A DNA stretch of 64,000 nt, from contig JAZQJV010000018.1 of the NCBI GenBank assembly GCA_045541795.1, forward strand, positions 118,236 to 182,235, in the 5' to 3' direction. The stretch comes from Patescibacteria group bacterium. GTDB lineage: Bacteria > Patescibacteriota > Microgenomatia > UBA1400 > PJMF01. The notes beneath the pieces were generated by a model. It searched no databases. It was given only the letters and a program-made list of their open reading frames with translations, and was not told where the DNA came from. Positions 1 through 64,000 of the stretch are shown piece after piece. How positions within the stretch are numbered: position 1 is the stretch's first letter; the number at the start of each line of letters is the position of its first letter. The translations under genes were made by a program, and so were the position numbers.

Positions 1-28
1 CTCAAATGTAGTGGCGGTAAACAACCCC

Positions 29-56
29 TTGACAAAACAAATATTTCTGGTATAAT
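29..56 (+). promoter_or_regulatory. sigma70-type promoter (TTGACA, 16-nt spacer, TGgTATAAT)
   Basis: TTGACA at 29-34, TG at 48-49, TATAAT at 51-56, read directly. Confidence 0.6.
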
Positions 57-62
57 CAGAGT

Positions 63-354
63 TGTTCTTTGATATTGATTGCCGCTGCCGATTGCATGGC
101 GGTTTGGCGATCCGATAAAGACAAAATCTGGTTTTGCAGGAGGTGGCGGCCAATGATTGTGCGTTTGATGACGACTATGATTACAGATTGGGCGAACATC
201 TAGCTCTCAAAAGAAGTGGGACGACAGATAGGAAAAATGCGCTTTTGGGCAGACTGATGGGCTCTACACTGTCAGTCTAGGAAGCAAAGCTGTACCATTG
301 CAAATTCGGAAATAAGGTTCAATTAGCCCCGGAAATAATCCCGGGGCTTTTTTT
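63..354 (+). ncRNA. candidate orphan transcript (unclassified ncRNA, or carrier of a 16-codon sORF at 153-203)
   Basis: Bracketed by the 29-56 promoter and the 325-354 terminator. The track lists no ORF here. It contains internal hairpins and an AGGAGG-ATG sORF. No family recognised. Confidence 0.3.
325..354 (+). terminator. intrinsic terminator
   Basis: 8-bp stem agccccgg/ccggggct, 7-nt loop, followed by a T7 run. Confidence 0.75.
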
Positions 355-388
355 ACACAGATACAGGCAGGTAAAACACACAGGTTAA

Positions 389-565
389 GTGGGTAAAGAA
401 TTATCTAGTAATCGCACTGAACACGTAATTTATTTGCTTGACGAGCCAACCACTGGTTTGCATTTTGAGGATGTACAGCGATTGCTTTCGATTTTAAGTT
501 CGCTGGTAGGACAAAACTCCAAGTCATGGACAGGTAAGTTTTTGGTCACTGAATTGGCGCGTTAG
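389..565 (+). pseudogene. uvrA: uvrA 3' relic (second ABC domain Walker-B region joined to the extreme C-terminus; most of the gene is missing)
   Basis: Translation is [58 protein letters not shown]. It matches the UvrA pattern ..[23 protein letters not shown]...LL..L..L.. and then the C-terminal S.TG.FL tail. The IEHNLDVIK...GPEGG segment is absent and an in-frame stop lies just upstream at 386-388. Confidence 0.7.
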
Positions 566-600
566 TCGCAGAGAGTAATGTTTAGTTTTTGTGATGAATT

Positions 601-622
601 ACCCCGACCTTACGGTCGGGGT
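601..622 (+). terminator. GC hairpin after the uvrA relic (possible terminator, weak U tract)
   Basis: accccgacc / ggtcggggt stem with a ttac loop. Confidence 0.35.
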
Positions 623-834
623 TATGGACAAATGTGATATGAATTATTTTGAACAATTATGTCTACTCAAAATTATAGTGACTACGCCCAGATTAACCTG
701 ATAACACCTATTGAATATGATCACTATTCAATTAGTTTGTTTAGGTTTTATCAATGTGAAAATTAATAAGTTGCCCAGCACGAGTTTGTTATAATCGGCT
801 TTAGGTTAATAATTTGTCTGGTCACCAGGCATAA

Positions 835-1374
835 GTGCCAACATTATTAACTGGAGGTTATATCACTTTTGCCTGGAAATCCATATGCGACCATCATGAC
901 TATAATCGTATTGATTTGCATGCCTTTAGACTGGACAATAGCTTTACTTATACAGTTTCACTTACAGTCAATTATGACAAGGTTAATCTTTTAGAGAAAC
1001 TGCCAGTCTTACCAAAGTTCGAACAATTATTTATAACTTTCAATCAACCACAAATGCTACTGACCGATACTTTATTGTGGCACGCTGATCGTTGTTACCA
1101 ATTTCAGGGACAAACATTCAATTATGTCCTCATCAGAGCACTGGTAAAAGCCAATGGAGAAATTCCCTGGAACGATCAGCTGCTGCTGATGTATGATCCT
1201 GGTCCTCTTCATCTAAGTAGCTCGAAAATAGATGATAGAAGTACTTTAATTTGTCGTGCTATAGATGACCTTAACTTGGAGCTCAAACAAAAACTTAAAA
1301 TGAATTTTACACCGATACACAGACGTAAAAATAAATTTATTAAATTTGATAAACAAATTATACTATCGACATAG
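835..1374 (+). CDS. hypothetical protein (possible OmpR/CadC-like winged-helix at the C-terminus)
   Basis: 179-aa ORF with a GTG start in the AT-rich region. The stretch ..RSTLICRAIDDLNLELKQKL...FIKF weakly resembles a Trans_reg_C recognition helix and wing. Confidence 0.4.
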   Translation: MPTLLTGGYITFAWKSICDHHDYNRIDLHAFRLDNSFTYTVSLTVNYDKVNLLEKLPVLPKFEQLFITFNQPQMLLTDTLLWHADRCYQFQGQTFNYVLIRALVKANGEIPWNDQLLLMYDPGPLHLSSSKIDDRSTLICRAIDDLNLELKQKLKMNFTPIHRRKNKFIKFDKQIILST

Positions 1375-1469
1375 ACTCACTTAGCTGGAGTTACTCTAGG
1401 CTCAGTTTTTGCTTCTCTGGTAGTTTAATATCCCTGTCTAGAAATTAGTCGAGGCTATTAAACGACCGC

Positions 1470-1679
1470 ATGAGACAGAGCACAATAGTAGTACCAGCTC
1501 GCACCGACATCGGGAAAAAATATCGTACTAGCTACGACCCTATATCAGAGCAGGACGTTCACGATTTTATTGCTGCCGTTAAGGCAGATAGTGGATGGGT
1601 ATTGAAGTTTGATGAGGCAAAACAAACAGCCAATGATTTAATAGAGTTGGCCAAATTAGTCAATAAATATCAGGAATAA
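1470..1679 (+). CDS. hypothetical small protein
   Basis: 69-aa ORF; no recognisable motif. Confidence 0.35.
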   Translation: MRQSTIVVPARTDIGKKYRTSYDPISEQDVHDFIAAVKADSGWVLKFDEAKQTANDLIELAKLVNKYQE

Positions 1680-1735
1680 CTGTCTTAAAAGTCTTGCATT
1701 TTTAATCAATTTGTGATATAAAGACCACATTAATT

Positions 1736-2824
1736 ATGACAAACACAAAAAAGATCCAGACAGTTACTAGTAACGATATGTCGATGTCTAATGATCAAGA
1801 GTATCGGGAATGGTTAGTCGACTTAAAAACAAGATATCAACATAGTCGCATTAAAGCATCTATAAAAATTAATTATGAGGTCATTTTTTATTACTGGTCT
1901 GTTGGTCGTGACATTGTGATTAAAAAAGCCGAATCAAAATGGGGTAGTGGTTTTTATGATAATTTGAGTCGCGATCTACGACGAGAATTACCTGGTATAC
2001 AGGGATTATCAAAAACAAATCTCAAATACATGAAGTACTTTTATGATCTTTTTCCAGATGTGTTTACTGATAAGTCAATTCGTCCACAAGTTGTGGACGA
2101 ATTGGAGCAAATACCTTGGGGACATATCCGATATATTATAGATAAGTGTCGCGGTGATCAACAAAAGGTGATATTTTTCATCAATAAGACCGTGGAAAAC
2201 AACTGGTCGAGAGCAATGCTGCTAAATTTCCTGGATACAGATCTTTACGAGAGGCAAGGGAAGGCGATTACGAATTTTACCAATAAGTTAGCTTCGCCTC
2301 AAGGAGAATTAGCTCAACAGCTTACCAAAGATCCTTACAGTTTTGACTTTCTTACTATGAGAGAAAACTATCAAGAAAAAGAGCTTAAGGATGCCCTGAT
2401 TGCTAATATTGAAAGATTTCTGCTGGAACTTGGCAAAGGTTTTGCTTATATGGGACGGGAATACCGCTTACAAATCGGTGAAACTGAAAAATTTATAGAT
2501 ATGCTCTTTTACAACACTGTCCTGCGTTGTTACGTGGTAGTAGAAGTCAAAGTGGAGAAATTTGAATCCGGACATTTAGGGCAATTGGGATTGTATGTGA
2601 CCGCGGTTAATCATCAGCTCAAAAACGAAACTGACAATCCCACTATCGGTCTGTTGATTTGCAAGAGCAAAGAGAATGTGGTGGCGAAATACTCGCTAGA
2701 AAGCATGGCGGTGCCGATCGGAATATCAGAATATGAGTTGCAAAAAATCTATCCCGCTGATTTCAAGAGTAGTTTGCCAACGATAGAGGAGATAGAGAAT
2801 GAGCTGGCTGATAATAACGATTAG
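1736..2824 (+). CDS. YhcG/DUF1016 family PD-(D/E)xK nuclease (paralog a)
   Basis: KAESKWGSGFYDNLSRDL, PWGHIRYI, FAYMGREYRLQIGE..FIDMLFYN..CYVVVEVK (D..E.K core), PTIGLLIC. A TTGCAT-17-TATAAA promoter lies upstream near 1693-1721. Confidence 0.85.
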   Translation: MTNTKKIQTVTSNDMSMSNDQEYREWLVDLKTRYQHSRIKASIKINYEVIFYYWSVGRDIVIKKAESKWGSGFYDNLSRDLRRELPGIQGLSKTNLKYMKYFYDLFPDVFTDKSIRPQVVDELEQIPWGHIRYIIDKCRGDQQKVIFFINKTVENNWSRAMLLNFLDTDLYERQGKAITNFTNKLASPQGELAQQLTKDPYSFDFLTMRENYQEKELKDALIANIERFLLELGKGFAYMGREYRLQIGETEKFIDMLFYNTVLRCYVVVEVKVEKFESGHLGQLGLYVTAVNHQLKNETDNPTIGLLICKSKENVVAKYSLESMAVPIGISEYELQKIYPADFKSSLPTIEEIENELADNND

Positions 2825-2845
2825 TAAAAATTAAGGTAATAACAT

Positions 2846-4273
2846 ATGTTCACACCTTTTGGCAAGAATCTCGACAATCTAAGTTTTGAAGACATTCAAA
2901 AATTTTGCGATAAAGGTGTTGCTGAAAATATTTATATTGATTACAAGAAAGAAATTAATCAGAAGAATGATCATCTTGCCAAAACTATTGCGTCCTTTGC
3001 TAATACACATGGCGGCTGGATAATAATTGGAGTAGAAGATAAGAATGATCGTCCAAACTCTCCATTTAACGGGATTGACTATACAGATGGAATAGAGTCT
3101 AGTATAACTACTATAATTGTTGACAATATTTATCCATATGTCGAAGTTACATCAAAGGTTATTGTCAACCATGATAATAAAAGAGCTTTTGTTGTAGTGT
3201 ATGTCCCAGAAAGTCATAAAACACCACATTGGATTAACAGCAGAAGGGATCTTTATATTAGAGCTAATACTAGAACAAAAACTGGCAGAGATGATATTAA
3301 GAATAAAAACGAAGACTTGGATATTTACGCCACTTCTGAAAATTGGGAATTCTTAAGAAATAAAAGGGAAAGGTCTCAACAACTGGCAATAGAATTGGAA
3401 ACAGCTTTAAATCGTTTGTTTCTATCATATAAAGATAAAGAAGAACGTTTGTGGTATCAAAATAACGAAAAAGTTAAAAATAATCCGTCGCTGCAAAGTA
3501 TAATATCTGAAGATATGGATACACTCGACTGTGCAGATCCAAGTATCACAACAATTAAAAATAGGCGAGAGTTCAGAAGCGAATGTTATCATGATAACAT
3601 TAGTATTATTGTCCAGCCAGTTTTCCCATCATACGCTATTTCTTCACCGCGTGATTTGAGAGAACACTATTCGTCTAACAGCGGTGCAAACCTCACTAAC
3701 GTTGGTTCACTTGACGAAAACTACAAACTTGATTATTTTCAAAACGGGATAGTAACTTTTTTTACTCCCGACAATAAGACAGGCAACCATTGCGCATTTT
3801 TTGCTCAAGACATCTTTGGTTCGTGCATGGTAAAACACAAGATAGTTCAACACAATCGAAAGAAGATTGATAACTACCAGGGTTATGAAGTGCCGCCAAA
3901 TAGTAACATTATTGACTTTGAATACTTGATAGTTTATATTGAACAATTTTTAAAATATGCATCAGTTTTTTATAAACAAATTGGTTATTTAGGCGAACTT
4001 AGACTTAAGGTGGTCATGAATGTGCCAGAATGGTCATATATGATAATTCATGATTCAACCAAGAATTTTCCGCTTGCATATAGTAATTCTGATAAATATT
4101 TTCTTTGGGAGAAAGTTTTTATTAATGCTGATTTTGTTAACGATCAAGAACGAAATAAAATACTAAATACTATGTATGAAAGTATTGGATTCTTTTTTAA
4201 TTGTGACGAAATTCCTAAACAAATAATTAATAATCTGAGAAAGAATCCAAATAATGCTAATGAGCAACTTTAA
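2846..4273 (+). CDS. AlbA_2 (Schlafen-like, putative DNA-binding) domain protein with an uncharacterised ~330-aa C-terminal region
   Basis: The N-terminus reads ENIYIDYKKEIN...LAKTIASFANTHGGWIIIGVED...FVVVYVPES...YIRANTRT, which fits the AlbA_2 pattern. It starts 21 nt after the DUF1016a stop. Confidence 0.75.
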   Translation: MFTPFGKNLDNLSFEDIQKFCDKGVAENIYIDYKKEINQKNDHLAKTIASFANTHGGWIIIGVEDKNDRPNSPFNGIDYTDGIESSITTIIVDNIYPYVEVTSKVIVNHDNKRAFVVVYVPESHKTPHWINSRRDLYIRANTRTKTGRDDIKNKNEDLDIYATSENWEFLRNKRERSQQLAIELETALNRLFLSYKDKEERLWYQNNEKVKNNPSLQSIISEDMDTLDCADPSITTIKNRREFRSECYHDNISIIVQPVFPSYAISSPRDLREHYSSNSGANLTNVGSLDENYKLDYFQNGIVTFFTPDNKTGNHCAFFAQDIFGSCMVKHKIVQHNRKKIDNYQGYEVPPNSNIIDFEYLIVYIEQFLKYASVFYKQIGYLGELRLKVVMNVPEWSYMIIHDSTKNFPLAYSNSDKYFLWEKVFINADFVNDQERNKILNTMYESIGFFFNCDEIPKQIINNLRKNPNNANEQL

Positions 4274-4297
4274 CTTCCCGTCTCAAAAACTCCCCAA

Positions 4298-4364
4298 TCA
4301 TGCTATAATCAACCTCAAGTAACTGGGTTCGGATTTCCCGCCAGAAACCACCAAAAAATAGGAT
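4298..4364 (+). repeat. promoter-plus-leader repeat, copy 1 (TGcTATAAT 4301-4309; conserved 29-nt core 4324-4352)
   Basis: The core tgggtTcggatttcccgccagaaaccacc differs at one base from the copy at 6859-6887. Both cores lie 14 nt after their -10 box. No ORF follows this copy. Confidence 0.7.
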
Positions 4365-4423
4365 ATTGAAGTACGCAAATTATATCCATATAAAAACGAT
4401 ATTTTAAGCAAATTATTTGGTAT

Positions 4424-5590
4424 TTAATCATTATTGTTAATGTTTAAAAGTAATTGTAATCTTTTCATGATTTCATCGAATGTTATTATTATATTTCTGG
4501 AAACACTCTTTCTGAATAAGTTGAACGATCTTTCTTGTTCTTCAAGAAGTCCTGATTTGTTACCGATAATAATTATTCCTAATGGATCAAGAGCATTCAA
4601 GCGGTTATCTTCATAATCTTTTCCAATAAGAGTTGAAAAATTATCACTCGCAATTCTAATTTGATTTTCTAGTTGAACTATCGCACCACTCAATTCGTCA
4701 GACATGGAATAGCACACATTCTCTCCAACGGCATCTGAATTGCCTCTATATTGATGTCCAATAATGGCACTTTGCGGTGTTTTAATTTCAATAACTGCAA
4801 AGCTTTTATTTGAAAGATTTTGCAAAAGAAAATCAGCGGCGACTCCTCCTTGGCCGTTTCTTCCACGACTGTTCTTTCCTCCTAGATATGTTTCGCCATT
4901 CAAATAACAGACTGGACAATAAAACAAACTCTCAAAAATCCACTGATTTTCTGTGAAGAATGCTTGCCAAAAGTTTTCTTTTTGGTTATTATTCATATTT
5001 TTCGCAATTGTATTAATTGCATTCTGCAATTTGGCTAGTAATATAATATTTTCTAATACTCTGATGTTTCCTTTTCCTAAATCTCTTAACTTGGTAATAA
5101 CCATTTCCTTATTTTTAATATCGCCAATTTGCAATAAAACACTTTCTATATTTCCTTCTCCAATAGATATTGTTGTGGTTCCAAATTTAATACCGTTTTC
5201 ATTTAGAGTCTCTCTAATTAACGGTAAATGCTCAAAGAGATTTTTCATGGCTTCACCATCAAGGTTGAGATCATAAAATTCTCCTTTTCTTAACTTAGTA
5301 ACAGATAGGCCTTTATAACTTTGCCAGTTGTCATTAATTCCTTTTCTTTCCCATCTGAAACCTCCTCGCAATGGTTTGTCAGTTTGAGATGGGTCTACCC
5401 ACTTTGGGTAAAAAAGTAATCTTGTGCTTTCAGTTTCTTTTAGTATAATTGGGGAAATATCAGCGGTTTTATTGGAAGTAGATTTTATTGTTATATCTTT
5501 TGATTCTTTCTGTTTGTCTGTAAATCCCTTGCGAGGTAGCGTGAAATCTATTTCTCCTGAAATATTGCTAAAATCATATTTTGGAGTCAT
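4424..5590 (-). CDS. sduA: Shedu-like DUF4263 (SduA-type) PD-(D/E)xK nuclease
   Basis: The C-terminal half reads NFWQAFFTENQWIFESLF...GVAADFLLQN...FAVIEIKTP...SDELSGAIVQLENQI, which fits the DUF4263 pattern at ~390 aa. The track start is a TTG at 5602. The ATG at 5590 preceded by GAAAG is more likely. Confidence 0.7.
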   Translation of the reverse strand: MTPKYDFSNISGEIDFTLPRKGFTDKQKESKDITIKSTSNKTADISPIILKETESTRLLFYPKWVDPSQTDKPLRGGFRWERKGINDNWQSYKGLSVTKLRKGEFYDLNLDGEAMKNLFEHLPLIRETLNENGIKFGTTTISIGEGNIESVLLQIGDIKNKEMVITKLRDLGKGNIRVLENIILLAKLQNAINTIAKNMNNNQKENFWQAFFTENQWIFESLFYCPVCYLNGETYLGGKNSRGRNGQGGVAADFLLQNLSNKSFAVIEIKTPQSAIIGHQYRGNSDAVGENVCYSMSDELSGAIVQLENQIRIASDNFSTLIGKDYEDNRLNALDPLGIIIIGNKSGLLEEQERSFNLFRKSVSRNIIITFDEIMKRLQLLLNINNND

Positions 5591-5608
5591 GGTGGCTTTC
5601 AATCAAAA

Positions 5609-6736
5609 TTACCTATTTGCTTCTAGCAACTTTTTCTCTATCTCCTCTATCGTCGGCATCGTTCCTTCCACCTTTTGCGGATACAACTTCTCCAGTTCGT
5701 ACTCCGAAATTCCCAATGGTTGATTGCTAGATTCCAAAGCATACTGAGCGATTAAATTATCTTTTTGCTTGCAAATGAGCAAACCGATAGTCGGATTATC
5801 TCGTCCTTCTTTTTGTAAAAGGTGATTGCAAGAAACCACGTAACCGCCAAGTTGCCCCAAATCGGCAAAATCAAATTCGCCAATTTTCACTTCAACCACA
5901 ACGTAACAAGACAACTGTAAATTATAGAAAAGCAAATCAATAAATTTTTCTTTCTCGCCGATTTGCAGTCGATACTCTTTTCCCACATACGCGAAGCCCG
6001 TGCCAAGTTCTAATAAAAATTTGGTTATATTTTCTAGCAGGGCATCTTTTAATTTACGTTCATTGTATTTATCGGTAATACCAGTAAAAGCAAAATTATA
6101 TGGATCTTTTGTTAATTCCTGAGCTAAATCGCTAGTAACATTGGGTAAGGTTTTGCCAAAATTCGTCAATGCTTTTCCTCGTCGATCATAAAGATCGGTT
6201 TCAATAAAATTGAGTAGCATATCTCGGCTCCAACCATTTTCTATTGTTTGGTGAACAAAAAAGAGTGCTTTTTGTGGTTCTGTTTTGAATTTATCAATTA
6301 ACAGCTTATGATGGCCCCACGGAACAGAAAAAATGTCGCTTTCAATTTTCTCAATGACTTGCTGAGTAATTACATTACTTTCTATTTGCTCCCCAACTTG
6401 GGGAGCAATTTCGAAATATTGATGGTAAAGTATATAAAAGTTTTTCATGTACAACAAATTTGTCGGCGAAAAACACGTTGCGTCAGGATTGAGAGTTTTA
6501 AGGTCTCGGCTGAGATTTTTCATGAAACCACTGCTCCATTTACTTTCGGCTTTCATTACCACAATGTCTCTGCCCAAATCATAGTAAAAACGAAGCATTT
6601 CCCGATTAACTTTTACTGCTGCTCTAACTTGGCTCAAGCGATAACGAGAAGAAAGCTTCCCAATCCACGAGGCATAATTTTCATCTAGAATTGTTAGTGA
6701 CTGAACTTGTTTTGCAACCTGTTTTTTCTCTGTCAT
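5609..6736 (-). CDS. YhcG/DUF1016 family PD-(D/E)xK nuclease (paralog b)
   Basis: KAESKWSSGFMKNLSRDL, PWGHHKLL, FAYVGKEYRLQIGE..FIDLLFYN..CYVVVEVK, PTIGLLIC. It is colinear with 1736-2824 over its whole length. Confidence 0.85.
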   Translation of the reverse strand: MTEKKQVAKQVQSLTILDENYASWIGKLSSRYRLSQVRAAVKVNREMLRFYYDLGRDIVVMKAESKWSSGFMKNLSRDLKTLNPDATCFSPTNLLYMKNFYILYHQYFEIAPQVGEQIESNVITQQVIEKIESDIFSVPWGHHKLLIDKFKTEPQKALFFVHQTIENGWSRDMLLNFIETDLYDRRGKALTNFGKTLPNVTSDLAQELTKDPYNFAFTGITDKYNERKLKDALLENITKFLLELGTGFAYVGKEYRLQIGEKEKFIDLLFYNLQLSCYVVVEVKIGEFDFADLGQLGGYVVSCNHLLQKEGRDNPTIGLLICKQKDNLIAQYALESSNQPLGISEYELEKLYPQKVEGTMPTIEEIEKKLLEANR

Positions 6737-6815
6737 AGTGGCTATTACTTATAGCACAATAACGCTATTTTGTCAATACTGATAATTAATTATTATTGGC
6801 ATTTATTTTCAATTC

Positions 6816-6903
6816 TTGCAAAAACAACTTCATACTGTTATAATCAGTTTCAAATAATTGGGTGCGGATTTCCCGCCAGAAACCACCCCAAAAAGATGGG
6901 ATT
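6816..6903 (+). promoter_or_regulatory. promoter-plus-leader repeat, copy 2 (TTGCAA 6816-6821, 17-nt spacer, TGtTATAAT 6836-6844; core 6859-6887)
   Basis: Consensus-like promoter followed by the conserved core tgggtGcggatttcccgccagaaaccacc. Possible helix GGGTG 6860-6864 / CACCC 6884-6888 and inner hairpin GCGG-atttc-CCGC. It precedes the zinc-ribbon/TM2 gene. Confidence 0.6.
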
Positions 6904-6922
6904 ACTGCGATGAAAGTGAAAC

Positions 6923-7256
6923 ATGACAGATGAAAAAACAAAATACTGTAAACATTGCGGTTCGCTTATTGATGTAGAATTGCATAATATGCCCGAAGTG
7001 TGGCAAGCAGGTCGAACAAGTAAAAGCCGAGCTTCCAAATGTAGTGATCAATAACAATAACACCAATTCGAATATAAACTATGCTGGTGCTGTGGGGAGC
7101 GGGCGGCCTATCAATAAGTGGATAGCTTTGGGTTTATGTCTTTTTCTGGGCATATTCGGTGCTCATAAGTTTTATGAAGGAAAGATTGGCATGGGAATAT
7201 TGTATTTGTTTACATTTGGTTTGTTTAGTCTTGGTTGGTTTTTAGATATTTTTTAA
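6923..7256 (+). pseudogene. zinc-ribbon + TM2 domain protein, interrupted by a +1 frameshift
   Basis: Frame A from ATG 6923 gives MTDEKTKYCKHCGSLIDVE... Frame B gives ..CIICPKCGKQVEQVKAELPNVV.. and continues into the 7044-7256 ORF with the TM2 motif (INKWIALGLCLFLGIFGAHKFYEGK). The two CxxC halves of the ribbon therefore sit in different frames, and a TAG at 6975-6977 blocks frame B upstream. Confidence 0.6.
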
Positions 7257-7355
7257 TCCTAACAAAGCCTAATCCTTATTACATATAATACTTTTACATT
7301 TGCGTTTTTATTATAACTACGTTATAATAACACAAACTTTAAGGAAAATATAAAC

Positions 7356-8429
7356 ATGAAAAATCATCGAAAATTCCATCCTCGCATTATTGTCAATATC
7401 ATCTGTCTTTTTTCATTGGCATTATCTCACATTATTTTTTCGCTACCGATTAAAATAATTGATACAGTTTATGCCGTCGAGCGTGAAACTGTCACTGTGA
7501 GCCGTGTGATTGATGGTGATACAATCGTTTTGAATGATGGGCGAAAGGTTAGATATATTGGAATTGATACACCAGAAACAGTTCATCCAACAAAAAATGT
7601 GCAGTGTTTTGGGAAACAAGCCAGTAACAAAAATAGAGAATTAGTCCTTGGTAAAACTGTGGAACTGGAAAAAGATATCAGTGAAACTGATCGCTATGGA
7701 CGTTTACTCAGATATGTATATTTGGATGGCGTCATGATTAATCATAAATTAGTCGCTGAAGGTTATGCCACAACCGTAACCTATCCTCCAGATGTTAAGT
7801 ATAAAGAAGAATTCTCCAAAGCTCAGGCGCAGGCAAGACAAGCAAGACTTGGGCTATGGGGTAATGAATGCAACGAAAGCAGCAGCACTCACGCATCCTC
7901 AAACAACAATGCTAGCTCAAATACAAATAAAATGGATTCGTCAAGCACATCGTCATCATCTCAAAACAACAAAACTCAAAATGACCATGAAGGCAACCAA
8001 GCTTCTACTCAACCAACTAACACTAGCGCACAAAAATGTCCATCAAATTGTAGTGAGGCCAAAAGCATGGGAATGGTTAACATTACACCGTCGCATCCAT
8101 GCTGGCAAGAAAAATTTGATGGCGATAAAGATGGCGTGGGTTGTGAAAGTGACAACCGGTCTACCAATACAAAAACAACTAACAAATCCAATAATGTCAA
8201 TAAACAGACCAGTGCTACGCCGGCACCCACGCCAGTGCCAAGTCGCGCCCCAACGCCAGAACCAACCCCACCGCCTACGTCAGTGCCAGCTCCAGCTGCG
8301 CCAACCCAATCTTGTCCAAATAACTGTACCCAAGCAAAGGCAATGGGAATGGCCAATATGACACCTTCTCATCCTTGTTGGCAATCTAAATTTGACCGAG
8401 ATAAAGACGGTATTGGTTGCGAAGACTAG
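7356..8429 (+). CDS. secreted/anchored thermonuclease (SNase family) with two C-terminal Excalibur Ca-binding domains
   Basis: VIDGDTIVL..GRKVRYIGIDTPE...RYGRLLRYVY...LGLWG, plus two copies of CP.NC..AK.MGM.N.TPSHPCWQ.KFD.DKDG.GCE separated by a PT-rich linker. It has an N-terminal hydrophobic anchor. Confidence 0.85.
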   Translation: MKNHRKFHPRIIVNIICLFSLALSHIIFSLPIKIIDTVYAVERETVTVSRVIDGDTIVLNDGRKVRYIGIDTPETVHPTKNVQCFGKQASNKNRELVLGKTVELEKDISETDRYGRLLRYVYLDGVMINHKLVAEGYATTVTYPPDVKYKEEFSKAQAQARQARLGLWGNECNESSSTHASSNNNASSNTNKMDSSSTSSSSQNNKTQNDHEGNQASTQPTNTSAQKCPSNCSEAKSMGMVNITPSHPCWQEKFDGDKDGVGCESDNRSTNTKTTNKSNNVNKQTSATPAPTPVPSRAPTPEPTPPPTSVPAPAAPTQSCPNNCTQAKAMGMANMTPSHPCWQSKFDRDKDGIGCED

Positions 8430-8438
8430 AAAGTAAAA

Positions 8439-9119
8439 ATGTCACAAAAAGATAATAGCAAACATTCTTGCAGAATAATCATGGCCGCATTGCTAGTGCT
8501 TCTAAGCATTGCATTGCTGCATAAATCTTTTTTTGCTGCCGCCTTCACTATCTGCTACGCATATCTCATCTCGCCACTATCAATTCAATTGGTAAGTAAA
8601 ATATGTAAGAAAGAAAATGAGAAATGGCTATATTCAACCATGACTTTTATTTTTGCTCTTTGCTGGATGACCACAATTCAAACTGGTCAGCCACAAATGG
8701 ATAATGTGTTAACGCAAAATAGTGAAAAAAACGCATCGCTAGAGAATGCGTCAACACAAAATAATGAAAAAATCGCTTCACTAGAAAAAGAGCTCCAATC
8801 AGTTAAGAACGAAAGAGATGAAATTCAAGCAAACAACCAAAAAAGAGCCATTTCAGCTGCCAAATCATATTTGGAATACAGTCCAATGTCGAGCCGAGAG
8901 TTGATTAAGCAACTCGAGTTAGAAGAATTTTCTCATGAAGACGCAGCATACGGTGTAGAGCATGCTGATATCAATTGGAACGATCAAGCATCACGGTCAG
9001 CAGTCCTCTTTATTGAGTTTGCTAATCCGTCAACCGAAGAATTAAAAAAACAACTTGAGTACGAAGGTTTCACAAGCAACGAAATAAAATTCGCCATTGA
9101 GCATAATAGTAATGGGTAA
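8439..9119 (+). CDS. membrane protein with two Ltp-type (host cell surface-exposed lipoprotein) repeats
   Basis: AISAAKSYLEYSPMSSRELIKQLELEEFSHEDAAYGVEH and ASRSAVLFIEFANPSTEELKKQLEYEGFTSNEIKFAIEH fit the Ltp repeat pattern. It also has N-terminal TM segments and a short coiled-coil repeat. Confidence 0.7.
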   Translation: MSQKDNSKHSCRIIMAALLVLLSIALLHKSFFAAAFTICYAYLISPLSIQLVSKICKKENEKWLYSTMTFIFALCWMTTIQTGQPQMDNVLTQNSEKNASLENASTQNNEKIASLEKELQSVKNERDEIQANNQKRAISAAKSYLEYSPMSSRELIKQLELEEFSHEDAAYGVEHADINWNDQASRSAVLFIEFANPSTEELKKQLEYEGFTSNEIKFAIEHNSNG

Positions 9120-9148
9120 ATGACTCTATTGCTTCCAGTAAGGAAAGT

Positions 9149-9490
9149 ATGCCATCTACCAAAAGTTACCTTAATCACCTTCTAACTCAATTCTCGCAGT
9201 TGGATGATATTTCTTACCGCTCGATGATGGGGGAGTATATCATTTATTTCAAAGGCAAAGTAGTAGGTGGAATTTATGATGATCGATTTTTGGTCAAGAC
9301 AACAAAATCTGCACTCGCGTTGATGCCAAACACAAGCAAAGAATTACCATATCCCGGTGCGAAAGAAATGTTGTTGGTAGACGATACGGGAGACAAAGTA
9401 TTTTTACGCGAGCTGCTGACCGCGATATATGAGGAGCTGTCAGTGGTAAAGAAAAAAGAAAGCACATTAAAACGTTTATTAACGAATTGA
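9149..9490 (+). CDS. TfoX N-terminal domain protein
   Basis: L..L..L..ISYRSMMGEYIIYFKGKVVGGIYDDRFLVK fits the TfoX_N pattern. Confidence 0.65.
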   Translation: MPSTKSYLNHLLTQFSQLDDISYRSMMGEYIIYFKGKVVGGIYDDRFLVKTTKSALALMPNTSKELPYPGAKEMLLVDDTGDKVFLRELLTAIYEELSVVKKKESTLKRLLTN

Positions 9491-9502
9491 CATTCATTGT
9501 CC

Positions 9503-10165
9503 TCATCTTTGACGTCTCGCTCTCTCCATATACTCTCTTTGCACCCGCATAAATAATTCCTTATCTGCCAAAAGCGTCCGGATCTCATTTAAAAAACGCT
9601 CGTACTCCGGATCAGAAAAAAAGTATTTCGCATAGCCGCCCTCACCAAATTTTTCTTTCAGGTGTTGCCAACTTCTCACAAACAATTGCTCGTCACTAAA
9701 ATCCGGATGTAAATTTTTACCATACACAAAACTTCGATACAAACAATCTTCTACGCTCGTATTTCTGTCCGCCGTGGACACAATTTTCCCGTACACGCTC
9801 CGGGGCTCGTGATTGCTTGAAGCACGATGATCTTCGATTGCCTCTTTAATCAGTTTTAATTGTTTACCGCTAAAAAAATCAGGCAAATGCTTATCCTCAC
9901 TCATCATCCGCGCAGAAATAATCTCATGCTTGGCTGGATCAATGTGATGTCCCAGATCATGATAAGCAGCCACAGTGTAGACAATGTCTAAGTTAACGTC
10001 GGTCAGTTTTTGCGCCAAGTTAATACTTCTTTCAATGACATATTTAATGTGTTTTAAATTATGAGCTGGCTCATTTTGAGCGTACTGCGGGAAAACATTT
10101 TGCTGGATGTATGTTTGTAATTTTCTATTGACGGTAGGATAAAAATTATTTTCTAACATAAACAT
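9503..10165 (-). CDS. HD-domain phosphohydrolase
   Basis: AAYHDLGHHID and STADR motifs. The start is moved to the ATG at 10165, which lies 6 nt after a TATAAT box (plus-strand 10172-10177), so the gene is probably leaderless. Confidence 0.75.
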   Translation of the reverse strand: MFMLENNFYPTVNRKLQTYIQQNVFPQYAQNEPAHNLKHIKYVIERSINLAQKLTDVNLDIVYTVAAYHDLGHHIDPAKHEIISARMMSEDKHLPDFFSGKQLKLIKEAIEDHRASSNHEPRSVYGKIVSTADRNTSVEDCLYRSFVYGKNLHPDFSDEQLFVRSWQHLKEKFGEGGYAKYFFSDPEYERFLNEIRTLLADKELFMRVQREYMERARRQR

Positions 10166-10269
10166 TACTATATTATAACACGAGCAGACATTTTGAAAGC
10201 TCAAAAATATAGCGTCCAGTTTTTACAACTTTCGCTCATTTCACCTTACCGGTATGGTATAATACCCCT

Positions 10270-10695
10270 ATGCAAAAATCAAATAATCTTATTTCAATTA
10301 TTTTGTGTGTGATCGCGGTGGTGAGTCTCGCTCTCAATGTCTACTGTGTCAATCAAAAACACACTCAGCCGGCGCCATCAAGTCAACTTGCCGAGGCACA
10401 GGCGGCCTACAAACTTTACATCGTCATCCCAGATAGTGTCACTGATACAGATAATTACATCCGTGAGCTGGAAACAATACTTGCCAATCGTGTCCCCGGC
10501 TACACGATGTATCCCACTCGTGGCGGCTCGCATGAAGACGACGGCAGCATGAGTTATCAGACCACTTTGGTCTGCGAGCTTTACGGCACTGATAAACAAA
10601 CTGTCACCCAAATTGCCCATCAAGTGATGACCAGTTTTAATGTGAACAGTGTGCCGGTGGCAACTCTTAGTTCACAGTGGGAAATAATTCGTTGA
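10270..10695 (+). CDS. hypothetical membrane-anchored protein
   Basis: 141-aa ORF with an N-terminal TM segment. TGgTATAAT (10255-10263) lies 6 nt before the ATG. Confidence 0.55.
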   Translation: MQKSNNLISIILCVIAVVSLALNVYCVNQKHTQPAPSSQLAEAQAAYKLYIVIPDSVTDTDNYIRELETILANRVPGYTMYPTRGGSHEDDGSMSYQTTLVCELYGTDKQTVTQIAHQVMTSFNVNSVPVATLSSQWEIIR

Positions 10696-10735
10696 CGATC
10701 ATTACTGTGTAAAACTGGTACAAAACGCTACAGGT

Positions 10736-11833
10736 ATGGTGCAAACATTGATTAGGCGCTATTGGCAAACTGCATTCGCTGTTGTCCTCGTGTGTCTGTC
10801 ACTGTGGCAGCTGAGGTCTTTGTGGACTCTTCACCAATTAGATTTTCACGTTTATTATCAAGCTGGTAAAGCTTGGCGAGATGGCGGTGATCCTTATGGC
10901 GATCTAGGTCTTGGTGAAAGTTTGACCTTCCTTTATCCCGCCCCTGCTTTGCTTATCTTTTGGCCGCTTTCATTTTTGGATCTGGAGACAGCACAAAAAG
11001 TGTGGTTGCTCATCAATCTGAGTTTGATTTTTGCCAGTGTTTATTTGTGTCTCACGCTCCATCGCACGAAAATTGCCTTAGCATCAGTAATGCTGTTTTA
11101 TGCTTTTGTCCTGCAAACATTTAGCGTCAAGTATAATCTTGGCATGGGGCAGATTAATGTTTTAGTGTTATTTTTGGTTTTATCCACCTGTCACTTGCTT
11201 TCTCGCCAGCATACAAGGTTAGCGGGTTTCTTTTTAGGGCTGGCGGGCGTCGTTAAAATCTGGCCTTTGGCCTTGTTGCCGTTTTTGTTATCTAAAAAAC
11301 AGTGGACAGTGTCTATAGTCGCCATTCTCACATTTTTGCTGCTTCAATTGCCTTGGTGGCAGACGACGGCGCGCAGTTTTGCCGCTGTCAGCGCGCACTT
11401 ACATACGGCAGGGTCAATCAGCGATGACGTCTACGACCAGTCGTTTATTGTTGCCCTTAATCGTCTGATGAATTGGTCGGGATGGAAAATAGTAGTGCCG
11501 GCCGCGATGATCGCCATTTACGCCTTTGTAAGCTATCGCTTTGGCCAATGCTTACCAATTGATGAAGTTTGCTTGTTTCTAATCATTCCCATCATTTTTG
11601 CGGCGTCGCCGGTGTACGCTCACTATCTGATTTATCTTTATCCGTGCTTATATCTATTACTCCGGCGCCATTGGCTGGCTTTGCTGTGTGCTTGGTTGTC
11701 GGTGCAAATTAAAATTGGTACGGATACAGTGTGGTATTTACGCTCGTATTATGCATGGTGGGCAGCATTGCTTTGTATTATAGCATTGGTTTATGGCGGC
11801 AGCAAAAAGAATTGGCATCGACTTCCCGTATAA
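10736..11833 (+). CDS. GT87/DUF2029-like polytopic membrane glycosyltransferase
   Basis: Multi-TM protein with GQINVLVLFLV and KIWPLALLPFLL motifs typical of DUF2029/GT87. Confidence 0.6.
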   Translation: MVQTLIRRYWQTAFAVVLVCLSLWQLRSLWTLHQLDFHVYYQAGKAWRDGGDPYGDLGLGESLTFLYPAPALLIFWPLSFLDLETAQKVWLLINLSLIFASVYLCLTLHRTKIALASVMLFYAFVLQTFSVKYNLGMGQINVLVLFLVLSTCHLLSRQHTRLAGFFLGLAGVVKIWPLALLPFLLSKKQWTVSIVAILTFLLLQLPWWQTTARSFAAVSAHLHTAGSISDDVYDQSFIVALNRLMNWSGWKIVVPAAMIAIYAFVSYRFGQCLPIDEVCLFLIIPIIFAASPVYAHYLIYLYPCLYLLLRRHWLALLCAWLSVQIKIGTDTVWYLRSYYAWWAALLCIIALVYGGSKKNWHRLPV

Positions 11834-12024
11834 ATTTTCTCCTGGTGTCGCGTTTCGGGTTTGTACCTAGGTAATTCCAATTTCCTTTTCGCATTTTTTA
11901 TGGTATAATCACGCATCTTACTCACTTTCACGGTCAGATCATCACGGTTTTGCTCGTGGAGGCGGGTGAAATCAGATCTTTGACAAGTGAAGTGAAATCA
12001 TACATCCTTAAAGGAGGAATTTCC

Positions 12025-14049
12025 ATGAAGTTGAAGTTTTGGGTTTTGAGTTTGGCAGCAGTGTTGTGTTTCCCCGCTCTTGCGTCTGGTGCGAGCATCG
12101 AACAGATCTTGGCTAGCATGAGTACTAGCGATAAGATCTGTCAGCTCCTGATCCCAGCCTACCGCAAGACGGCCAGTAATGACGCCACTGTCTTAAGCAG
12201 CGACGCGGCGGCACTCATCAGTCAGTATCCTTTTGGTGGTTTTATCGTTTACGGCGAAAATCTTGTCGACAATGACGCCGGCGTCCGGTTCATCCATGAC
12301 GTCCAACGTGCTAATATCAGCGCTGATACCGGCCGGCCGCAATTGCTCGTAATGACCGATCAGGAAGGAGGCCTAGTCTATAGGCTTACTCACGGCACAA
12401 GCGGCATCTCGCCGATGGCTATGGGTGCGGCTAGAGACAGCACTGCCACTCAGACGATCGCCAAAATCCTAGGCACTGAAGTGTCGGCCCTCGGCATTAA
12501 TTGTAACCTCGCTCCAGTACTCGACGTCGTCACCAATCCGCGCGGTTATATCGGCCTGCGGGGTTTCGGCATTGATCCGCAGCTGGTAGCCGATCAAGCC
12601 AGTAGCTATCTGCGCGGCCTGCGGGAGGCGGGTGTCCTAGGGGCAGTCAAACATTTCCCCGGCACAGGCAGCGCTCAGGAAAACACAGATGGGGCCAATT
12701 TGCCCGTCGTCATTAGTAAGACCCTTGAAGAGCTAGAGTCTTGCGATCTCATTCCTTTCCGCCAGGTGATCAAGCAGGGCCTGGTAGACATCGTGATGGT
12801 TTGCAATGACAGTTTTTCAAGTATAGAAACGCGCCAATTTACCGGCTCTGACGGCCAGCAATATGCCCTCCCTGCTTCAGTTTCCCCGGCGATTATCAAT
12901 GACCTGCTGCGCTGTGGGCTCGGCTTTGACGGCCTGGTGCTCACTGATGCACTCTTGGGCACAGTCATGGCCGCACAGTTTAGTGCCGTGCAAGTCTTAG
13001 AGTTGGCTTTGCAGGCAGGCGCCGACATGATGCCGTACGCTTTAGACCTCAACTCAGTCGCGAGTGTGGCGGCATTCCAGCAGGCCCTGGAGACTTTCAC
13101 TGCACGGGTGGACGCGGATCAACAATTGCAAGGTCTACTAGACACTGCTGTCAGGAGGATTTTGACGTTTAAAAGTCGCCATGAACTCCTGACTCCGTAT
13201 GCTCGCTCAGATTCTTGGGCGGCTAGTCAGGCACAGACGGTACTCCAGAATGTCAGCAACCAGGCTCATCACGACCTCCAGTGGCCGGTTGCTTTGAGTG
13301 CGGTCACGCTGGTGGAAAACCGTAATCAGGCTTTGCCGCTTAGCGGTGATGAGAGAGTGGCCATCCTCTATTATTACGCTAGTCAGGAAGCATCAGTGCA
13401 ACTTGCTCTTGACCGGCTTGTAGCTGACGGTCAGCTGACAAGCAGCCAGGCGGCAGACGTCCTTAATCTAGACGTCCACGACGAAAACTTAAGCGAACTG
13501 CTCACCGGCGTGGACACCGTAGTCATTTTAAGCTCTGTCTATTATGAATCGGAGTTGAGCCCAGATTCTCCCTCTCCTTACAGCGACGAAATCAGTATCG
13601 TGCTGCCACTCCTGTCAGAACTCGCTGGTCGTGGAGTCAAAATCATTCACGCCAGTTGTCATCTTCCTTACGACATCGGGCTGTATCTGGGGCGAGTGGA
13701 TGCCATCCTGGCTTGCTATTTGGCCAACGGGATCTCCCTTCCTATCACCACACCAGATAATCAGCCTCGTTACGGCGTTATGGTACCGGCACTCGTTTAC
13801 AAGCTTTTTGATCAGCGGGGAGATTTTTCCGCCCGACTGCCCGTAGACATTTACACTATTAATGGCGGGCAGTATCAGCTAGACGATGTCCTTTTGTCTC
13901 GCGGCTGGGGTCTGACACTGGCTGGTGACGTCATCACTGATCCGGTAGCGACTCACCAGAGCTCTAGCGGCGGCTGTAATGCTTTGTCGGGATTGTGGCT
14001 GTGGACGGGCATTCTTGTTTTCGCCTCTAGCAAAAAGTACCACTGCTGA
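12025..14049 (+). CDS. glycoside hydrolase family 3 (NagZ-like beta-hexosaminidase/glucosidase), secreted
   Basis: MTDQEGG and KHFPGTGS motifs. AAGGAGG lies 7 nt before the ATG at 12025 and a signal peptide MKLKFWVLSLAAVLCFPALASGA follows. The track start at 11950 is probably an upstream extension. Confidence 0.8.
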   Translation: MKLKFWVLSLAAVLCFPALASGASIEQILASMSTSDKICQLLIPAYRKTASNDATVLSSDAAALISQYPFGGFIVYGENLVDNDAGVRFIHDVQRANISADTGRPQLLVMTDQEGGLVYRLTHGTSGISPMAMGAARDSTATQTIAKILGTEVSALGINCNLAPVLDVVTNPRGYIGLRGFGIDPQLVADQASSYLRGLREAGVLGAVKHFPGTGSAQENTDGANLPVVISKTLEELESCDLIPFRQVIKQGLVDIVMVCNDSFSSIETRQFTGSDGQQYALPASVSPAIINDLLRCGLGFDGLVLTDALLGTVMAAQFSAVQVLELALQAGADMMPYALDLNSVASVAAFQQALETFTARVDADQQLQGLLDTAVRRILTFKSRHELLTPYARSDSWAASQAQTVLQNVSNQAHHDLQWPVALSAVTLVENRNQALPLSGDERVAILYYYASQEASVQLALDRLVADGQLTSSQAADVLNLDVHDENLSELLTGVDTVVILSSVYYESELSPDSPSPYSDEISIVLPLLSELAGRGVKIIHASCHLPYDIGLYLGRVDAILACYLANGISLPITTPDNQPRYGVMVPALVYKLFDQRGDFSARLPVDIYTINGGQYQLDDVLLSRGWGLTLAGDVITDPVATHQSSSGGCNALSGLWLWTGILVFASSKKYHC

Positions 14050-14088
14050 TTTCACCAGTCTAGCCAAACTAGACATCTTGTCAATCGC

Positions 14089-14112
14089 GCCGCCCTGTAT
14101 AGGGCGGCTTTT
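14089..14112. terminator. bidirectional intrinsic terminator between convergent genes
   Basis: gccgccct / agggcggc stem with a gtat loop, followed by tttt. Confidence 0.65.
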
Positions 14113-14125
14113 ACGGTGTTAATTA

Positions 14126-15724
14126 CTATTTGGCCCCAAGTTTAGCTTCACTAGTGGCTGGTTTTTGCTCCCACAAAATAAACTCTTCTCCCCGCTGCAG
14201 GATTTGATAATTACTCAGCAATGCTGCCGGGAAAAAATAACCTTCATCATCTATCGTATAAGCAGCATACTCATATTCGGGAGCGTATTCATGCTGCATC
14301 TCACTGCTACCGTAGCGTGTTACTATCAGGTCTGGTGTCCGCTTGGCTATCATTTCGATGATCTCACTAAATACTTCTGGCGCCCCGGCGCGTGATAGTG
14401 TTGGCACCATGTAGTAACGCCCAGCATTGACAGCATTTGTCCCGTGGAAAAACGTATACCAACTATACGGATACAAAGCCAAAAGTTTTGGCGCGGGCGC
14501 ATAGCTCATGATGGCCGTCATGACATCTTGTTTTTCGGCGTAGATAAAATCCCTCGTGCTCTGGTAATTACGACTCAAAACAGCTGCTGTCGCCAGCACG
14601 CAGATCACACTATAAGCGGCAAATTCTGGCAAGTGAGGTTGCAAAATTTTCTCGTCCAATACCAATATTAGCATCAGCGCCAAAATCCCCATCACCCAAA
14701 ACCAATCATAAAAATGCCCGAAAACACCGTTAAAAACGATCCCGCCAACCAACAATGAGATCAGCAACACTTTAAACTGTACCGGGCACTTTTTCAAAGT
14801 TAAAAATAGCACGCTCACGAGTAAGTACACGAGCGACCAGGTGTGATTGGCTGGCAAATTCCACATCAAAGCCAATTGCTCCATGATTTTGAGGATTTTA
14901 GCCACCAAACTACCACCGGCTTGATTACCATAAGCACGAAAGGGAAGAAGAAAATAATGATAAATCAAATCAGCCCAAGCTCCATGAACGGTATACCAGG
15001 CAGCAACCAACAAACACACGCCCAAAAAACCGCCACCAAAGCCGGCCCAGAGCCTTATTTGGTCGCCCGCGCGCCGCTTAGAAATCCAGCCTAGGTAACC
15101 CAGTGTCACCAAAAAAATCCCAATATCTGTGTACTTACACCAAAAAACAACTCCAGCTAGCAAGCCCAAAATGACACTAGCTACCAATTTAGACTTGCTA
15201 GGCAATTTGGTCCAGTTTTGCGCCAGGAGCACACATCCCAAAGTGCATGTTAAAAGCAAACTCCCGATCGAACCCAAAGCGGGTGCAATCGGCTGTGGCG
15301 GTAGACCTAGATATACCAATACTGTGGCTAAAAGCGCCAGAACCAGCCGATATTTTTCTTGTACCCGCACTGACACTAAAATTTGGTGCAGCAAAAAGAA
15401 ATTGACTAAAGCGAGACTGCATTGCACCAAAAACATCCCCCGGAAGACATCACCAGGGTAAAGCAGACCTATAAGACCCCACCAATACATCCATATCGGG
15501 CCTTTCATGTCAAAAAAGTCCCGGTGTGGGAGCTCTCCACGCCGGATAAAATCACTATAAGTAGCGTAAATGCCAAAATCATCACCCAGACCAAAAACTG
15601 ACTGCAACGGCGAGAAAGGACTGGCAAGCGTCACCACGCCTAAAATAGCAAAGCAAGTAATGAAAATACCGAAACACAGCCGAAATTTTGTGTTTTCTTG
15701 CCAATAAGTAATTAGTTTGTGCAT
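14126..15724 (-). CDS. polytopic membrane protein, probable GT-C fold glycosyltransferase
   Basis: More than 10 predicted TM stretches, with an acidic loop DDFGIYATYSDF after TM1. The start is moved to the ATG at 15724 (MHKLITYW), 7 nt after TGaTATAAT on the minus strand. Confidence 0.5.
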   Translation of the reverse strand: MHKLITYWQENTKFRLCFGIFITCFAILGVVTLASPFSPLQSVFGLGDDFGIYATYSDFIRRGELPHRDFFDMKGPIWMYWWGLIGLLYPGDVFRGMFLVQCSLALVNFFLLHQILVSVRVQEKYRLVLALLATVLVYLGLPPQPIAPALGSIGSLLLTCTLGCVLLAQNWTKLPSKSKLVASVILGLLAGVVFWCKYTDIGIFLVTLGYLGWISKRRAGDQIRLWAGFGGGFLGVCLLVAAWYTVHGAWADLIYHYFLLPFRAYGNQAGGSLVAKILKIMEQLALMWNLPANHTWSLVYLLVSVLFLTLKKCPVQFKVLLISLLVGGIVFNGVFGHFYDWFWVMGILALMLILVLDEKILQPHLPEFAAYSVICVLATAAVLSRNYQSTRDFIYAEKQDVMTAIMSYAPAPKLLALYPYSWYTFFHGTNAVNAGRYYMVPTLSRAGAPEVFSEIIEMIAKRTPDLIVTRYGSSEMQHEYAPEYEYAAYTIDDEGYFFPAALLSNYQILQRGEEFILWEQKPATSEAKLGAK

Positions 15725-15817
15725 ATTTGCTATTATATCATACCAAGTATTCTTCACGCTTAGCAATTAGCGCTCGCTTCAAACTACCCAAGATAGTCGC
15801 TTTCGCCCGGTTGGGTC

Positions 15818-15845
15818 TTGACAAATAGCGATTTTATGGTATAAT
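15818..15845 (+). promoter_or_regulatory. consensus promoter of infA (TTGACA, 16 nt, TGgTATAAT), leaderless geometry
   Basis: TTGACA 15818-15823 and TATAAT 15840-15845. The ATG at 15852 is only 6 nt downstream. Confidence 0.65.
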
Positions 15846-15851
15846 AAGAAT

Positions 15852-16175
15852 ATGGGTAAGGTACAAGCACATAAAAGAGCAGAAAAAGCCAAAAGACAGG
15901 TGAATTTTCAGCTGGATAAAGTCAAGAATCCAGACATGTTTGAATTTGAAGGCATTGTGGAGGACTGTCTGCCCAATACCAGTTTCCGCCTTAGCGTCAC
16001 CAGTTCCTCGCTCGAACCGCTTGTAGGTAAAAAACTGCTGGCGACACTAGCCGGCAAAATGCGCCTCTACCGCATCCGGGTGATGCCCGGTGATCAGGTC
16101 AAAGGATATGTGTCAAAATATGATCTAACTAAGGCAAAAATCACCTATAGATCCACAAAAAAGACTTCGGCGTAA
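15852..16175 (+). CDS. infA: translation initiation factor IF-1 with a ~35-aa basic N-terminal extension
   Basis: FEGIVEDCLPNTSFRLSV...GKMRLYRIRVMPGDQVKGYVSKYDLTKAKITYR matches the IF-1 S1-like core. Confidence 0.85.
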   Translation: MGKVQAHKRAEKAKRQVNFQLDKVKNPDMFEFEGIVEDCLPNTSFRLSVTSSSLEPLVGKKLLATLAGKMRLYRIRVMPGDQVKGYVSKYDLTKAKITYRSTKKTSA

Positions 16176-16245
16176 ATTGGATGTACATTCTTGATAAATT
16201 GTGATATAATAGCGATTCTTAACAGGGAAAAAATGAGAAAGAAAA

Positions 16246-16359
16246 ATGAAAGTCAGATCGTCAGTTAAACCACTCTGCAATAAGTGTAAAGTAGTCAAGC
16301 GTCGTGGCGTCGTGCGTGTAGTCTGCACGAATCCAAAACACAAACAAAGACAAGGTTAA
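16246..16359 (+). CDS. rpmJ: 50S ribosomal protein L36
   Basis: Not in the track (37 aa). Translation is [37 protein letters not shown], translated by hand. Confidence 0.9.
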
Positions 16360-16367
16360 AGGTCAAT

Positions 16368-16778
16368 ATGTTGCGCATTTCAGGTGTTGATATCCCAGAA
16401 CAAAAGAAAGTGGCGTTTGCCCTCAGATACATTCATGGTGTCGGTCCTAAAGTGGCCGCAGACGTGATTCATCGCTCTAATATTGATGAAAACAAGCGCG
16501 CTCGTGATCTGACCTCAGAAGAGATCGGCCGTATCCAGACTGTATTAGAACAATATGTAATCGAGGGTGACCTCAAGCGCAAAGTAGCTGACGACATCGA
16601 CCGGCTCAAACGTATCCGTTCTTATCGCGGTTTACGGCATATCGCTGGCTTGCCGGTACGCGGACAACGTACCCGCACCAATTCTCGCTCAGTGCGCGGC
16701 AATAAGCGGACTACTATCGGTTCCATGACTAAGGAAATGGCGGCTAAACTGGAGGAAGCCAAAAATAAAAAAGGCTAA
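16368..16778 (+). CDS. rpsM: 30S ribosomal protein S13
   Basis: MLRISGVDIPEQKKVAFALRYIHGVG..; conserved operon position. Confidence 0.95.
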   Translation: MLRISGVDIPEQKKVAFALRYIHGVGPKVAADVIHRSNIDENKRARDLTSEEIGRIQTVLEQYVIEGDLKRKVADDIDRLKRIRSYRGLRHIAGLPVRGQRTRTNSRSVRGNKRTTIGSMTKEMAAKLEEAKNKKG

Positions 16779-16784
16779 TAGACT

Positions 16785-17186
16785 ATGAGAAAAAACCACA
16801 ATAATCGTCGTAATTTTAAGAAGAAAAGCAACAGAGTCGTTTCTAAAGGCCGGTTGTATGTGAGCGCTACCTTTAATAGTACCTTGGCCACCGTCACCGA
16901 CGAAAAAGGCAATGCGCTTTGCTGGTCATCCACTGGTGAATCTGGATTTTCTGGCGGTCGCAAATCTACACCTTTTGCCGCCACTGTCGCCGTGGAAAAC
17001 GCGCTCAATAAATCTAAGGCTTTTGGCATGAATGAAATTGATGTCTACATCAAAGGCATCGGCCCGGGGCGTGATGTCGTGCTCAATGTGCTGCGCGCCT
17101 CCAAAATGAAAGTAGGCATGATCGTGGACCGCACTCCTATTCCGCACAACGGTACTCGTTCACGCAAGGCAAAACATAATCGCTAA
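16785..17186 (+). CDS. rpsK: 30S ribosomal protein S11
   Basis: GRLYVSATFNSTLATVTDEKGNALCWSSTG..GFSGGRKSTPFAA. Confidence 0.95.
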   Translation: MRKNHNNRRNFKKKSNRVVSKGRLYVSATFNSTLATVTDEKGNALCWSSTGESGFSGGRKSTPFAATVAVENALNKSKAFGMNEIDVYIKGIGPGRDVVLNVLRASKMKVGMIVDRTPIPHNGTRSRKAKHNR

Positions 17187-17197
17187 GGAATACTAAT

Positions 17198-17806
17198 ATG
17201 TCAAGATATACCGGACCAAAAACAAGAATTTCTCGCAAATTTAATGAAGACTTGTCGCTCAAGACAAATGCAGCTAAGACGGCACGCCGTCTCATGCAAG
17301 CTCCTGGTCAGCATGGTGCCAAAATGCGCCGCAAGCTCTCCCAGTACGGCATGCAGCTCAAAGAAAAGCAAAAAGTCAAAGCCATTTATGGTGTCAGCGA
17401 GAAGCAACTCGTACGTCTTTATAAGGAAGCTGCCAGCAAGCAGACCAATACGGGTATGACTTTGCTTTCATACTTAGAGCGCCGTCTCGATAATGTGATT
17501 TATCGCGCTGGTTTCGCTCCTACTCGTGCTGCCGCCAGACAGATAGTCAATCATGCTCACATCTGTGTCAATGGTCGTAAGCTAGATATTCCTTCATATA
17601 GAGTACAGGTGGGTGACGTGGTGACTATTGCTCCACGCTCCAATAAAATCAAAATTATCGCTGAAGCGATCAAAAATAGTGAAGTTCCTGAAATGGAATG
17701 GCTACAGGTCAAGGCTGGAGCAATCAAGATTGCTAGCTTGCCCAAGCGCGAAAACACCATGGAAAATATTGAAGAGCAGCTAATTGTGGAGTTCTATTCT
17801 CGATAG
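17198..17806 (+). CDS. rpsD: 30S ribosomal protein S4
   Basis: MSRYTGPKTRISRKF...YGMQLKEKQK..LERRLDNVIYR.. Confidence 0.95.
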   Translation: MSRYTGPKTRISRKFNEDLSLKTNAAKTARRLMQAPGQHGAKMRRKLSQYGMQLKEKQKVKAIYGVSEKQLVRLYKEAASKQTNTGMTLLSYLERRLDNVIYRAGFAPTRAAARQIVNHAHICVNGRKLDIPSYRVQVGDVVTIAPRSNKIKIIAEAIKNSEVPEMEWLQVKAGAIKIASLPKRENTMENIEEQLIVEFYSR

Positions 17807-17818
17807 AGGGGAGTGTGT

Positions 17819-18772
17819 ATGAGAGATTTAAGTCAATATGAAGTATTAAATCCAGGTTTTGAGACGAAAGTTCTTGAAGAGTTAGAACCCAATCAAGCAG
17901 TGATTGAGATCTCGCCGCTGATGAATGGCTACGGTCACACCATCGGTAATGCTCTCCGCCGTGTTTTGCTGACCTCCTTAGTGGGCAGTGCGATCACGAG
18001 CGTGAAATTTGCTGATTCTGACCATCCCTATACTGGTGTGGATGGCTTGAGCGATGATTTGCTCAACATTATCCTTAATCTCAAGCAAGTAGTCATCCGT
18101 GGTGATTCTGACGAACGAGTCAATATCAGTCTAGATGTAGTCGGTCCCAAAGTCGTCACTGCTGGCGATATTCAAGTGCCGGCTGGCTTTGAGATCATCA
18201 ATAAAGATCTGGTGATTACCGAAATTGTCACTGATAAAGCTTTCAATGTCGAAATGGAAGTAGAAAGTGGCTTCGGCTATCGTATGGCTCCGGAAAAAGC
18301 CAAATCCTTGATCGGCCAGATAGATATTGATGCGCTCTTTTCTCCTGTCGCGACTGTGTCTTACAAAGTGGAAGAAACTCGTGTCGGCCGTCAGACTGAC
18401 TATGATCGTCTACTTTTAACTGTCAAGACCAAAGGTACGCTCACACCCTTAGAAGCGGTACAGCAGGGCGCACAGATCTTGGCGAAGCAATTCACTCAGA
18501 TCTTTGACCCAGTGGCCTTAGATCCAAGCAAACAAGATTTCTCGCAACGCAAATTTGATCCTAAGGAGGCTAAGATTATGCTCTTGACGGTGGAAGAGTT
18601 GGAACTGCCCACTAGATTGAGTAATGCCTTGCGGCGTGCTGGCTTTAAGACAGTCTATGATTTACTAAGTACCCAAAAGAGCGTTATTGCTAAGGTTAAA
18701 AACCTCGGTGCCAAGAGTATTGGCATCATTGAAGAAGCCTTAGCTGCTCACGGAGTGAAGCTGGAGGATTAA
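17819..18772 (+). CDS. rpoA: DNA-directed RNA polymerase alpha subunit
   Basis: GYGHTIGNALRRVLLTSL.G.A, plus a C-terminal domain with ELELPTRLSNALRRAG. The ATG at 17819 lies 8 nt after GAGGGGA; the track start is a GTG at 17813. Confidence 0.9.
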   Translation: MRDLSQYEVLNPGFETKVLEELEPNQAVIEISPLMNGYGHTIGNALRRVLLTSLVGSAITSVKFADSDHPYTGVDGLSDDLLNIILNLKQVVIRGDSDERVNISLDVVGPKVVTAGDIQVPAGFEIINKDLVITEIVTDKAFNVEMEVESGFGYRMAPEKAKSLIGQIDIDALFSPVATVSYKVEETRVGRQTDYDRLLLTVKTKGTLTPLEAVQQGAQILAKQFTQIFDPVALDPSKQDFSQRKFDPKEAKIMLLTVEELELPTRLSNALRRAGFKTVYDLLSTQKSVIAKVKNLGAKSIGIIEEALAAHGVKLED

Positions 18773-18774
18773 TT

Positions 18775-19353
18775 ATGAGACACCGCCTAAATAAAAAATC
18801 ATTCAATCGTGACACCAAATCCAGAAGAGCACTTTTGCACGGCGTTGCTGTCGCTGTCTTAGAACATGGCGAAATTATCACCACCAAACCCAAGGGTAAG
18901 GAGGCAAGTAAACTGATTGACAAGGTCATTTCTAAAGCCAAAAAAGGCGATCTGGCCTCCCGCCGACAACTACACCGCATTTTCGGCAGCCGTCAAGTGG
19001 TCAATAATCTGTGCGATCGGGTAGCTCCTGTGTTTGCCAATCGGCAATCTGGCTTTTCTCGCTTGGTATTTTACGGCAATCGTCGCGGTGATAACACGCC
19101 GATGTACCGTTTGAGCCTGGTGGAAGTATTACCCGCTCCCAAGAAAAGTGAAAAGCAAACTTCGCCGGTAAAAACAGCTAAGGCAACTAGTAAGTCAACC
19201 GCGAGCGCTCATGTCCATGACGACCAGGCAAAAAAGGCAGTTAAGACTGACCAAGGCAAGGCAGAAAAAGTGACCAATAAAATCGGTAATCTAGTGCGCC
19301 GTTCTACCAATCGGAATCGGTCTACAGCTAGCGGCGGTGGCAGAGGGAAATAA
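18775..19353 (+). CDS. rplQ: 50S ribosomal protein L17 with a long basic/Ala-Lys-rich C-terminal extension
   Basis: MRHRLNKKSFNRDTKSRRALL..TTKPKGKE.... Confidence 0.9.
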   Translation: MRHRLNKKSFNRDTKSRRALLHGVAVAVLEHGEIITTKPKGKEASKLIDKVISKAKKGDLASRRQLHRIFGSRQVVNNLCDRVAPVFANRQSGFSRLVFYGNRRGDNTPMYRLSLVEVLPAPKKSEKQTSPVKTAKATSKSTASAHVHDDQAKKAVKTDQGKAEKVTNKIGNLVRRSTNRNRSTASGGGRGK

Positions 19354-19355
19354 CT

Positions 19356-19787
19356 ATGCAAATCAGACATCAAAAAACGACAACGCTTAAACAAAAACAA
19401 GTGAAAAGAAATTGGCACTTGCTTGACGGCGATAATAAAGTCTTAGGACAGTTAGCCACTCAAATTGTGGAGTTACTTATGGGTAAACAAAAACCCACTT
19501 ATACTCCTAATATTGACGATGGCGACTACGTGGTGGTGGTGAATGCCTCAAACGTGGTCGTTACCGGCAACAAAGCTGATAAGAAAATCTACACTCACCA
19601 CTCCAATTATCCTGGGGGGCTAGTTAGCGAGAGCTTCCGCTCTTTGCAATCTCGTGACCCGGAGGCGGTTATCCGCTTGGCTGTCAAACGGATGCTACCA
19701 GATAACAAATTGCGCGACGTCCGCTTGGGACGGCTCAAGGTTTTTCCGGGATCGGAGCATTCTTATCAGAATTTTATAAAGGAATAA
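19356..19787 (+). CDS. rplM: 50S ribosomal protein L13
   Basis: W.LLDGDNKVLGQLATQIVELLMGKQKPTYTP..D.GDYVVVVNA. Confidence 0.9.
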   Translation: MQIRHQKTTTLKQKQVKRNWHLLDGDNKVLGQLATQIVELLMGKQKPTYTPNIDDGDYVVVVNASNVVVTGNKADKKIYTHHSNYPGGLVSESFRSLQSRDPEAVIRLAVKRMLPDNKLRDVRLGRLKVFPGSEHSYQNFIKE

Positions 19788-19793
19788 AAGCGT

Positions 19794-20297
19794 ATGGCGA
19801 TCAAGAAAAACAAAAAATCAGTAGCGCAAAAAGTGGTCAAGAAAGAAAAACCAAAAATCATGACTAAATCTGGTCGTGGCGCGGTAGCTATGGCTTCGCC
19901 CAAGGGCGAATACGTGGCTGCGGTGGGTCGCAGACGTACCTCTACAGCTCGCATCCGCCTCTATCCTCGTCCTGGTGATTTTGTCGTTAACGGCGTGCCC
20001 GCAGGCAAGTATTTTGAGAATATTCCCAATGCGGCCACATATTACAATCGCCCGTTTGCAATCACCAATTGTCTGGGACGTTTTGCGGTGACAGTCAAAG
20101 TCACTGGCGGCGGTAAAAACGGCCAACTGGGCGCGCTTGCTCACGGCTTGGCTCGAGCTTTGGTAAAAATGAATCCAGATTATCATGAATTATTTAAAGA
20201 TTCTTCCTTGCTTACACGTGATGACCGGATGAAAGAAAGCCGCAAGATCGGCACTGGCGGTAAGGCTCGCCGCAAACGGCAATCTCCAAAGCGCTAA
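19794..20297 (+). CDS. rpsI: 30S ribosomal protein S9 with an N-terminal Lys-rich extension
   Basis: GRRRTSTARIRLYPG.G...NG...YF......GGG..GQ.GA..HG.ARAL...D.R..ESRK.G..GKARRKRQSPKR. Confidence 0.9.
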   Translation: MAIKKNKKSVAQKVVKKEKPKIMTKSGRGAVAMASPKGEYVAAVGRRRTSTARIRLYPRPGDFVVNGVPAGKYFENIPNAATYYNRPFAITNCLGRFAVTVKVTGGGKNGQLGALAHGLARALVKMNPDYHELFKDSSLLTRDDRMKESRKIGTGGKARRKRQSPKR

Positions 20298-20318
20298 TAC
20301 ATTGCAAAAGCCAACATC

Positions 20319-20345
20319 AAAACCCACCAGATACGGTGGGTTTTT
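20319..20345 (+). terminator. intrinsic terminator after rpsI
   Basis: cccacc / ggtggg stem flanked by aaaa...ttttt. Confidence 0.7.
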
Positions 20346-20389
20346 AAATTGCCTGCCCACAGCCCGCTTTTTGTGGTACAATCAGGAGT

Positions 20390-22195
20390 ATGCAGTTTAG
20401 TAAATTAAGCCAGACGCTACTTGACATCGAAGCAATCAACGCGCGCTTGCAAATCACTCAGATTTTATCAAAACTCTGGCCGCAGCTGGACGAGCGTGAA
20501 TTATGGCAAGCTGCCAACCTTATCCAGGGACAATTACAACCGCCCTATGAACAGCTTGTTTTTAGTCTGTCCGTGAAAATGATCGCCCGCGCTCTGGTGC
20601 AGCTGGCGCTCGCCAATGGTGGCTTGGCTGGCGGCGTAAGTGTGGATTTATTTGGGCAAGCTGATGAACAGTCACTTACTGATCAAATTAAAGCGATACA
20701 TCGCCGTTTTGGTGACTGGGGCGAGACGGCAGCGTCAGTGCACACCGAGCTTTTTGGTGCAAAAGGCTCTAATTTGAGCATTAATGATGTGTATACCAGA
20801 CTGACCGCGATTGCCAAGATCAGTGGCGACGGTTCACAACAGGCTAAGCTTGATGCCTTGGTCTCTTTACTGTCTGCAATTGATGCCTCGAGTGCTAAAT
20901 TTGTGATCAGGATGGTGATCGGCAAACTGCGTTTGGGTTTTTCTACGATGACGATTTTAGACAGCCTTTCGTGGGCGGTTTGCGGTGATAAATCCGAAAG
21001 CAAACTGCTAGAAAGCGCCTGGCAAAAAAAAGCTGATGTTGGCTTACTGGCGGCCGCCTACTTGCCACTGCAAAACCTCACGCCGCTCAAGCGCCGGGAA
21101 AAATTAGCTGCAGACTATCACGCGAGCGTGGGCGTACCTTTAGTGCCGGCTTTGTGCCAACGGCTCAATTCTACCACTGACATCATCGAAAAGGTGGGCG
21201 CTACCATCGCTGAGCCTAAATATGATGGCATGCGCATCCAAATTCACGTCCGCCGTCAGGGTGGGCTGCAAGTTTTTGCTTTCACCAGGAGTTTGGAAAA
21301 TGTTTCTCACATGTTTCCAGAGCTACAAGAATTTGCCAGTAGCCTCGATGTGGATGCCGCCATTTTTGACTCAGAAGCTGTGGGCTTTAATGCTCACACC
21401 GGGCAGATGTTGCCTTTCCAAGAGACCATTAGTCGGCGTCGGCTTCACGACGTCGATCAAAAAGCTCAGTCCATCAAAATGAAATTTTTCATTTTTGACG
21501 TTTTACTTTTAAATGAGCAGGAACTCATCACGACGCCCTTGGCTGAGCGCAAAAAACTACTGCGCCAAACAGTTGCCGATAGCGACGTCGCGCAGGTGAC
21601 GAGTTTTATCGTCACTAGTGATCCCGGACAGCTGCGCCAGTTCCATGAACGCCAGCTCCAGCTTGGTCTGGAGGGGATGGTGGCCAAAGGGGAGAGCAGT
21701 GATTATCAAAGCGGCCGCAAAGGCTGGCACTGGGTCAAGATTAAAGAAGCAGAAGGTACTCGTGGCAAGCTCAATGACACCCTTGATTTAGTAGTCATGG
21801 GTTATTATTATGGTCAGGGCCGGCGGCATGATATGGGCGTGGGAGCGATTCTTACAGGCGTGTTGGCAGATAATGGTGATATTGTCACGATCAGCAAAAT
21901 CGGCACCGGCTTTACTGATGAAAATCTTTCTTCCTTCCACTCTCAAGCAGAAAATTACCGTACAGATACCAAGCCCACCGACTACCAAGTAGGCAAGCAG
22001 CTGATACCGGATGTGTGGTTGAGGCCGCACCTAGTAGCCGAAATTGCTGCTGACGAGCTTACTCGCTCTACCATGCATACAAGCGGCTACGGCCTCCGTT
22101 TCCCCCGCATTATCCGGTGGCGAGACGATAAAACCGCTGCTCAAGCTACCACCCGCAGCGAGCTGGCATCCATTACTATAGATAAAGGAGATTAA
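20390..22195 (+). CDS. lig: ATP-dependent DNA ligase (Lig1/archaeal-type three-domain architecture)
   Basis: Adenylation motif AEPKYDGMRIQIH (KxDG), then FDSEAV, EGMVAK and WVKIK motifs. The ~230-aa N-terminal region is consistent with a DNA-binding domain. Confidence 0.85.
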   Translation: MQFSKLSQTLLDIEAINARLQITQILSKLWPQLDERELWQAANLIQGQLQPPYEQLVFSLSVKMIARALVQLALANGGLAGGVSVDLFGQADEQSLTDQIKAIHRRFGDWGETAASVHTELFGAKGSNLSINDVYTRLTAIAKISGDGSQQAKLDALVSLLSAIDASSAKFVIRMVIGKLRLGFSTMTILDSLSWAVCGDKSESKLLESAWQKKADVGLLAAAYLPLQNLTPLKRREKLAADYHASVGVPLVPALCQRLNSTTDIIEKVGATIAEPKYDGMRIQIHVRRQGGLQVFAFTRSLENVSHMFPELQEFASSLDVDAAIFDSEAVGFNAHTGQMLPFQETISRRRLHDVDQKAQSIKMKFFIFDVLLLNEQELITTPLAERKKLLRQTVADSDVAQVTSFIVTSDPGQLRQFHERQLQLGLEGMVAKGESSDYQSGRKGWHWVKIKEAEGTRGKLNDTLDLVVMGYYYGQGRRHDMGVGAILTGVLADNGDIVTISKIGTGFTDENLSSFHSQAENYRTDTKPTDYQVGKQLIPDVWLRPHLVAEIAADELTRSTMHTSGYGLRFPRIIRWRDDKTAAQATTRSELASITIDKGD

Positions 22196-22196
22196 A

Positions 22197-23384
22197 ATGC
22201 GCATTGCGATGTTTACTGATACCTTTTACCCCAAAAATGATGGCATGTCTACCAGTACGCAGCATCTGGCCGTCAGTTTAGCTGCCTCTGGTCATCAGGT
22301 CTTGATTGTCGCTCCCAAAGTTCACCGTTCTTCCCTCGATTTTACTCTTCCTGGCGTGCAAATCGTCTGGCTTACTTCCATTCCCGCGGGATTATATCCT
22401 GATCTACGCCTTGCTTCCTGGTCACCGCGCCTCCACAAAAAGCTCCACGACTTCGCGCCAGAAGTTATCCACGTCATGTCACCGATGCCAGTTAGTCTGA
22501 CGGGCATGGCTTACGCCAAAGTACAGCGCCTACCTATCGTCATGACTTTTCACACTTATTTTATGGATCCCGAATACCTCAAAGTCATTCATATAGATAA
22601 ATCCAGTCGGTCAAAATTTGTGGAAGAACTGGGCTGGGATTTGGCCAAAACTGTCCACGCTCGCGCCGATGTCACTATTGCTCCCACAGACTTTGTCGCC
22701 GCCGACCTCAAAAAGCGCAATTTCAAGCAGCCCATCCTCACTATCCCCAGCGGCGTGCAGATCAAAAAAAAACCTCTCTCACGAGAAAAAATCGCCAACC
22801 TGCGTCAATCACTAGGGATTAGTGATGATAAACGGGTGATAGTTAGTATTGGGCGTGTCAGTCAAGAAAAAAACCTGCGCGGTCTGCTGCGGGTGTTTCA
22901 AGCAGCACACCGTGAAGTCCCAGAAGCTTGCCTGCTGGTAGTCGGCGGCGGGCCTGATCTCGAAGCTGTCAAAAAGTACGCCGCTAAACTCGATCTTGCA
23001 GATAGTGTCATTTTCACCGGCGATGTCCCTCACGAAAAAGTTTTGAGCGCTGGTTATTACGCACTGGGTGAATTTTTCACCACCGCCAGCATGAGCGAAA
23101 CTCAAGGCATGACGAGCGTCGAAGCTCAGATATACGGTTTACCAGTAGTGGCTTATCACTCTAAAGGCTTACCTTTTGTCATCGGTCAAGCGGGCGTCAT
23201 GGTGACGGAAAATGACGAGTCAGCTTTGGCGAGGGCAATGATAGATTTGCTGTGTCAGCCGCATCAACTGGAAGCGTTGCGTGAAAAAGTCACTGCCAAC
23301 TTAGCTCGCTTTGACATTAACCATACTACTAAACAAATTGTAGAAGGCTACGAGCTGGCGCTGACAATTAATCATTCCCAATAA
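22197..23384 (+). CDS. glycosyltransferase family 4
   Basis: MRIAMFTDTFYPKNDGMS...; C-terminal E..G....EA...G.PVV pattern (SETQGMTSVEAQIYGLPVVA). Confidence 0.8.
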   Translation: MRIAMFTDTFYPKNDGMSTSTQHLAVSLAASGHQVLIVAPKVHRSSLDFTLPGVQIVWLTSIPAGLYPDLRLASWSPRLHKKLHDFAPEVIHVMSPMPVSLTGMAYAKVQRLPIVMTFHTYFMDPEYLKVIHIDKSSRSKFVEELGWDLAKTVHARADVTIAPTDFVAADLKKRNFKQPILTIPSGVQIKKKPLSREKIANLRQSLGISDDKRVIVSIGRVSQEKNLRGLLRVFQAAHREVPEACLLVVGGGPDLEAVKKYAAKLDLADSVIFTGDVPHEKVLSAGYYALGEFFTTASMSETQGMTSVEAQIYGLPVVAYHSKGLPFVIGQAGVMVTENDESALARAMIDLLCQPHQLEALREKVTANLARFDINHTTKQIVEGYELALTINHSQ

Positions 23385-23694
23385 GATCGGCAAGACTGTC
23401 AACTTTTTTCGGCATAGTCTTGCTCATCACTGTCCACATCCGGATTTGTTTGGGATCTTCGCTAAAGTCAGCGTCAGTGACCTCACTGGTGGCGACTGCA
23501 AGACTATCGCTGCTGTCCTGCACTGCTACTTCTACCCGGCACATCCCCAGCGGGTGCAAATCACTGGCAAAAGTTCGCAAGAAAATCAGTTTACCACCTT
23601 TTTTCTGATAAGCAAAACGTTCCGGCTTAGTGACGGTACTAGCTATTCTTTCAATGAACTCATCAGGATCTTGATTGGCGTTAATGGCGATCAT
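23368..23694 (-). CDS. hypothetical protein
   Basis: The start is moved to the ATG at 23694 (MIAINANQ), preceded by AAGGA. The longer track ORF would have to translate through a palindromic repeat array. Confidence 0.45.
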   Translation of the reverse strand: MIAINANQDPDEFIERIASTVTKPERFAYQKKGGKLIFLRTFASDLHPLGMCRVEVAVQDSSDSLAVATSEVTDADFSEDPKQIRMWTVMSKTMPKKVDSLADLIGND

Positions 23695-23749
23695 TTTGTC
23701 CTTTTTGTGCGCAATTTGTAAAATTATGTTCACTTTTTCCAGATGTAGG

Positions 23750-23780
23750 TGTTTAACATTTGTTAAACATTTGTTTAACA
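23750..23780. promoter_or_regulatory. alternating inverted 9-mer array (possible operator)
   Basis: tgtttaaca-tt-tgttaaaca-tt-tgtttaaca. The middle unit is the exact reverse complement of the two outer units. Confidence 0.5.
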
Positions 23781-23816
23781 AACTGCCAAACGCATTGATA
23801 AATTTTACCTACCAAT

Positions 23817-23893
23817 TGGTGACTCCAGAGGGATTCGAACCCTCGATCTTTTGGATGAAAACCAAATATCCTGGACCGCTAGACGATGGAGCC
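23817..23893 (-). tRNA. tRNA-Glu (anticodon UUC), CCA encoded
   Basis: The reverse complement is GGCUCCAUCGUCUAGCGGUCCAGGAUAUUUGGUUUUCAUCCAAAAGAUCGAGGGUUCGAAUCCCUCUGGAGUCACCA. It folds by hand into a cloverleaf with a 7-bp acceptor stem, a GUUCGAAUC T-loop and anticodon loop UUUUCAU. TGaTATAAT lies upstream on the minus strand. Confidence 0.9.
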
Positions 23894-23956
23894 AGCTTTC
23901 AAAGAACTCACATATTATATCACATTTCCTGCCAAAAGCAAGAGGAAAAACGAAGA

Positions 23957-26050
23957 TTATGGCTTATTTTTGGTTTTGACCGCTGATTTGCTTTTTAGCG
24001 CAAATAGTAAACTGAGCACGCACTCCTTAATGCTTGGCCGATGATAGGCACGAGCACACACATTTTTTTTATCAAATGTCAGCCGTCGAAACGTAAAATG
24101 ACGTTCGCGTTCCAATAAAAAACGTAAAATTTTCTCGCTGGCCACTCCGGCGGCCACATATGCAGTACTGCCGAGCTGCGGCATCGCGACGCCAAAAGGA
24201 GTAATTTTTTGTCCTCGCACATACAAACCCATTTCATCACGCACGGCATTTTCTAGTCCCACCATCCGTGCTGCCACTTGCAAAAAATCACCTGAGAGCA
24301 TAGCTTGGAGTTTATCGTCACCAAGCCCAAACACCAGCGACTCACCACGCTTAGCGGCATCACTATTTTGGAAGGTAAGCTGAGCGATAGAGCCTACGTC
24401 AGATACCGCCACCACCGCCACGTTTTCTTTCCGGGCAATTTCGAGAATCGCCAATTTATCTTTGAGCGTATCTATCGCTTCTACCACTACGTCCACTTTT
24501 TGACCGGTAATGCCACCGGTCAGCCAGACAGTAAGGTTTTCTCGGTGAAAGCCATCGGCAGATAAATAAATGATTTGCGTGGGGTCTTGACGATGCAGAC
24601 GTCTGGCAAAATCCACACTTTTGGTGTCATGACTGGCGGCATCCAAAACGTCATAATTGGTGCGGTTAAAATTGGTAACATTTGGTCCTTTGGGATCACC
24701 GATACTTAGGTATCCGATCCGGCCGTCGCGGATCAAGTTTTCTGCCGTGGCGCTAGCCACACTTGCTCCGGCCACCAGTACGTGGGCCCGTGCAAAAATC
24801 AAACGAGCCTCCAGCCAAGAAATCGAGTAGGCACGGTCTTGTAGCAGCTGACCTGGGCTGGAGTTGAGTGCCAATTTCCAGGCCGGCAAAGGAGGGAATT
24901 GTACAACTGCTTCCAGTTGTCCGGTACGCGTAAAATAAAAGCCAAAAAACCCGTAATTCATTTTGTCGGTCAAATGCTCCCAAGCACTAAATTGCTCCGC
25001 TAAATATCGTGCCACCGGACCTTTGTCTGTAGAGAGGTTCTCTTTGAGTTTAGCGTAAGTACTCTCGACTAAAGTATAAAACTTGCCGCCTACATTTTCA
25101 AAAGTTTGCCCGGCAAAATTGACACTTAAATGCTGATCGCTCAGATCAAAAATCCGCGCGCTGGCTACTTCTTCCCATGACATCAAAATCGGACGTCCGG
25201 GATAAAAAGTGGCTGGATGAGCGAGTTTGTCTCGTACAAAGCTCAAATTCCATTCGTTGGTAATCAGCTCCTGCCAGATGTACTCGTCGCCAGCTGACGG
25301 CATATTAGTTGTATTTTCGCCTTGATTTTCGGTTTTATTTATACGGTCACTGCGTAAAGCAATTTCGTATGGTCTGCAGTTGTGGAAGTATCGCGGCCAA
25401 TGTGCCAGCATAAATCTCGTCTGCTCGTTGTCTGCAAGTTTGGCCTGCGCCATTTCCCGAGCCTCAATCCCGCACCGATCCATAAATGCTTTCACATTGG
25501 TGCTCATCGTGCAAGCCAACCATGATTTGGGCATATCTAAGTCTGCTGTTAAAGTCTGCACGAGACCATGTAAAATCTGGATTCTTAGCTCGTCATCATG
25601 AGTGAGGTCAAAATAAGGATGAAAGGCCAGTCGTTCAAATTCATAAGGTACTTGCCCGGTTTTTTGGTACGGCCAGCCGTCAGGCATTGTAAAAAACTGG
25701 AAGAGTTCAAGCCTCTCGTGCACTAGTCGTAGTGTCCCCAAAATTACACCTTGGCTGCAAGCAACTGCCGTTTTGATGTGGGCGTCACTGCCTGTTTCGT
25801 TAAAAGTCATGCGTTTGGGATCACTATTTGTCGCATAGCGGCCATTGTAAGCGACGCTTATAAGCGGTTGCAATAAAATGTAATCTGCGGGTTGGGCCAA
25901 ACGGTAAGAAATTCCCGCTTGCGCAAACGAGTTTTTTAAATTGCCCAAATTGCTAATTAAAGCCGCCGCATCCGCTAAAACTGCCTCGTCACTAGTGTGC
26001 TGTTTTAGCTTATTTAGATATAGTTGAGTGGTAGTTGGTGCAAAATTCAT
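23957..26050 (-). CDS. fusion protein: N-terminal FeeM/OlsB/LuxI-like N-acyltransferase-like domain + central unknown region + C-terminal ThiF/E1-like domain
   Basis: The N-terminus has DAHIKTAVACSQGVILGTLRLV...YEFERLAFHP, an acyl-N-acyltransferase-like pattern. The C-terminus has HVLVAGASVASATAENLIRDGRIGYLSIGDPKGPNVTNFNRT...VVEAIDTLKDKLAILEIARKENVAVVAVSDVG, a ThiF-type Rossmann pattern with a degenerate glycine loop. The start is set at the ATG at 26050 (MNFAPTTT). Confidence 0.55.
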   Translation of the reverse strand: MNFAPTTTQLYLNKLKQHTSDEAVLADAAALISNLGNLKNSFAQAGISYRLAQPADYILLQPLISVAYNGRYATNSDPKRMTFNETGSDAHIKTAVACSQGVILGTLRLVHERLELFQFFTMPDGWPYQKTGQVPYEFERLAFHPYFDLTHDDELRIQILHGLVQTLTADLDMPKSWLACTMSTNVKAFMDRCGIEAREMAQAKLADNEQTRFMLAHWPRYFHNCRPYEIALRSDRINKTENQGENTTNMPSAGDEYIWQELITNEWNLSFVRDKLAHPATFYPGRPILMSWEEVASARIFDLSDQHLSVNFAGQTFENVGGKFYTLVESTYAKLKENLSTDKGPVARYLAEQFSAWEHLTDKMNYGFFGFYFTRTGQLEAVVQFPPLPAWKLALNSSPGQLLQDRAYSISWLEARLIFARAHVLVAGASVASATAENLIRDGRIGYLSIGDPKGPNVTNFNRTNYDVLDAASHDTKSVDFARRLHRQDPTQIIYLSADGFHRENLTVWLTGGITGQKVDVVVEAIDTLKDKLAILEIARKENVAVVAVSDVGSIAQLTFQNSDAAKRGESLVFGLGDDKLQAMLSGDFLQVAARMVGLENAVRDEMGLYVRGQKITPFGVAMPQLGSTAYVAAGVASEKILRFLLERERHFTFRRLTFDKKNVCARAYHRPSIKECVLSLLFALKSKSAVKTKNKP

Positions 26051-26126
26051 ATTTGACTTTCTGTAAAATTTGTAGTACAACATTAACAATCATAAATTAG
26101 TGATGATTATAAACGAGGAACGTTAT

Positions 26127-27791
26127 ATGTCAAGGACTAAATATGAATTTGAATTATATCAGGCTGAGCCGATGGCCGACCTGAGAGAAGTTATTAATTA
26201 TGCCGCCCAAAGTTACGCCGATAAACCGGCGTTTATTTTTCAGCAGCACCTTGAGGATGAGCCAGAAAAGATCACTTTTGCTCAGTATCGGCAAGATATT
26301 AAAGAAGTCGCCTGCGGGTTGATTAGCGCGCTCCGGATTGACGTTAGTCGTCGTGACAGCAAAAAAATCGCACTGCTTGCGCCTAATAGTTACTGGTGGT
26401 CAGTCTGCTACCTGGCCGTCACTACCATCGGTCATGTCATCGTGCCTCTAGATCCTAATTTGCCTAGTGATGATTTACTATCATTTATGAAGCGCGCGGG
26501 AGTAAGTTCGGTCATTTTCACGCCTACTATCAATGATAAAATTGCCAGCCTTAAAAATTCTTTGGTCAAAATGAAGCATTACATCGCCATGGGCGAAGCC
26601 AGTGAGGCCACAATTACACTAGAAAAAGTGCGCGCTGCCGGCATCAAGCAACTGCAAAAAAATCCGGGTCTTTATGATGAGATCACTATTTTCCCAGATA
26701 GCCTGTCGACTTTGCTTTTTACCTCTGGTACCACTTCTACACCCAAAGCAGTAATGCTCACTCACAAAAACCTCGCCTCAGAGTTGGCTGGTATGCGCCA
26801 GTTTAACGACTTCCAAAACGAACGCCTACTTTCGGTACTTCCACTTTACCACTCGTATGAGTTTATGGTAGGGTTACTTTTCCCGATCTACTGCGGCTGC
26901 ACTATTTACTATTTGCCGGGCGGCTTGCGCGCTTTCACCGATCAACTCGAGCGTGTTCGGCCGACAGTGATGGTCTTAGTACCTTTGGTGATCGAGGAAG
27001 CCTACCGCCGGGTACGAGCAAGTTTGGATGATCCCGAAGATCACGAGGCCTTGGCGGCAGCCCTAAAAAATTACTACGGCGGACAACTGACGAGAATCAT
27101 TGATGGCGGCGCGCCTATCAATAGTGACATCGCCGAGATTTACGACCGCTCCGGCATCAAGCTCCTGCAAGGCTACGGCATCACGGAATGCTCACCAGTA
27201 GTTTCCATGAATCCAGACCGCTATTACAAACCACGCAGTATCGGTATGCCGTTGCCCAATATCCGGGTGAAGATTTTTGAGCCCGATAGTGAGGGAGTGG
27301 GGGAAGTCATCGTGCGCGGGCTCACAGTCATGCTTGGCTACTATAAAGATGAGCGCAAAACTGATCAAGCCATCATTGACAATTGGTTGCACACGGGTGA
27401 TTATGGCCGCTTCGATGAAGATGGTTTTCTCTATGTGGTGGGGCGCAAAAAAAACGTTATCATCGGTAAAAACGCCAAGAAAATCTACCCGGAAGAAGTA
27501 GAATATCATCTCACCTGCTGCCCGGAAATTCGTGAGGCGATGGTTTACGGTCAGGCAGTAGATGATGATACCAAAGTCGCGGCTTTACTGGTGATTGACG
27601 AGGATAATTTCCGCCGTTACCACAGCGAACTCGGCTCTAAGCCGACACCTGAACAAATCCAAAAAGTGATGGCGGGAGTAATTGAAGCTGTCAACCAGGC
27701 GAATGTCAAATACAAGCGCATCTATAATTGGCAGATTGTCACCGCCTTACCGCGGACAGCAACAGGTAAAATAAAAAGGAATCAAGTTTGA
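26127..27791 (+). CDS. AMP-dependent synthetase/ligase (long-chain acyl-CoA/acyl-AMP ligase, FadD-like)
   Basis: TSGTTSTPKAVMLTHKNL, QGYGITE, TGDYG..DEDGFLYVVGRKK and a terminal GKIKR. The ATG at 26127 follows GAGGA. Confidence 0.85.
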   Translation: MSRTKYEFELYQAEPMADLREVINYAAQSYADKPAFIFQQHLEDEPEKITFAQYRQDIKEVACGLISALRIDVSRRDSKKIALLAPNSYWWSVCYLAVTTIGHVIVPLDPNLPSDDLLSFMKRAGVSSVIFTPTINDKIASLKNSLVKMKHYIAMGEASEATITLEKVRAAGIKQLQKNPGLYDEITIFPDSLSTLLFTSGTTSTPKAVMLTHKNLASELAGMRQFNDFQNERLLSVLPLYHSYEFMVGLLFPIYCGCTIYYLPGGLRAFTDQLERVRPTVMVLVPLVIEEAYRRVRASLDDPEDHEALAAALKNYYGGQLTRIIDGGAPINSDIAEIYDRSGIKLLQGYGITECSPVVSMNPDRYYKPRSIGMPLPNIRVKIFEPDSEGVGEVIVRGLTVMLGYYKDERKTDQAIIDNWLHTGDYGRFDEDGFLYVVGRKKNVIIGKNAKKIYPEEVEYHLTCCPEIREAMVYGQAVDDDTKVAALLVIDEDNFRRYHSELGSKPTPEQIQKVMAGVIEAVNQANVKYKRIYNWQIVTALPRTATGKIKRNQV

Positions 27792-27847
27792 GCTTGCATT
27801 TTGCGCGCAAACGTTATATAATATTAAAAAGTTGTCTGAAAGGGGTT

Positions 27848-28243
27848 ATGTCAGATAATGCAAAAAAAATCTTACTCGTAGAAGATGAAACAGAACTGCG
27901 AGAGCTATACAAAATCCTCTTACAAGGGGAGAATTATCAGGTAGATGCTGTCGGTGACGGCAAAGCCGGACTGGAAGCAATGAGTCGCGGCGGCTATGAT
28001 TTGGTCCTTTTGGATATCATGCTGCCATTCATTGACGGACTAGATGTGCTTGAGCGCAATGCTAAATCGGATATTGCTACCAAGCAGCCCAATAAATCCG
28101 TGGTTTTGCTTACCAATTTGGCTCAAGACCAGACCATTGCCAAGGGGCTGGAGTACGGCGTGCGTGGTTACATGATCAAAAGTGACTACAACCCAGAACA
28201 GCTATTGGAAGCGGTCGCTGATTTCATCGCCAATCCGGCTTAG
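27848..28243 (+). CDS. stand-alone response-regulator receiver domain (CheY-like)
   Basis: KKILLVEDE...DLVLLDIMLPFIDGLDVL...LLTNL....GYMIK. No output domain, and no histidine kinase in the window. Confidence 0.8.
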   Translation: MSDNAKKILLVEDETELRELYKILLQGENYQVDAVGDGKAGLEAMSRGGYDLVLLDIMLPFIDGLDVLERNAKSDIATKQPNKSVVLLTNLAQDQTIAKGLEYGVRGYMIKSDYNPEQLLEAVADFIANPA

Positions 28244-28250
28244 GTGCCGT

Positions 28251-28631
28251 TTACATCCCATCTACCAATGTGGGGACACTGATGCCACTAGCATCTGTGC
28301 CGAAGGCCACCGTCAGGACGAGCTGGAAAACGGCCCAGGTGCATGCCAACACTAAAATACCGATAATGGCGGCTAAAATCTGATTACGGGCGTCTTCGAC
28401 TTTACCCTTATCGCCGCCAGAAGCGATCCAGTGAATGGCGCCCATGATGAGGTGATAAAGAGTTAGTAAAGCCGCTACCATGATAGTGAGCGTAAACACG
28501 TTATGCAAAAGCGAGCCAGCACTGGGGTTGATTTTCAGACCGCCGACGCCATTGGGATCGAGATCGTTGAGATTAAAAACCCCCGCCGAAAACAGCGGAA
28601 TACTTGCCAGTTGACCGTACTTTTTATTCAT
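28251..28631 (-). CDS. small TrbC/VirB2-like (CPR T4SS-pilin-type) membrane protein, paralog 1
   Basis: Two hydrophobic helices flank an I.SGGD.GK.E.A...I loop (HWIASGGDKGKVEDARNQILAAIIGILVL). Same architecture as 40090-40563. Confidence 0.55.
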   Translation of the reverse strand: MNKKYGQLASIPLFSAGVFNLNDLDPNGVGGLKINPSAGSLLHNVFTLTIMVAALLTLYHLIMGAIHWIASGGDKGKVEDARNQILAAIIGILVLACTWAVFQLVLTVAFGTDASGISVPTLVDGM

Positions 28632-28655
28632 TTACACTTTCTAACAATAAGTACT

Positions 28656-28684
28656 ATTATATACCCATTTGATCATTTTGTCAA
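28656..28684 (-). promoter_or_regulatory. consensus promoter of the pilin-like gene
   Basis: On the minus strand: TTGACA (28684-28679), 17-nt spacer, TATAAT (28661-28656). Confidence 0.6.
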
Positions 28685-28880
28685 GAGGGGAAACGCATTC
28701 CGCTGTCACCAAGATTATCGGAACTGTATCCCATCTAGTAAATACGGATTGGCTGGCGCCGTGGCTTCATCAGCCGTCAGATTAAAACGTTTCACCGTAT
28801 TCCATAAAAGATATAGTTTGTCAAAGGTGAATGCAACTGCCACCCACATTGTCATCCAAGCGTGATATAATAAGATGTAG

Positions 28881-29546
28881 ATGCAAAAAATTTGGCAAGC
28901 AATTGGTGATTTTTTGGTAGGGTTGATCTATCCACCTTTTTGCGTACGTTGCGGGCAAATCGGCACTCTTTTTTGCGATCGCTGCTATACTCATCTCAAT
29001 TTCATCACCACCAAAAACCTAGTGCCATCACTTTTTCGTGACGAAAAAAACCCGGTGTATCTGGAAAATGTGACAGCCCTGTGCGTCTACGACGCTGTAC
29101 TGAAAAAAGTTTTACATCAATACAAATACGGCGGCGTGCGCGATCTTTTCCGGTCATTGGCTTACTGGCTTTATGAATTTACATCCTGGGACGCAGACAT
29201 TATCACTTACATTCCCATTCATAAAAAAAGGAAAGTGGAGCGCGGCTATAATCAAGCCCAACTTCTAGCACAGGAATTGTCGCGCTTGTCCGGCATTCCT
29301 TGCGTCAGCCTGCTCGCTCGTCCCGTCTACAAACAAAAGCAAGCCTTAAGCAAAAATAAAGCCGAGCGTCTTGCCAAAACTAAAAACATTTTTGCCGCCC
29401 GCGAAAATGACCTCGATCGTCGTCTTAGAGTTCTAATAATTGATGACGTAGTCACTTCTGGCGCTACTCTCAATGAAGCGGCGCGGATTCTGCATGATGC
29501 CGGTTTCCAGCACATCCAAGCCTTGGCAGTAGCGCATGGAGATTGA
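28881..29546 (+). CDS. comFC: ComF family phosphoribosyltransferase-domain protein
   Basis: N-terminal Cys4 (CVRCG...CDRC), YKYGG, RGYNQA and LIIDDVVTSGATLNEAA. Confidence 0.85.
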   Translation: MQKIWQAIGDFLVGLIYPPFCVRCGQIGTLFCDRCYTHLNFITTKNLVPSLFRDEKNPVYLENVTALCVYDAVLKKVLHQYKYGGVRDLFRSLAYWLYEFTSWDADIITYIPIHKKRKVERGYNQAQLLAQELSRLSGIPCVSLLARPVYKQKQALSKNKAERLAKTKNIFAARENDLDRRLRVLIIDDVVTSGATLNEAARILHDAGFQHIQALAVAHGD

Positions 29547-29547
29547 T

Positions 29548-31344
29548 ATGTCAGAGATTCAAGACATCAAAGATCGGGTGGTTTTAAGTGAAATTATAGG
29601 CCGTCACGTCAAGCTTACTCCGGCTGGCACTTACCTCAAGGGCCTTTGCCCTTTTCACCATGAAAAATCTCCTAGCTTCCACGTCAACGACCAGCTCGGC
29701 TTTTATAAGTGTTTTGGTTGCGGTGAGGGAGGGGATGTCTTTAATTTCCTGGAAAAATACGAAGGTATGACTTTCCGCGAAGCACTAGAGTATTTGGCAG
29801 AAATGACCGGCGTCCAGCTTGTCAACCGTCAAAGCTCGCCCGAAGACAAACTGCGCGAACGCGTCCTTAAATGCCTAGAGGAAGCCGCTAACTGGTATCA
29901 AAAAAACCTCTCTGAGCCGGTAGGTGAGCAAGCCCGAAAATATCTGCAAACGCGCGGTACTAGTAGCACACTGATCAAAGATTTCAAACTCGGTGCCGCT
30001 CCTGATGATTGGCAAGCACTCTGTACTTTCTTGCGCCGTCAAAAATTTAGTGATGAAGAAATTGTCGCCGCCGGCCTTGCTAGGAAAAAAGATACTGGCC
30101 GGATTTACGATGCTTTCCGTGGTCGGCTGATGTTTCCACTGCGCAACCATCGTGGTCAGGTAGTTGGTTTTTCCGGTCGTCAGCTCGTCACCAATCCCAA
30201 CGAAGGTAAATACATCAATACCCCAGAAACTATGGTCTATCACAAAGGCAAAATGTTATACGGTCTTTATGAACATGCGGGGCCGATCCGCAAAAATAAG
30301 ACCATGCTGATCGTGGAGGGCGAGTTTGACATGCTGTCTAGTACTCAGGCTGGAGTGGACTTTGTCTGCGCGATCAAAGGCTCAGCGCTTACGGCCGATC
30401 ATGCCACACTAATATCCCGGTACACCAATAAAGTTTTGCTCTCGCTTGACAGCGATAATGCCGGCATTAATGCCACCAAAAAAGCCATCAAAGCGCTGCG
30501 TCCGCAAGGAGTAGAACTGCGCGTAGTAATGATAGAAGGCGGCAAAGACCCAGATGAGCTTGCCCGGAGTAATCCTGCCTCATGGCGTGAACAGGTCAAA
30601 AAAGCAGTGAGTGTTTATGAATTTTTCATTCAAGTCATCACGACCCAAAACGATATTCGTACGATCGACGGCCAAAAACACGTCCTCCAGGAACTCGGGC
30701 AAATTTTCCCGCTGATAGACAACCGCCTGGAGTACGAATTCTACCTCAAAAAAGTCGCCTCCATCCTCAATCAAGACCTCGAAGTGGTGCGCGCTGACAT
30801 CCAGCAATACGGCCAACTCTTGCCAAAAGATCCGCCATCATCTCCTAAGCTCCAGGCTCATCCCCCCAAAAAATCCTCTGGCACTCCCAAGCTCAAGCGT
30901 CAGGAGGCCTATGTCTGGTTTCTTTTCTTGCAATGTCTGGCTCGGAGCGAGCAAATTGCCGATGCTAGTACTTACGTCATTCATGCTGACTGGCAGACGC
31001 CGTTTTTGCGCCAACTTGCCAGTGCCTATCAGGATTATTATCAAAAAAATCCTCAAGCCACGCTCAAGGGTTTTCATCAATCACTACCAGAGGATTTCCA
31101 GGATAAAGTCGCACTTTTGAGCCTTAATCAAAATTTCCTCACGCTGGCGGGCAAAACCAATCTCCAGACAGAATGGCTCAAGCAATCAAAAGCTCATGAA
31201 CGCCTGGTGGCGACCCAAAAAATTGCCGTACTTGCGGCGGAAATCGCTGCCTTGGATAAAATTGATGACCCCACTCTGGAGCAAGAAAAACACAAAAATG
31301 AGCTCCTCCAACAGGTGGTCGAGCTGCGCAGATTTAAACTCTAA
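29548..31344 (+). CDS. dnaG: DNA primase
   Basis: CPFHHEKSPSFHVN...YKCFGCGEGGDVFNFL zinc finger, plus a Toprim region EGEFD...DSDNAG. The ATG at 29548 lies 7 nt after GGAG; the track start is 29536. Confidence 0.9.
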   Translation: MSEIQDIKDRVVLSEIIGRHVKLTPAGTYLKGLCPFHHEKSPSFHVNDQLGFYKCFGCGEGGDVFNFLEKYEGMTFREALEYLAEMTGVQLVNRQSSPEDKLRERVLKCLEEAANWYQKNLSEPVGEQARKYLQTRGTSSTLIKDFKLGAAPDDWQALCTFLRRQKFSDEEIVAAGLARKKDTGRIYDAFRGRLMFPLRNHRGQVVGFSGRQLVTNPNEGKYINTPETMVYHKGKMLYGLYEHAGPIRKNKTMLIVEGEFDMLSSTQAGVDFVCAIKGSALTADHATLISRYTNKVLLSLDSDNAGINATKKAIKALRPQGVELRVVMIEGGKDPDELARSNPASWREQVKKAVSVYEFFIQVITTQNDIRTIDGQKHVLQELGQIFPLIDNRLEYEFYLKKVASILNQDLEVVRADIQQYGQLLPKDPPSSPKLQAHPPKKSSGTPKLKRQEAYVWFLFLQCLARSEQIADASTYVIHADWQTPFLRQLASAYQDYYQKNPQATLKGFHQSLPEDFQDKVALLSLNQNFLTLAGKTNLQTEWLKQSKAHERLVATQKIAVLAAEIAALDKIDDPTLEQEKHKNELLQQVVELRRFKL

Positions 31345-31389
31345 AAAATTGCCAGCCAAACTGCCCAAAAGTGTGATATAATATAGCAT

Positions 31390-31632
31390 ATGCCAATTTT
31401 GAAAAACGCAAAAAAAGCTTTACGTAGTAGTGAACGCAAACGGGTCATCAACCGCCGCGTCAAAACCCAAGTGAAGACTTTCATGGACAAAGTCAAAAAA
31501 TCTGGTTTGGCCGCTGATGGCAATGCTGCTTATTCCGCTATTGATAAAGCCGTCAAGAAAAACTTGATCCATCACAATAAAGCTGCCAGGCTTAAAGCCC
31601 ACGTCGCCAAGGCCATCAAAGCCAGCAAGTGA
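31390..31632 (+). CDS. rpsT: 30S ribosomal protein S20
   Basis: MPILKNAKKALRSSERKRVINRRVKTQVKT. TGaTATAAT (31374-31382) lies 7 nt before the ATG. Confidence 0.9.
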   Translation: MPILKNAKKALRSSERKRVINRRVKTQVKTFMDKVKKSGLAADGNAAYSAIDKAVKKNLIHHNKAARLKAHVAKAIKASK

Positions 31633-31672
31633 GCCCTGTCCTGCTTGCCTGATACAGCCAGAAAGGTGTGGT

Positions 31673-33496
31673 ATGAACTCTGATACTTTACCAGTGTCTA
31701 GTGATAAGATCCGCAACTTTTCTATAATTGCTCATATTGATCACGGCAAGACCACGCTGACCGATCGTCTTTTGGAGCTCACGGGCAACGTCACTCGGGG
31801 ACAGGCGGAGCGAGTCATGGATTCCAATCCCATCGAAAAGGAGCGCGGCATCACCATTAAATTAGCTCCGGTCAGGCTTAATTACCGCGGCTTTCAGCTC
31901 AATTTGATTGATACACCAGGGCATGTAGACTTTAATTACGAGGTTTCCCGGTCTCTGGCAGCCTGCGAAGGCGCGCTCCTCGTGGTGGACGCTACTCAGG
32001 GAGTGCAGGCTCAGACTCTTTCAAATTATTACAAAGCCGCCCGGCTCGGCCTCAAAATCATCCCCGTCATTAATAAAATCGATCTACCAGTGGCCGATGT
32101 GGAAAAAACCACGCTCGAACTGATGGAAGCCTTTGATTTTGCTCCCGAAGATGTGATCGCTGTCTCGGCCAAATCTGGCGTCGGCGTCGAGAAAATCTTA
32201 GACGCCATCATCCGGCAAATCCCGCCACCCTCAAGTAGTCAATACGCCGGAGCGCCGGATGATCCCGCTTGCGGCTCTATCATCACTGCCACTTTTGACC
32301 GCCATCGTGGTGCTGTCGCTTATGTCCGCATGTACCAAGGACAAATCCATCATGATGACAAACTCATCTTCTTGGCCAACGGTCAGACCTGCCATCCGCT
32401 GGAAATTGGCTGCTTTTCGCCGTCAATGACGCCACTGTCGACACTAAGCGCCGGTGAGGTCGGCTATATTTGTACTGGTCTCAAAGACATCCGTCAGCTA
32501 GCCATCGGCGATAGTTTTACCACTTTTCCCGCTGATCCCGCCGTCCAGCCACTGCCGGGATTTAAAAAAGTCCAGCCAGTAGTCTTCATGGAAGTTTATC
32601 CTATTGATGCCGATCTTTTCCCGTCGCTCCAGGATGCCGTCATTAAACTTTCTTATCACGATGCCGCCCTCACTTATTCCACCACTCATTCCAACGCTTT
32701 GGGATCGGGGATCAAAGTGGGTTTTTTGGGAATTTTACATGCTGAGATCGTCCTTGAGCGCCTTAGTCAAGAATTTAATCTCGATCTGATCGCTACCGCG
32801 CCCACCGTGGATTATAAAGTAACTCTCACCACGGGTGAGCAGTTGCACGTCTTCACGCCTTCGGATCTACCGGATCCGTCGCAAATCGCCCAGATCGAAG
32901 AACCGATCGTCCGCCTCGAAATTTTCACGCCTGAGCTTTACGGCAGCGACATTATCCAATTTGTCCGTTCTCGGCGCGGCGAGCTGACCAGTAGCGAGTT
33001 TACCGCTGGCAACCTCAAAATTATTTTTAAGCTCCCCCTAAGCGAACTCATCACCGATTTTCACGATCAGCTCAAATCATTAAGTTCTGGTTTTGCTTCT
33101 CTTGAGTACGAACAAATTGGTTACCGGGCAGTAGACGCTGTCAAAGTCAGTATCCTTTTGGCCGGTGAGCCAGTGGAAGCCCTCAGTTTTATTGCCCTCG
33201 AGTCACAAGCAGAAGCCAAAGGTCGAGCAATGGTGGAAAAACTCAAAAAAGTTGTCCCGCGCCAGATGTTTGAAATCCCCATCCAAGCCGCCATCGGGGC
33301 CAAAGTTATCGCTCGCGAGACAATCAAAGCCTACCGCAAAGACGTGACAGCTAAACTTTACGGCGGCGACGTCACTAGGCGTCAAAAACTCCTCAAAAAG
33401 CAAGCTCGCGGCAAAAAACGGATGAAGCAATTTGGCAAAGTCAATCTCGATCAGGATGTATTTTTAAGCCTTTTGCGCCAAAACACGAATGAGTAG
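31673..33496 (+). CDS. lepA: elongation factor 4
   Basis: IRNFSIIAHIDHGKTTLTDRLL, DTPGHVDF, NKIDLP, and the C-terminal LepA-specific KAYRKDVTAKLYGGDVTRRQKLLKKQ. Confidence 0.95.
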   Translation: MNSDTLPVSSDKIRNFSIIAHIDHGKTTLTDRLLELTGNVTRGQAERVMDSNPIEKERGITIKLAPVRLNYRGFQLNLIDTPGHVDFNYEVSRSLAACEGALLVVDATQGVQAQTLSNYYKAARLGLKIIPVINKIDLPVADVEKTTLELMEAFDFAPEDVIAVSAKSGVGVEKILDAIIRQIPPPSSSQYAGAPDDPACGSIITATFDRHRGAVAYVRMYQGQIHHDDKLIFLANGQTCHPLEIGCFSPSMTPLSTLSAGEVGYICTGLKDIRQLAIGDSFTTFPADPAVQPLPGFKKVQPVVFMEVYPIDADLFPSLQDAVIKLSYHDAALTYSTTHSNALGSGIKVGFLGILHAEIVLERLSQEFNLDLIATAPTVDYKVTLTTGEQLHVFTPSDLPDPSQIAQIEEPIVRLEIFTPELYGSDIIQFVRSRRGELTSSEFTAGNLKIIFKLPLSELITDFHDQLKSLSSGFASLEYEQIGYRAVDAVKVSILLAGEPVEALSFIALESQAEAKGRAMVEKLKKVVPRQMFEIPIQAAIGAKVIARETIKAYRKDVTAKLYGGDVTRRQKLLKKQARGKKRMKQFGKVNLDQDVFLSLLRQNTNE

Positions 33497-33512
33497 ATGA
33501 TATAATAGTACC

Positions 33513-34127
33513 ATGCAAGATAAAGATGGACGCCAACTTGATCAAAAAACTATTGCCGCTAAAGTGAGCCGCCGGTTGCAGGCGTATTGGCTAGAATTTG
33601 TCACTGGTTTTTTATGGTGGTTCGTCGGTCATATCCCGTTTCACACCGTCCGCAAACTTTTTTACCGTCTTTCTGGCATACGTATCGGCCGTCATTCCAC
33701 CATTCATATGCGCGCGCGCATTTTTGATCCCCGTTTTATCACTATCGGCGATGACACGATTATTGGCGAACGCGCGACGCTTGATGGTCGCCGTCAACTG
33801 CCGGGCTCTGACAGCTATCTGTGCATCGGCAATCATGTGGATATTGCCTCGGAAGTGATGATTTGGAATAGTGAACATGATCTAAAAAGCCCTACTTGGG
33901 CGGCTCGTGAAGAGCCGGTAATCATTGATGATTATGTTTTTATCGGCCCGCGCGCCATCATCTTGCCGGGGGTCAGGCTGGGGCGGGGGAGTGTGGTCGC
34001 CGCGGGGGCGGTGGTCACCAAAGACGTGCCAGCCATGACCATTGTCGCTGGCGTCCCCGCCAAAAAAATCGGCGAACGTCAGGGAGCGCTTGATTATCAG
34101 CTCGGCCGGTATCGGCTGTGGCAATAG
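33513..34127 (+). CDS. hexapeptide-repeat (LbH) O-acetyltransferase with an N-terminal TM segment
   Basis: IGDDTIIGERA...IGNHVDIASEV...IDDYVFIGPRAIILPGVRLGRGSVVAAGAVVTKDVP..TIVAGVPAK. The ATG lies 6 nt after TGaTATAAT. Confidence 0.8.
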   Translation: MQDKDGRQLDQKTIAAKVSRRLQAYWLEFVTGFLWWFVGHIPFHTVRKLFYRLSGIRIGRHSTIHMRARIFDPRFITIGDDTIIGERATLDGRRQLPGSDSYLCIGNHVDIASEVMIWNSEHDLKSPTWAAREEPVIIDDYVFIGPRAIILPGVRLGRGSVVAAGAVVTKDVPAMTIVAGVPAKKIGERQGALDYQLGRYRLWQ

Positions 34128-34208
34128 TCATTCCCAATCAGTGACAGATTGGCAGGAATTTGGAATGGGAGAGCCAGCAAAATTGCGTCCCCTCATTTCC
34201 CTTTCTTG

Positions 34209-34217
34209 TGTTATAAT
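34209..34217 (+). promoter_or_regulatory. extended -10 promoter (TGtTATAAT)
   Basis: TG at 34209-34210 and TATAAT at 34212-34217. No ATG lies at leaderless distance. Confidence 0.5.
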
Positions 34218-34221
34218 AGCG

Positions 34222-34440
34222 ACAGCACAAGTACAAATTATTGCTGAAGGGAGACGTGAAGAGTTAACAGAAGAAAAATGAACCGCACCAACACGAAATT
34301 ACGATGGATGGCAATCGAAAGCGGAAAGAAGCGAGTGACGTATTCTGGCTTAAGTATAGGTTTTCGATTGAGGAAGCTGTTATAGCGACTCCTGAGATAA
34401 TTTGTGCTTGTGCGGGTCGGAGAGTCGCTCGTTTCTTTGC
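34222..34440 (+). ncRNA. unclassified structured RNA element (6S-like rod, cis-regulatory leader, or MITE-like inverted repeat)
   Basis: A 17-bp long-range helix joins 34225-34241 to 34397-34413 (16 Watson-Crick pairs plus 1 G-U). Supporting helices are 34250-34256/34386-34392, 34265-34270/34377-34382 and a 9-bp pair 34312-34320/34362-34370. A competing 8-bp hairpin 34384-34391/34422-34429 is followed by cgtttcttt. Confidence 0.45.
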
Positions 34441-34472
34441 GTCAGCATACCTTTTGCAGCTAGAAAGCACGT

Positions 34473-35684
34473 ATGAACGGGAAAATAGTGCCGGTGTTTT
34501 TGGCGGCAGTTTTACTTCTCCCCTTATGGAGGGGAGATAGGCATACCACAGGTACAGCCAGAGGGGAGGTGCAAGCAGCCAGTAGTGCCACCACCAAAAA
34601 ACTCAAAGACGTGGCGCTTGGTGAGGTTATCCAAATTGGTGTTACTAAGTACGTCAAGATCGCTGCCAATAGCTATCAGGCGGTAAAGCCGTATACCTGT
34701 GCTGACCCAGTACTCACTTATGCCGGTGCTAGCAAAAGTTTCACTTATACGGGGAACTATCAGACATTTACGGCATATGCTGGGTGCCAGTACCAGGTGG
34801 AGCTGTGGGGTGCACAGGGCAATGACAACGGTTCAGTACTTGGCGGCAGAGGCAGTTACACTGCCGGATTATTTACGCCAGACGGCACAAGCTCACTTTA
34901 CGTTTATGTCGGCCAACATCAACAGTCAGTGCTAGCAGCTTCCTTTAATTGCGGTTCTACCGGCCCCTTAAATCACGGCGGCGATGCTGTTGGCTACGGG
35001 GGCGGCGGTGCTACAGATATTCGCACCGTAAGCGGAACTTGGGATAATGAAAACTCACTGCGTTCCCGGATCATTGTCGCCGCCGGCGGTGGTGGCAGTA
35101 AAATCTGGGGCGGTTGTAATTCAGTCGGATCTCAAGAAGGGATTTTTGCTGGCGGTATTAGCGGCTATACTGGTCCAGGCTCTGGTTACGCACCCAATGC
35201 TTGCGTCGCCGGGACTGGCGGTACTCAAGTGGCTGGTGGCAGTGCCTCTACGTGTACTGGTAATGGTGGCACCAGAGCGAGTGCGGGCAGCTTTGGTAAA
35301 GGCGGCAATCCTGGCAGTACATATAGCGCCGGTGGTGGCGGCGGCTGGTATGGTGGGGGCGGCGGCACTGCTAGTCACTGTTATATTGCCTGCGGCGGTT
35401 CTGGTTCCTCTTACATCTCCGGCCACACTGGCTGCGTCGGCGTCACTTCACTAAGCGACACTACTCCCAAATCCGGCTGCACCACCGGTACGACTAATAA
35501 TGCCTGTTCGCTTAGCCCTACTGGTCTGAGCTTCACTGACACCGTGATGATTGACGGTGCTGGTTATTCCTGGACAAATGTAAAAGGATCACTTCAACAA
35601 ATGCCCAATCCTGCCGGCGGTTACTACGCGAGCGGCGTGGGTCATACCGGCAATGGTGCCGCCCGTATCACCCGCCTTAATTAA
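34473..35684 (+). CDS. secreted glycine-rich domain protein (Gly_rich family, ALK/LTK GRD-like)
   Basis: FTYTGNYQTFTAYAGCQYQVELWGAQG...GGRGSYTAG...LYVYVGQ...GYGGGGATDIRT...RIIVAAGGGGS...GGGGGWYGGGGG. It has an N-terminal hydrophobic signal or anchor. Confidence 0.7.
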   Translation: MNGKIVPVFLAAVLLLPLWRGDRHTTGTARGEVQAASSATTKKLKDVALGEVIQIGVTKYVKIAANSYQAVKPYTCADPVLTYAGASKSFTYTGNYQTFTAYAGCQYQVELWGAQGNDNGSVLGGRGSYTAGLFTPDGTSSLYVYVGQHQQSVLAASFNCGSTGPLNHGGDAVGYGGGGATDIRTVSGTWDNENSLRSRIIVAAGGGGSKIWGGCNSVGSQEGIFAGGISGYTGPGSGYAPNACVAGTGGTQVAGGSASTCTGNGGTRASAGSFGKGGNPGSTYSAGGGGGWYGGGGGTASHCYIACGGSGSSYISGHTGCVGVTSLSDTTPKSGCTTGTTNNACSLSPTGLSFTDTVMIDGAGYSWTNVKGSLQQMPNPAGGYYASGVGHTGNGAARITRLN

Positions 35685-35718
35685 TCACTTACCACTCTTT
35701 CTACCTTTTAGATGTGCT

Positions 35719-35748
35719 CACGCCCGCGAAAGCGGGCGCGGGTTTTTT
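35719..35748 (+). terminator. intrinsic terminator
   Basis: cgcccgc-gaaa-gcgggcg followed by gggtttttt. Confidence 0.75.
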
Positions 35749-35841
35749 AATCTCGTATTTTGTACACAAAACATACCCATTTAACCCCTTGCAATGTGCA
35801 CCACACGATGATAAAATAAAAACGAGAAAGAAAGAATTTTT

Positions 35842-37059
35842 ATGCTCAACAACCGCAAACTGATTTACTTCATCTTAGTACTCGCCATTGCCATCGTGAG
35901 CGCCGGCATCGGCGCCTGGTTCGGCTACGGCCAAAAAGTAAGCACCGGCACCAAACTGCTAACTGCCAATCATGTTGCTCCCGCAGACTCATCACTTGCC
36001 GAAAGTCAAGAATACGAATCGCTGCTGGCCGATATCGAGGCTGGTAACTTTGCACAAACCGAGGCAGCTCCAACGACACCGGCCTCAATTGCTCCTGTCA
36101 TGTCTGGCAGCGTCGAGCCGTCAGGCACAGTTCCCAAAACCGTCTCCATCCCCACGCTGGGAGAAGCCAACGCCATCAGCTACACGAGCAGGGATCTCGG
36201 TGGCGGCAACTGGGAGAGTCACTTTTACATCTATACGGTGGATTTTGGCGGCGATGTCTTTAACTTTTTGGATCTGTCGCTTCCCGTCCATGCTGCCGCT
36301 TACGTGGGCGCCGTGCCAGGATTTAGTGACCACACCATGGTTTTCAGCTCTTCAGATGACGCTGGTATGCCGATCATTTATGCTGTCGACCTGGCAGAAA
36401 ATCCGGATCAATACGTCACTTTCGCCAGCGTCGCCGATCAGAAGGCCTTTTGTCAGTTGGTGCCTAACTGCGATCTTGGTTCCTCGATTTTTGCGCTGCA
36501 AAAAGTAAACGGCCGGCTCGCTTTTAACACCGGCGTAGATTGCTACGCTAATTCCTGTCCTACTTATTATATCGATTTGTTTAAAGGCGGTCACCTGGAA
36601 AACGCTACCAGTCAACCAGCAAACGCACCATTAGCTTATCCCAATAGCCTTTCTGCCAGTGACGGTTTCAGCGTCCAGCGGGAGGGCGGCAGCTTATATT
36701 TAACCGATCCTTCTGGTAAATCAAGCGAAGTTCTAAGCGGTGTCATTAGTTACTTTTTCTGGCGCAATCACATTTTTTACCTGCTCAATAACGACCGCAC
36801 CAACGTCTACCGTTTTGATATCCGCTCTGGCAAGTCGGACTCAATCTATACAGTCACTGGCGGCCGCTTGCTTGGTCTGTCCACCATGGGTCAAAATAAA
36901 ATCTTGCTCACCTTCCAACCCGATGGCTCCAATCAGTGGCAGTCCCGGATCATTGATCATGATGGTCAAGCGGCGAGCTTCACCTATTACCAAGCTGGCG
37001 CAGCTGTACCCGTAGATTTCAGCGACACTCACAGTATTACGGTGCAGTACTTTGAGTAG
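35842..37059 (+). CDS. hypothetical membrane-anchored extracellular protein (possibly beta-propeller-like)
   Basis: 405-aa ORF with an N-terminal TM. A TTGCAA-17-TAAAAT promoter lies upstream. No firm motif. Confidence 0.6.
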   Translation: MLNNRKLIYFILVLAIAIVSAGIGAWFGYGQKVSTGTKLLTANHVAPADSSLAESQEYESLLADIEAGNFAQTEAAPTTPASIAPVMSGSVEPSGTVPKTVSIPTLGEANAISYTSRDLGGGNWESHFYIYTVDFGGDVFNFLDLSLPVHAAAYVGAVPGFSDHTMVFSSSDDAGMPIIYAVDLAENPDQYVTFASVADQKAFCQLVPNCDLGSSIFALQKVNGRLAFNTGVDCYANSCPTYYIDLFKGGHLENATSQPANAPLAYPNSLSASDGFSVQREGGSLYLTDPSGKSSEVLSGVISYFFWRNHIFYLLNNDRTNVYRFDIRSGKSDSIYTVTGGRLLGLSTMGQNKILLTFQPDGSNQWQSRIIDHDGQAASFTYYQAGAAVPVDFSDTHSITVQYFE

Positions 37060-37112
37060 TCACTAGCAAAATTGCAGAGTGCATCAACGCTCACAAAAAT
37101 GTCAGCGCAAAA

Positions 37113-37147
37113 ATTAGCAGTCTCATGTCTACTCTGCTAATGATTTT
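37113..37147 (+). terminator. probable terminator hairpin
   Basis: attagcag / ctgctaat 8-bp stem followed by gatttt. Confidence 0.45.
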
Positions 37148-37212
37148 AATGGTGTTAAAAAATACTGAAACACAAAGCAAAATTCATTTATTGTACACAA
37201 TAAATACTCAAT

Positions 37213-38655
37213 TTAATCTTCCACCACGTATGCCACCAGCTCATCACCAGCTTGGAAGTCGAGCTTTTTTTGCCGGAAAGTGATACCACCCTCAGTTGGC
37301 GCTTTAAAATGATCCACTTCGAGTTTACCGTGCATCATTGACGAGACAATGGGATCGGCGATGATCTGTCCGTCACGCTTGAGATGGTATTTATCATTTT
37401 TCTTGAGTTCACCACTGGTCACTTTCACGCCCGCAATCCGCAAGCCTTTCATCTCAAAAATTTCTTGGATCGTAGCCGTGCCCGTCACTACCTCATCAAT
37501 GGTTGGCTCCAAAAGCTTGAGCATCTTTTTTTGGATGTATTCAATCAACTCATAAATAATGTCATATGATTTAATCTTGACACCATGCGCTTTGGCCACT
37601 TGGGTGATATGTGGACTGACTTTCACTTGGAAACTTAAAATCTTTGCCCCGGCAGTGTGTGCTAATTCTACATCTGTATCCGTCACTTCGCCCACACCTT
37701 GGCTAATGATCTCGACACTGTCCGGATCGCAGTTGGCAGCAATTGCCTCCAGCGTTCCCTGGGTGTCAGCTTTGAGGATAAATTTGAGCTTGTTGCTATC
37801 GCCTAAAACAGAAAAATCAATTCCGGCATAAGGATCATTACTGACACTTTGCTTCTCCACTGCTGGGCTGTGGTCTTGAGGATGGCACGTGACGATCGAA
37901 CCGACGGCAGGCACATCTTTGAAACCAATTATTTGTCCCGGCTCACCAGGAAGAAGTTGCTGTACCGGTTTACCAAAATCATTGAGGATGTTTTTGACTT
38001 TACCACTCGTCTCTGCCGTGTAAATATCATCACGCACTTTGAGCGTGCCCGACTGGACGATAATATTAGCGACCGCTCCCCGGCGTGGATCTTTGGCCGA
38101 CTCAATCACTACAGCCTGGAAGTCATCATTTGGATCGGCTTGCAGCTCTAGCAAATCAGCCGTAATGACCAAAGTTTCCAATAGCTTGTCAATTCCTTTG
38201 CCGGTTTTGGCGGATATTTCTACTGCTTCGGTGTCGCCGCCAAAATCAGTCACCACTACATCATGCTCGGCCAGCTGTGACTTGACGTTGATCACATTAA
38301 TGTCTGGTAAATCAATTTTATTGATGGCTACCACCACCGGTACACCAGCCGTTTTGATGTGACGGATAGACTCGATGGTTTGCGGTTTGACGCCATCATT
38401 AGCGGCCACTACTAGTACTACAATATCCGTGATCGCTGCACCTCGCTCCCGCATCGCGCTAAAAGCAGCGTGGCCTGGTGTATCAATAAAAGTCAGCTGA
38501 GCATCGCCCACCTTTACCTGGTAAGCGCCGATATGCTGAGTGATCCCCCCTTGTTCTTTGGCCGTGAGCCGCGAGCGGCGCAAGAAGTCCAAAAGCGTCG
38601 TCTTACCGTGGTCTACATGGCCCATGATGGTGATGACTGGGGATCTTTTGCTCAT
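37213..38655 (-). CDS. infB: translation initiation factor IF-2, short form lacking the N-terminal region
   Basis: It begins directly at the G domain: [34 protein letters not shown]. Only 480 aa. Its ATG overlaps the nusA TGA (ATGA). Confidence 0.9.
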
Positions 38656-39959
38656 GCTTTCTTTGCTAAAGGATTCGGGGTCAGAAGCGACGGCGAATTC
38701 TGATAATCAGTTTCTACTTGCTTGGTCGCGCGCTCAATGATTGCTTGCTTGTCTTCGGCTGAAAGCACTTCATTATCCTGCAAGCGGTTTTGGAAACGCA
38801 CGATGTCGTTACTATTGGTCAGCTTAAGGTTGACGAGCTCTTCGCGGACTTGCGGGCTTAGTCCAAAACTATCAATTTCATATTCCTCGCTACCGCTCAC
38901 TTGCTTGGCCACGTCGCCAGCTTCATCCACGATCGTGATCGACATGCCCAAAAGTTTGCCGGCTAAACGCACGTTTTGCCCACTGCGACCGATCGCGAGA
39001 GAAATTTGATCCGCCGGTGCTTTTACCGTGGCGGTATTAGTCTTGGCATCATAGTTGATGGTTAAGTTTTCGGCTGGCGCCAAAGCCGCAGCAATTAGCT
39101 GTGTCTTATCATCATAAAAGGGGATAATGTCAATTTTTTCGTTATTTAGTTCCTTGATGATTTCTTGTACTCGGACACCACGCTGGCCGACACAAGAACC
39201 TACCGGATCTACGCCTTGAGGCTGGTTGCTGGAGACCGCCAACTTGGTGCGGATACCCGCTTCCCGGGCGATCATACGGATCTGGACGGCCCCACTGGCA
39301 ATTTCTGGGACTTCTCGCTCAAATAGTAACTCTACCAAGCGGGCATCGGCCCTGGAGACGATAATCGTCCGGTGACCAGCCACCTCACCAATCTCCTTGA
39401 TGAGTACGGCCAGCCGAGCGTTACTCTTGTAAAACTCACCGCGCATCTGCTCGCGTGGCGGCATCGCAGCATAACCACGTCCCACATCCATCCAGACCAC
39501 ACCCCGCTCCATCCGGACTACTTGCGCCGTAATCATCTGACCGATTTGATTTTGGTATTCACCAATGATCTGGTCACGCTCGGCATCACGCATCCGGGCA
39601 ATAATAATTTGCTTAGCCAACTGTGCTGCAATCCGCCCAAAACCAGACGGCGTAACGTCTTCGGCTTGCGTCTCATCATAGCTTTCGTCTTCGGGATCAT
39701 CAGGATGAAGCCGTGGCGCACGGAAAACATACATCTCGCCAGTAAGCCGGTCCACTTGACCCCAATAATAAAAAGCGGGATCTAGAGGGATGTCATTTTC
39801 TCCGCCTGCCTGCTTGCGGTAAGCACCGACAAGGCCCGCTTCAATCGCCAGATAAACTTGCTCTGGATCAATTTTGCGTTCGGCAGACACCTGGGCGATG
39901 GCCGCGGCAAATTCTGTTCTCTGGGATTTTTTTGCTTTTAGATCGTTTTTTCTTGCCAT
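38652..39959 (-). CDS. nusA: transcription termination/antitermination factor NusA
   Basis: S1 and two KH regions (GHRTIIVSRAD, GIRTKLAV.S....DPVGSCVGQRGVRVQ.I..EL..EKIDII, RLAGKLLG). Classical nusA-infB order. Confidence 0.9.
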   Translation of the reverse strand: MARKNDLKAKKSQRTEFAAAIAQVSAERKIDPEQVYLAIEAGLVGAYRKQAGGENDIPLDPAFYYWGQVDRLTGEMYVFRAPRLHPDDPEDESYDETQAEDVTPSGFGRIAAQLAKQIIIARMRDAERDQIIGEYQNQIGQMITAQVVRMERGVVWMDVGRGYAAMPPREQMRGEFYKSNARLAVLIKEIGEVAGHRTIIVSRADARLVELLFEREVPEIASGAVQIRMIAREAGIRTKLAVSSNQPQGVDPVGSCVGQRGVRVQEIIKELNNEKIDIIPFYDDKTQLIAAALAPAENLTINYDAKTNTATVKAPADQISLAIGRSGQNVRLAGKLLGMSITIVDEAGDVAKQVSGSEEYEIDSFGLSPQVREELVNLKLTNSNDIVRFQNRLQDNEVLSAEDKQAIIERATKQVETDYQNSPSLLTPNPLAKKA

Positions 39960-40029
39960 GTTATCCTTGCTTGCTTACTAAAAATCGGCAACTGGGAGGA
40001 TGCCGAGCTTGGCTAAGGTCAATAACTAC

Positions 40030-40058
40030 ATTATATCACAAAAACTGCTTCTTGTCAA
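40030..40058 (-). promoter_or_regulatory. consensus promoter of nusA-infB
   Basis: On the minus strand: TTGACA (40058-40053), 17-nt spacer, TGaTATAAT (-10 at 40035-40030). Confidence 0.6.
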
Positions 40059-40079
40059 GGGCTAATTTTGGTGTATAAT
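40052..40079 (+). promoter_or_regulatory. promoter of the pilin-like/giant-protein operon; its -35 overlaps the nusA -35 on the other strand
   Basis: TTGTCA at 40052-40057, 16-nt spacer, TATAAT at 40074-40079. Confidence 0.5.
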
Positions 40080-40089
40080 TGGGGAACTT

Positions 40090-40563
40090 ATGAAAAAATG
40101 GAGTGTGATCGCAGTTTTAATTTTGAGCCTGTTTGCGGGACGGCCAGCACATGCTGCCCCTTACGAAAGTTGGAAGAGTTCCAAAATGTGCACAGGCGCT
40201 AAAGACACGCTTTCTGAAGACGTTGCCACTATCGCTGGTATCGTTTGCCTGATCGCCAATGCCTTAAATGCCGTCCTGACGCTGTTTTCCTTCGTCGGCT
40301 TCCTCATGTTTGTGTATGCCAGTTTTATGCTCATGATCTCTGGCGGTAATCCCAGCGGCTTTGAAACAGCGAAAAATACCTTTACTTACGCAATTTTTGG
40401 CTTCGTGCTGGCTTTATCATCATTTGTGATCATCAATCTTATTTCTTATTACACTGGCCTCAATAGCTTCTTTGTCATCAAATTCTTGCCCAATACTATT
40501 TCTGGCAGCGCCAGCAGTGGCGGTACAGGCGGTAGCGGTACGGGAGGTACAAGCGGGCCATAA
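40090..40563 (+). CDS. small TrbC/VirB2-like (CPR T4SS-pilin-type) membrane protein, paralog 2, with a Gly/Ser/Thr-rich tail
   Basis: Signal peptide MKKWSVIAVLILSLFAGRPAHA, then two TM helices flanking MISGGNPSGFETAKNTF, and the tail GSASSGGTGGSGTGGTSGP. Confidence 0.6.
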   Translation: MKKWSVIAVLILSLFAGRPAHAAPYESWKSSKMCTGAKDTLSEDVATIAGIVCLIANALNAVLTLFSFVGFLMFVYASFMLMISGGNPSGFETAKNTFTYAIFGFVLALSSFVIINLISYYTGLNSFFVIKFLPNTISGSASSGGTGGSGTGGTSGP

Positions 40564-40564
40564 T

Positions 40565-43500
40565 ATGCGCATTGATAAATTCTTACCGGCAAAACGTTGG
40601 CAAACTGTTATCATTGGGGTCAGTTTGGTTTTTGGCTGCATGATGTCGCTGCAAAATTTGCACCTAGACCTAGTTTCTGACGTCTGGAGTGCGCAGTATC
40701 AGGATGTTTATAGTCAAGTGATGAGTATTTTCCAGTCACGAGGTGAGACCATCCCTACTAATGTCGCCGCCGACATCATCGAGCGTTCTGGCGGTGATCA
40801 AAATCAAGCTATAGCTACTCTGGAAAAGTATCTCAACGTCTACAAAGCTTTGCAAGCGCGTAATCCTGATGTCTCTTCTCTAGTCATCAGTTTGATCGCC
40901 AAACAGTACCCAGATAATTACTCACAGGCCAGCACAGCTTTGTCGCAGACGGTCTCGACAGCTAAGCAGATCCAGGACTACCAAAATATAAATACTATTG
41001 CGGCGCAAATTGTGGCCGCTTTAGGGATTAATAATAGTTTCACGCAGACACTCTCAGACGCTTATGACGTCGTCAATAATGCCAGTAATATGGGCCAGCA
41101 GATGAACGTCAACAATATCGCCGCTCAAATTTTGTCTGCGCTCGATCTTACCGGAGAACTATCCTCGGGTTTTGGCAGCCAGGCTGATTTGCAAAATACG
41201 CTTCAAAGCATGACTAGATCGTCCCTCTTGCAAAGTCAAGACGCTAAGGATGTCCTCGGTGCCTTAGACATTTTCACGCCGGGTAATTTCTCGTCTGATG
41301 CCGGCAGCGTGAGTAAAATTGCCAGTGATCTTTTAGGCGGAAAACTTTCAGACACGGTCAAAAGTGTGGTAGATAAAGAAATTGCCGAAAGTTTGGGCGC
41401 GCTTAATCTAGGTAGTTTGTCTGGTCTTAGCGAAGGTAAAGGGAATTTTTCTGGCATTCTTGAGCAGGTGACATCTAAAACTGCCGGTGAAGCTGGCAAA
41501 TACAAGGATGTCTACGAAACCGTCACCAAAGGTATGAGCACTCAGGACATCGTCAAAATGGGCACCGACAAAATCAAAGACAGTATCTTAGATAATTCTA
41601 CCCTCGACCAGGAAAAAGCCGCTCAGGAAACCAAAAAAGAACTTGACCAAGAGGCAAAAAAAGCCGTAGACGAGGAAAAAAAACTACAGGATGAAGGATT
41701 GATTGATCCGTCGAGCGTACCAAGCAGTAGCCCTTCGCCTTCTTCAACTCCCGATCCTTCAGCCAGTCCTTCACCATCACCTTCCGCAAGTCCTTCTCCT
41801 GGTGCCAGCCCGTCGCCAGGGGCGAGCCCGAGTCCCTCTCCGTCTGCTAGTCCGTCACCGAGCGCTTCGCCGTCGCCGTCAGCGTCACCGAAAGCAACTG
41901 AATACATCAGAAGTGGTGCACAGGGATCCTTTATCACCGCTATCATAGATAAACTCAGAATGAGCGGCACGGCCGAAAATATTAAGGAAGGTTTTGCTGC
42001 TAAAATGATCGCCAAGAATTTATCGCTGGAGGGATATGAAGCCTATCATATCAAAACTGTCAGCCGTTTGCAGCCCTATATGAATTTTTCTCATCGCCGT
42101 AACAATGTAGATTTTAGCCAAGCCAAAGTACCCCTCATGCGCAATAGTAACTACAAACCTGAACGGCTTAATTCTGCCGAAAATTATTACGGCTATAATG
42201 CCCGGGTAGGAGTGAATGACACTGATATCCTTACTGAGTCAGCCTGGGTCGCCAAAATGTCGCAGCCTGTCAAATGCAGCCTCAAAGCCGCCAATCTTGC
42301 CTATATCGTGCGCACTTGCGACATTCTTCATGAAGACACATGCGAAGGTCTATACCTGACCGCTGATGGCAGTGAAACCATCAAAGATACTAAGATCAAA
42401 GTCCATGATTTGGCTCTTGCGGTGACAGCCATTCTCATCACTGATGGCAGCCAACGTGACGAGTTAATCAATGCGGTGGCGCTCGCTTTGGCGACGGGCA
42501 AAGGCGATCTTAGCGGCATCATGGGACAAGTAACCAATATTATTAATAGTATTGGCGGTGAGAATTCAGATGTACTGTCGCGTTTGCTGGCTATGGCTTC
42601 AGATAAAGTCATGGAACCTATCTATGATAACCGGATTCCTTTTTGTGAGACACTTTATAATACTCCAGCCACAGCGGCTACGGATGAGACGGGCTTACTG
42701 CTAGAAATGGCCAAAGGCAACATCCAAGCGGAGGATATGGGCAAAATTTATCTGCGCTGGGCGATGGAAAAATTGGACTTTTACCTGGCACGTGAATACC
42801 GCACTGCATACCTAGTGCAAACTACAAGAATCTGCCCGGTACGTCGGCAATTTATCTGCTCTAAATCCTCACCCGTATATAAGTATGCACCAGCACCCAC
42901 AGGCACCTGCTTAGTACAACTCCCCTGTATACCTGGTATCACCCCAGATCAGGTGCGTGTATATCCATTCAAAATCCCAGATCTTTTCACCAATAAGAAT
43001 TTTTGCAAAACGTCTGATCTAGAATATCCTGGGCTCTTGAATGACGTCAAATGTGAGCCCTCTGAGCAATTCCAATATGCAGACATGATACAAGAATATC
43101 ACGATCCGGCACTTTTACAAAAAAATTTCCTCATGAATATGGAGCAGATCCGCGCTGAACGTGAAGAGTTTTTAGCAAAACGCAAAACTCGCGCCCAGCA
43201 CTCTGCCGAAGCCTGTACGGCCAATAGTGCTACCACTCTTGCCAAAATGCAAGAGGCCGACTTAACATGCACCGACAAAAATGTGCTTAGCGGTGATCTG
43301 ATTGACTGTGAAAACTGCAATGGCGAAGCCAGACGAGTCAAAGCGGCTCTAGTGAAAGTCATCAACGGTGCCATCAAACATGGCGAACTTTACAAAATCG
43401 AAAATCCCAACGGCAACTCGCCGGGTACTGATGATGTCAGCGGCGGGCTTAGTAGTTCCGCCATTACCACTTCTGCCGTGAATCCGCTCGAACCAGCTAT

Positions 43501-44137
43501 CACTGATGTCAACTATTTTAATGATTTCTGCTTATGTCGGGAAAAAATGTTCCTTTGGGTCCCGTGGTTTGCCTACGCTAAACTTGATTACTTTGTCGTC
43601 GAGCCGATCAGTGATGAGGTGGAAAGTATTGAGGAGCACATTGTCTCGCCGTTTTTCCGCACTAGTCAATACCAGCAATTCCTCAAAAATGACAGCCGTC
43701 AAAATCGTAAAATCCAAGTCACTGGCGCCAAGAGTAACCTGAGTGACATCCCGATTTGGCTGCCTGCTGGCGGGCCGATCAGTAATGTCTTTTTGCAGCA
43801 GCAAGTTTTATACAATCAAGATCAAGACATTTATAAGAACTTTAAAAAATGCGTTTCCGCCGCCTCATATTTTGAGTCACAGTGCATGGGTGCGGATAGC
43901 GGCAAAGAGGATGAGGCTTTTGACGAGGCTAAAAGTCAGTGCATATTGCGTGCGGAAGCTGGCTGTACTCGTGGCTGTGGCGAGAACGGAGTGATTTCGC
44001 TTACCTATGGTAGCGAGGACGGTAAGACTATTATTGACTGTGAATGCGGCAATACTGGCGGTGAAGACAGTAGCGGGCCAAGAAATTATCATTATGAATG
44101 TGAAAATTCCACCGATACTGAATGGGATGACGTCTAA
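40565..44137 (+). CDS. 1190-aa N-terminally anchored surface protein: degenerate helical repeats, coiled coil, Pro/Ser linker, large Cys-rich C-terminal region; function unknown
   Basis: The ATG at 40565 lies 1 nt after the pilin-like TAA (MRIDKFLPAKRWQTVIIGVSLVFGCMM). The track ORF extends upstream in the same frame across the pilin 3' end. Confidence 0.75.
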   Translation: MRIDKFLPAKRWQTVIIGVSLVFGCMMSLQNLHLDLVSDVWSAQYQDVYSQVMSIFQSRGETIPTNVAADIIERSGGDQNQAIATLEKYLNVYKALQARNPDVSSLVISLIAKQYPDNYSQASTALSQTVSTAKQIQDYQNINTIAAQIVAALGINNSFTQTLSDAYDVVNNASNMGQQMNVNNIAAQILSALDLTGELSSGFGSQADLQNTLQSMTRSSLLQSQDAKDVLGALDIFTPGNFSSDAGSVSKIASDLLGGKLSDTVKSVVDKEIAESLGALNLGSLSGLSEGKGNFSGILEQVTSKTAGEAGKYKDVYETVTKGMSTQDIVKMGTDKIKDSILDNSTLDQEKAAQETKKELDQEAKKAVDEEKKLQDEGLIDPSSVPSSSPSPSSTPDPSASPSPSPSASPSPGASPSPGASPSPSPSASPSPSASPSPSASPKATEYIRSGAQGSFITAIIDKLRMSGTAENIKEGFAAKMIAKNLSLEGYEAYHIKTVSRLQPYMNFSHRRNNVDFSQAKVPLMRNSNYKPERLNSAENYYGYNARVGVNDTDILTESAWVAKMSQPVKCSLKAANLAYIVRTCDILHEDTCEGLYLTADGSETIKDTKIKVHDLALAVTAILITDGSQRDELINAVALALATGKGDLSGIMGQVTNIINSIGGENSDVLSRLLAMASDKVMEPIYDNRIPFCETLYNTPATAATDETGLLLEMAKGNIQAEDMGKIYLRWAMEKLDFYLAREYRTAYLVQTTRICPVRRQFICSKSSPVYKYAPAPTGTCLVQLPCIPGITPDQVRVYPFKIPDLFTNKNFCKTSDLEYPGLLNDVKCEPSEQFQYADMIQEYHDPALLQKNFLMNMEQIRAEREEFLAKRKTRAQHSAEACTANSATTLAKMQEADLTCTDKNVLSGDLIDCENCNGEARRVKAALVKVINGAIKHGELYKIENPNGNSPGTDDVSGGLSSSAITTSAVNPLEPAITDVNYFNDFCLCREKMFLWVPWFAYAKLDYFVVEPISDEVESIEEHIVSPFFRTSQYQQFLKNDSRQNRKIQVTGAKSNLSDIPIWLPAGGPISNVFLQQQVLYNQDQDIYKNFKKCVSAASYFESQCMGADSGKEDEAFDEAKSQCILRAEAGCTRGCGENGVISLTYGSEDGKTIIDCECGNTGGEDSSGPRNYHYECENSTDTEWDDV
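41708..41890 (+). repeat. low-complexity (A/G)SPSPS coding repeat (Pro/Ser linker)
   Basis: It encodes PSSVPSSSPSPSSTPDPSASPSPSPSASPSPGASPSPGASPSPSPSASPSPSASPSPSASP. Confidence 0.8.
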
Positions 44138-45725
44138 ATGGCGCCAACTTCAATCTTGGCGCTGCTGGCTGCCATACCTGGTTTTGGCACTAGCGATGGC
44201 GATCGCCATCGCCCTCAAAAAGGATTATTACATTGATGAAATTTACAGCTATGGTCTCGCCAATAGTCTGACGCCGCAAATAGATATTAGCAATCCTGGT
44301 ATTTTCCGGCCGGCTTGGTCAGTGTTTCGCCCGTACGTGACCGCTTCCTGGTGGCACGTGCTTGATTTACCTTCTGTGTGGCAAAATCAGGCCGCTGATG
44401 TCCATCCTCCATTTTACTATTTGTTGCTGCATGTGGTTTCCTCACTTGCGCCAGGTATTTTCTCGCGTGGCTTTGCGGGCTTGATTAATATCATTTCTGC
44501 TCTAGTGTGCCTTTATTTTGTGGGGAGTATCTTGCGTCGTCTGGAAGTCAGCCCAGCTGCTCGGCATTGGATCAGCCTGTGTCTCTCGCTCCATCCAGCC
44601 ATCATTGGCGCTGGTAGCTTTTTGCGGATGTACTTGTTGCTGTCAGCACTCCTTTTGGCCATTACTGATCAAACGCTTGCCCTCATCCAAAATCCTGTGT
44701 CAATCAAATCCTGGTATCGCACTCCGCTTACGTGGCTTGTCACCGCCGCTTGCCTTACCCATTACTATGCATACGTCTATCTGATTGGACTTGTCGGTGC
44801 CGCTCTCATTTTGTTTTGGCGGCGTGGTCAAAAACAAGCCTGTCGCCATTTGTTGGCTTGTGCCGTTGCTGGCGTCGCCAGCGCCTTAATACTATTCCCG
44901 TATGCGCTGCGCCATGTATTTTTTGCTGACCGCGGGACTCAGTCATGGAGCAACTTTTTGCAGCTGTCTGCCTTTCGCGCGCGTTTAGATCTTTATACGA
45001 ATTTGCTCAATAGACAGCTTTTTGGCGGTTTTGGCTGGTTGCTTATTGGTATGATCGGTATTGCTTTGGCGGTTTATCTTTGGCAAGGAAGACGCCGGCT
45101 CCAAGCGAGTGTAAATAAACTTGGTCTTTGGCTGGTGGTGACGGCGCCAGCGTGTGCTTACCTGATTCTTGTTGGTATTTCTTCAGTCTTTACTGTGGAC
45201 CGGTACATGCAGCCGCTGTATTTCCCCGTTATCACCATTGTGTACGGCAGTTTGGCACTACTAATTTGGCGCCATGCGCCTTCTCGTTGGCGATCAGGAC
45301 TATTAATAGCAGTACTCAGCGTGTGTACTGTTTTTTCTTGGCGCGTACAAGAATGGCCCTATCTTTATTGGGAGAGAGAGCAAGAAATTGCCAGAGCACG
45401 CGCTCACGAGGGCTTAGATTGCCTCTTCCTGTATCAAGATCGTTGGACCGCTCTTTACTATTTTGAGGAATTGCGTCATTACCGTTCTGTCACCTTTATC
45501 CCTGTAGAGGCCAATGACCGCATCCGTTATTATATGGAAGTCATCAAGCACGCCCATATAGATGAATTAGTAGTCGCTTTTGGTTTGGGTGATGACGATC
45601 CTCGTGAACCAGAAGCAGTTCTTAATAAATTCCTTGATATATCGGGATTTTTAGAGTACAAGCAAACAATTTGGCAGCATAGCCCCAAATCAGCAAGTTA
45701 TCTAGTGGGCAGTAAAGTCGACTGA
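44127..45725 (+). CDS. GT-C fold membrane glycosyltransferase (ArnT/PMT, GT39/83-like)
   Basis: A DE-containing first loop (KKDYYIDEIYSYGLANS) and more than 10 TM segments. The ATG at 44127 overlaps the end of the preceding gene. Confidence 0.6.
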   Translation: MTSKWRQLQSWRCWLPYLVLALAMAIAIALKKDYYIDEIYSYGLANSLTPQIDISNPGIFRPAWSVFRPYVTASWWHVLDLPSVWQNQAADVHPPFYYLLLHVVSSLAPGIFSRGFAGLINIISALVCLYFVGSILRRLEVSPAARHWISLCLSLHPAIIGAGSFLRMYLLLSALLLAITDQTLALIQNPVSIKSWYRTPLTWLVTAACLTHYYAYVYLIGLVGAALILFWRRGQKQACRHLLACAVAGVASALILFPYALRHVFFADRGTQSWSNFLQLSAFRARLDLYTNLLNRQLFGGFGWLLIGMIGIALAVYLWQGRRRLQASVNKLGLWLVVTAPACAYLILVGISSVFTVDRYMQPLYFPVITIVYGSLALLIWRHAPSRWRSGLLIAVLSVCTVFSWRVQEWPYLYWEREQEIARARAHEGLDCLFLYQDRWTALYYFEELRHYRSVTFIPVEANDRIRYYMEVIKHAHIDELVVAFGLGDDDPREPEAVLNKFLDISGFLEYKQTIWQHSPKSASYLVGSKVD

Positions 45726-47348
45726 TTATTTTAGCCGCCACACTTGTAGTGTTGGCGCATCTGCCTGTGGTCGCTCATACTCCTGTACCAATGCGACGGG
45801 CTTGATGTCCTCATCCAAATCCAGCCGGTGCGAATTAGCGACCAGTAAGACCTCGTCATATTCATCCCAGTTTGGCTGGGGAGAAAGTTTATCAAAATTG
45901 TGTATCGGCGGCGCACCCAAACCTAGGACTTTGATGTTGTCACGCACACTACTTTTCCATAAATATATCTGCAAACCGTCGGGTAATGTCCCCACAAAAC
46001 CTTCAGTAAGAACCAACAGCTTCTTACTCGCCGCCAACTCTTGTAAATATTCGGCCGTTTGCTTGATCCCATGTCCGGAAGACCAGTCCCAAAATAATTG
46101 CTGTCTGTCGGCTGGCAGTAGCGGCAGTTTAAATGGATTGGTATGAATCCGCCAGCTCCAATAATGGCCAGTAACTAATACAATTAAAATTAACGCGAGT
46201 TTAAAATTTATCAATTCAATCCGACGAATCAGGGATAAGCACACCACAAAGCTGACGATAATAAACGGTACCACCGGTAGAAAATAACGCGGGTAGACGA
46301 CTTTACCCAGCATGATGATAGGCAAAGCATAGGCGAATCCTGAGATTAAAATCAAAAGCGGTAACGCTGTCCGTGAACGCCGGCGACAAACATAAATCAA
46401 AGCCATACACAAAGTAGTGACAGTCATCGTGAGTCCAGTATAATTTGTAATTACGCGGGCAAAGTTGAGCACATTGTAAGTTAAAATCGCAAACGGTTGA
46501 CGCAAAAAGTCACCCACGCTATATAAAAAGTCACCACCGCGACTAAATAGCATCGGGAATGCGGGGCTGATTTTTAAGACAGCAAAAATTATCACTCCGA
46601 TCGCACTAATGACAAAAAGTGGCATTAACTGCGAGGCAAGCGAGCGCCAAAAACTTTCTCGGTTTTGTTTGTTTTTTATCTTTGACCACTGCGCGTGGTA
46701 AAACGGCACAGTGGCTAAAACTGGCGCCAACAAAAGACAGGAAAACTTTGTCCACATCGCCAGTCCCCACGAGGTGCCAGCAGCCAGCGTCCACCAGTAC
46801 CAACTGTTTTTGTCCTTGTCTCGGCTCAAATATGCGCCAGTCGCTTGATAAGTAAGGATGAACGTGAGACTGATGAAAAAAGACACGGCGCTGTCCATCA
46901 GTGCCAAACGATTAGTCAGCATTAATCCAGGCGAGAAAATTACCAGCAACCCTGCTAAAAGTTGATAACGCCTTTTATGGACGAAAACTTTGACCATATA
47001 AATCGTCACGAGCAATTGACCCAGACCAAAAAGAATCGCCGCCACCCGTCCTGCCACCAGCGGATCGGCAAAAATTTTGATCAAAGGTATCGCCGTCCAA
47101 ATGACCAGCGGCGTTTTACCATCATTGAGAGCAAAAAAACTATACTGCTGCCAATCAGAAATAGCCAGCTGCGACCAATAAATATAAATTGCTTCATCCA
47201 CAAAAACAGGGATGGATTGCAGTTTGGCCAGCCGCTGCCAACAAAAGATTACAATGATTATTCCTAAAAGATAATAGTACCAATACCGAGCTAAATGAAT
47301 GCTAGCCTTGAGCGTTTTTTTCAATTTTGTATACCAATCCCACCACAT
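45726..47348 (-). CDS. GT-C fold membrane glycosyltransferase (ArnT/PMT, GT39/83-like)
   Basis: First loop PVFVDEAIYIYWSQ; polytopic. On the minus strand TATAAT lies 7 nt before the ATG. Its stop codon abuts the stop of the convergent gene. Confidence 0.6.
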   Translation of the reverse strand: MWWDWYTKLKKTLKASIHLARYWYYYLLGIIIVIFCWQRLAKLQSIPVFVDEAIYIYWSQLAISDWQQYSFFALNDGKTPLVIWTAIPLIKIFADPLVAGRVAAILFGLGQLLVTIYMVKVFVHKRRYQLLAGLLVIFSPGLMLTNRLALMDSAVSFFISLTFILTYQATGAYLSRDKDKNSWYWWTLAAGTSWGLAMWTKFSCLLLAPVLATVPFYHAQWSKIKNKQNRESFWRSLASQLMPLFVISAIGVIIFAVLKISPAFPMLFSRGGDFLYSVGDFLRQPFAILTYNVLNFARVITNYTGLTMTVTTLCMALIYVCRRRSRTALPLLILISGFAYALPIIMLGKVVYPRYFLPVVPFIIVSFVVCLSLIRRIELINFKLALILIVLVTGHYWSWRIHTNPFKLPLLPADRQQLFWDWSSGHGIKQTAEYLQELAASKKLLVLTEGFVGTLPDGLQIYLWKSSVRDNIKVLGLGAPPIHNFDKLSPQPNWDEYDEVLLVANSHRLDLDEDIKPVALVQEYERPQADAPTLQVWRLK

Positions 47349-47419
47349 ATCACTTATTATACCCTAGATTTTGCAAAATTTCCCTGCGATTACACTTATA
47401 AGTGTGGTAAAATACAACC

Positions 47420-48238
47420 ATGTCAAAAAACGCCAAAAAATTACTTGTTATTGCAGTTTCGTTGTTTGTTTTGGCAGCTGTCTTTTACTGGACGAAAACC
47501 CAGCAGCCTGCTCCAGATCGCCTTTCACGACAAACTGCTATCACTCCGCAAACCCGCTATTTATCTACACTTGAAAGTCTCGATACATTTGTGGTCCGCC
47601 ACACAGCAATTTTTACCTCTCCCGACGAAACTTCTGACGGCACACCGTTTACCATTACCGAAACTGTCCGCCATGAATACTCACTCTCACCCAATCTGCG
47701 CGTCGAGACGAGCTTGCCCGCTTCTGTCAGTGCTAGTTTGAGCAGTAATCCTCAAGTGCAATCGCGCGTCGCCCAAATCTCCCAAGCTTACACTGACCAA
47801 GAGAATTTTCCACTTTATATCGTCACTGATCATCAAGCACAAACCATCACTTACTACGAAAACTTTGGCGGTGACTGGACGTATTCCACTAAACCCCTTT
47901 ATCAAGTGGACCGTCAGCATTTTTACGGCGGACTGTGGGAGACCAACCAGACGCCAAAGTTAATCAGTGATGGCGTCTTACAGGCTCGCGATAGTGCCGA
48001 CACTGGTACTTACAACTTTTATTTCAATGATCAAGATCAGCTCACAATGGTGGAATTCATTGAAGACGGCGACATGATGAGTGAAGAGTATCAGATTTTA
48101 GACGAACTTCCTATAGTCACGATCCCAGCCACAGTAATGGAAAGCGCTGTAGAATTCCAGCCGGAAATAATTTTTGAGGACACTAGTGAGTATTTGCCTA
48201 CAGTCGGTGAGAGTGTCTATGTTCCTGACATGGAGTAG
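47420..48238 (+). CDS. hypothetical membrane-anchored protein
   Basis: 272-aa ORF with an N-terminal TM. TAAAAT lies 6 nt before the ATG. Confidence 0.55.
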   Translation: MSKNAKKLLVIAVSLFVLAAVFYWTKTQQPAPDRLSRQTAITPQTRYLSTLESLDTFVVRHTAIFTSPDETSDGTPFTITETVRHEYSLSPNLRVETSLPASVSASLSSNPQVQSRVAQISQAYTDQENFPLYIVTDHQAQTITYYENFGGDWTYSTKPLYQVDRQHFYGGLWETNQTPKLISDGVLQARDSADTGTYNFYFNDQDQLTMVEFIEDGDMMSEEYQILDELPIVTIPATVMESAVEFQPEIIFEDTSEYLPTVGESVYVPDME

Positions 48239-48253
48239 GGCAGACGCTATCGT

Positions 48254-50089
48254 TTATATCCACCGTTGCAGGTGTCCCACTATTGCGCTGGCGAGCTCGC
48301 TATCGAGTAATCCTCTCCGGGCAAAATCCAGACAGTATTCTCGCACTAAGTGATACTGCGATAGCTTGTAATAGCGATCCAGAAGTAAGCGTGCAAACTG
48401 CCAGCTCCAGCGTCTATCACGCATGAGTAATGTCCACTCATCTTCTTCATTCCAAGTCAAAAGTTGACTCTCACCGCTCGCTTCCCGATTATAACTAAAT
48501 GTCATGTTGACTCCTTCATTAATCCGCAGCGTCTCTTCATGATAAGTGGCTACCTCACCATGAGTATTGTAAGCAAAAAGACTAAAAGTCGCTCCCGGAT
48601 CGCCGCTCGAGAGTGCGAGTCGATATTTTTCATCCCTGGGCTTAGGTAGTAGATACTGATACCCCACCTGCTTGCCGGTGTCTTGATCATAAAAAGGTGC
48701 TTTGATACCACCAACTTCCACGCCGTTTGTATTATAGACACCGATTTCACTCTCGCCGATTACATTTACGATTAAGTAACTTTGGTCAGTAAATGATGGC
48801 ACAAAACGCCTTCGGGAAATAATTTTGCCAGCATATGTCTTTAAGCTTCGCTTGCCATAATAAGGATCATTGATTTGCGCCTCCAAATTATTTATCGCGA
48901 CACCGCTGCCTACTACAAAGTGCCCCGTTACTTCCTGGATGAATGGCTCATATTTGAGCAGTCCTATAGGCGCGCTTGCATAGAGAAAGTCACTTTTTTC
49001 AAAACGGTATTCAAATTTGGGGAAAGACATGTCCCAAGCTTGATAATAGTCATGTAGCCAATTTGACAGTCTCATGATTGCTGCCATATTGAGATAAGTT
49101 TTATTGACGTAACCATCTTTTTGCCCCTTAAGCCATTCATTTAAGTGTGGCACATCTAGTTGCTGACTATTAGGAAATTGCAAGTAACCGTACGAGTTGA
49201 GCAGCATTACGACACTGGTAAGTAAGCACCCATGACTGCCGATGGTGAGCGTATCTGAGTGACCCAACTTAATGTCGCGCCAGCGTTCATCTGTTTGGAA
49301 TAATTGAGGCACGTTTAAATTGAGCTGGTAATTATCTGGAGTGTAGGCTACCCAGTGTAAATTAAAGCTTGATGTATCGGGATGCGTCAGCATACTGCTG
49401 TCAATCAAAAAACTTGGGTGCGCAAGTGTTGGCTCTAAGTGCACCGTCTTTGACTCAATCACCTGACCGTGAGCGTAATACTCGCGGTGCGCCTCATCCG
49501 TAGGGTACATTTTAATCAGTCTGTTATCTGCAAACTCCTGGATCGTGACGATGAAATGTTCTCCTTCAGGCACGGCATACACAGTTAAGCGTTCATGACT
49601 GCTGACGGTTTCGAGTCCTTCGGCATCACGATTACCAGTCAGACAATAAAAAGCGGTATCCCGCCTGTCTTCGCCCAAATCTAGCCGACAACGCAAAAAA
49701 TCTACACTCCCGTCCTCATGAGTGCGCCAGTCGACCTCCCAGCGGTCGCCAAGCTGATAATCCGTCACAGAAAACTCAAACGTGAGCGCATACTCCACTG
49801 GCAAACCGATCGACTGACCATCGTAACCATGTATCTGCGATCGCGCCAAATCATTTTCACCAGGCCTTAGATGCAGTGTCCCGGTAGCCAAGGGATTGCG
49901 AGTTTTATCGGGCGGCTCTACCCAGACATCTCCAGTCTTACTCCAGTTAGTGTCACTTGCAAAAAAATCCAGCAAAAAAGCTCGTGGTGATTCCTGCGCT
50001 CCTGCGGACTGACTCGTGATCAGCAGCCAGACAAGTGCCGCCCACATTACTACTATATTTTGTATCATTTGTTTTAATTTGTTTTGCAT
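48254..50089 (-). CDS. secreted protein with a probable peptidase C39-like (papain-fold) domain
   Basis: QTDERWRDIKLGHSDTLTIGSHGCLLTSVVMLLNSYGY resembles the Cys region of C39-like domains. The signal peptide begins at MQNKLKQMIQNIVVMWAALVWLL. The start could instead be 50128. Confidence 0.5.
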   Translation of the reverse strand: MQNKLKQMIQNIVVMWAALVWLLITSQSAGAQESPRAFLLDFFASDTNWSKTGDVWVEPPDKTRNPLATGTLHLRPGENDLARSQIHGYDGQSIGLPVEYALTFEFSVTDYQLGDRWEVDWRTHEDGSVDFLRCRLDLGEDRRDTAFYCLTGNRDAEGLETVSSHERLTVYAVPEGEHFIVTIQEFADNRLIKMYPTDEAHREYYAHGQVIESKTVHLEPTLAHPSFLIDSSMLTHPDTSSFNLHWVAYTPDNYQLNLNVPQLFQTDERWRDIKLGHSDTLTIGSHGCLLTSVVMLLNSYGYLQFPNSQQLDVPHLNEWLKGQKDGYVNKTYLNMAAIMRLSNWLHDYYQAWDMSFPKFEYRFEKSDFLYASAPIGLLKYEPFIQEVTGHFVVGSGVAINNLEAQINDPYYGKRSLKTYAGKIISRRRFVPSFTDQSYLIVNVIGESEIGVYNTNGVEVGGIKAPFYDQDTGKQVGYQYLLPKPRDEKYRLALSSGDPGATFSLFAYNTHGEVATYHEETLRINEGVNMTFSYNREASGESQLLTWNEEDEWTLLMRDRRWSWQFARLLLDRYYKLSQYHLVREYCLDFARRGLLDSELASAIVGHLQRWI

Positions 50090-50280
50090 ATTGGCAAATA
50101 TACACACAATTCTTTCAAATTCTTTCATCTTTTTACCGCAAAATATGCGGTAATAACCAATTTACCTGCGTTCACCAGCAATATTCATCAGTCAAAATCT
50201 ATCATAATTTGCTACCACCACCTGCAAAAAATACCAATATAACAGCACATTTTTCTCTTATAATGACTAAAAGTGACGGC

Positions 50281-50314
50281 GGGAAAAATTTCGACCTTAG
50301 TCGAAATTTTTCCC
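50281..50314. promoter_or_regulatory. perfect 15-bp inverted repeat (operator or stable hairpin) in a divergent intergenic region
   Basis: gggaaaaatttcgac-ctta-gtcgaaatttttccc, verified base by base. A TATAAT lies at 50259-50264 upstream. Confidence 0.5.
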
Positions 50315-50370
50315 CAAACCCCTCACTAAATTGCCCCGCCAACTTCAAGAATTTGTGCTATAATAACCTC

Positions 50371-50781
50371 ATGATTACAAAATTCATTCGCAATTATATA
50401 ATTATTGTCCTGGCTTTATTTGTCACTGACTGGCTGATGAATAACATCTCTTTCGGCTATCCCACCGGCAAAAATTTTTCATTTGCTGTTTTTTGGGACG
50501 GCTTGCCCGTGCTTTTGGTCACCGCACTCGTGCTCACATTACTTTCATTGATCGCCAAGCCTATTCTCAAAATTCTTTCTGCGCCCATTAATTTTGTCAC
50601 TCTCGGCCTATTTAATGTCGTTATTGATGTCCTGATTTTTTGGCTGACGGCATATTTGGTGTCTGGCTTTAGCATTGGTGAGCTCTCACTCGGGCAGATT
50701 CACCTCGGCGCCTTCTTTTCGTATGCCGCAGTTTCTCTCGTTTTTGGCTTTTTACAGGGGCTTTTGGCTTTGATTTTGTGA
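50371..50781 (+). CDS. YvlD/Phage_holin_4_2 family membrane protein
   Basis: LIAKPILKILSAPINFVTLGLFNVVIDVLIFWLTAYLVSGFSI fits the family pattern. TGcTATAAT lies 6 nt before the ATG at 50371. The track ORF start at 50035 runs through intergenic signals. Confidence 0.65.
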   Translation: MITKFIRNYIIIVLALFVTDWLMNNISFGYPTGKNFSFAVFWDGLPVLLVTALVLTLLSLIAKPILKILSAPINFVTLGLFNVVIDVLIFWLTAYLVSGFSIGELSLGQIHLGAFFSYAAVSLVFGFLQGLLALIL

Positions 50782-50846
50782 CATTGCCCATTTTGTACCT
50801 TTAAGATAGGGTTGATTTTTGTGGCGGCTTAGATTACAATGAAACT

Positions 50847-52145
50847 ATGGCAATACTTACAGCACAAAATAATAGCGTTACAATTAGTAGCTTGATTGCA
50901 AGGGAAATTCTTGACTCGCGTGGCATTCCCACCATCGAATGCTCCCTTACCCTCTCGAACGGAGTGATGGTCGTCACCAGCGTCTCTACTGCCAATCTGA
51001 CCGGCAATGTGGGCTATCATGAACTTCGTGATCATGATCCCAATCGCATGCTCGGCATGGGCGTCACCAAAGCTGTAGACATCATCAATACTCAAATTGC
51101 CGGACGGCTAATCGGCAAAAATCCTATTGACCAAGAAAGCATTGATGCTCTGCTCATTAGTCTTGATTCCTCCAAAAGTCTCGAAAACATCGGCGCTAAT
51201 ACAACTATGGTCGTTTCTCAAGCAGTGCTCAAAGCTGCGGCTTTATCCTACGGCTGGCCGCCATACTATTATATTTTCAAACGTTACGCTCTTTCGAGCG
51301 TGCTGGCTGTGCCTACCTGTATTTACGGCCTGATTGATGGCGGAAAACACGGCACTGATAATCTTGATTTCCAAGAATTTCAAGTCATCCCCGCCAATCA
51401 TCTCAATTTCCAGCGTTCACTGGAAATTGCTGTTTCTCTTTTTAAAGCACTAGGCGATCTGCTCAAATCCAAAGGTGCCATCCGCTCAGTCGGGCCAAAT
51501 GGCGGTTATACGCCAAATTTGTACAAAAACACTGATGCCTTCGATTTGATGTCTGAAGCCGCCCGTCAAATCAGTCTCATTATCGGCCGTGATATTTTCT
51601 TTGGTGCGGATTTCAACGCCGATAGCTTTTATTCTGCTGGCCGCTACAAGATCAAAGACAAAACCGAAGCCTTTAGCGCGAAACAATGGATGGATTATCT
51701 CAAAGATCTCAATAAACTTTACGCTCTGTACTCATTCGAGGATCCATTTGCCAGTGCAGATTTGGGCTCTTGGCGTGAATTTACCAATGAATTTGACAAA
51801 GCCGCACGCATTGTCTCGGATTCCATGACTCGCACTGATGCCAAGCTGACTGCGGGCGCCATCAAAGAGCGTATCGGCAACACTCTTATCGTCAAGACGG
51901 GTCAAGTGCCCACGATCACTGATCTGATCGAGGCCGTCAAAACCGCTCGTCAGGCCAACTGGCAGATCGTCGTCTCTAATCGCGAAGGTGAAACTATGGA
52001 TGACTTTATCGCTGATTTGGGCGTAGGTTTGGGTGCAGAATTTGTCAAATTTGGCCCGCCTAATCGTGGTGAGCGCATTATCAAGTACAACCGCTTGCTC
52101 CAGATCAATAACGAATTGCAGATGATCAATCAGGCAAGTAAATAG
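50847..52145 (+). CDS. eno: enolase
   Basis: IAREILDSRGIPTIE at the N-terminus, with length and C-terminal pattern consistent with enolase. Confidence 0.9.
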   Translation: MAILTAQNNSVTISSLIAREILDSRGIPTIECSLTLSNGVMVVTSVSTANLTGNVGYHELRDHDPNRMLGMGVTKAVDIINTQIAGRLIGKNPIDQESIDALLISLDSSKSLENIGANTTMVVSQAVLKAAALSYGWPPYYYIFKRYALSSVLAVPTCIYGLIDGGKHGTDNLDFQEFQVIPANHLNFQRSLEIAVSLFKALGDLLKSKGAIRSVGPNGGYTPNLYKNTDAFDLMSEAARQISLIIGRDIFFGADFNADSFYSAGRYKIKDKTEAFSAKQWMDYLKDLNKLYALYSFEDPFASADLGSWREFTNEFDKAARIVSDSMTRTDAKLTAGAIKERIGNTLIVKTGQVPTITDLIEAVKTARQANWQIVVSNREGETMDDFIADLGVGLGAEFVKFGPPNRGERIIKYNRLLQINNELQMINQASK

Positions 52146-52147
52146 TT

Positions 52148-53842
52148 ATGCTCAAAGTTAACAAACACATCATCCAGCCAATGCTCTCCGGTAAAGATTT
52201 TACTGATGAGTTTCCGCGTAAACCGTACGGTCGCCCGCCCACTGTCCTCCTGATTCTTGATGGCTGGGGGATTGGCCCCAATAATGCCGGTAATGCAATT
52301 TCTTTGGGCAAAACACCCAACATGGATCTTTTTTGGTTATCATTTCCGCATACCCAACTAGCAGCTTCTGGTGAGGCCGTCGGCTTGCCTAAAGGTGAAG
52401 ACGGTAATAGTGAGACTGGGCACGTCAATATCGGTGCTGGCAATATCGTGTATCAGGATTTACCGCGGGTTAATATGTCGATTAATGATGGCAGTTTCCA
52501 GCGTAATACCGCTTTCCTAGGCGCTTTTGAGCACGTCAAAAAAAATAATTCTGCTCTCCACATTATGGGATTAGCCGGCAGCGGCGGAGTGCATGCCAAC
52601 CTCCAACACATGCTTACCTTAATCGAAATGGCGGCCGCTCACAATGTCCCACACGTGTACTTACATCTTTTTACTGACGGCCGTGATTCACCGCCCTATC
52701 AATCACCAGATATTATCCAGACTGTGCTCAATAAATGCCAGCAGGTAGGTAAAGGTGAAATTGTCTCGGTGATGGGTCGTTTTTACGCTATGGATCGTGA
52801 TTTACGCTGGGATCGGGTAGAAGCTGCATATGACTGCCTTACCTCTGGCATCGGCGAAAAGGCCAACGATCCTTTTGCCGCTATCAATCTCGAACATCAA
52901 AAAGGCAATACTGATGAGTTCGTCACTCCTACCAATATTCTTGACAGCGAGGGTAAGCTCATTACCATCACTGACAACGACGCCGTCATTTTCACCAATT
53001 ACCGTATTGACCGGCCGCGCGAACTCACACGTGCTTTTGTGTTGCAAGAATTTGGTGAGCAGACAGTGAGTTTTGATCCTTATGCTGAAAAGTACGAAAA
53101 AACCAATCTTCACCAAAACCAGGTCTCCGTCGCCTTCCCTCGCAAACGCTATCTGCAAAATCTGTATTTCGTCACGATGACGCGTTATGAGGATAACTTG
53201 CCAGTGGTAGAAGCATTTCCGCCTCAGCCCGTCAAAATGCCTATTGGTCGCATTTTTGCAGAAAACGGTCTCAAGCAATTACGCGTGAGTGAGACGGAAA
53301 AAGAACGTTTTGTCACTTACTACATGAATGGCCAGAAAGAATTCATTTACCCGGGTGAAGATCGCGTAATCCTGCCCTCCAAAGGTGAGCGATCTTATGA
53401 TCTCGTGCCAGAAATGAGCGCTTTTGAAATCACTGATGAAGTTTGCAGTCGTGTCACTCAGTCAGATTACGATGTGATCGTCATTAATATTGCTAATGGC
53501 GACATGGTCGGGCATACCGGCAATCTTCAAGCCGGCATTAAGGCCTGTGAATACGTGGATGAGTGCGTCGGGCGCATTGCCAAAGCAGTTTACCAAAAAG
53601 GCGGCAATCTCATCATCACTGCCGATCACGGCAACGTGGAAGAAATGATTGACATGAACACTGGCAACATGGATACCGAGCACTCCACTTTCCCAGTGCC
53701 TTTCATCGTGATCTCGCCGCAATTTTTTAATCAATCTCGCACCCTGCCCTCCGGCGTATTGGCCGATATTGCTCCCACTATGCTAGCGCTTATGGGCATT
53801 CCTCAACCCGTCTCTATGACCGGTCGCAATCTGCTGCAATAA
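52148..53842 (+). CDS. gpmI: 2,3-bisphosphoglycerate-independent phosphoglycerate mutase
   Basis: LLILDGWG, NSETGHVNIGAG, FTDGRDS, NGDMVGHTG, TADHGN. Confidence 0.9.
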   Translation: MLKVNKHIIQPMLSGKDFTDEFPRKPYGRPPTVLLILDGWGIGPNNAGNAISLGKTPNMDLFWLSFPHTQLAASGEAVGLPKGEDGNSETGHVNIGAGNIVYQDLPRVNMSINDGSFQRNTAFLGAFEHVKKNNSALHIMGLAGSGGVHANLQHMLTLIEMAAAHNVPHVYLHLFTDGRDSPPYQSPDIIQTVLNKCQQVGKGEIVSVMGRFYAMDRDLRWDRVEAAYDCLTSGIGEKANDPFAAINLEHQKGNTDEFVTPTNILDSEGKLITITDNDAVIFTNYRIDRPRELTRAFVLQEFGEQTVSFDPYAEKYEKTNLHQNQVSVAFPRKRYLQNLYFVTMTRYEDNLPVVEAFPPQPVKMPIGRIFAENGLKQLRVSETEKERFVTYYMNGQKEFIYPGEDRVILPSKGERSYDLVPEMSAFEITDEVCSRVTQSDYDVIVINIANGDMVGHTGNLQAGIKACEYVDECVGRIAKAVYQKGGNLIITADHGNVEEMIDMNTGNMDTEHSTFPVPFIVISPQFFNQSRTLPSGVLADIAPTMLALMGIPQPVSMTGRNLLQ

Positions 53843-53916
53843 GTCCAGTGACTACAGCTGAGAAGGTTTCCGGTCACAAGCCACTGCTTACGACTGCATG
53901 ATCGTAATATCAGTGC

Positions 53917-55734
53917 TTATATTTTTTTGAGTAAAGCCACGCCTTCTATATTATCCAGCCGAAATTCCCCAGTGTCATTGTCACGCTCGCCGTGCCAGTG
54001 ACTGAGCAAAACGTGCGCCTCCCAGCCGTCGAGATTTACTTTCCAGCTGGCGCCCGCACCATCTTGGAAATGTTCCAGGCCGTGCGGCTTGAGCTTTGTA
54101 AGCACCGCGCCAAAGTTTTCGCTGTCGCCGCAACCGTAAACGTACTGACTACTTTCAGCATTTGTAAGCTCACACTGCGTATTCAACTCGGCCACCAGCG
54201 GCGTCACGTCCAAAGTTAACTGCGCACTCGGACTGGCCAAAAGTAATACACCCACCTTGTCGTCTAGCGGAGTTTCACTTTCACTCCAGCGCCACGTCCA
54301 CGTCTCACCATTCCAATTTACACTTTGCATTTCATTATTGACACTCACGAGCAGATCATAATCACTCACATCTGGGTAAAACCGCAACAGCGATGTCAAA
54401 TTGCCGTAAAAGTGGACCACTTGCGCCGCCGGCTTATCATTATCTTCGCGCGTCGGGCCAGTATAATAATGCCGGTGCGGATAAAGCTCGGCCAACCACG
54501 CGTCCGCATGCAGACTTTTTTGCGACCATGCTACCACGACGGGACTAAGTAAGCATATACTCAAGGCGATCAAAGCGGTGCTCAGTAAAATGCCTATAGT
54601 CTGGCGCCGCCACCACAAATACAAAGTTGTTAAGACCCAGATTACTCCTGCTACCACCAAAAACCGCGGCTGTGTCCAGCCAAAAGCACTTATCCGAGTC
54701 CCAATCCCCCAAATCACTAAAGCCATTAATGGCACTAAGCTTACAGCCAAAATTTTGGCAAAAGTATCAGCCAAGCTTTTGCTATTTTTGCGCATGCAAT
54801 CGGTCAATATCAGCCATAGACCAGCGCCAATAGCAAACCACAACGCTAGATGTGTCATCCCGTACTCCGGCCATTGCCGGATCAGAGCCTGCTTGATTAA
54901 GTATACATATAAAATCACGTCATACAAAGCCAAAAGCGGCCCGGCCAAATAAATCCCGCAAATCCGCCAAAATTTATTCACGCGCCAGGACTCTAAATCA
55001 AAATCTTTCTCCGGCCACACCAAAAGCAGTGCTAAGCTCGGCCAGATCAACTCGCATCCTGTCAGCCACATGAGTGTCCAGTCCCATACGTGCTTCACGT
55101 CAAATAATACTTCCAAAAGGCCCAAAGCCAAAAGCACACCGATAAAAACGATGCTGCCAAAAACATACGCCAACGCTGCCTGATGTATAAAATACAGCCC
55201 TAGTTTGCCTAGCAGGCGTGGCTTTTTTACAGCCAACAACAAGTGATACCAGGCAGCGCACGCGAGCATTATCAACATACATATCCCGCCTGTCACTACG
55301 ATTCCTTCCCACCAATCCATGAGGTCTGCCGGCGGGTTTAAATCGCGCAAGTATCTAAGCAGTCCACCGCTGGCACGCTCCAAGATTAGTCCGCCCGTTA
55401 GCGCTAGTGTCGTTACCAAGCACGCCGGTGGGATTCTTCCCAAAAACTTCGGCAAACGGCAATTATCCTGTTGCAAGTAAGTCCTCGCAGTCAAGGCCAA
55501 AAGCCAGCTCCAAGTTAAAAAGTTCAACCAGATTACCAATGTCTCCACGGCGGGTTCTACCCACTCTGGCTGCGGATAATTTAAGACCTCGGTCAAATAA
55601 ACAATCGCCAAAATCACACCACTCCAAGCCGCCCACAGCATCACGGTCTCTGGCATCCGCCGGAAAAGTCGCAGCCAAGCCTGCCGCACGCGAGCGGAAA
55701 AATCATGAATAAAACCAGCAACTCTATTTGTCAT
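53917..55734 (-). CDS. large polytopic membrane protein with an extracytoplasmic C-terminal domain, unknown function
   Basis: 605-aa ORF with about 10 TM stretches. It is translationally coupled to the flippase gene (TGATG overlap). Confidence 0.6.
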   Translation of the reverse strand: MTNRVAGFIHDFSARVRQAWLRLFRRMPETVMLWAAWSGVILAIVYLTEVLNYPQPEWVEPAVETLVIWLNFLTWSWLLALTARTYLQQDNCRLPKFLGRIPPACLVTTLALTGGLILERASGGLLRYLRDLNPPADLMDWWEGIVVTGGICMLIMLACAAWYHLLLAVKKPRLLGKLGLYFIHQAALAYVFGSIVFIGVLLALGLLEVLFDVKHVWDWTLMWLTGCELIWPSLALLLVWPEKDFDLESWRVNKFWRICGIYLAGPLLALYDVILYVYLIKQALIRQWPEYGMTHLALWFAIGAGLWLILTDCMRKNSKSLADTFAKILAVSLVPLMALVIWGIGTRISAFGWTQPRFLVVAGVIWVLTTLYLWWRRQTIGILLSTALIALSICLLSPVVVAWSQKSLHADAWLAELYPHRHYYTGPTREDNDKPAAQVVHFYGNLTSLLRFYPDVSDYDLLVSVNNEMQSVNWNGETWTWRWSESETPLDDKVGVLLLASPSAQLTLDVTPLVAELNTQCELTNAESSQYVYGCGDSENFGAVLTKLKPHGLEHFQDGAGASWKVNLDGWEAHVLLSHWHGERDNDTGEFRLDNIEGVALLKKI

Positions 55735-56981
55735 CAGTTAATTATATCACTTATCACTGCCTTTGTGCTGCCCGATACCGGCGAGTTTTTACTTTTCGTC
55801 ATTTGGGCCACCAAGCAGACATTCATCAATACAAGCAGTCCCTCTCCGCCTACCATTGCCCACACGCCGCCCGAGATCCCCAAGCGCGGCACTAGCAAAT
55901 AATTAAGGCACAAATTAAAAACCGTCGAGCCTAACAAAAACGGTACGTAACGGGCGACCCCGTCACTGCTTTGCAGCACGGTATTTAGTGGAGCGTTAAA
56001 AAAGAACAAAATCACCACCACGCCAAACAGCCGCAAAATCTTGGCCGCTGGAGCGTATGCCTCACCCAAAAGTCCCGTCGTCAAAAAATTGGCGCCCAGC
56101 GCCATTCCTCCCGCCACCACAAAGCCCAGCCCACACATCACTGCGACCATTTTCGCAATTTGCAGCCTAGAAAGTCCTCCTTTTTTTGCCGCCAGCGGGA
56201 AAAGATTATGGAAAAGCGCCTGCGGGAGCAAGTTAAACGCATCCAAATATCGGTACGCCGCCGAATAAATTCCCAGACTGCTACTCGCCAAAAACCGGTT
56301 GATGATCAGCTGATCCGCCCGCGAGTAAATTACGCCCAAACTGTCAATTGCCGCATACGGCCAACTAGACCACCAGTTGATCCGTCCACTCTGCTTGTAA
56401 TGCTTGAGGCTGCGCCAACAAACCGTCACGGGGAAGTACCACGGTATCATGATCAGCCACGTCAGTAAATAAGCCAGATAAAACTTCCCGCTATCATCCG
56501 GTGTGCGGATAAAAAACAAACTCCCAAAAAGCAGCACGTTGCGGACAATCAGCTTGACACCCAGCATAAAACTGCGCTCATGACTCAAGTAATAAGCATC
56601 CGCCACCGTCACCAAGGCTTCAATTGCCAGACTGCCCAAAAAAAACGGCCAGACGCCAGCTTGCAGCCAGCCAAAATGCTGCTCAGCCACCATAAAAATC
56701 ACCGCCGAGCAGACCAGCAGCAGTCCCCGCCAAGCGGTCAGCCGCCCCAATAGTCCCGGCGTTTTGGCGAGGGCTGTTTGTTTGAGGTACCAGTTTTTGA
56801 CGCCCAAGTCCCCAATCGTCGTCACCAGCTGGATGAGCGTCACAAAAAGCATGATTTGTCCAAATTTTTCCGGCAAGACTGCCCGCGCAATGATCATAAA
56901 ATACACCGCCGAAAGCAGCTTGCCGCCCACCAAAAGTCCAAAATAAATGAGTGATTTTCCCAGTAGTCGGCGCAACATCAA
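55734..56981 (-). CDS. Wzx-like oligosaccharide flippase (polysaccharide biosynthesis protein family)
   Basis: 415 aa, about 12 TM, with an N-terminal K..........GGKLLSAVYFMIIAR.L....FG pattern. Confidence 0.7.
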   Translation of the reverse strand: MMLRRLLGKSLIYFGLLVGGKLLSAVYFMIIARAVLPEKFGQIMLFVTLIQLVTTIGDLGVKNWYLKQTALAKTPGLLGRLTAWRGLLLVCSAVIFMVAEQHFGWLQAGVWPFFLGSLAIEALVTVADAYYLSHERSFMLGVKLIVRNVLLFGSLFFIRTPDDSGKFYLAYLLTWLIMIPWYFPVTVCWRSLKHYKQSGRINWWSSWPYAAIDSLGVIYSRADQLIINRFLASSSLGIYSAAYRYLDAFNLLPQALFHNLFPLAAKKGGLSRLQIAKMVAVMCGLGFVVAGGMALGANFLTTGLLGEAYAPAAKILRLFGVVVILFFFNAPLNTVLQSSDGVARYVPFLLGSTVFNLCLNYLLVPRLGISGGVWAMVGGEGLLVLMNVCLVAQMTKSKNSPVSGSTKAVISDIIN

Positions 56982-57904
56982 GCCCTCCGGTACTCAGCCC
57001 ACAAATCCTCAGGATACACGCCGTCGGCGATCAGCTGCTTGATCGCACCCACCGTAGTCTGCTTATCGGCCGCATACGTCACGCCAAACCAGCGCTCATG
57101 AGTCGGTAACATCTGCATCTGCGCGATCCCAGCCTGGATCAAATCATTGACCACATTGGGAGTAAAAAATTCTCGGCTTTCATCGTGGCCGTACTGGGTC
57201 AAAAACGCCAGCAGCCCTTCATCTAAGTAGCTAAAAATATCCGGTGTAAAAGCGAAAAGTATCATGGATACCGGCCGATCAGGCGCGATCTCATGATCGA
57301 CGCCTTGCTTGTCTCGGCTCACGATTTTCCCGTCACACCAGCCGATCTTGGTGTGCTCGTGGATAGACGTCACCAGGCCCGCCTCATTGGTTTTTAGCAA
57401 TCCGCGCGCCACCCAACCGTTGGCAGAAAGCGTCTTGCTGATCTGGTAGCCGACGACTCCATATCGCTTGCGGCTATCCGCCGGTAAGCTGTCTATCCAC
57501 TCGGCCGCTTGGAGGAAAGCCCCCCGGCCGTAAAAATCGTCAGCGCTGATCACCGCAAACGGTTCCTGGATCGTTTTTCTGGCCGTCCAGACGGCATGAC
57601 CAGTACCCCAGGGCTTAGTCCGTCCCGGCGGAGCGCTAAAGCCCTCCGGCAAATCTGTCATTTCTTGATTTAAATATATAAGTTCTGCCTGCGCCTGTGC
57701 CCCAGTAGCGGCAAAATGCGCCTGAAAATCAGCGGCAAATTCCTGGCGGATCACAAACACCACGCGCTCAAATCCCGCCTGAAGCGCATCATACACCGAA
57801 TAATCTATCAGGTACTGTCCGCCCGGCCCCACACAGTCAATTTGCTTGAGCCCGCCATAGCGCGAACCCATCCCTGCTGCCATGATCAAAAGCGTTTTGC
57901 GCAT
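56978..57904 (-). CDS. sugar-phosphate nucleotidyltransferase
   Basis: LLIMAAGMGSRYGGLKQ (G-x-G-t-R-l signature variant). The start is moved to the ATG at 57904, 7 nt after TGgTATAAT on the minus strand. Confidence 0.7.
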   Translation of the reverse strand: MRKTLLIMAAGMGSRYGGLKQIDCVGPGGQYLIDYSVYDALQAGFERVVFVIRQEFAADFQAHFAATGAQAQAELIYLNQEMTDLPEGFSAPPGRTKPWGTGHAVWTARKTIQEPFAVISADDFYGRGAFLQAAEWIDSLPADSRKRYGVVGYQISKTLSANGWVARGLLKTNEAGLVTSIHEHTKIGWCDGKIVSRDKQGVDHEIAPDRPVSMILFAFTPDIFSYLDEGLLAFLTQYGHDESREFFTPNVVNDLIQAGIAQMQMLPTHERWFGVTYAADKQTTVGAIKQLIADGVYPEDLWAEYRRA

Positions 57905-57959
57905 ATGCGTTATTATACCATACAAAAAGCTGTCTGCATCGGTAAAATTCACCCAGGCA

Positions 57960-58000
57960 AAAATTGCCTCTTGACAAATGACCCATAATGTGATATAATA
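57960..58000 (+). repeat. duplicated consensus promoter, copy A (TTGACA 57971-57976, 17 nt, TATAAT 57994-57999)
   Basis: 41 nt match 61687-61727 with 2 mismatches. It points into the 3' end of the minus-strand glycogen operon. Confidence 0.7.
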
Positions 58001-58049
58001 TAAGATATTATGATAGAAAAAAGAATAAAGAAAAATAATTATTATAGGT

Positions 58050-59090
58050 TTAGACAAAAACTGCCCACTGCTTGGGGTTTTGCCCGGCCACAATCTGACA
58101 GCTAATTTCCAGCGCTCCGTAAACTGGGGATTTTTCCGGGATGATGAGCACGGCTGGCAGTCCTGAGTCTGCTATCATTTTGGCAAATTCCTCCCGCCAG
58201 CAAAGCAAGAAACTCCCGCCCGCCACCAAGTCAAATTGCGTCTCCGCCAGCCCCAATTTGTAAGCCAACGCCTGCACATGAGTGAACAATTGCCCCAGAC
58301 AATAATTGACGATGTGGATGGCTACCTGGTCACCAGCTAGGGCCTGCGTACTGCATACCTTAGCCAAAGCCGCGATCTCATCTTTGCCCGGGACACGGCT
58401 ATATATGACGTCTTTAAGCTCTGCCAAATTGTCCACTTCAAAATGCCGTAAAACTGGTTTTGTCAGCGTTGTCTCCATGCCGCGCCCATCGAGTGCTCGT
58501 GCCACCGCGCGCAAAGTCAGTCTACCGGCGTCAAAGCCGCTGCCTTCGTCACTCAAAAGGTAATCCAGTCCGCCCATGCGCGACCATTGACCCTCACTGC
58601 TCACGCCGATACAATTACTGCCCGTCCCGCCGATAATTACCATTGCTGGCCGCTTGCTGGTCCCGGCTGTCAGCGCCGCCACCGCGTCATTAATGATCAC
58701 GATTTTTTTAATTGGCCACTCACGCAAGGTCTCGCCCAAAACTTGCTCTGCTCGCCGCAGATCCTGCTTGGTATCCAGCCCCGCAGTCGCGATCACCGCT
58801 AATTCTATTTCTTCATCCAGTGTCTGCTGGACAAACAACGCTGGTGGCACTTGATCGCTGTCGGTGTTTGTCGCTTCTTTTTGTAAAAGTTGACGCACGC
58901 CTTCGCGCGCATTATAGCCGGCCACGCCTACGCTTACCGCTGATACATTGACACTACCACCACTGACAATTTTTTCTATCCTGCCGCTGGCGTCTGCGAG
59001 TAAGTATTCCGATCGGCTCGCGCCGCCATCTATAGCAATGATCTTGCCGCTCACGCGCACCTTTCTTGCAGATCTGCCAGTACGATACAA
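58050..59090 (-). CDS. BadF/BadG/BcrA/BcrD-type ATPase (N-acetylglucosamine/hexose kinase-like)
   Basis: IIAIDGGASRSEYLL and VIIGGTGSNC. The true start may be the GTG at 59054, which forms a GTGA overlap with the upstream stop. Confidence 0.75.
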   Translation of the reverse strand: MYRTGRSARKVRVSGKIIAIDGGASRSEYLLADASGRIEKIVSGGSVNVSAVSVGVAGYNAREGVRQLLQKEATNTDSDQVPPALFVQQTLDEEIELAVIATAGLDTKQDLRRAEQVLGETLREWPIKKIVIINDAVAALTAGTSKRPAMVIIGGTGSNCIGVSSEGQWSRMGGLDYLLSDEGSGFDAGRLTLRAVARALDGRGMETTLTKPVLRHFEVDNLAELKDVIYSRVPGKDEIAALAKVCSTQALAGDQVAIHIVNYCLGQLFTHVQALAYKLGLAETQFDLVAGGSFLLCWREEFAKMIADSGLPAVLIIPEKSPVYGALEISCQIVAGQNPKQWAVFV

Positions 59091-60274
59091 TAGCGCCGGT
59101 AAGCCTCATACGGCGAATCATAAGCACTAAAGTAAGCGTGCACATCACCGTCAGCAAAGTATTTGGTGCACATATAATAAAAATGATCACTCGTCTGCAA
59201 ACGACGCCAGTCAGTCAGCAAACGCTCATCTTTTTTGCGCCACACCGCTTTTTCTAAGTCATAAATTTTCCGGAGGGTGTCCCATTGCAAATCATTTGAC
59301 CGCCACGCGGATAAGTCGCGGTCTTCATCTGCCCACGAGATCGGCTCATCCACATTATAAACTGGTAAAGTTTTCACCCACGCTGCCCAGTCTTTTTTGG
59401 TCCGGTATTTTTTGGGCGTCAGTTCATCGCGCGGATTGACGAAATTAATGTGCTCATCATTGCAGCCCAGCTCTACAAACTTTTCAAAAAAAGGAAAGAT
59501 ACCCGTGCTCGCCCACTGATGTTCGCCAAAAGTTTCAAAGTCCATGAAAAGATTAATAATTTCTTCATCGCGGTAGTCATGTAGCCAACGGCAATATTTG
59601 TCTGCGGTCAATGGCCACTCACTCCAGCTTTTTTGCGAAAAACGGAAAGCAATATCATCACTTAAAGGAGCATGCTTGAGCAACATCGGCAGTGCTGGGT
59701 CGCAATTTGCCCGGTAAACCTGTGTTTTTGGCCGGCCGGCCATTAGCCTGTCCACTCCTTCCACCAAAATCCCGCGGAAACCCAAATTAGCCACCTGCCA
59801 GCCGATATAATTACTGTAAATCATTTCGGTATTGCGGAAAACCACCGGTTTGACGTCAAAGAGTTCCCGCAGTAAATCCTTGTGCATTTTTACCTGACGT
59901 TTAAATTCCGTCTCTGAGTAAAGCGCTGACAAAGAGTGATAATAGTTTTCGCCCACAATTTCTACTTGACCGCGATGCTGGCTCAAGCGATAAAGCAAAT
60001 CCAAAACGTCCTGACCCCAAGCTTGACATTGCTCCAAAAATACTCCCGAGCACGAAAACGCAAATTTAAAATCCGGATATTTTTCCACTAGTTTTAAAAG
60101 TAAGCCCAGCATCGGCCGGTAGCTTTTTTCGGCCACCTTCAAAAAGACCTCATGATTTTGGTCGCGGCAATCATCACAAAAATAACGATGCCGCTCATCC
60201 CCGAGATCCGTCACCGCAAAATTTGTCAACCGGTAAGGCTGATGGAGCAAAAAATAAAAACAAACTTTCGGCAT
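59051..60274 (-). CDS. glycoside hydrolase family 57 protein
   Basis: N-terminal FYFLLHQPYR, with size and Trp-rich pattern typical of GH57 amylase/branching enzymes. Confidence 0.75.
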   Translation of the reverse strand: MPKVCFYFLLHQPYRLTNFAVTDLGDERHRYFCDDCRDQNHEVFLKVAEKSYRPMLGLLLKLVEKYPDFKFAFSCSGVFLEQCQAWGQDVLDLLYRLSQHRGQVEIVGENYYHSLSALYSETEFKRQVKMHKDLLRELFDVKPVVFRNTEMIYSNYIGWQVANLGFRGILVEGVDRLMAGRPKTQVYRANCDPALPMLLKHAPLSDDIAFRFSQKSWSEWPLTADKYCRWLHDYRDEEIINLFMDFETFGEHQWASTGIFPFFEKFVELGCNDEHINFVNPRDELTPKKYRTKKDWAAWVKTLPVYNVDEPISWADEDRDLSAWRSNDLQWDTLRKIYDLEKAVWRKKDERLLTDWRRLQTSDHFYYMCTKYFADGDVHAYFSAYDSPYEAYRRYCIVLADLQERCA

Positions 60275-61557
60275 TAACTCGTTTTCCTTTTTTTGGTCGT
60301 CACCTTACGTTTACGGGATGTTTTTTTCTTAGCGTCACTGGCCACTTTTTGATATACTTTTTCAATTTTGGCCGCCGACTTTTTCCAGGTGTTTTGGTCT
60401 AGGTGCGCCAACTGATCGCTCACTACTTGTTCGCGGTAAGCGTGATCATTGATCAAATGTAACACTTCCGCCGCCATCGCGTCTACGTCCCAAAAATCAA
60501 ATTTCGGGCTGCCGGTCATCACTTCTACCACTCCAGAATTTTTGGAAGCAATCACCGGCGTGTGTGCCATGGCCGCCTCCGCCGCCGACAGCCCAAAAGG
60601 CTCACTTACACTCGGCATCACAAACACATCCGCTCGCCGCAAAATTGCTTGCTGCGCTCCGCCGCGCACAAATCCCGAAAACAGCAAATTGGCAGACAAA
60701 GATTTACTGGCGGTGCTCAAAAGTAAATGCTGGTACATGTCGCCCATGCCCGAAACAATAAACAAGATGTCTGGCCGCACCGTCATCAGTTTTTCGGCCA
60801 ACTGTACGAAGTAATCCGGGCCTTTTTGCATCGTCAGCCGCCCCATGAACACCACTACCGGCCGGCCGGTGGCAAATACTTTCTCGCCGCCGCTCATTTT
60901 TTGTAAGAAACGCACCACGCCGTTGTGCACTACGTCGATTTTGCAAGGATCAATCCCGTACTGCTCTACCAACACCCGTTTGGTGTAATAGCTCACGGCT
61001 AACACTCTGTCGGCCAGCCGCATTCCGGTCACCTCACACTGTCCGATATAAGTAGCTAAGTCTGCTCCACCACTGCGGTCATATTCGGTAGAATGGATAT
61101 GAGCAATGAAAGGCTTGCCGAGTTTTTGTTTGATCCGGATCGCCGCTGGCATACTCATCCAGTCGTGGGCATGCACCACATCAAACTCATCAATGTGGGC
61201 CAGGGCATAATCAAAAACTTTGGCCGCGTATTCTTCTACTCGGTCTTCCATCCATGATCCCGGGCGCGGGCAAAATTCAGTCTCAGCACTATCGGTATTT
61301 TTGCTATTGGCGTAAGCATTAAAAGGCGGGCGAGAATTTGAGTCTTCCGGCAAGAAATCAGCCCAACTACTATTATAACAGTCCACCACATCGATGTTTT
61401 CCGGCACATCCTGGGCGATGTAGGGCAGAGTAAACTTTACGCTCACACCATCAGCATGCAGCGCTTGTGCCATCTGCGCACAGGCAGTGCCCAAACCGCC
61501 ACTATTGTGTGGTGGTAACTCCCAGCCGATCATTAATACTCTTGGTTTTTCTTGCAC
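60274..61557 (-). CDS. glycogen/starch synthase-like GT-B glycosyltransferase
   Basis: VLMIGWELPPHNSGGLGTA...HAHDW...; C-terminal SEPFGLSAAEAAMAHTPVIAS. Confidence 0.75.
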   Translation of the reverse strand: MQEKPRVLMIGWELPPHNSGGLGTACAQMAQALHADGVSVKFTLPYIAQDVPENIDVVDCYNSSWADFLPEDSNSRPPFNAYANSKNTDSAETEFCPRPGSWMEDRVEEYAAKVFDYALAHIDEFDVVHAHDWMSMPAAIRIKQKLGKPFIAHIHSTEYDRSGGADLATYIGQCEVTGMRLADRVLAVSYYTKRVLVEQYGIDPCKIDVVHNGVVRFLQKMSGGEKVFATGRPVVVFMGRLTMQKGPDYFVQLAEKLMTVRPDILFIVSGMGDMYQHLLLSTASKSLSANLLFSGFVRGGAQQAILRRADVFVMPSVSEPFGLSAAEAAMAHTPVIASKNSGVVEVMTGSPKFDFWDVDAMAAEVLHLINDHAYREQVVSDQLAHLDQNTWKKSAAKIEKVYQKVASDAKKKTSRKRKVTTKKRKTS

Positions 61558-61686
61558 GGACTTATGTTATCACGAATTGGGATGTCCTGCAAGTAGATAT
61601 TTTATACTCATAAGGGGTCAGATTTTTATAGGTCCTAAACTTAAAATATTATAGGGTATGCAAATTTAGGCCTATAATATTAAATC

Positions 61687-61727
61687 AAAATTGACTCTTG
61701 ACAAATGACCCATAATGTGGTATAATA
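61687..61727 (+). repeat. duplicated consensus promoter, copy B (TTGACA 61698-61703, 17 nt, TATAAT 61721-61726)
   Basis: See copy A. It is followed by a 27-codon sORF (61735-61818) and by a second promoter (TTGACA 61805-61810, TGgTAAAAT 61824-61832). Confidence 0.7.
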
Positions 61728-61839
61728 GGTAATTATGAAAGGTAAACAGGTGATAAAAAACAGTCAAAAATACTCGCGAATGTGGTCGGCGTGGATTTTG
61801 GGGGTTGACAATATGTGAATTGATGGTAAAATGCACACC

Positions 61840-62334
61840 ATGGAAGAAAGATATACACCCATCATTACAATTAGCGTCGTGATTGCAGCTTTGTTTGCGA
61901 CTTTGGTCTTTGTCCGGCTACATCGTACCCCGCTCGCCACCCCAGAGACATATAATGAAGTTTCACCCAGTGCTGAGCTGGCATTAGATTTTAATGCTCA
62001 CCGTCATTATATCTTTAGTCGTGACGACTGCATCCACTGTCAAAACCTAGAAAGCTACCTTGATAGTCATGAAGGCAGCCGTTCTCGTCTCGACATCGAG
62101 ATAGCCAATCTCTCTCAAACGGCCACTGCCAACTACTTCTATAATAAAGCCGTGGAATTTAGTGAAGTTTGCGGCCAGGATTCCAGCCAGTTGGGTACAC
62201 CGTTCCTCTATATCAATGATGAGAGTGTGCCCATGAGTGAACGTTGCATCGCTGGCGATACGCCGATCATGGCTTACTTTGACGGTTTGCTCGCGCCAGA
62301 GACAGCCAGTATGCCTGCTGCCGATAATCAATGA
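61840..62334 (+). CDS. membrane-anchored thioredoxin/glutaredoxin-fold-like protein (CxxC)
   Basis: IFSRDDCIHCQNLESYL. The ATG at 61840 lies 7 nt after TAAAAT. The track start at 61831 overlaps the -10 box. Confidence 0.5.
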   Translation: MEERYTPIITISVVIAALFATLVFVRLHRTPLATPETYNEVSPSAELALDFNAHRHYIFSRDDCIHCQNLESYLDSHEGSRSRLDIEIANLSQTATANYFYNKAVEFSEVCGQDSSQLGTPFLYINDESVPMSERCIAGDTPIMAYFDGLLAPETASMPAADNQ

Positions 62335-62381
62335 CTATTAGTGAATTAGCCGTGGTAAGTAGTGAGTAGAAATGGGGTTTT

Positions 62382-63368
62382 GTGAAAAAAGTGATCTGGG
62401 CAGCATTGATTTTAGGTTTGGTCGTAGTTTTTGGCGGATTCTTTGGTCTGGTGTGGTATGTGCAAGCTCTATTTGCTCCCATCAATCCTGCCGACCAGAC
62501 AGAAATTCACTATGTGGTGGCAAAGGGTAGCTCACTGGGGGCGGTGGCCGCTGATCTGGAAGCTCAAGGCATTGTCAAGAGTGCGGAAGGCTTGCGGCTT
62601 TATGCCCGGATTTTCCATGTGGGCGATAGCGTCCAGGCTGGAGAGCATATCTTGCATCGCAGTGATGATGCCGCCGGGATTATCTCGAGCCTAGAAATGC
62701 CACCCGCTCAGGTGACGTTTACCATTTTGCCCGGGTGGCGGCGTGAAGAAATCGCTGCTTATCTGAGCACTGCTGGTTTGAGCGAATTTGATGACAAGCA
62801 GTTTTTGGCGCTCACTGCCGATCTGGAAGGTCAGCTCATGCCCGAAACCTACAAAATTGCTCCCTTGAGTGATACAGCGACCATCGTGGATGTGCTCCAT
62901 GGACAATTTGTACACGACATCCTAGAAAACCCCGAGCTGCAGCCACAGTTTGCCGCCTCCAGCTATAGTCAAAATGAAATCATTACTCTCGCCTCCTTGC
63001 TCCAGCGCGAGGGCAAATCTCTATCCGAAATGAAAATGATCGCCGGGATCTTGTATTCCCGTCTGGAAGACCATTATCCGCTTCAGCTGTGCGCTAGTGC
63101 GCAATACGCCACGGGTCAAGACAGTGAGAGTGGCAAATGGTGGGAACCGCCCACCCTGGCCGATACTCAGTTTGACTCACCATACAATACTTACGTCAAC
63201 AAGGGGCTGCCACCAGGGCCGATCAGTACTGTCAGCGTGGATGCCGTGCGCGCCGCTCTGGATCCCACGCCGAGTGACTATTATTACTATTTACATGATA
63301 GTGATGGGCAGATTCACTATGCCACCACGCTTGATGGTCACGAACGTAATAAAAGTTTATATTTATAG
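62382..63368 (+). CDS. mltG: endolytic murein transglycosylase MltG (YceG family)
   Basis: LPGWRREEIA, EGQLMPETY, LASLLQREG, YNTY...GLPPGPIS. Confidence 0.85.
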   Translation: MKKVIWAALILGLVVVFGGFFGLVWYVQALFAPINPADQTEIHYVVAKGSSLGAVAADLEAQGIVKSAEGLRLYARIFHVGDSVQAGEHILHRSDDAAGIISSLEMPPAQVTFTILPGWRREEIAAYLSTAGLSEFDDKQFLALTADLEGQLMPETYKIAPLSDTATIVDVLHGQFVHDILENPELQPQFAASSYSQNEIITLASLLQREGKSLSEMKMIAGILYSRLEDHYPLQLCASAQYATGQDSESGKWWEPPTLADTQFDSPYNTYVNKGLPPGPISTVSVDAVRAALDPTPSDYYYYLHDSDGQIHYATTLDGHERNKSLYL

Positions 63369-63370
63369 TC

Positions 63371-64000
63371 ATGAAAAAAACCGTCTTGGCACTCGTTTTT
63401 TCGCTTACATGGGTAAGCAGCGTGCAGGCGGCCGAATTTGACGCGGATTTACAGGCGGAGTATAGTTTTGCACCCAGTAGTCCGGCTAAAGTTACCCTTG
63501 ATTATACCCTGACCAACACCAACGCTGCCGTCTTTGTCCAAAATTACCAGGTGATTTTGCCTGGCAGCGCGGCCAGTATTGTCGTCCAAAACAAAGACGA
63601 GGATATTACGAAAGAAGTGCATACCGATCACGATCGGCAGGTTTTAGACCTCGCTTTTCAAAATGATACCGTGGGTCAAGGCAAAAAAAGAAAGTTTGCC
63701 CTTGAATACATAGACAGCAAGCTCCTCGGGCGCCGGGGCGGCAGTCAGCTGATCCGGATCCCAGCTCTTGAAGGCTACGAAAACCTCACAACGTACAAAA
63801 CTATCGTCCGCTTGCCGCTAGGCTTTGGCAGCCCAGATCTACTCACCCCGCAGCCGAGTAAGGTGGGCACGGCTTCTGGGCAACTGGTATATACCTTTGA
63901 CCAAAAAGACGGCCAGACGATTAATATCGGTTTTGGGCAAAAACAAGTCCTCCAGTTTAATTACGAGCGGATCTTGACCAACCTCAGTAATTATCCGGCC
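63371..64000 (+). CDS. secreted hypothetical protein, 5' partial view (runs off the window)
   Basis: Not in the track because no stop lies within the window. ATG at 63371, signal peptide MKKTVLALVFSLTWVSSVQA, open to position 64000 (210 codons, hand translated). Confidence 0.6.
   Translation, partial: MKKTVLALVFSLTWVSSVQAAEFDADLQAEYSFAPSSPAKVTLDYTLTNTNAAVFVQNYQVILPGSAASIVVQNKDEDITKEVHTDHDRQVLDLAFQNDTVGQGKKRKFALEYIDSKLLGRRGGSQLIRIPALEGYENLTTYKTIVRLPLGFGSPDLLTPQPSKVGTASGQLVYTFDQKDGQTINIGFGQKQVLQFNYERILTNLSNYPA

Follow-up and report, generated by a model that had tools for sequence, protein, structure and literature searches.

Organization of the locus

The 64-kb window, by which we mean the whole stretch of DNA that was analyzed, carries a three-gene cassette at positions 23957–28243. 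The initial annotation had described a 697-aa fusion protein, a ligase transcribed divergently 76 bp away and a receiver domain, and all three open reading frames were recovered. The fusion gene occupies positions 23957–26050 of the minus strand, from an ATG at 26050 to a stop codon at 23957–23959. Its mechanical open reading frame continues upstream to a TTG at 26089; because a perfect TTGACA-16-TATAAT element lies at 26133–26106 of the minus strand, transcription of the gene likely starts downstream of this TTG. The element is a candidate sigma-70-type promoter (26106–26133, minus strand), proposed from its consensus match only (12 of 12 positions), and it extends into the first codons of the ligase.

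The adenylate-forming acyl ligase (26127–27791, plus strand) encodes 554 residues, and its GAGGA ribosome-binding site lies 8 nt upstream; 76 bp separate its start codon from that of the fusion gene. A stand-alone CheY-like receiver of 131 residues (27848–28243, plus strand) follows. Intergenic gaps within the cassette range from 16 to 76 bp.

Architecture of the fusion protein

Residues 1–235 of the fusion protein (25346–26050, minus strand, as for all its parts) form a FeeM/LuxI-like GNAT domain that is predicted to act as an N-acyl amino acid synthase. A poorly conserved linker at the fusion junction (residues 236–254; 25289–25345) leads into a middle domain (residues 255–~410; 24821–25288), and the C-terminal residues 411–697 (23960–24820) make up an E1/ThiF-like domain, a predicted ATP-dependent cyclase.

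The joining of GNAT and E1 domains in one polypeptide is genuine. It occurs in four lineages (P0001–P0003 and P0007) at 98 to 46% identity, and in the remaining lineages the two domains are encoded by separate genes that overlap by 14–20 nt. The linker is variable and gapped between the fused proteins, and it coincides with the stop/start overlap of the split versions. Throughout the close family, GNAT and E1 are adjacent or fused. The family as a whole is rare: a set of 1.84 billion representative proteins contains 76 of its clusters.

The separate middle part, first put at about 200 aa, is present at ~160–190 aa. It precedes the E1 domain in every case within the family, and together the two are more strongly conserved than any other part of the synthase (mean column identity 64%, vs 50% for the GNAT domain). 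Such a conserved middle domain could change the chemistry.

The N-terminal domain resembles FeeM

The motifs that had suggested a FeeM/LuxI-like acyltransferase, ILGTLRLV (residues 103–110) and YEFERLAFHP (residues 136–145), lie in the N-terminal domain, and its predicted structure backs this assignment: the fold is a GNAT with FeeM as the best solved match, ranked above the acyl-homoserine lactone (AHL) synthases. By sequence, the Pfam FeeM model (PF21926) gives E = 0.015 and 15.5 bits over the full-length protein, or 18.1 bits for the domain alone, against a gathering threshold of 27; it matches 3 of 62 distant relatives, with a best E of 1.9e-6. Profile comparison of the GNAT family by hhalign gave no signal against the FeeM domain from N. 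vulgaris, nor against a Rhodococcus neighbor gene that is one candidate TrzA-type enzyme.

N-acyl oxazolones are made by an N-acyl amino acid synthase, a ThiF-like cyclase and a nitroreductase-type oxidase (bioRxiv 10.1101/2020.06.11.147165; PMC10404671; PMC12856293). Here too, a FeeM/LuxI-like GNAT fold is fused with or lies beside the predicted cyclase.

The same fold might belong to a CoA-dependent, LuxI-like enzyme that, as in RpaI and BjaI, would combine S-adenosylmethionine with the ligase's acyl-CoA, with the kinase and receiver described below acting as the receptor of the resulting AHL. We consider this most improbable. None of the 77 family members scanned matches the Pfam autoinducer-synthase model, and FeeM and T_hemolysin are the models that recur; FeeM outranks the AHL synthases in the structural matches; the obligatory ThiF-like partner would be left without a role; and distant relatives are accompanied by an oxidase of the oxazolone type.

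The C-terminal domain is related to the cyclase TrzS

An unambiguous E1 fold in the predicted structure of the C-terminal part likewise agrees with the original ThiF/E1 call. The window protein reaches 26.3 bits against the Pfam ThiF model (PF00899), whose gathering threshold is 28.1, and precomputed PF00899 matches are present in all 13 homologs. The FeeM and ThiF assignments thus both fall short of threshold by sequence, but both are confirmed by predicted structure.

Motifs of the C-terminal part include VAGASVAS (residues 426–433), IGDPKGPNVTNFNRT (residues 450–464) and EAIDTLKDK (residues 524–532). The first of these, a glycine loop initially described as degenerate, does not reflect decay: it reads G-A-SVAS here, G-L-SVGS in a bona fide Rv1355c-family protein and G-G-SVG in the 490-aa relatives. 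Like that of the oxazolone clusters, this ThiF-like domain has an intact predicted adenylation site, with no variation in the family at the ribose-binding Asp, the Arg of NxNR, a Lys and the Mg-binding Asp.

The domain is homologous to TrzS-type cyclases. Its top NCBIfam match is the Rv1355c family (41 bits; equivalog cutoff 476), with TcdA second (35.5 bits). Rv1355c is also the top match for the E1 partners at loci L014, L016 and L010, and relatives score 59–78 bits. Comparison of the window E1 domain with an annotated Rv1355c-family protein gives an hhalign value of 96.6%, and the two have in common the G.SV[GA]S loop, NxNR and E(A/E)xD. Rv1355c is TrzS, whose cyclase activity requires the Asp of the E(A/E)xD class, as seen with the D217A variant (PMC12856293).

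Among PDB sequences, the best match is TcdA (E = 6e-6). MccB and PaaA score no better than MoeB or Uba5, and the alignment is confined to the E1 core. This bears on a RiPP-like reading, in which the E1-like domain would adenylate a small ribosomal peptide at its C-terminus as MccB and PaaA do, the middle domain would recognize the peptide, and the GNAT domain would acylate it or provide immunity. We regard such a system as very unlikely, since the nearest sequence family is that of a small-molecule cyclase, the gaps in the cassette are too small for a conserved peptide gene, and no conserved transporter or peptidase is found in the cassette.

A dedicated acyl ligase

The call of a canonical acyl-AMP/CoA ligase was correct. 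The protein belongs to the ANL superfamily, with an AMP-binding domain (PF00501; 234 bits, E = 3e-69) and a C-terminal PF23562 domain (26.3 bits), both above threshold, and the motifs TSGTTSTPK, YGITE and the GK of TATGKIKR can be read in its sequence. Its best NCBIfam match is the long-chain-fatty-acid–CoA ligase PRK06187 (273 bits, under the cutoff of that model). Judged from its sequence, the enzyme is most probably an acyl-CoA synthetase.

The coupling of ligase and fusion protein that had been suspected holds across genomes: the ligase occurs in all nine close loci, adjacent to the pair in eight and 3.3 kb away in L007. Its orthologs form a dedicated clade of 17 clusters restricted to contigs that bear GNAT/E1 genes, and the next homologs are at most 38% identical. 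Dependence on a dedicated ligase suggests a scavenged acyl group and a product that carries information about the host or environment.

Oxidase genes accompany distant relatives

Neither HMM search nor tblastn found a nitroreductase-superfamily flavin oxidase in the 64-kb window or in L001–L009. Distant GNAT homologs adjoin a ThiF-like gene and a nitroreductase, with the oxidase present near the GNAT relatives of L012, L014 and L015. These nitroreductases score up to 342 bits against the Rv1355c model, in its C-terminal half, and a ThiF-like gene plus an Rv1355c-type nitroreductase beside the distant GNATs amounts to the published oxazolone cluster architecture. With no flavin oxidase found in close-family DNA, the ring would stay saturated, and the pathway may end in something other than an oxazolone.

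This raises a simpler reading, in which the cassette simply makes an N-acyl amino acid or an aminolipid, membrane-bound or secreted, and the ThiF-like domain is an inactive scaffold or carries out an unrelated adenylation. FeeM-type enzymes make N-acyl amino acids by themselves (PMC12479983), and a glycine loop that departs from GxGxxG, a ThiF score under the Pfam threshold and the lack of a detected oxidase would all fit. However, the same loop occurs in a protein of the Rv1355c family, to which the active cyclase TrzS belongs, the predicted ATP-site residues do not vary, the middle and E1 domains are better conserved than the GNAT domain, and close-family GNAT and E1 are never found apart. 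We judge this simpler reading unlikely.

A receiver and, in relatives, a 7TM histidine kinase belong to the cassette

The receiver matches PF00072 (Response_reg; 74.6 bits, E = 9e-21), with an acidic pocket (E12/D13), a phospho-acceptor Asp (D56), T89 and K111 readable in its sequence. It is better conserved than any other gene of the cassette, at 70–87% identity across loci vs 35–59% for the GNAT domain, and wherever the contig reaches far enough it lies 3′ of the ligase.

As initially stated, the 64-kb window contains no detectable histidine kinase. The description of the receiver as an orphan applies to the window's lineage only, whereas relatives carry a 7TM histidine kinase within the same cassette. 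This kinase is found in five of the nine close loci and in four distant loci, either directly after the E1 gene (L001, L007, L008, L023, L024, L010 and L016) or one gene from it (L012 and L014). Presumably the lineage of the window has lost this gene, or the gene has moved.

It is possible, though less likely than not, that the two-component genes are mere regulators or neighbors, with the kinase sensing something unrelated such as envelope state, the receiver acting elsewhere and the lipid being structural or defensive. The kinase is missing from four of nine close loci, the window included, the receiver lacks an output domain, a dedicated kinase is absent from the known oxazolone loci, and antimicrobial activity has been reported for related N-acyl tyrosines (PMC12856293). 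Yet, across two tiers that have diverged deeply, the GNAT–E1 pair keeps the kinase and/or receiver with it as the flanking genes change, and no gene of the block is better conserved than the receiver.

Proposed pathway

We propose, with a probability of about 0.6, that the cassette encodes a variant N-acyl oxazolone pathway, leading from a fatty acid through acyl-CoA and an N-acyl amino acid to ATP-dependent cyclization. The ligase would convert an exogenous carboxylic, probably fatty, acid into acyl-CoA, from which the FeeM-like GNAT domain would move the acyl group onto an amino acid's amino group. The ThiF-like domain would then adenylate the N-acyl amino acid's carboxylate with ATP, allowing the amide oxygen to close the ring to a 5(4H)-oxazolone. 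TrzS yields a saturated cyclized intermediate if its oxidase is disabled or O2 is limiting (PMC12856293). A saturated oxazolone, reactive and short-lived, may be the final product here or may acylate a further nucleophile. The original suggestion of an acylated product is supported to this extent: an N-acylated small molecule built from an exogenous activated acid is what the predicted activities point to.

Because the receiver, and in relatives the 7TM kinase, belong to the cassette, the product or its precursor acid is probably sensed as a signal. More speculatively, the five-gene block of 7TM kinase, ThiF-like cyclase, GNAT synthase, ligase and receiver may be a self-contained communication circuit of small-genome, probably episymbiotic, bacteria. 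A fatty acid from the host or environment would become an oxazolone derived from an N-acyl amino acid, or a derivative, and this labile lipid would be the ligand of the block's own 7TM kinase, and the receiver would relay the signal to behavior, for example pilus-driven attachment or motility. We hold this proposal tentatively and think it rather unlikely to be correct in full; if true, it would assign the oxazolone pathway its first physiological role and define a new class of bacterial autoinducer together with its receptor.

Comparison with known systems

The initial annotation knew of no characterized system with this set of domains, but the N-acyl oxazolone pathway, represented by OxzAB, TyzACB and TrzAS, has the combination. 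TrzAS (Rv1356c–Rv1355c) directs N-acyl tryptazolone synthesis in M. tuberculosis, M. smegmatis and Rhodococcus jostii (PMC12856293). The likeness lies in the E1 domain, whose best NCBIfam match is the TrzS family and which has the loop and active-site motifs in common with it. In TrzS, however, the ThiF domain is fused to the flavin oxidase, whereas here it is fused to the synthase, preceded by an extra middle domain of ~160 aa, and accompanied by a receiver and a dedicated ligase, to which relatives add a kinase. The organism also differs, being a small-genome bacterium from gut-type metagenomes instead of an actinobacterium.

TyzACB of M. tuberculosis (Rv2336/Rv2337c/Rv2338c) makes C12:0-tyrazolone (PMC10404671), and OxzAB is known from Pseudoalteromonas rubra (bioRxiv 10.1101/2020.06.11.147165). 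Both follow the same logic of three activities, with acyl-CoA as donor and ATP-dependent cyclization, and the closest structures to the TyzA model were reported to be FeeM and an AHL synthase (PMC10404671), as for the GNAT domain here. They draw on the cell's own acyl-CoA pool, use an O2-dependent desaturase and have no sensor linked to the known loci, while the present cassette brings its own ligase and shows no such desaturase.

A FeeM–ThiF fusion already exists in an annotated genome. WP_011176612.1, a 989-aa 'ThiF family adenylyltransferase' (NCBIfam PRK14852) of plasmid pDV of Nitratidesulfovibrio vulgaris Hildenborough, has FeeM and then ThiF in one polypeptide, in the order seen here. 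It differs in being a triple fusion with an added nitroreductase domain, in its canonical FeeM (E = 5e-44) and ThiF (E = 6e-49) matches, and in its neighbors, which are PEP-CTERM proteins and include neither a ligase nor two-component genes; no similarity between it and the CPR-type GNAT profile could be detected. Further afield, the tRNA t6A dehydratase TcdA is also E1-like and uses ATP activation to cyclodehydrate an N-carbamoyl amino acid moiety.

In gene arrangement, the cassette recalls LuxM/LuxN, CqsA/CqsS and Agr, in which the gene for a small-molecule synthase has a polytopic histidine kinase and a response regulator encoded next to it. The components of those systems are not homologous to the cassette, where signaling is purely inferred and the kinase is missing from the window's lineage.

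Only in 2021–2025 were the enzymes of N-acyl oxazolone synthesis characterized; the authors concerned call the physiological role of these lipids a major unresolved question and point to their likeness to AHLs (PMC12856293). Set against the known oxazolone systems, the present one has a fused synthase and cyclase, no oxidase found, a ligase from a dedicated clade, and a receiver that is always present where the contig extends, with the kinase in part of the loci. It would extend the pathway to small-genome bacteria from gut-type metagenomes. By linking synthase and cyclase, over deeply diverged lineages, with a receiver and a 7TM histidine kinase dedicated to them, it also offers a testable receptor candidate for the signaling idea.

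Gene layout of the cassette and its surroundings

The three open reading frames described in the initial annotation were recovered unchanged: a fusion gene on the minus strand (23957-26050) encoding 697 aa from the ATG at 26050, a ligase gene on the plus strand (26127-27791) encoding 554 aa with a GAGGA ribosome-binding site 8 nt 5′ of its ATG, and a receiver gene on the plus strand (27848-28243) encoding 131 aa. Back-to-back promoter-like sites lie inside the 76-bp divergent spacer between the fusion gene and the ligase. A perfect TTGACA-16-TATAAT consensus match at 26133-26106 on the minus strand favors translation of the fusion gene from the ATG at 26050 over initiation at an upstream TTG, and a tRNA-Glu gene is found directly 3′ of the fusion gene. 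The ligase and the receiver gave clear Pfam matches (AMP-binding, E=3e-69, and E=9e-21, respectively), and all matches to the fusion protein were sub-threshold (ThiF, 26.3 bits with a cutoff of 28.1; FeeM, E=0.015; T_hemolysin, E=0.07).

The gene content of the window includes a T4SS-type pilin, SpoIID, an ATP-dependent DNA ligase and densely packed small genes, features that point to a probable CPR/Patescibacteria origin; no rRNA was found within its 64 kb. The pilin gene (PF18895; 28251-28631, minus strand) comes immediately beyond the receiver gene and is preceded by a perfect consensus promoter of its own (28656-28684, minus strand). Pilin genes of the same family are also located near the cassette in L001 and L004 (L numbers denote DNA stretches bearing relatives of the cassette genes). 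The window (34473-35684, plus strand) and, close to the cassette, related contigs (L002:17039-17335 and L003:16449-16745) also encode proteins bearing a glycine-rich domain of the ALK/LTK type (PF12810), which is unusual for bacteria. Positions 1-8500 of the window are low in GC (0.34-0.38 versus ~0.47 elsewhere) and look like a defense island, with defense-type genes for two YhcG/DUF1016 PDDEXK nucleases (1736-2824, plus strand; 5609-6736, minus strand), a Schlafen/AlbA_2 protein (2846-4273, plus strand), Shedu SduA (4424-5602, minus strand) and a secreted SNase-Excalibur nuclease (7356-8429, plus strand).

Domains of the fusion protein

Structure models of the fusion domains were built from family alignments. 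The N-terminal domain (235 aa, pLDDT 85.7) is a GNAT domain whose predicted model has FeeM and an AHL synthase as its closest structures. AclA (9egb) was also among the top structural matches, and a literature search for it returned nothing usable. When PDB sequences were searched with the N-domain profile, the sole match was a chance-level StAR-domain protein (E=0.74). The model of the C-terminal 443 aa (pLDDT 75) contains an unambiguous E1/ThiF core, matching Uba5 (18.7), MoeB (18.6), MccB and PaaA (both 17.2) and TcdA (14.7) over only ~220-235 of its residues, and Foldseek concurs. Between the two lies a middle domain of ~160 aa (fusion residues 255 to ~410) that is confidently predicted in large part and for which neither Pfam nor the PDB sequences contain a relative. 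With a FeeM-like GNAT and an E1/ThiF fold in the models, and ligase and receiver identified by Pfam, the domain anatomy and gene layout in the initial annotation were right.

Across the family the AGASVAS loop is invariant, as are D452, N461/R463, K477 and D527, the E1-type ribose, phosphate and Mg ligands. When the E1 domain was aligned by hhalign (probability 96.6%) to an annotated Rv1355c-family protein encoded on a Rhodococcus plasmid, VAGASVAS fell opposite VGLSVGS, NFNRT opposite NLNRL, and EAID opposite EECD. The unusual glycine loop, initially described as degenerate, is therefore a signature common to the Rv1355c family. Placement of the window ThiF domain in the Rv1355c subfamily is no more than suggestive, since the Rv1355c model gives 41 bits for it and TcdA 35.5 bits. 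A ThiS/MoaD-type sulfur-carrier role was rejected because Ubl and rhodanese genes are absent and no cysteine is invariant in the family alignment.

The fusion protein is rare, with 13 relatives among 5.8 billion clusters, and a search of 1.84 billion representatives with the N-domain profile found just 76 clusters (E<=0.001). GNAT and E1 are fused in four lineages; in all other close relatives the N-domain is a separate gene of 218-249 aa that overlaps the start of the gene for the middle and E1 domains by 14-20 nt. This classic fusion/fission pattern is evidence that both parts work jointly. In L005 (1734-3809; JAFRKU010000050.1, goat jejunum MAG RGIG2560) the fused gene is broken near its 3′ end, leaving the last ~90 E1 residues in a separate ORF (3537-3809), possibly as a pseudogene or through an assembly error.

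A dedicated ligase and linked two-component genes

Nine independent close loci could be compared: the window, L001, L002 (identical to L003 and L006), L004, L005, L007, L008, L023 and L024. All nine carry the ligase, adjacent and divergent in eight and 3.3 kb distant in L007, and the receiver lies 3′ of it in every close locus whose contig reaches that far; the flanking genes vary. The ligase search showed a sharp break, with 17 clusters at >=43% identity and the next matches, generic Clostridia-type acyl-CoA synthetases, at <=38%. At least 11 of the 17 clusters agree with previously found GNAT/E1 clusters in the length of their longest contig, and the two most divergent orthologs looked up both sit inside complete cassettes. 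Together, these results mark the ligase as a component dedicated to the cassette rather than a housekeeping neighbor. The ~3.3 kb that part the ligase-receiver pair from the GNAT gene in L007 (4615-7955), the sole cassette break seen, carry a KsgA-type rRNA adenine dimethylase, a Ham1-family NTPase and a small ORF.

The receiver is the best-conserved cassette gene (70-87% identity versus 35-59% for the GNAT). Of the nine close loci, five (L001, L007, L008, L023 and L024) encode a histidine kinase of ~720 aa directly 3′ of the E1 gene; its sensor region, where seen by Pfam, was called as HisKA_7TM (weakly in L001 and L024), alongside HisKA and HATPase_c. The 64-kb window itself has no histidine kinase, as initially noted.

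Distant homologs

About 60 distant GNAT homologs have a common motif set (AYNxRY, LGTxR, LExFxLF, WPH, GExGRFxxHP and YWxP..QPxVY), and a metagenome scan with the alignment of a distant-tier subgroup yielded three loci. In L012, L013 and L014 the GNAT is followed by a 490-aa ThiF-like gene, a nitroreductase gene encoded in the opposite direction and a 7TM kinase gene; L014 additionally has a receiver and an HTH regulator. L016 has the order GNAT, ThiF, 7TM kinase, in L010 a 7TM kinase comes after a GNAT-ThiF fusion of 738 aa, and in L015 the GNAT is preceded by genes for a nitroreductase and a SnoaL protein. The homolog P0049 (L017:7001-7705) is unaccompanied by ThiF, ligase or kinase, which shows that members of the GNAT family can occur apart from the cyclase. 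P0049 is encoded on a contig of 183 kb, where its neighbors are TIR-domain and GGDEF/EAL genes.

For every E1 partner, including that of the window, the best NCBIfam match is the N-terminal part of the ‘Rv1355c family’ model, and the distant-tier nitroreductases match its C-terminal half (up to 342 bits) as well as an Acg-family FMN oxidoreductase model. The middle domain is common to the window protein and the 490-aa E1 proteins (hhalign 99.1%, 348 columns), which indicates that the middle and E1 domains form a unit independent of the oxidase.

An annotated precedent for a FeeM-ThiF fusion, resembling the GNAT-E1 fusion of the window, is WP_011176612.1 (989 aa; L021:1647-4613, NC_005863.1, plasmid pDV of Nitratidesulfovibrio vulgaris Hildenborough), annotated merely as ‘ThiF family adenylyltransferase’. 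It consists of FeeM (E=5e-44), ThiF (E=6e-49) and nitroreductase domains in that order, and an entire oxazolone-type pathway would thus lie in one polypeptide. N. vulgaris Hildenborough is a strict anaerobe, and the nitroreductase domain is odd there because the known oxidase step needs O2. The gene is flanked by PEP-CTERM proteins.

Proposed chemistry and a possible signaling role

From the folds, motifs and gene linkage observed for the cassette, we infer that the ligase would activate an exogenous acid, the GNAT domain would N-acylate an amino acid, and the ThiF-like domain would adenylate the new carboxylate, leading to oxazolone ring closure. The initial guess of an acylated small molecule would be on target. 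HMM and tblastn searches of the window and the close-family stretches L001-L009 found no nitroreductase-type oxidase, and two relatives originate from goat jejunum assemblies; the product to be expected would therefore be an oxazolone that is saturated and reactive. Such a compound could be the labile end of the pathway or, alternatively, serve in activated form to acylate a further nucleophile. Oxazolones are prone to hydrolysis and alcoholysis (PMC12856293).

In both tiers the kinase and receiver genes remain linked to the GNAT-E1 pair, whereas the rest of the neighborhood changes. The physiological role of N-acyl oxazolones is an open question according to the authors who likened them to acyl-homoserine lactones (PMC12856293). 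Because of this linkage, the conservation of the receiver, and the open role and likeness, a synthase-plus-sensor circuit is plausible, though less likely than not. The association could equally be regulatory, and the kinase is missing from the window’s lineage.

Comparison with N-acyl oxazolone pathways

The initial remark that no characterized system was known is out of date: OxzA/OxzB of Pseudoalteromonas rubra (bioRxiv 10.1101/2020.06.11.147165), TyzA/TyzB/TyzC of M. tuberculosis (PMC10404671) and the TrzA/TrzS enzyme pair, in which TrzS is Rv1355c (PMC12856293), have been described. In these pathways a ThiF-like enzyme performs an ATP-dependent cyclization and a nitroreductase-superfamily flavin oxidase desaturates the cyclized product with O2 to give the N-acyl oxazolone (bioRxiv 10.1101/2020.06.11.147165; PMC10404671; PMC12856293). 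A conserved Asp in the ThiF adenylation motif is needed for cyclase activity, and with the oxidase disabled or under O2 limitation TrzS releases the saturated cyclized intermediate (PMC12856293). The closest structures to the TyzA model are FeeM and an AHL synthase (PMC10404671), a likeness to the window-family GNAT.

The GNAT profiles gave no hhalign signal against the N. vulgaris FeeM domain, for which the MAFFT alignment (14% identity) is too low for motif comparison, or against a 252-aa Rhodococcus gene adjoining the Rv1355c-family gene, which may not be a TrzA homolog. In L019 (866-5068; Rhodococcus qingshengii plasmid pLP1) this divergent neighbor has no Pfam match and no similarity to the GNAT family. 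The Rv1355c-family (TrzS-type) gene of L019 adjoins a GGDEF-domain gene, echoing the published setting of trzAS in M. tuberculosis beside cyclic-di-GMP turnover genes.

The cassette would work like an oxazolone cluster and has two of the three defining components, but not the oxidase. It differs from the known clusters in lacking that enzyme in the window and close-family stretches, in the fusion of synthase and cyclase, in its extra middle domain, in its dedicated ligase and in its linkage to two-component signaling genes.

Follow-up and report, generated by a model that had tools for sequence, protein, structure and literature searches.

What is the role of two small pilin-type genes that lie 11.5 kb apart on opposite strands of a stretch of Patescibacterial DNA, and what do they have to do with a T4SS? 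The two genes, P1 (28251..28631, minus strand) and P2 (40090..40563, plus strand), encode proteins of 126 and 157 aa, and are located in a 64-kb stretch that was analysed as a whole and is hereafter called the window. An earlier note described them as dispersed, TrbC/VirB2-like members of the small pilin family of CPR bacteria. VirB2-like pilins, collected by PF18895 and PF04956 searches, have been reported in 1948 VirB4-bearing Patescibacterial assemblies, in only 1135 of them near virB4 (PMC12102498). As pilin genes are thus often unlinked from virB4, two dispersed pilin genes are not new per se. The same survey recorded 441 pilin arrays of 2–11 genes, abundant in Microgenomatia and Saccharimonadia, which were interpreted as possible variation for host range (PMC12102498). 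In S. epibionticum, the T4SS cluster includes a series of pilin genes, which is essential (PMC10633639, PMC12857230).

P1 and P2 are members of the PF18895 family

The score of P1 against PF18895 (T4SS_pilin) was 28.4 bits, above the gathering threshold of 26.6 bits, and that of P2 was 26.0 bits, 0.6 bits under the threshold. The T4SS pilin HMM proposed in the earlier note therefore supports P1, with P2 as a borderline case. The database copies of P1 and P2 are located on a single NCBI contig of 288,690 bp. PF18895 is assigned to both in precomputed form (P0032 is the one identical to P2), and likewise to seven of the eight other P2 homologues. P1 and P2 are genuine members of this known CPR/Patescibacteria "T4SS pilin" family, as had been claimed, and in themselves ordinary ones. 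They are also the only PF18895 members within the window.

BLASTP aligned P1 with P2 over the hairpin (E = 7e-5). The P1-family HMM matched P2 with E = 7.7e-10, the P2-family HMM matched P1 with E = 1.6e-4, and hhalign aligned the P1-family and P2-family alignments over 76 columns with a probability of 94.5% (E = 8e-8). With these two family HMMs, the other ORFs of the window scored no better than E 0.7. Furthermore, eight HMMs representing positions in the gene arrays described below each matched exactly P1 and P2 in the 64 kb (E < 1e-10). Comparison of P1 and P2 with their orthologues gave pN of ~0.19–0.23 and pS of 0.73–0.90, with saturated synonymous sites; a pN of ~0.2 against a saturated pS indicates that P1 and P2 are real genes under selection. 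The motif SGGDK..E.ARNQI was invariant across 20 P1 homologues.

Hydropathy placed the hydrophobic segments at residues ~40–69 and ~81–112 of P1, and at residues ~44–86 and ~97–121 of P2. In the AlphaFold model of P1, helices 38–70 and 75–110 flank a 4-residue SGGD turn, with pLDDT values of ~80–90 over the helices, and the N-terminal 31 residues are disordered. The PF18895 layout of two helices and a turn is thus found in the P1 model and in the hydropathy of both proteins; together with the BLASTP, reciprocal HMM, and hhalign results, this bears out the shared two-helix architecture put forward previously. The loop sequences are WIASGGDKGKVEDARNQ in P1 and LMISGGNPSGFETAKNT in P2. The loop motif proposed in the earlier note was essentially right, except that the G preceding the E is K in P1. 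P2 begins with a classical signal peptide, MKKWSVIAVLILSLFAGRPAHA|AP (cleavage ..RPAHA|AP), and continues with an N-terminal extension containing two cysteines, the hairpin, and a Gly/Ser-rich tail. The leader of P1 is weakly hydrophobic and atypical, with no convincing hydrophobic signal peptide.

Genomic surroundings and promoters of P1 and P2

A Pfam survey of ~60 ORFs detected no VirB4, VirB6, VirD4, or other T4SS families in the window. Among the ORFs of at least 300 aa, a Walker A motif was present only in LepA, IF-2, and one YhcG-like protein. The previous statement that the window lacks VirB4, VirB6, and VirD4 was upheld by both checks. A 10-TM protein encoded at 14126–15766 was considered as a VirB6 candidate and set aside, as it did not match the array-associated polytopic family; it has a motif that we take to resemble those of GT-C glycosyltransferases. 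The housekeeping genes of the window comprise a ribosomal protein and rpoA block and the genes for IF-1, DnaG, LepA, IF-2, NusA, enolase, iPGM, and an ATP-dependent DNA ligase. Many glycosyltransferases and a low-GC defence island are also encoded. HMMs of 16 gene families that recur near the arrays found only one of them, the ATP-dependent DNA ligase, in the window.

P1 is monocistronic. Its neighbours are a ComFC-like gene followed by dnaG, which are divergent, and an orphan response regulator gene, which is convergent. In one closely related locus (L001), a solitary P1 orthologue stands beside the same response-regulator, AMP-binding, and ThiF genes. P2 ends with a TAA stop codon at 40561–40563, and the ATG of the gene for a giant surface protein (40565..44137, plus strand) begins at 40565, leaving 1 nt between them. 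The giant is 1190 aa long and has a single TM segment at the N-terminus, a linker rich in Pro and Ser, and a C-terminal region rich in Cys. These arrangements agree with the earlier description of a solitary P1 and of a P2 coupled to a giant surface protein. The third gene of the operon (44127..45725, plus strand) shares 11 nt with the 3' end of the giant gene, and encodes a polytopic protein of 532 aa with ~8 TM segments that had no Pfam or NCBIfam match; with its DVHPPFYY motif, it has the look of a GT-C glycosyltransferase, without HMM support. A gene for a PMT-family protein O-mannosyltransferase (45726..47348, minus strand) is convergent to the P2 operon, and its product is a candidate glycosylase for the Pro/Ser linker of the giant. 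The gene order in another close relative (L004) is IF-2 and NusA, pilin, giant, a 536-aa protein, and PMT, so that the positions of the third gene and of the PMT gene are conserved.

Strong promoter matches precede both genes. The P1 promoter (28684–28656, minus strand) reads TTGACA-17-TATAAT, a 12/12 match to the consensus, and its −10 hexamer ends 25 nt before the ATG. The P2 promoter (40052–40079, plus strand) reads TTGTCA-16-TATAAT, an 11/12 match, and overlaps a divergent 12/12 promoter of nusA (40058–40030, minus strand). Its −10 hexamer ends 10 nt before the ATG, which makes the leader very short. All promoter and terminator calls in this work are consensus matches only, with sigma-70-like signals assumed for the phylum. 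In the whole 64-kb window, counting both strands, only 11 sites reach 11/12 or better. The strong consensus promoters previously ascribed to the two genes were substantiated. The P1 orthologues keep 11–12/12 promoters, and the P2 promoter is conserved in L004. No intrinsic terminator was detected 3' of P1 in the window.

Ordered arrays in related genomes

With the alignment of the P1 family as query, a search of a single genome for each GTDB species yielded 339 confirmed places, the best 80 of which were kept, with ~10 kb of visible flank on each side. These loci were chosen by similarity to P1 and represent phylogenetically non-independent species; as the best 80 of 339 P1 matches, they have a P1-type gene in every array by construction. 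The genome of the window is absent from the GTDB species representatives, where the best match was 72% identical. The informative titles of the homologous loci were all Woese-, Collier-, or Pacebacteria (the last placed in the phylum Minisyncoccota), Microgenomates, or "Patescibacteria group", apart from one Vitreimonas sp.

Most of these best 80 of 339 loci contain a same-strand tandem array of 5–12 pilin-like genes. In 55 of the loci retrieved by this search, a large ORF, mostly of 700–1440 aa, lies no more than 500 nt downstream of the last array gene. In the overwhelming majority of cases, the best match of an array member in another array was the one equally far from the giant, giving a strongly diagonal position table, and the array members are positional orthologues. 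The best match to the P2-family HMM adjoined the giant (position 1) in 43 of 46 arrays from the best 80 of 339 loci, and the top 30 BLAST matches of P2 were all position-1 proteins. P2 scored 116.7 bits against the position-1 HMM versus at most 59 bits against the HMMs of the other positions, and it shares the two-cysteine N-terminal extension with the position-1 array members. The placement of P2 at position 1 is independent of how the loci were chosen. In 42 of the 46 arrays (again from the best 80 of 339 loci), the best P1-family match occupied position 2 or 3. By these comparisons, P2 is orthologous to the terminal array gene and stands in its canonical place, and P1 is orthologous to the second- or third-from-end gene. 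The term "dispersed" used in the earlier note then holds for P1, as a gene relocated from array position 2/3, and not for P2, which occupies the place of an array end.

In the closest relatives of the window, the family members were of type 1 or 2/3, plus one of type 8, and were found in groups of one to three on several contigs. The reduced set of member types and the small groups in these relatives indicate that the split and reduced layout is a lineage trait. Neither a tandem array nor T4SS neighbours accompany P1 and P2, and P2 keeps the array-terminal giant as its partner. No recurrent Walker-A ATPase was found within ~10 kb of the arrays in the best 80 of 339 loci; given a flank of only ~10 kb, virB4 may lie just outside. 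A 564-aa polytopic protein encoded downstream of the arrays had no Pfam or NCBIfam match.

The family of giant proteins

An HMM of 45 array-adjacent giants matched residues ~512–1043 of the window giant with E = 1.6e-18, and the next window ORF had E = 0.59. The search needed the --max option of HMMER, because the Pro/Ser linker causes the default bias filter to hide the homology. The array-adjacent giants all have a single N-terminal TM segment, and the HMM match identifies the window giant as a member of this array-following family. Only 43 representatives were found at E ≤ 1e-3 among 1.84 billion proteins. The family is small and fast-evolving.

Some giants carry additional domains. Among 38 representatives, we detected SLT_3 (lysozyme-like) in six, SLT in four, GH5 cellulase in four, M23 in two, and 3D, SpoIID, and C-type lysozyme in one each, as well as esterases in several. 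The corresponding counts for 46 array-adjacent giants were three for SLT_3, two for SLT, and one for GH5. In the window giant, we found no Pfam or NCBIfam domain and no lytic domain. An AlphaFold model of its conserved C-terminal 721 aa, based on a 6-sequence alignment, reached a pLDDT of 39.5 and was too poor to search with. The lytic fusions suggest that cell walls or glycans are acted upon at the place where the pilin-like proteins function. This could be the cell's own wall, as with VirB1, or that of a host. O-glycosylation of the giant is suggested by its Pro/Ser linker together with the neighbouring GT-C-like protein and PMT gene.

Expression signals of the P1-type genes

The arrays differ from one member to another in their expression signals. 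In 44 arrays from the best 80 of 339 loci, the median gap upstream of the P1-type gene was 62.5 nt versus 3 nt for the other members; these gaps are minimum estimates, since the ORFs were crudely called as the longest ones. In the 120 nt upstream, the P1-type gene has a sigma-70 match of 10/12 or better in 70% of the 44 arrays, versus 5% for the other members; the figures for position-1 genes and giants were 0–8% and 7%. As a control, the equally large gap after the P1-type gene contained a promoter match in only 8–13% of the arrays. A terminator-like hairpin with a T-run followed the stop codon of 55% of the P1-type genes, 2–3% of the other members, and 7% of the giants.

Equipping one gene inside an operon with a strong promoter and a terminator of its own is the classical way to overproduce one subunit, and this is established for major pilins such as PapA and PilA. 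On the strength of its private promoter and terminator, we read the P1 type as the probable major subunit, by analogy with such systems. The P1 of the window, with its monocistronic layout and 12/12 promoter, and its orthologues, with their 11–12/12 promoters, fit the pattern of the P1-type array genes. P1 may be described as a putative relocated major-subunit cassette. P2, which is co-translated with the giant, would be a low-copy terminal or adaptor subunit.

Proposed model and alternatives

On balance, we lean towards a model in which P1 and P2 are the remains of a split PF18895 array, with P1 as the major filament subunit, P2 as an adaptor to the giant, and assembly driven by a T4SS. The ancestral state would have been an ordered same-strand array of PF18895 paralogues ending in an N-terminally anchored giant. 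P2 is still translationally coupled to the giant, within an operon of pilin, giant, and polytopic GT-C-like genes; the P1 cassette, self-contained even inside arrays, would have moved 11.5 kb away in this lineage. Both proteins would undergo export and membrane insertion, each forming a helical hairpin with an SGG(D/N) turn. The abundantly expressed P1 type would be the main component of a filament or conduit that spans the envelope, and the low-copy P2 type its terminal or adaptor subunit, linking the giant to it. The giant would probably be O-glycosylated, and in some relatives it would bring a lytic enzyme domain. A T4SS ATPase and translocon of the monoderm type (MPF_FATA-like), with genes elsewhere in the genome, would drive assembly, and the finished structure would serve host contact. 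As the window contains no VirB4, VirB6, or VirD4, and no recurrent Walker-A ATPase was found within ~10 kb of the arrays in the best 80 of 339 loci, the T4SS dependence is drawn from the literature on Saccharimonadia, which are another class. Other paralogues or a full array may lie elsewhere in the genome, beyond the 64 kb.

The hairpin proteins might instead remain in the cytoplasmic membrane, as their nearest curated relatives from Mycoplasma ICEs presumably do. PF18895 would in that case comprise hairpin subunits of a monoderm T4SS channel that forms no filament, and "pilin" would be a naming convention. The only curated match outside the Patescibacteria, NF045849, comes from the ICEs of wall-less Mycoplasma, a relation to VirB2/TrbC is undetectable, and Gram-positive T4SSs are generally without pili (PMC12102498, PMC10633639), all of which would suit such a channel. 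However, a part of a translocon is unlikely to need 5–12 ordered paralogues, and the strong private promoter and terminator of one member imply a large stoichiometric excess. The signal peptide and the Cys-containing extracellular extension of P2 also suggest exposure outside the membrane, and NCBI itself calls NF045849 "pilin-like". We consider a purely membrane-resident role unlikely.

Similarly improbable, in our assessment, is a surface module of hairpin proteins and giant that works independently of a T4SS and needs no VirB4. A giant adhesin, glycosylated, or a giant lytic protein might be displayed by such a module, which would act as a membrane platform or as an escort in export; the 564-aa polytopic protein downstream of the arrays in relatives would also be part of the module. 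In its favour, P2 and the giant are translationally coupled, and the adjacency of pilin and giant genes is far more constant than any T4SS linkage. In addition, no VirB4-like ATPase was seen in the window or within ~10 kb of the arrays in the best 80 of 339 loci, and ~40% of the assemblies have pilin genes unlinked from virB4 (PMC12102498). The ~10 kb flank is, however, smaller than the ±20 CDS of the literature, so that virB4 may be just beyond it. Moreover, the Saccharimonadia array lies inside a T4SS cluster and both are essential (PMC10633639, PMC12857230), and the sub-threshold matches of P1 and P2 to conjugation proteins of Mycoplasma ICEs also speak against independence from a T4SS.

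That P1 and P2 are unrelated small membrane proteins (holin-like or DrpB/TctB-like) or chance ORFs, alike through hydrophobic composition, is highly improbable and effectively refuted by the conservation data: weak Pfam/NCBIfam matches to TctB, DUF2165, and DrpB and the generic nature of the hairpin fold are outweighed by the invariant loop motif in 20 homologues, the reciprocal profile matches, the synteny kept in relatives, the strong purifying selection, and the eight position HMMs that all pick exactly these two proteins.

The split-array model, with P1 as the major subunit and P2 as the adaptor, can be extended to the arrays as a whole, though only tentatively. They may constitute an ancient, ordered, heteromeric kit, composed of a P1-type major subunit, several minor subunits, and a P2-type adaptor with its giant, which would descend from Mollicutes/monoderm systems and not from the diderm VirB2. 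The members would not be interchangeable or antigenically variable copies. The genome studied here would show that the major-subunit cassette and the module of adaptor and giant can work without physical linkage, be it to one another or to a gene for a T4SS ATPase. If this were true, the giant partner would be modular, sometimes equipped with lysozyme, SLT, M23, or GH5 domains.

The Patescibacterial T4SS and its unusual pilin arrays are essential in the one genetically tractable species. The comparison made here points to the probable major-subunit paralogue and to the paralogue tied to the giant, and suggests that Mycoplasma ICE proteins, not VirB2, are the nearest curated kin. With its naturally "minimised" and split locus, the lineage should be useful for choosing targets for expression, cryo-ET, and knock-down. 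The main value of the analysis is a testable model of subunit roles and of monoderm ancestry.

Comparison with known systems

In general features, P1 and P2 are like VirB2/TrbC pilins such as the Agrobacterium VirB2: these are small proteins with a leader, two hydrophobic helices, and a short polar loop. Amplification of VirB2 paralogues is known in Bartonella and Anaplasma. By sequence, the label "TrbC/VirB2-like" given in the earlier note found no support. PF04956 (TrbC/VirB2), the TrbC family of the search suggested there, gave no match to P1 or P2 at E ≤ 1. Against six genuine plasmid MPF_T VirB2/TrbC proteins, hhalign assigned a probability of 0.5% to the P1 family and 3% to the P2 family, the latter covering the signal peptide only. 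A sequence-profile search of the PDB returned no pilin, only a chance match to a phage tape-measure protein (E = 0.94), and fold searches were uninformative because a two-helix hairpin is too generic for structural proof. In addition, virB1 and virB3 are the neighbours of all six reference genes but not of P1 and P2, whose host is a monoderm and whose loop, SGGD..E.A(R/K)N, is absent from VirB2.

The operons of type IV pilus and type II secretion pilins with a PilY1/PilC tip protein offer a functional analogy only. Like the arrays, they consist of ordered, distinct paralogues; one has a promoter and terminator to itself and is expressed at a high level, and the rest are co-transcribed with a large tip-associated protein. 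The fold and the assembly machinery are unrelated, however, and P1 and P2 have no prepilin peptidase motif.

The known PF18895 arrays include the essential six-gene array of Southlakia epibionticum ML1 and the "Sec-secreted array" of Nanosynbacter lyticus TM7x. P1 and P2 share with these systems the Pfam family, the phylum, and a core of signal, TM1, SGGD turn, and TM2, as well as the occurrence of multiple divergent paralogues per genome that are often unlinked from virB4. They differ in being two members 11.5 kb apart on opposite strands, with no adjacent T4SS genes. The searchable literature makes no mention of positional orthology among array members, of a giant as the constant downstream partner, or of a promoter and terminator private to the P1 type; these features may be described elsewhere.

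The nearest curated relative of P1 and P2 is NF045849, the Mbov_0395/MMCAP2_0565 "pilin-like conjugal transfer protein" of Mycoplasma ICEs. P1 scored 19.9 bits (E = 4.2e-4) and P2 17.7 bits (E = 2.1e-3) against a curated cut-off of 40 bits. All 20 P1-family members matched at E ≤ 0.01 (best 1.8e-7), each below the cut-off. The matches of P1, P2, and these 20 proteins cover positions 10–78 of the 80 in the profile, which suggests distant kinship and not membership. The NF045849 proteins are encoded in mobile ICEs beside conjugation genes, unlike P1 and P2. This kinship fits the published placement of the Patescibacterial VirB4 beside the monoderm MPF_FATA, and thereby weighs against the co-option of a diderm pilin. 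We regard a monoderm ancestry of PF18895 as a lead suggested by these profile matches.

Genes Recurring Near the Pilin-Like Arrays

In 43 of the related loci, a gene for a polytopic protein of 564 aa, which has a signal peptide and seven TM segments, was identified downstream of the pair formed by the array of tandem pilin-like paralogues and its adjacent giant surface protein. In loci L012-L084, a distance of about 5 kb separates this gene from the arrays (e.g., L028:16226-17920). The protein had no match in Pfam or NCBIfam, and it was not found in the window. We consider this polytopic protein a candidate for the VirB6 analogue that is ‘missing’ from Microgenomatia and would be highly divergent.

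Additionally, a 582-aa SpoIID-domain protein was detected just upstream of the arrays in 25 loci (e.g., L017:6212-7960), and a SpoIID domain was also present within one homologue of the giant protein (listed with the database protein P0046). Based on these findings, cell-wall remodelling enzymes appear to be associated with the array locus.

An ATP-dependent DNA ligase is encoded at 20390-22195 of the window, 6 kb from P1, the 126-aa pilin-like hairpin protein. In eight related loci (e.g., L079:1588-3402), the same ligase family (E = 3.9e-234) occurs upstream of the arrays at a distance of a few kb, and its orientation in the window differs from that in the related loci. The proximity of the ligase to P1 and to the arrays could represent remnant synteny or coincidence.

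Among the MAG records with typical Patescibacterial pilin arrays, many bear the title ‘uncultured Pseudomonadales/Gammaproteobacteria bacterium’ and one the title ‘Vitreimonas sp.’ (L006, L007, L010, L014, and others). These records appear to have been mislabelled by an automated pipeline.

Divergent Promoters and the N-Terminal Third of the Giant Protein

Two near-perfect divergent promoters are located back to back at 40030-40079 of the window, overlapping around the palindromic CTTGTCAAG. The minus-strand promoter, serving nusA, matches the consensus at 12 of 12 positions, and the plus-strand promoter, serving P2 (the 157-aa relative of P1), matches at 11 of 12. The −10 hexamer of the latter ends 10 nt upstream of the ATG, which implies that the leader of the P2 transcript is very short or absent. 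The P2 promoter is kept in the related locus L004.

In the N-terminal third (40565-41760) of the 1190-aa giant surface protein encoded downstream of P2, helical segments resembling NINTIAAQIVAALGI / NVNNIAAQILSALDL are repeated ahead of a Pro/Ser linker. Conservation with the array-adjacent giants of other classes is confined to the C-terminal part of the protein and does not include this N-terminal third.

Other Genes in the Window

A theme of DNA uptake or scavenging was observed across 7356-9490 and 28881-29546. The first stretch encodes a secreted nuclease of the staphylococcal type that bears Excalibur domains (7356-8429), together with a TfoX_N protein (9149-9490); the second encodes a ComFC-like protein that combines a double zinc ribbon with a PRTase domain. 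The ComFC-like gene divergently adjoins P1; this adjacency is not kept in the related locus L001.

The region 1736-6736 constitutes a low-GC defence-type island (GC 0.34-0.38 versus about 0.47 elsewhere). Within it, a Schlafen AlbA_2 protein (2846-4273) and, on the minus strand, a homologue of Shedu SduA (4424-5602) are bracketed by two YhcG/DUF1016 PDDEXK nucleases (1736-2824, plus strand; 5609-6736, minus strand). The island was probably gained horizontally. A glycoside hydrolase family 3 gene (11950-14049), situated inside a 2-kb block with a GC of 0.54, well above the window average, may be of foreign origin.

In the region 48254-50781, a 624-aa secreted protein encoded on the minus strand showed a weak Peptidase_C39_2 match. 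Its gene overlaps an ORF encoding a Phage_holin_4_2 domain (50035-50781) at the latter's 5′ end; the long N-terminal extension of this holin-like ORF probably reflects a mis-called start.

Finally, the ALK/LTK glycine-rich domain (PF12810) was strongly matched by the protein encoded at 34473-35684 (E = 6.6e-34). The best-known source of this domain is the animal receptor kinases, and its occurrence in a bacterium is unusual.

Follow-up and report, generated by a model that had tools for sequence, protein, structure and literature searches.

The 64-kb stretch of Patescibacteria DNA analyzed here (the window) contains, directly upstream of a gene for a secreted glycine-rich protein, a structured RNA element that is real and strand-specific. 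Judged by comparison with the upstream regions of related genes, the element is a divergent member of a candidate leader family, previously undescribed, that precedes genes of PF12810 proteins. With somewhat better than even confidence, it is interpreted as a cis-acting terminator/antiterminator 5' leader of approximately 215 nt that would control the glycine-rich gene and whose 5' end would be clamped in a rod-like fold. The basis of this interpretation consists of the helices themselves, their covariation, the use of one strand by both helix P1 and helix T3, the linkage to PF12810 genes, and the spacing between promoter and closing helix.

Structure and strand specificity of the element

Folding of the + strand RNA from 34218 to 34445 yielded the rod as minimum free energy (MFE) structure, with -69.8 kcal/mol and a z-score of -3.47, and none of 200 dinucleotide-shuffled sequences was as stable. 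The reverse complement of the element reached only -48 kcal/mol (z-score -1.75). The closing helix P1, formed by GCACAAGTACAAATTAT and ATAATTTGTGCTTGTGC, comprises 17 bp (16 Watson-Crick pairs and one G-U pair, 94% complementarity), and its arms enclose 155 bp. If at most one G-U pair was allowed, P1 was the sole long-range helix of at least 14 bp in the window, and a length of 17 bp was attained in only 2 of 100 block-shuffled windows. With unlimited G-U pairs, long-range runs like P1 were common, and P1 by itself is therefore only moderately significant. Among the 71 extended -10-like sites in the window, the site at 34209-34217 is the only one that directly precedes a long-range helix of more than 11 bp. 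A box of the TGTGnTATAAT type also occurs at further gene starts in the window (D1, D5, and D9).

An earlier sequence-only reading of this region had described the extended -10 box, the 17-bp helix with its single G-U pair and, nested within the latter, the pairings GGAGACG/CGACTCC, TAACAG/CTGTTA, and CAATCGAAA/TTTCGATTG (34312-34320 / 34362-34370). All of these are present in the sequence, and all of the helices are part of the MFE fold (Table 1). The purine-rich strand that had been described as largely unpaired was likewise recovered; it makes up the 41 nt on the 5' side of an internal loop of the rod that has 6 nt on its 3' side. The complementarity between AGCGACTC (34384-34391) and GAGTCGCT (34422-34429), which had been proposed to form a competing hairpin, exists, but it is not conserved in homologous leaders and its 5' partner had been mis-assigned, because the conserved and covarying partner of 34424-34438 is the segment 34325-34339.

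Table 1. Features of the leader element and of the adjoining gene in the window.
Feature	Position	Strand	Remarks
Extended -10 promoter, TGTTATAAT	34209-34217	+	Read directly; no good -35
P1, 5' strand, GCACAAGTACAAATTAT	34225-34241	+	P1a 34225-34233, P1b 34234-34241; closes the rod
P1, 3' strand, ATAATTTGTGCTTGTGC	34397-34413	+	Putative switching strand: P1 (rod) or T3 (terminator-like fold)
P1a	34225-34233 / 34405-34413	+	Rod helix in the window
P1b	34234-34241 / 34397-34404	+	Rod helix in the window
Purine block, GAAGGGAGACG	34246-34256	+	Shine-Dalgarno-like; 34249-34256 is the P2 5' strand
P2	34249-34256 / 34386-34393	+	GGAGACG/CGACTCC; 3' strand CGACUCCU (34386-34393)
P2b (UAACAG)	34265-34270 / 34377-34382	+	TAACAG/CTGTTA; window only
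Purine/A-rich strand, 41 nt	34271-34311	+	Mostly unpaired in the rod; relatives have hairpin H1 here
P3	34312-34322 / 34360-34370	+	5' strand CAAUCGAAAGC, 3' strand GUUUUCGAUUG
T, 5' strand, AAAGAAGCGAGUGAC	34325-34339	+	In the P3 loop (rod); pairs with 34424-34438 (T state)
T	34325-34339 / 34424-34438	+	3' strand GUCGCUCGUUUCUUU: GC-rich stem half, then U-rich UUUCUUU
T2	34343-34350 / 34415-34422	+	T fold
T3	34351-34362 / 34399-34410	+	T fold; 3' partner is the P1 3' strand
Shine-Dalgarno-like AGAAAG	34462-34467	+	Read directly
Start codon ATG	34473-34475	+	Read directly
Glycine-rich protein gene (putatively controlled)	34473-35684	+	403-aa secreted protein with PF12810 ALK_LTK_GRD domain

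Genomic context

The gene order at the locus is dnaG, rpsT, lepA, a hexapeptide acetyltransferase gene, the RNA element, and the glycine-rich protein gene. In the nearest species representative, the goat-gut metagenome-assembled genome RGIG2556 (LepA identity 89%), the order rpsT-lepA-acetyltransferase is kept, with a convergent gene directly behind it. Neither the RNA element nor the glycine-rich gene is present at the syntenic lepA-acetyltransferase locus of the closest genome (L001), and both are also missing in the GTDB genomes with relatives of the acetyltransferase, which retain rpsT-lepA-acetyltransferase. The joint absence from the syntenic locus indicates that the element accompanies the glycine-rich gene and does not represent a fixed housekeeping RNA.

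Searches of PDB and NCBIfam with the glycine-rich protein gave nothing beyond PF12810. The protein belongs to a family with multiple paralogues, of which P0001 (the one in the window), P0035, and P0046 are encoded on one 289-kb contig; the glycine-rich PF12810 proteins are likely cell-surface components. No second copy of the RNA element was found in the 64-kb window, and an nhmmer search with the element in the first 67 loci fetched gave no match. A metagenome scan with the glycine-rich protein retrieved relatives that all had at most 57% identity over most of the protein, apparently stemmed mostly from other lineages of low G + C content, and in no case carried this leader. Viral contigs contained neither relatives nor a match to the pattern.

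With Rfam at the gathering threshold, only a tRNA was detected in the whole window. A cmscan of positions 34100-34500 against the 4227 models of Rfam 15 at E <= 10 gave no match apart from a spurious one to mir-10, and the models run in E-value mode on eight related loci gave no match. This is in line with the exclusion of the glycine, c-di-GMP, ykkC, yybP, and T-box families, which had previously been made by eye.

Leaders of related PF12810 genes

For comparison, the upstream DNA of eight more distant PF12810 homologues from related ruminant-gut Patescibacteria was used. Every leader obtained from these homologues is 150-290 nt long and contains an extended -10 box followed by a long closing helix. 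In every leader read, this helix begins 5-7 nt past the last base of the -10 hexamer, a spacing that would place it at the expected start of transcription; in the leaders homologous to the window element, the distance is 6-7 nt. When 573 promoter-like sites over all loci were scanned, the leader types of L074-76, L068, and L073 took five of the six top ranks, the remaining one being held by an unrelated site in L030; the promoter of L071/72 lies outside the scan pattern, and low ranks went to L069/70, L079, and L080, whose helices are interrupted. In the homologues of the glycine-rich gene, the motif GAAAGG is located 5-7 nt upstream of the ATG.

The leaders fall into a short type of approximately 110 nt (L068, L071/72, L073, and L081) that has no T-like element, a long type that lacks a terminator-like element (L074-76), and a long T-type (L069/70, L079, and L080) that aligns block by block with the element in the window. 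As the L074 and the L068/71/73/81 types have no T-like element, termination is not general among these leaders. The T-type family, counting the window, consists of only four distinct sequences from a narrow lineage. These four homologous leaders and the two analogous types are all located 5' of PF12810 genes and in the same orientation. One genome contains at least two of the homologous copies (L069 and L079), each of them situated immediately 5' of a PF12810 paralogue, and the sequences of their closing helices differ at most positions: P1/T3 is 52-80% identical between the two copies, as compared to 92-100% for the promoter region and 92-98% for the first approximately 80 nt around the start codon.

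Covariation of the rod fold

The rod fold of the relatives was calculated by RNAalifold from L069, L079, and L080 and consists of P1a, P1b, P2, H1, and P3. It has 50 pairs, with 96.7% of the cells paired and 18 pairs changed on both sides, compared to 6.8 +- 2.0 such double changes in shuffled alignments (none of 500 reached 18) and at most 3 in slid controls. Double compensatory changes among the three relatives affect 5 of 9 pairs in P1a and 4 of 7 pairs in P1b. In P2 of these leaders, AAAGAAAGG(A/U)(A/U)A pairs with U(U/A)(U/A)CCU, and P3 is formed by GCUUGAA/UUCAAGC in L069 and by GCUCGG../..CUGAGC in L079 and L080, again with compensatory changes. The P1a, P1b, P2, and P3 helices of the window are the equivalents of these helices with other sequences and a different interior. 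In each of the four leaders, P1a and P1b consist of canonical pairs although the sequences differ, as read from a helix table made per sequence; in a MAFFT alignment that had the ends of P1 as anchors, this helix was shifted by one gap, which precluded a column-wise count with the window included. The Shine-Dalgarno-like purine block reads GAAGGGAGA in the window and AAAGAAAGG in the relatives, and in both it is the 5' strand of P2. Where the window has its internal loop, the relatives have a multi-branch junction, in which the H1 hairpin with its C-rich loop takes the position of the window's purine-rich strand. P2b has no clear counterpart in the L069, L079, and L080 leaders.

An alternative fold sharing a strand with the rod

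A further fold was obtained by RNAalifold from a sequence-only MAFFT alignment of all four leaders, including the window. This T fold, composed of T, T2, and T3, has 27 pairs, of which 93.5% of the cells are paired, and shows 12 double changes as compared to 4.9 +- 1.5 in shuffles (0 of 500 as many). Helix T itself has 16 pairs in the alignment, six of them compensatory. The covariation of the two folds is based on only three sequences for the rod and four for the T fold.

The 3' strand of T3 lies within the 3' strand of P1 and T3 covaries with it; since the two helices share this strand, they cannot coexist. T and T2 cross P1-P3 topologically. Coexistence of the rod and T as a pseudoknot is unlikely, given the nucleotides shared by T3 and P1 and a 21-bp loop-to-tail helix that would have to thread the P3 loop. 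The T stem of each of the four leaders runs into a U-rich tract, UUUUU(U) in the relatives and UUUCUUU in the window, and the 3' region of T in the relatives reads GUCGUG(U/C)G(C/UC)UUUUU(U). The T2 and T3 pairings are rich in G-U pairs in the window, and T3 is weak in L080. With approximately 115 nt in total and approximately 85 nt enclosed, the entire hairpin of T, T2, and T3 is atypically large for an intrinsic terminator. The A-tract/U-tract pairing in T covaries, a pattern that a purely structural helix would fit as well.

The relationship of the window element to the T-type leaders was also assessed with models built from L069, L079, and L080 only. A covariance model of the T domain was run with filters off over the whole window and had its best match at 34325-34440 of the + strand, over the full model length and with 22.9 bits (E 0.003). 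The corresponding model of the rod domain matched in the window only P3 (34313-34370) with 6.1 bits (E 5), and an nhmmer profile of the three relatives found no match in the window. By these sequence comparisons the 3' half of the window element is detectably homologous to the T-type leaders, of which the element is a divergent member. As the rod model and the nhmmer profile miss the element, the homology of its 5' half rests on architecture, namely the order of the helices, the location of P1 at the predicted start site, and the purine block in P2, and on short blocks. Several traits generally expected of attenuator leaders are present: the element lies in the 5' UTR of a coherent set of genes, its structure covaries, and it has mutually exclusive folds that share nucleotides.

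Energetics and proposed mechanism

The predicted energies of the two folds of the full leaders are close in most cases, with -70.4 (rod) and -70.8 kcal/mol (T fold) in the window, -69.3 and -68.0 kcal/mol in L069, -71.1 and -69.6 kcal/mol in L080, and -73.1 and -63.1 kcal/mol in L079. When the transcript extends only to the GC part of the T 3' strand, the rod is better by 3-13 kcal/mol; once it reaches the end of the U tract, the difference between rod and T is -1.6 to +4.9 kcal/mol. For the window, transcripts of every length up to 34460 have the rod as their MFE fold, and at the decision point the T fold is 5-13 kcal/mol weaker than the rod. Considering also its interrupted U tract, the copy in the window may attenuate weakly or not at all.

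From these features we infer where transcription would start, that it may terminate at T, in which direction the gene would be regulated, and that an effector may exist. Transcription would begin approximately 7 nt past the extended -10 box, at about 34224-34225 according to the spacing, and the first bases transcribed would build P1, whose 5' strand opens at the predicted 5' end of the RNA. The emerging 3' strand, from the 3' strand of P3 to that of P1, would zip either onto the 5' domain, giving the rod, or locally onto the 5' strands of T3, T2, and T. In the rod state, the 5' end would be paired, 34415-34438 single-stranded, and the Shine-Dalgarno region free, and the polymerase would read through with the gene ON. 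In the T state, the 3' strand of P1 would pair internally in T3 and pairing would proceed via T2 and the 15-bp helix T, ending in a GC stem with a U-rich tract that resembles an intrinsic terminator, with the gene OFF. The default would be ON, since the rod has the better predicted energy at the decision point. Diversion of folding to T would require a postulated effector, which could be a small molecule, a protein, a small RNA, or the 30S subunit and which would either occupy the 5' strand or the purine block or make the junction less stable. The 5' clamp is common to both other leader types as well and may thus be the ancestral function.

Alternative explanations

It is possible, if doubtful, that the leader is nothing but a constitutive structured 5' UTR that stabilizes the mRNA. 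In bacteria with 5'-end-dependent RNA decay, a paired 5' end would stabilize an mRNA, and a helix formed by the first transcribed bases could in this way shield the transcript of an abundant surface protein; the T helix would then be a structural or processing element, for example for RNase III, and no terminator. The helix located 5-7 nt past the -10 box in all three leader types, two of which have no T, is as expected under this explanation, and so are the rod predicted at every transcript length of the window up to 34460 and the Shine-Dalgarno-like purine block near the 5' end. What it leaves unexplained are the covarying fold of T, T2, and T3 that is incompatible with the rod and the constant U tract after the T stem, and the conserved loop blocks exceed the needs of a simple protective hairpin. 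Stabilization and switching are compatible with each other, and a terminator/antiterminator leader could thus also protect its mRNA. Far less probable is that the transcript encodes a small protein, either as a leader peptide in attenuation or as a type I toxin whose mRNA has a 5'-3' long-distance interaction. There is indeed a candidate ORF of 35 codons inside the rod (34278-34385, MNRTNTKLRWMAIESGKKRVTYSGLSIGFRLRKLL), and the 5' strand of T contains a conserved (A/G)UGAC that is preceded by a run of purines. Counted by hand from this conserved AUG/GUG, however, the reading frames differ and comprise 25, 13, 4, and 16 codons in L069, L079, L080, and the window, respectively, a 31-codon ORF called in L070 starts 5' of the promoter, the peptide is not hydrophobic, and by eye the conservation lacks a 3-nt periodicity. 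Since the ORFs are not conserved, a leader peptide or small toxin was rejected.

The sequence-only reading had offered a 6S-like rod RNA, a MITE-like inverted-repeat element, and a novel riboswitch or leader as options. An independent small RNA of approximately 215 nt, 6S-like or acting in trans, that ends at the T terminator and leaves the gene to incidental read-through would agree with the promoter that the element possesses, with the pairing between its 5' and 3' regions, and with its terminator-like end approximately 35 nt before the gene. It is nevertheless improbable: the element matched neither 6S nor any other Rfam family at E <= 10, the syntenic locus of the closest genome lacks it, and the bubble of 41 nt versus 6 nt is unlike the two-sided central bubble of 6S RNA. 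Furthermore, the copies are tied to PF12810 genes, with at least two homologous ones in one genome that always lie directly 5' of such a gene and in the same orientation, and no further promoter was seen when the sequence between the element and the ATG at 34473 was read directly. An element acting at the DNA level, be it a MITE or an inverton whose 17-bp inverted repeats cause phase variation of the surface-protein gene, is very improbable. Inverted repeats of this length that enclose 155 bp and precede a gene of a variable surface-protein family with multiple paralogues would suit it, but the promoter is located outside the repeats, neither the 64-kb window nor the first 67 fetched loci contain a further copy, and the repeat sequences of the closing helices differ between copies of the same genome. 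The imperfections of the repeats are G-U pairs on the + strand (one in the window, three in L074), this strand folds far better than the - strand, and covariation is seen in the internal helices P2, P3, and T, for which an element acting as DNA would have no need; a direct repeat flanking 34225-34413 was not visible on direct reading of the sequence. The linkage to PF12810 and the covariation of both the rod and the terminator-like fold fit the remaining option, a novel leader with a terminator/antiterminator-like layout. The earlier interpretation was thus correct in this part, and its 6S and MITE options and the specific competing hairpin were not borne out.

Significance

Patescibacteria have small genomes, are largely uncultured, and are thought to live as episymbionts. 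To our knowledge, few regulatory RNAs have been described in this group (CPR), and a full-text literature search found nothing relevant. The leaders would constitute a new candidate RNA family, in which a conserved leader with two predicted states precedes a mosaic family of secreted glycine-rich proteins with multiple paralogues. If the switch is real, it would offer a handle on the control of surface variation in Patescibacteria, and with covariation in both alternative folds, the family lends itself to studies of how expression platforms evolve. If the leader acts as an mRNA stabilizer only, it would be an ordinary structured 5' UTR. A more far-reaching and unlikely proposal is that the leaders represent a new class of effector-sensing switches, specific to Patescibacteria and responding to a ligand, protein, or RNA, that governs variable glycine-rich surface proteins and uses P1/T3 as paralogue-specific "addresses." In that case, the divergence of P1/T3 could let paralogues switch individually, for example as mutually exclusive or phase-like surface variants.

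Comparison with known systems

The element resembles 6S RNA in its length of approximately 200 nt, its rod-like shape, the pairing of its 5' and 3' regions, and the large size of its internal loop, but it is linked to a gene, occurs in several copies per genome, has an asymmetric loop, and does not match 6S in Rfam. Stem-loops at the 5' terminus stabilize mRNAs in other bacteria, examples being the hairpin in the ompA 5' UTR and STAB-SD of Bacillus thuringiensis cryIIIA. As in these systems, a helix would lie at most 1-2 nt from the (here predicted) 5' end, a Shine-Dalgarno-like block lies near that end, and the whole is placed before a gene for a probably abundant surface protein. The leader described here differs in being far larger, in its conserved internal helices and covarying alternative fold, and in its Shine-Dalgarno-like block, which is paired in the rod (P2) and not exposed. 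Known terminator/antiterminator leaders, such as riboswitch platforms and the T-box, PyrR, and LicT/RAT attenuators, are likewise cis-acting 5' leaders with a promoter of their own, and they have the same kind of exclusive folds that share a switching strand (here the 3' strand of P1), one of which ends in a GC stem and U tract. In the T-type leaders, the P1 sequence varies among members and the alternative pairing covaries with it. The present element stands apart from these known leaders by having no Rfam match, by the great length of its hairpin, whose 5' strand is located inside the rod domain and not downstream of it, and by its putative target, which is a gene for a variable surface or secreted protein instead of a metabolic or transport gene.

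Leader Types of PF12810 Genes

Other PF12810 glycine-rich protein genes (loci L068, L071, L072, L073, and L081) are preceded by a second leader family, which is shorter at about 110 nt. Its closing helix reads GAGUCYGACRG.../...CYGUCRGACUC, with compensatory changes at four pairs, and the loops CUGCGYUAUGAYAG and CGUAAA are conserved. This family had no match in Rfam and contains no terminator-like element. A third leader type, preceding the gene of the PF12810 homologue P0016 (L074, L075, and L076), forms a 180-nt rod that is closed by a 17-bp helix including three G-U pairs. The rod helix begins 7 nt past TGGTATAAT, the same AAAGAAAGG block lies near the 5' end, and the T helix of the alternative terminator-like 3' hairpin is absent.

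The homologous leaders do not preserve the small ORF located inside the rod of the window leader. The promoter-proximal TGTTATAATAGCGAC (34207-34223) recurs in part within this leader as TGTTATAGCGAC (34378-34389).

Coordinates of leaders, small ORFs, repeats, and other elements
Feature	Location	Remark
35-codon ORF	window 34278-34385	MNRTNTKLRWMAIESGKKRVTYSGLSIGFRLRKLL
Short-family leader	L068 3829-3945
Short-family leader	L071 2829-2945
Short-family leader	L072 1866-1982
Short-family leader	L073 2830-2945
Short-family leader	L081 1322-1440
Third leader type	L074/L075/L076 1236-1417	5' of P0016 gene
Perfect 15-bp palindromic hairpin	window 50281-50314	GGGAAAAATTTCGAC-CTTA-GTCGAAATTTTTCCC; between two divergently oriented genes
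75-nt direct repeats	window 4284-4358, 6819-6893	79% identity
Promoter blocks	window 57960-58036, 61687-61763	3.7 kb apart
Small CdiA_C (PF18451) ORF	L068 3504-3788
Small CdiA_C (PF18451) ORF	L073 4372-4755
Small CdiA_C (PF18451) ORF	L080 756-1145
Csn2, Cas2, Cas1	L071 5753-7137	RGIG2556 genome

Repeats and Hairpins Elsewhere in the Window

The palindromic hairpin ranked second among the window matches of the T-domain covariance model, because the A-tract/stem/U-tract form is common to both. Each of the two 75-nt direct repeats carries a -10-like box and a GGGT(T/G)CGGATTTCCCGCCAGAAACCACC block, and the 2.5-kb segment between them holds two minus-strand genes. Duplication of a leader or promoter could account for these repeats, or they could be the attachment sites that bound an inserted island. 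The two promoter blocks (TTGACA...TGTGRTATAAT) are near-identical duplicates, with 95% identity across 41 nt.

Mosaic Loci and Gene Neighborhoods

L069 and L079, paralogous loci of one genome (GCA_017431625.1), are mosaic relative to each other: their identity is 92-100% upstream (-590 to -271), 52-80% in the structured leader, 92-98% from -38 to +41, 35-50% in the central CDS, and 95-100% at the C-terminus. In another assembly, the cassette of homologue P0022 (L070) has the upstream neighbors of L079 and the downstream neighbors of L069. The pattern suggests either cassette exchange between loci or misassembly over the 320-bp repeat.

A type II-A CRISPR-Cas adaptation module is located 1.6 kb 3' of a PF12810 gene in L071. 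Small ORFs with a CdiA_C toxin-like domain adjoin PF12810 genes on three unrelated contigs, which hints that the glycine-rich proteins reside in polymorphic-toxin or contact-dependent neighborhoods.
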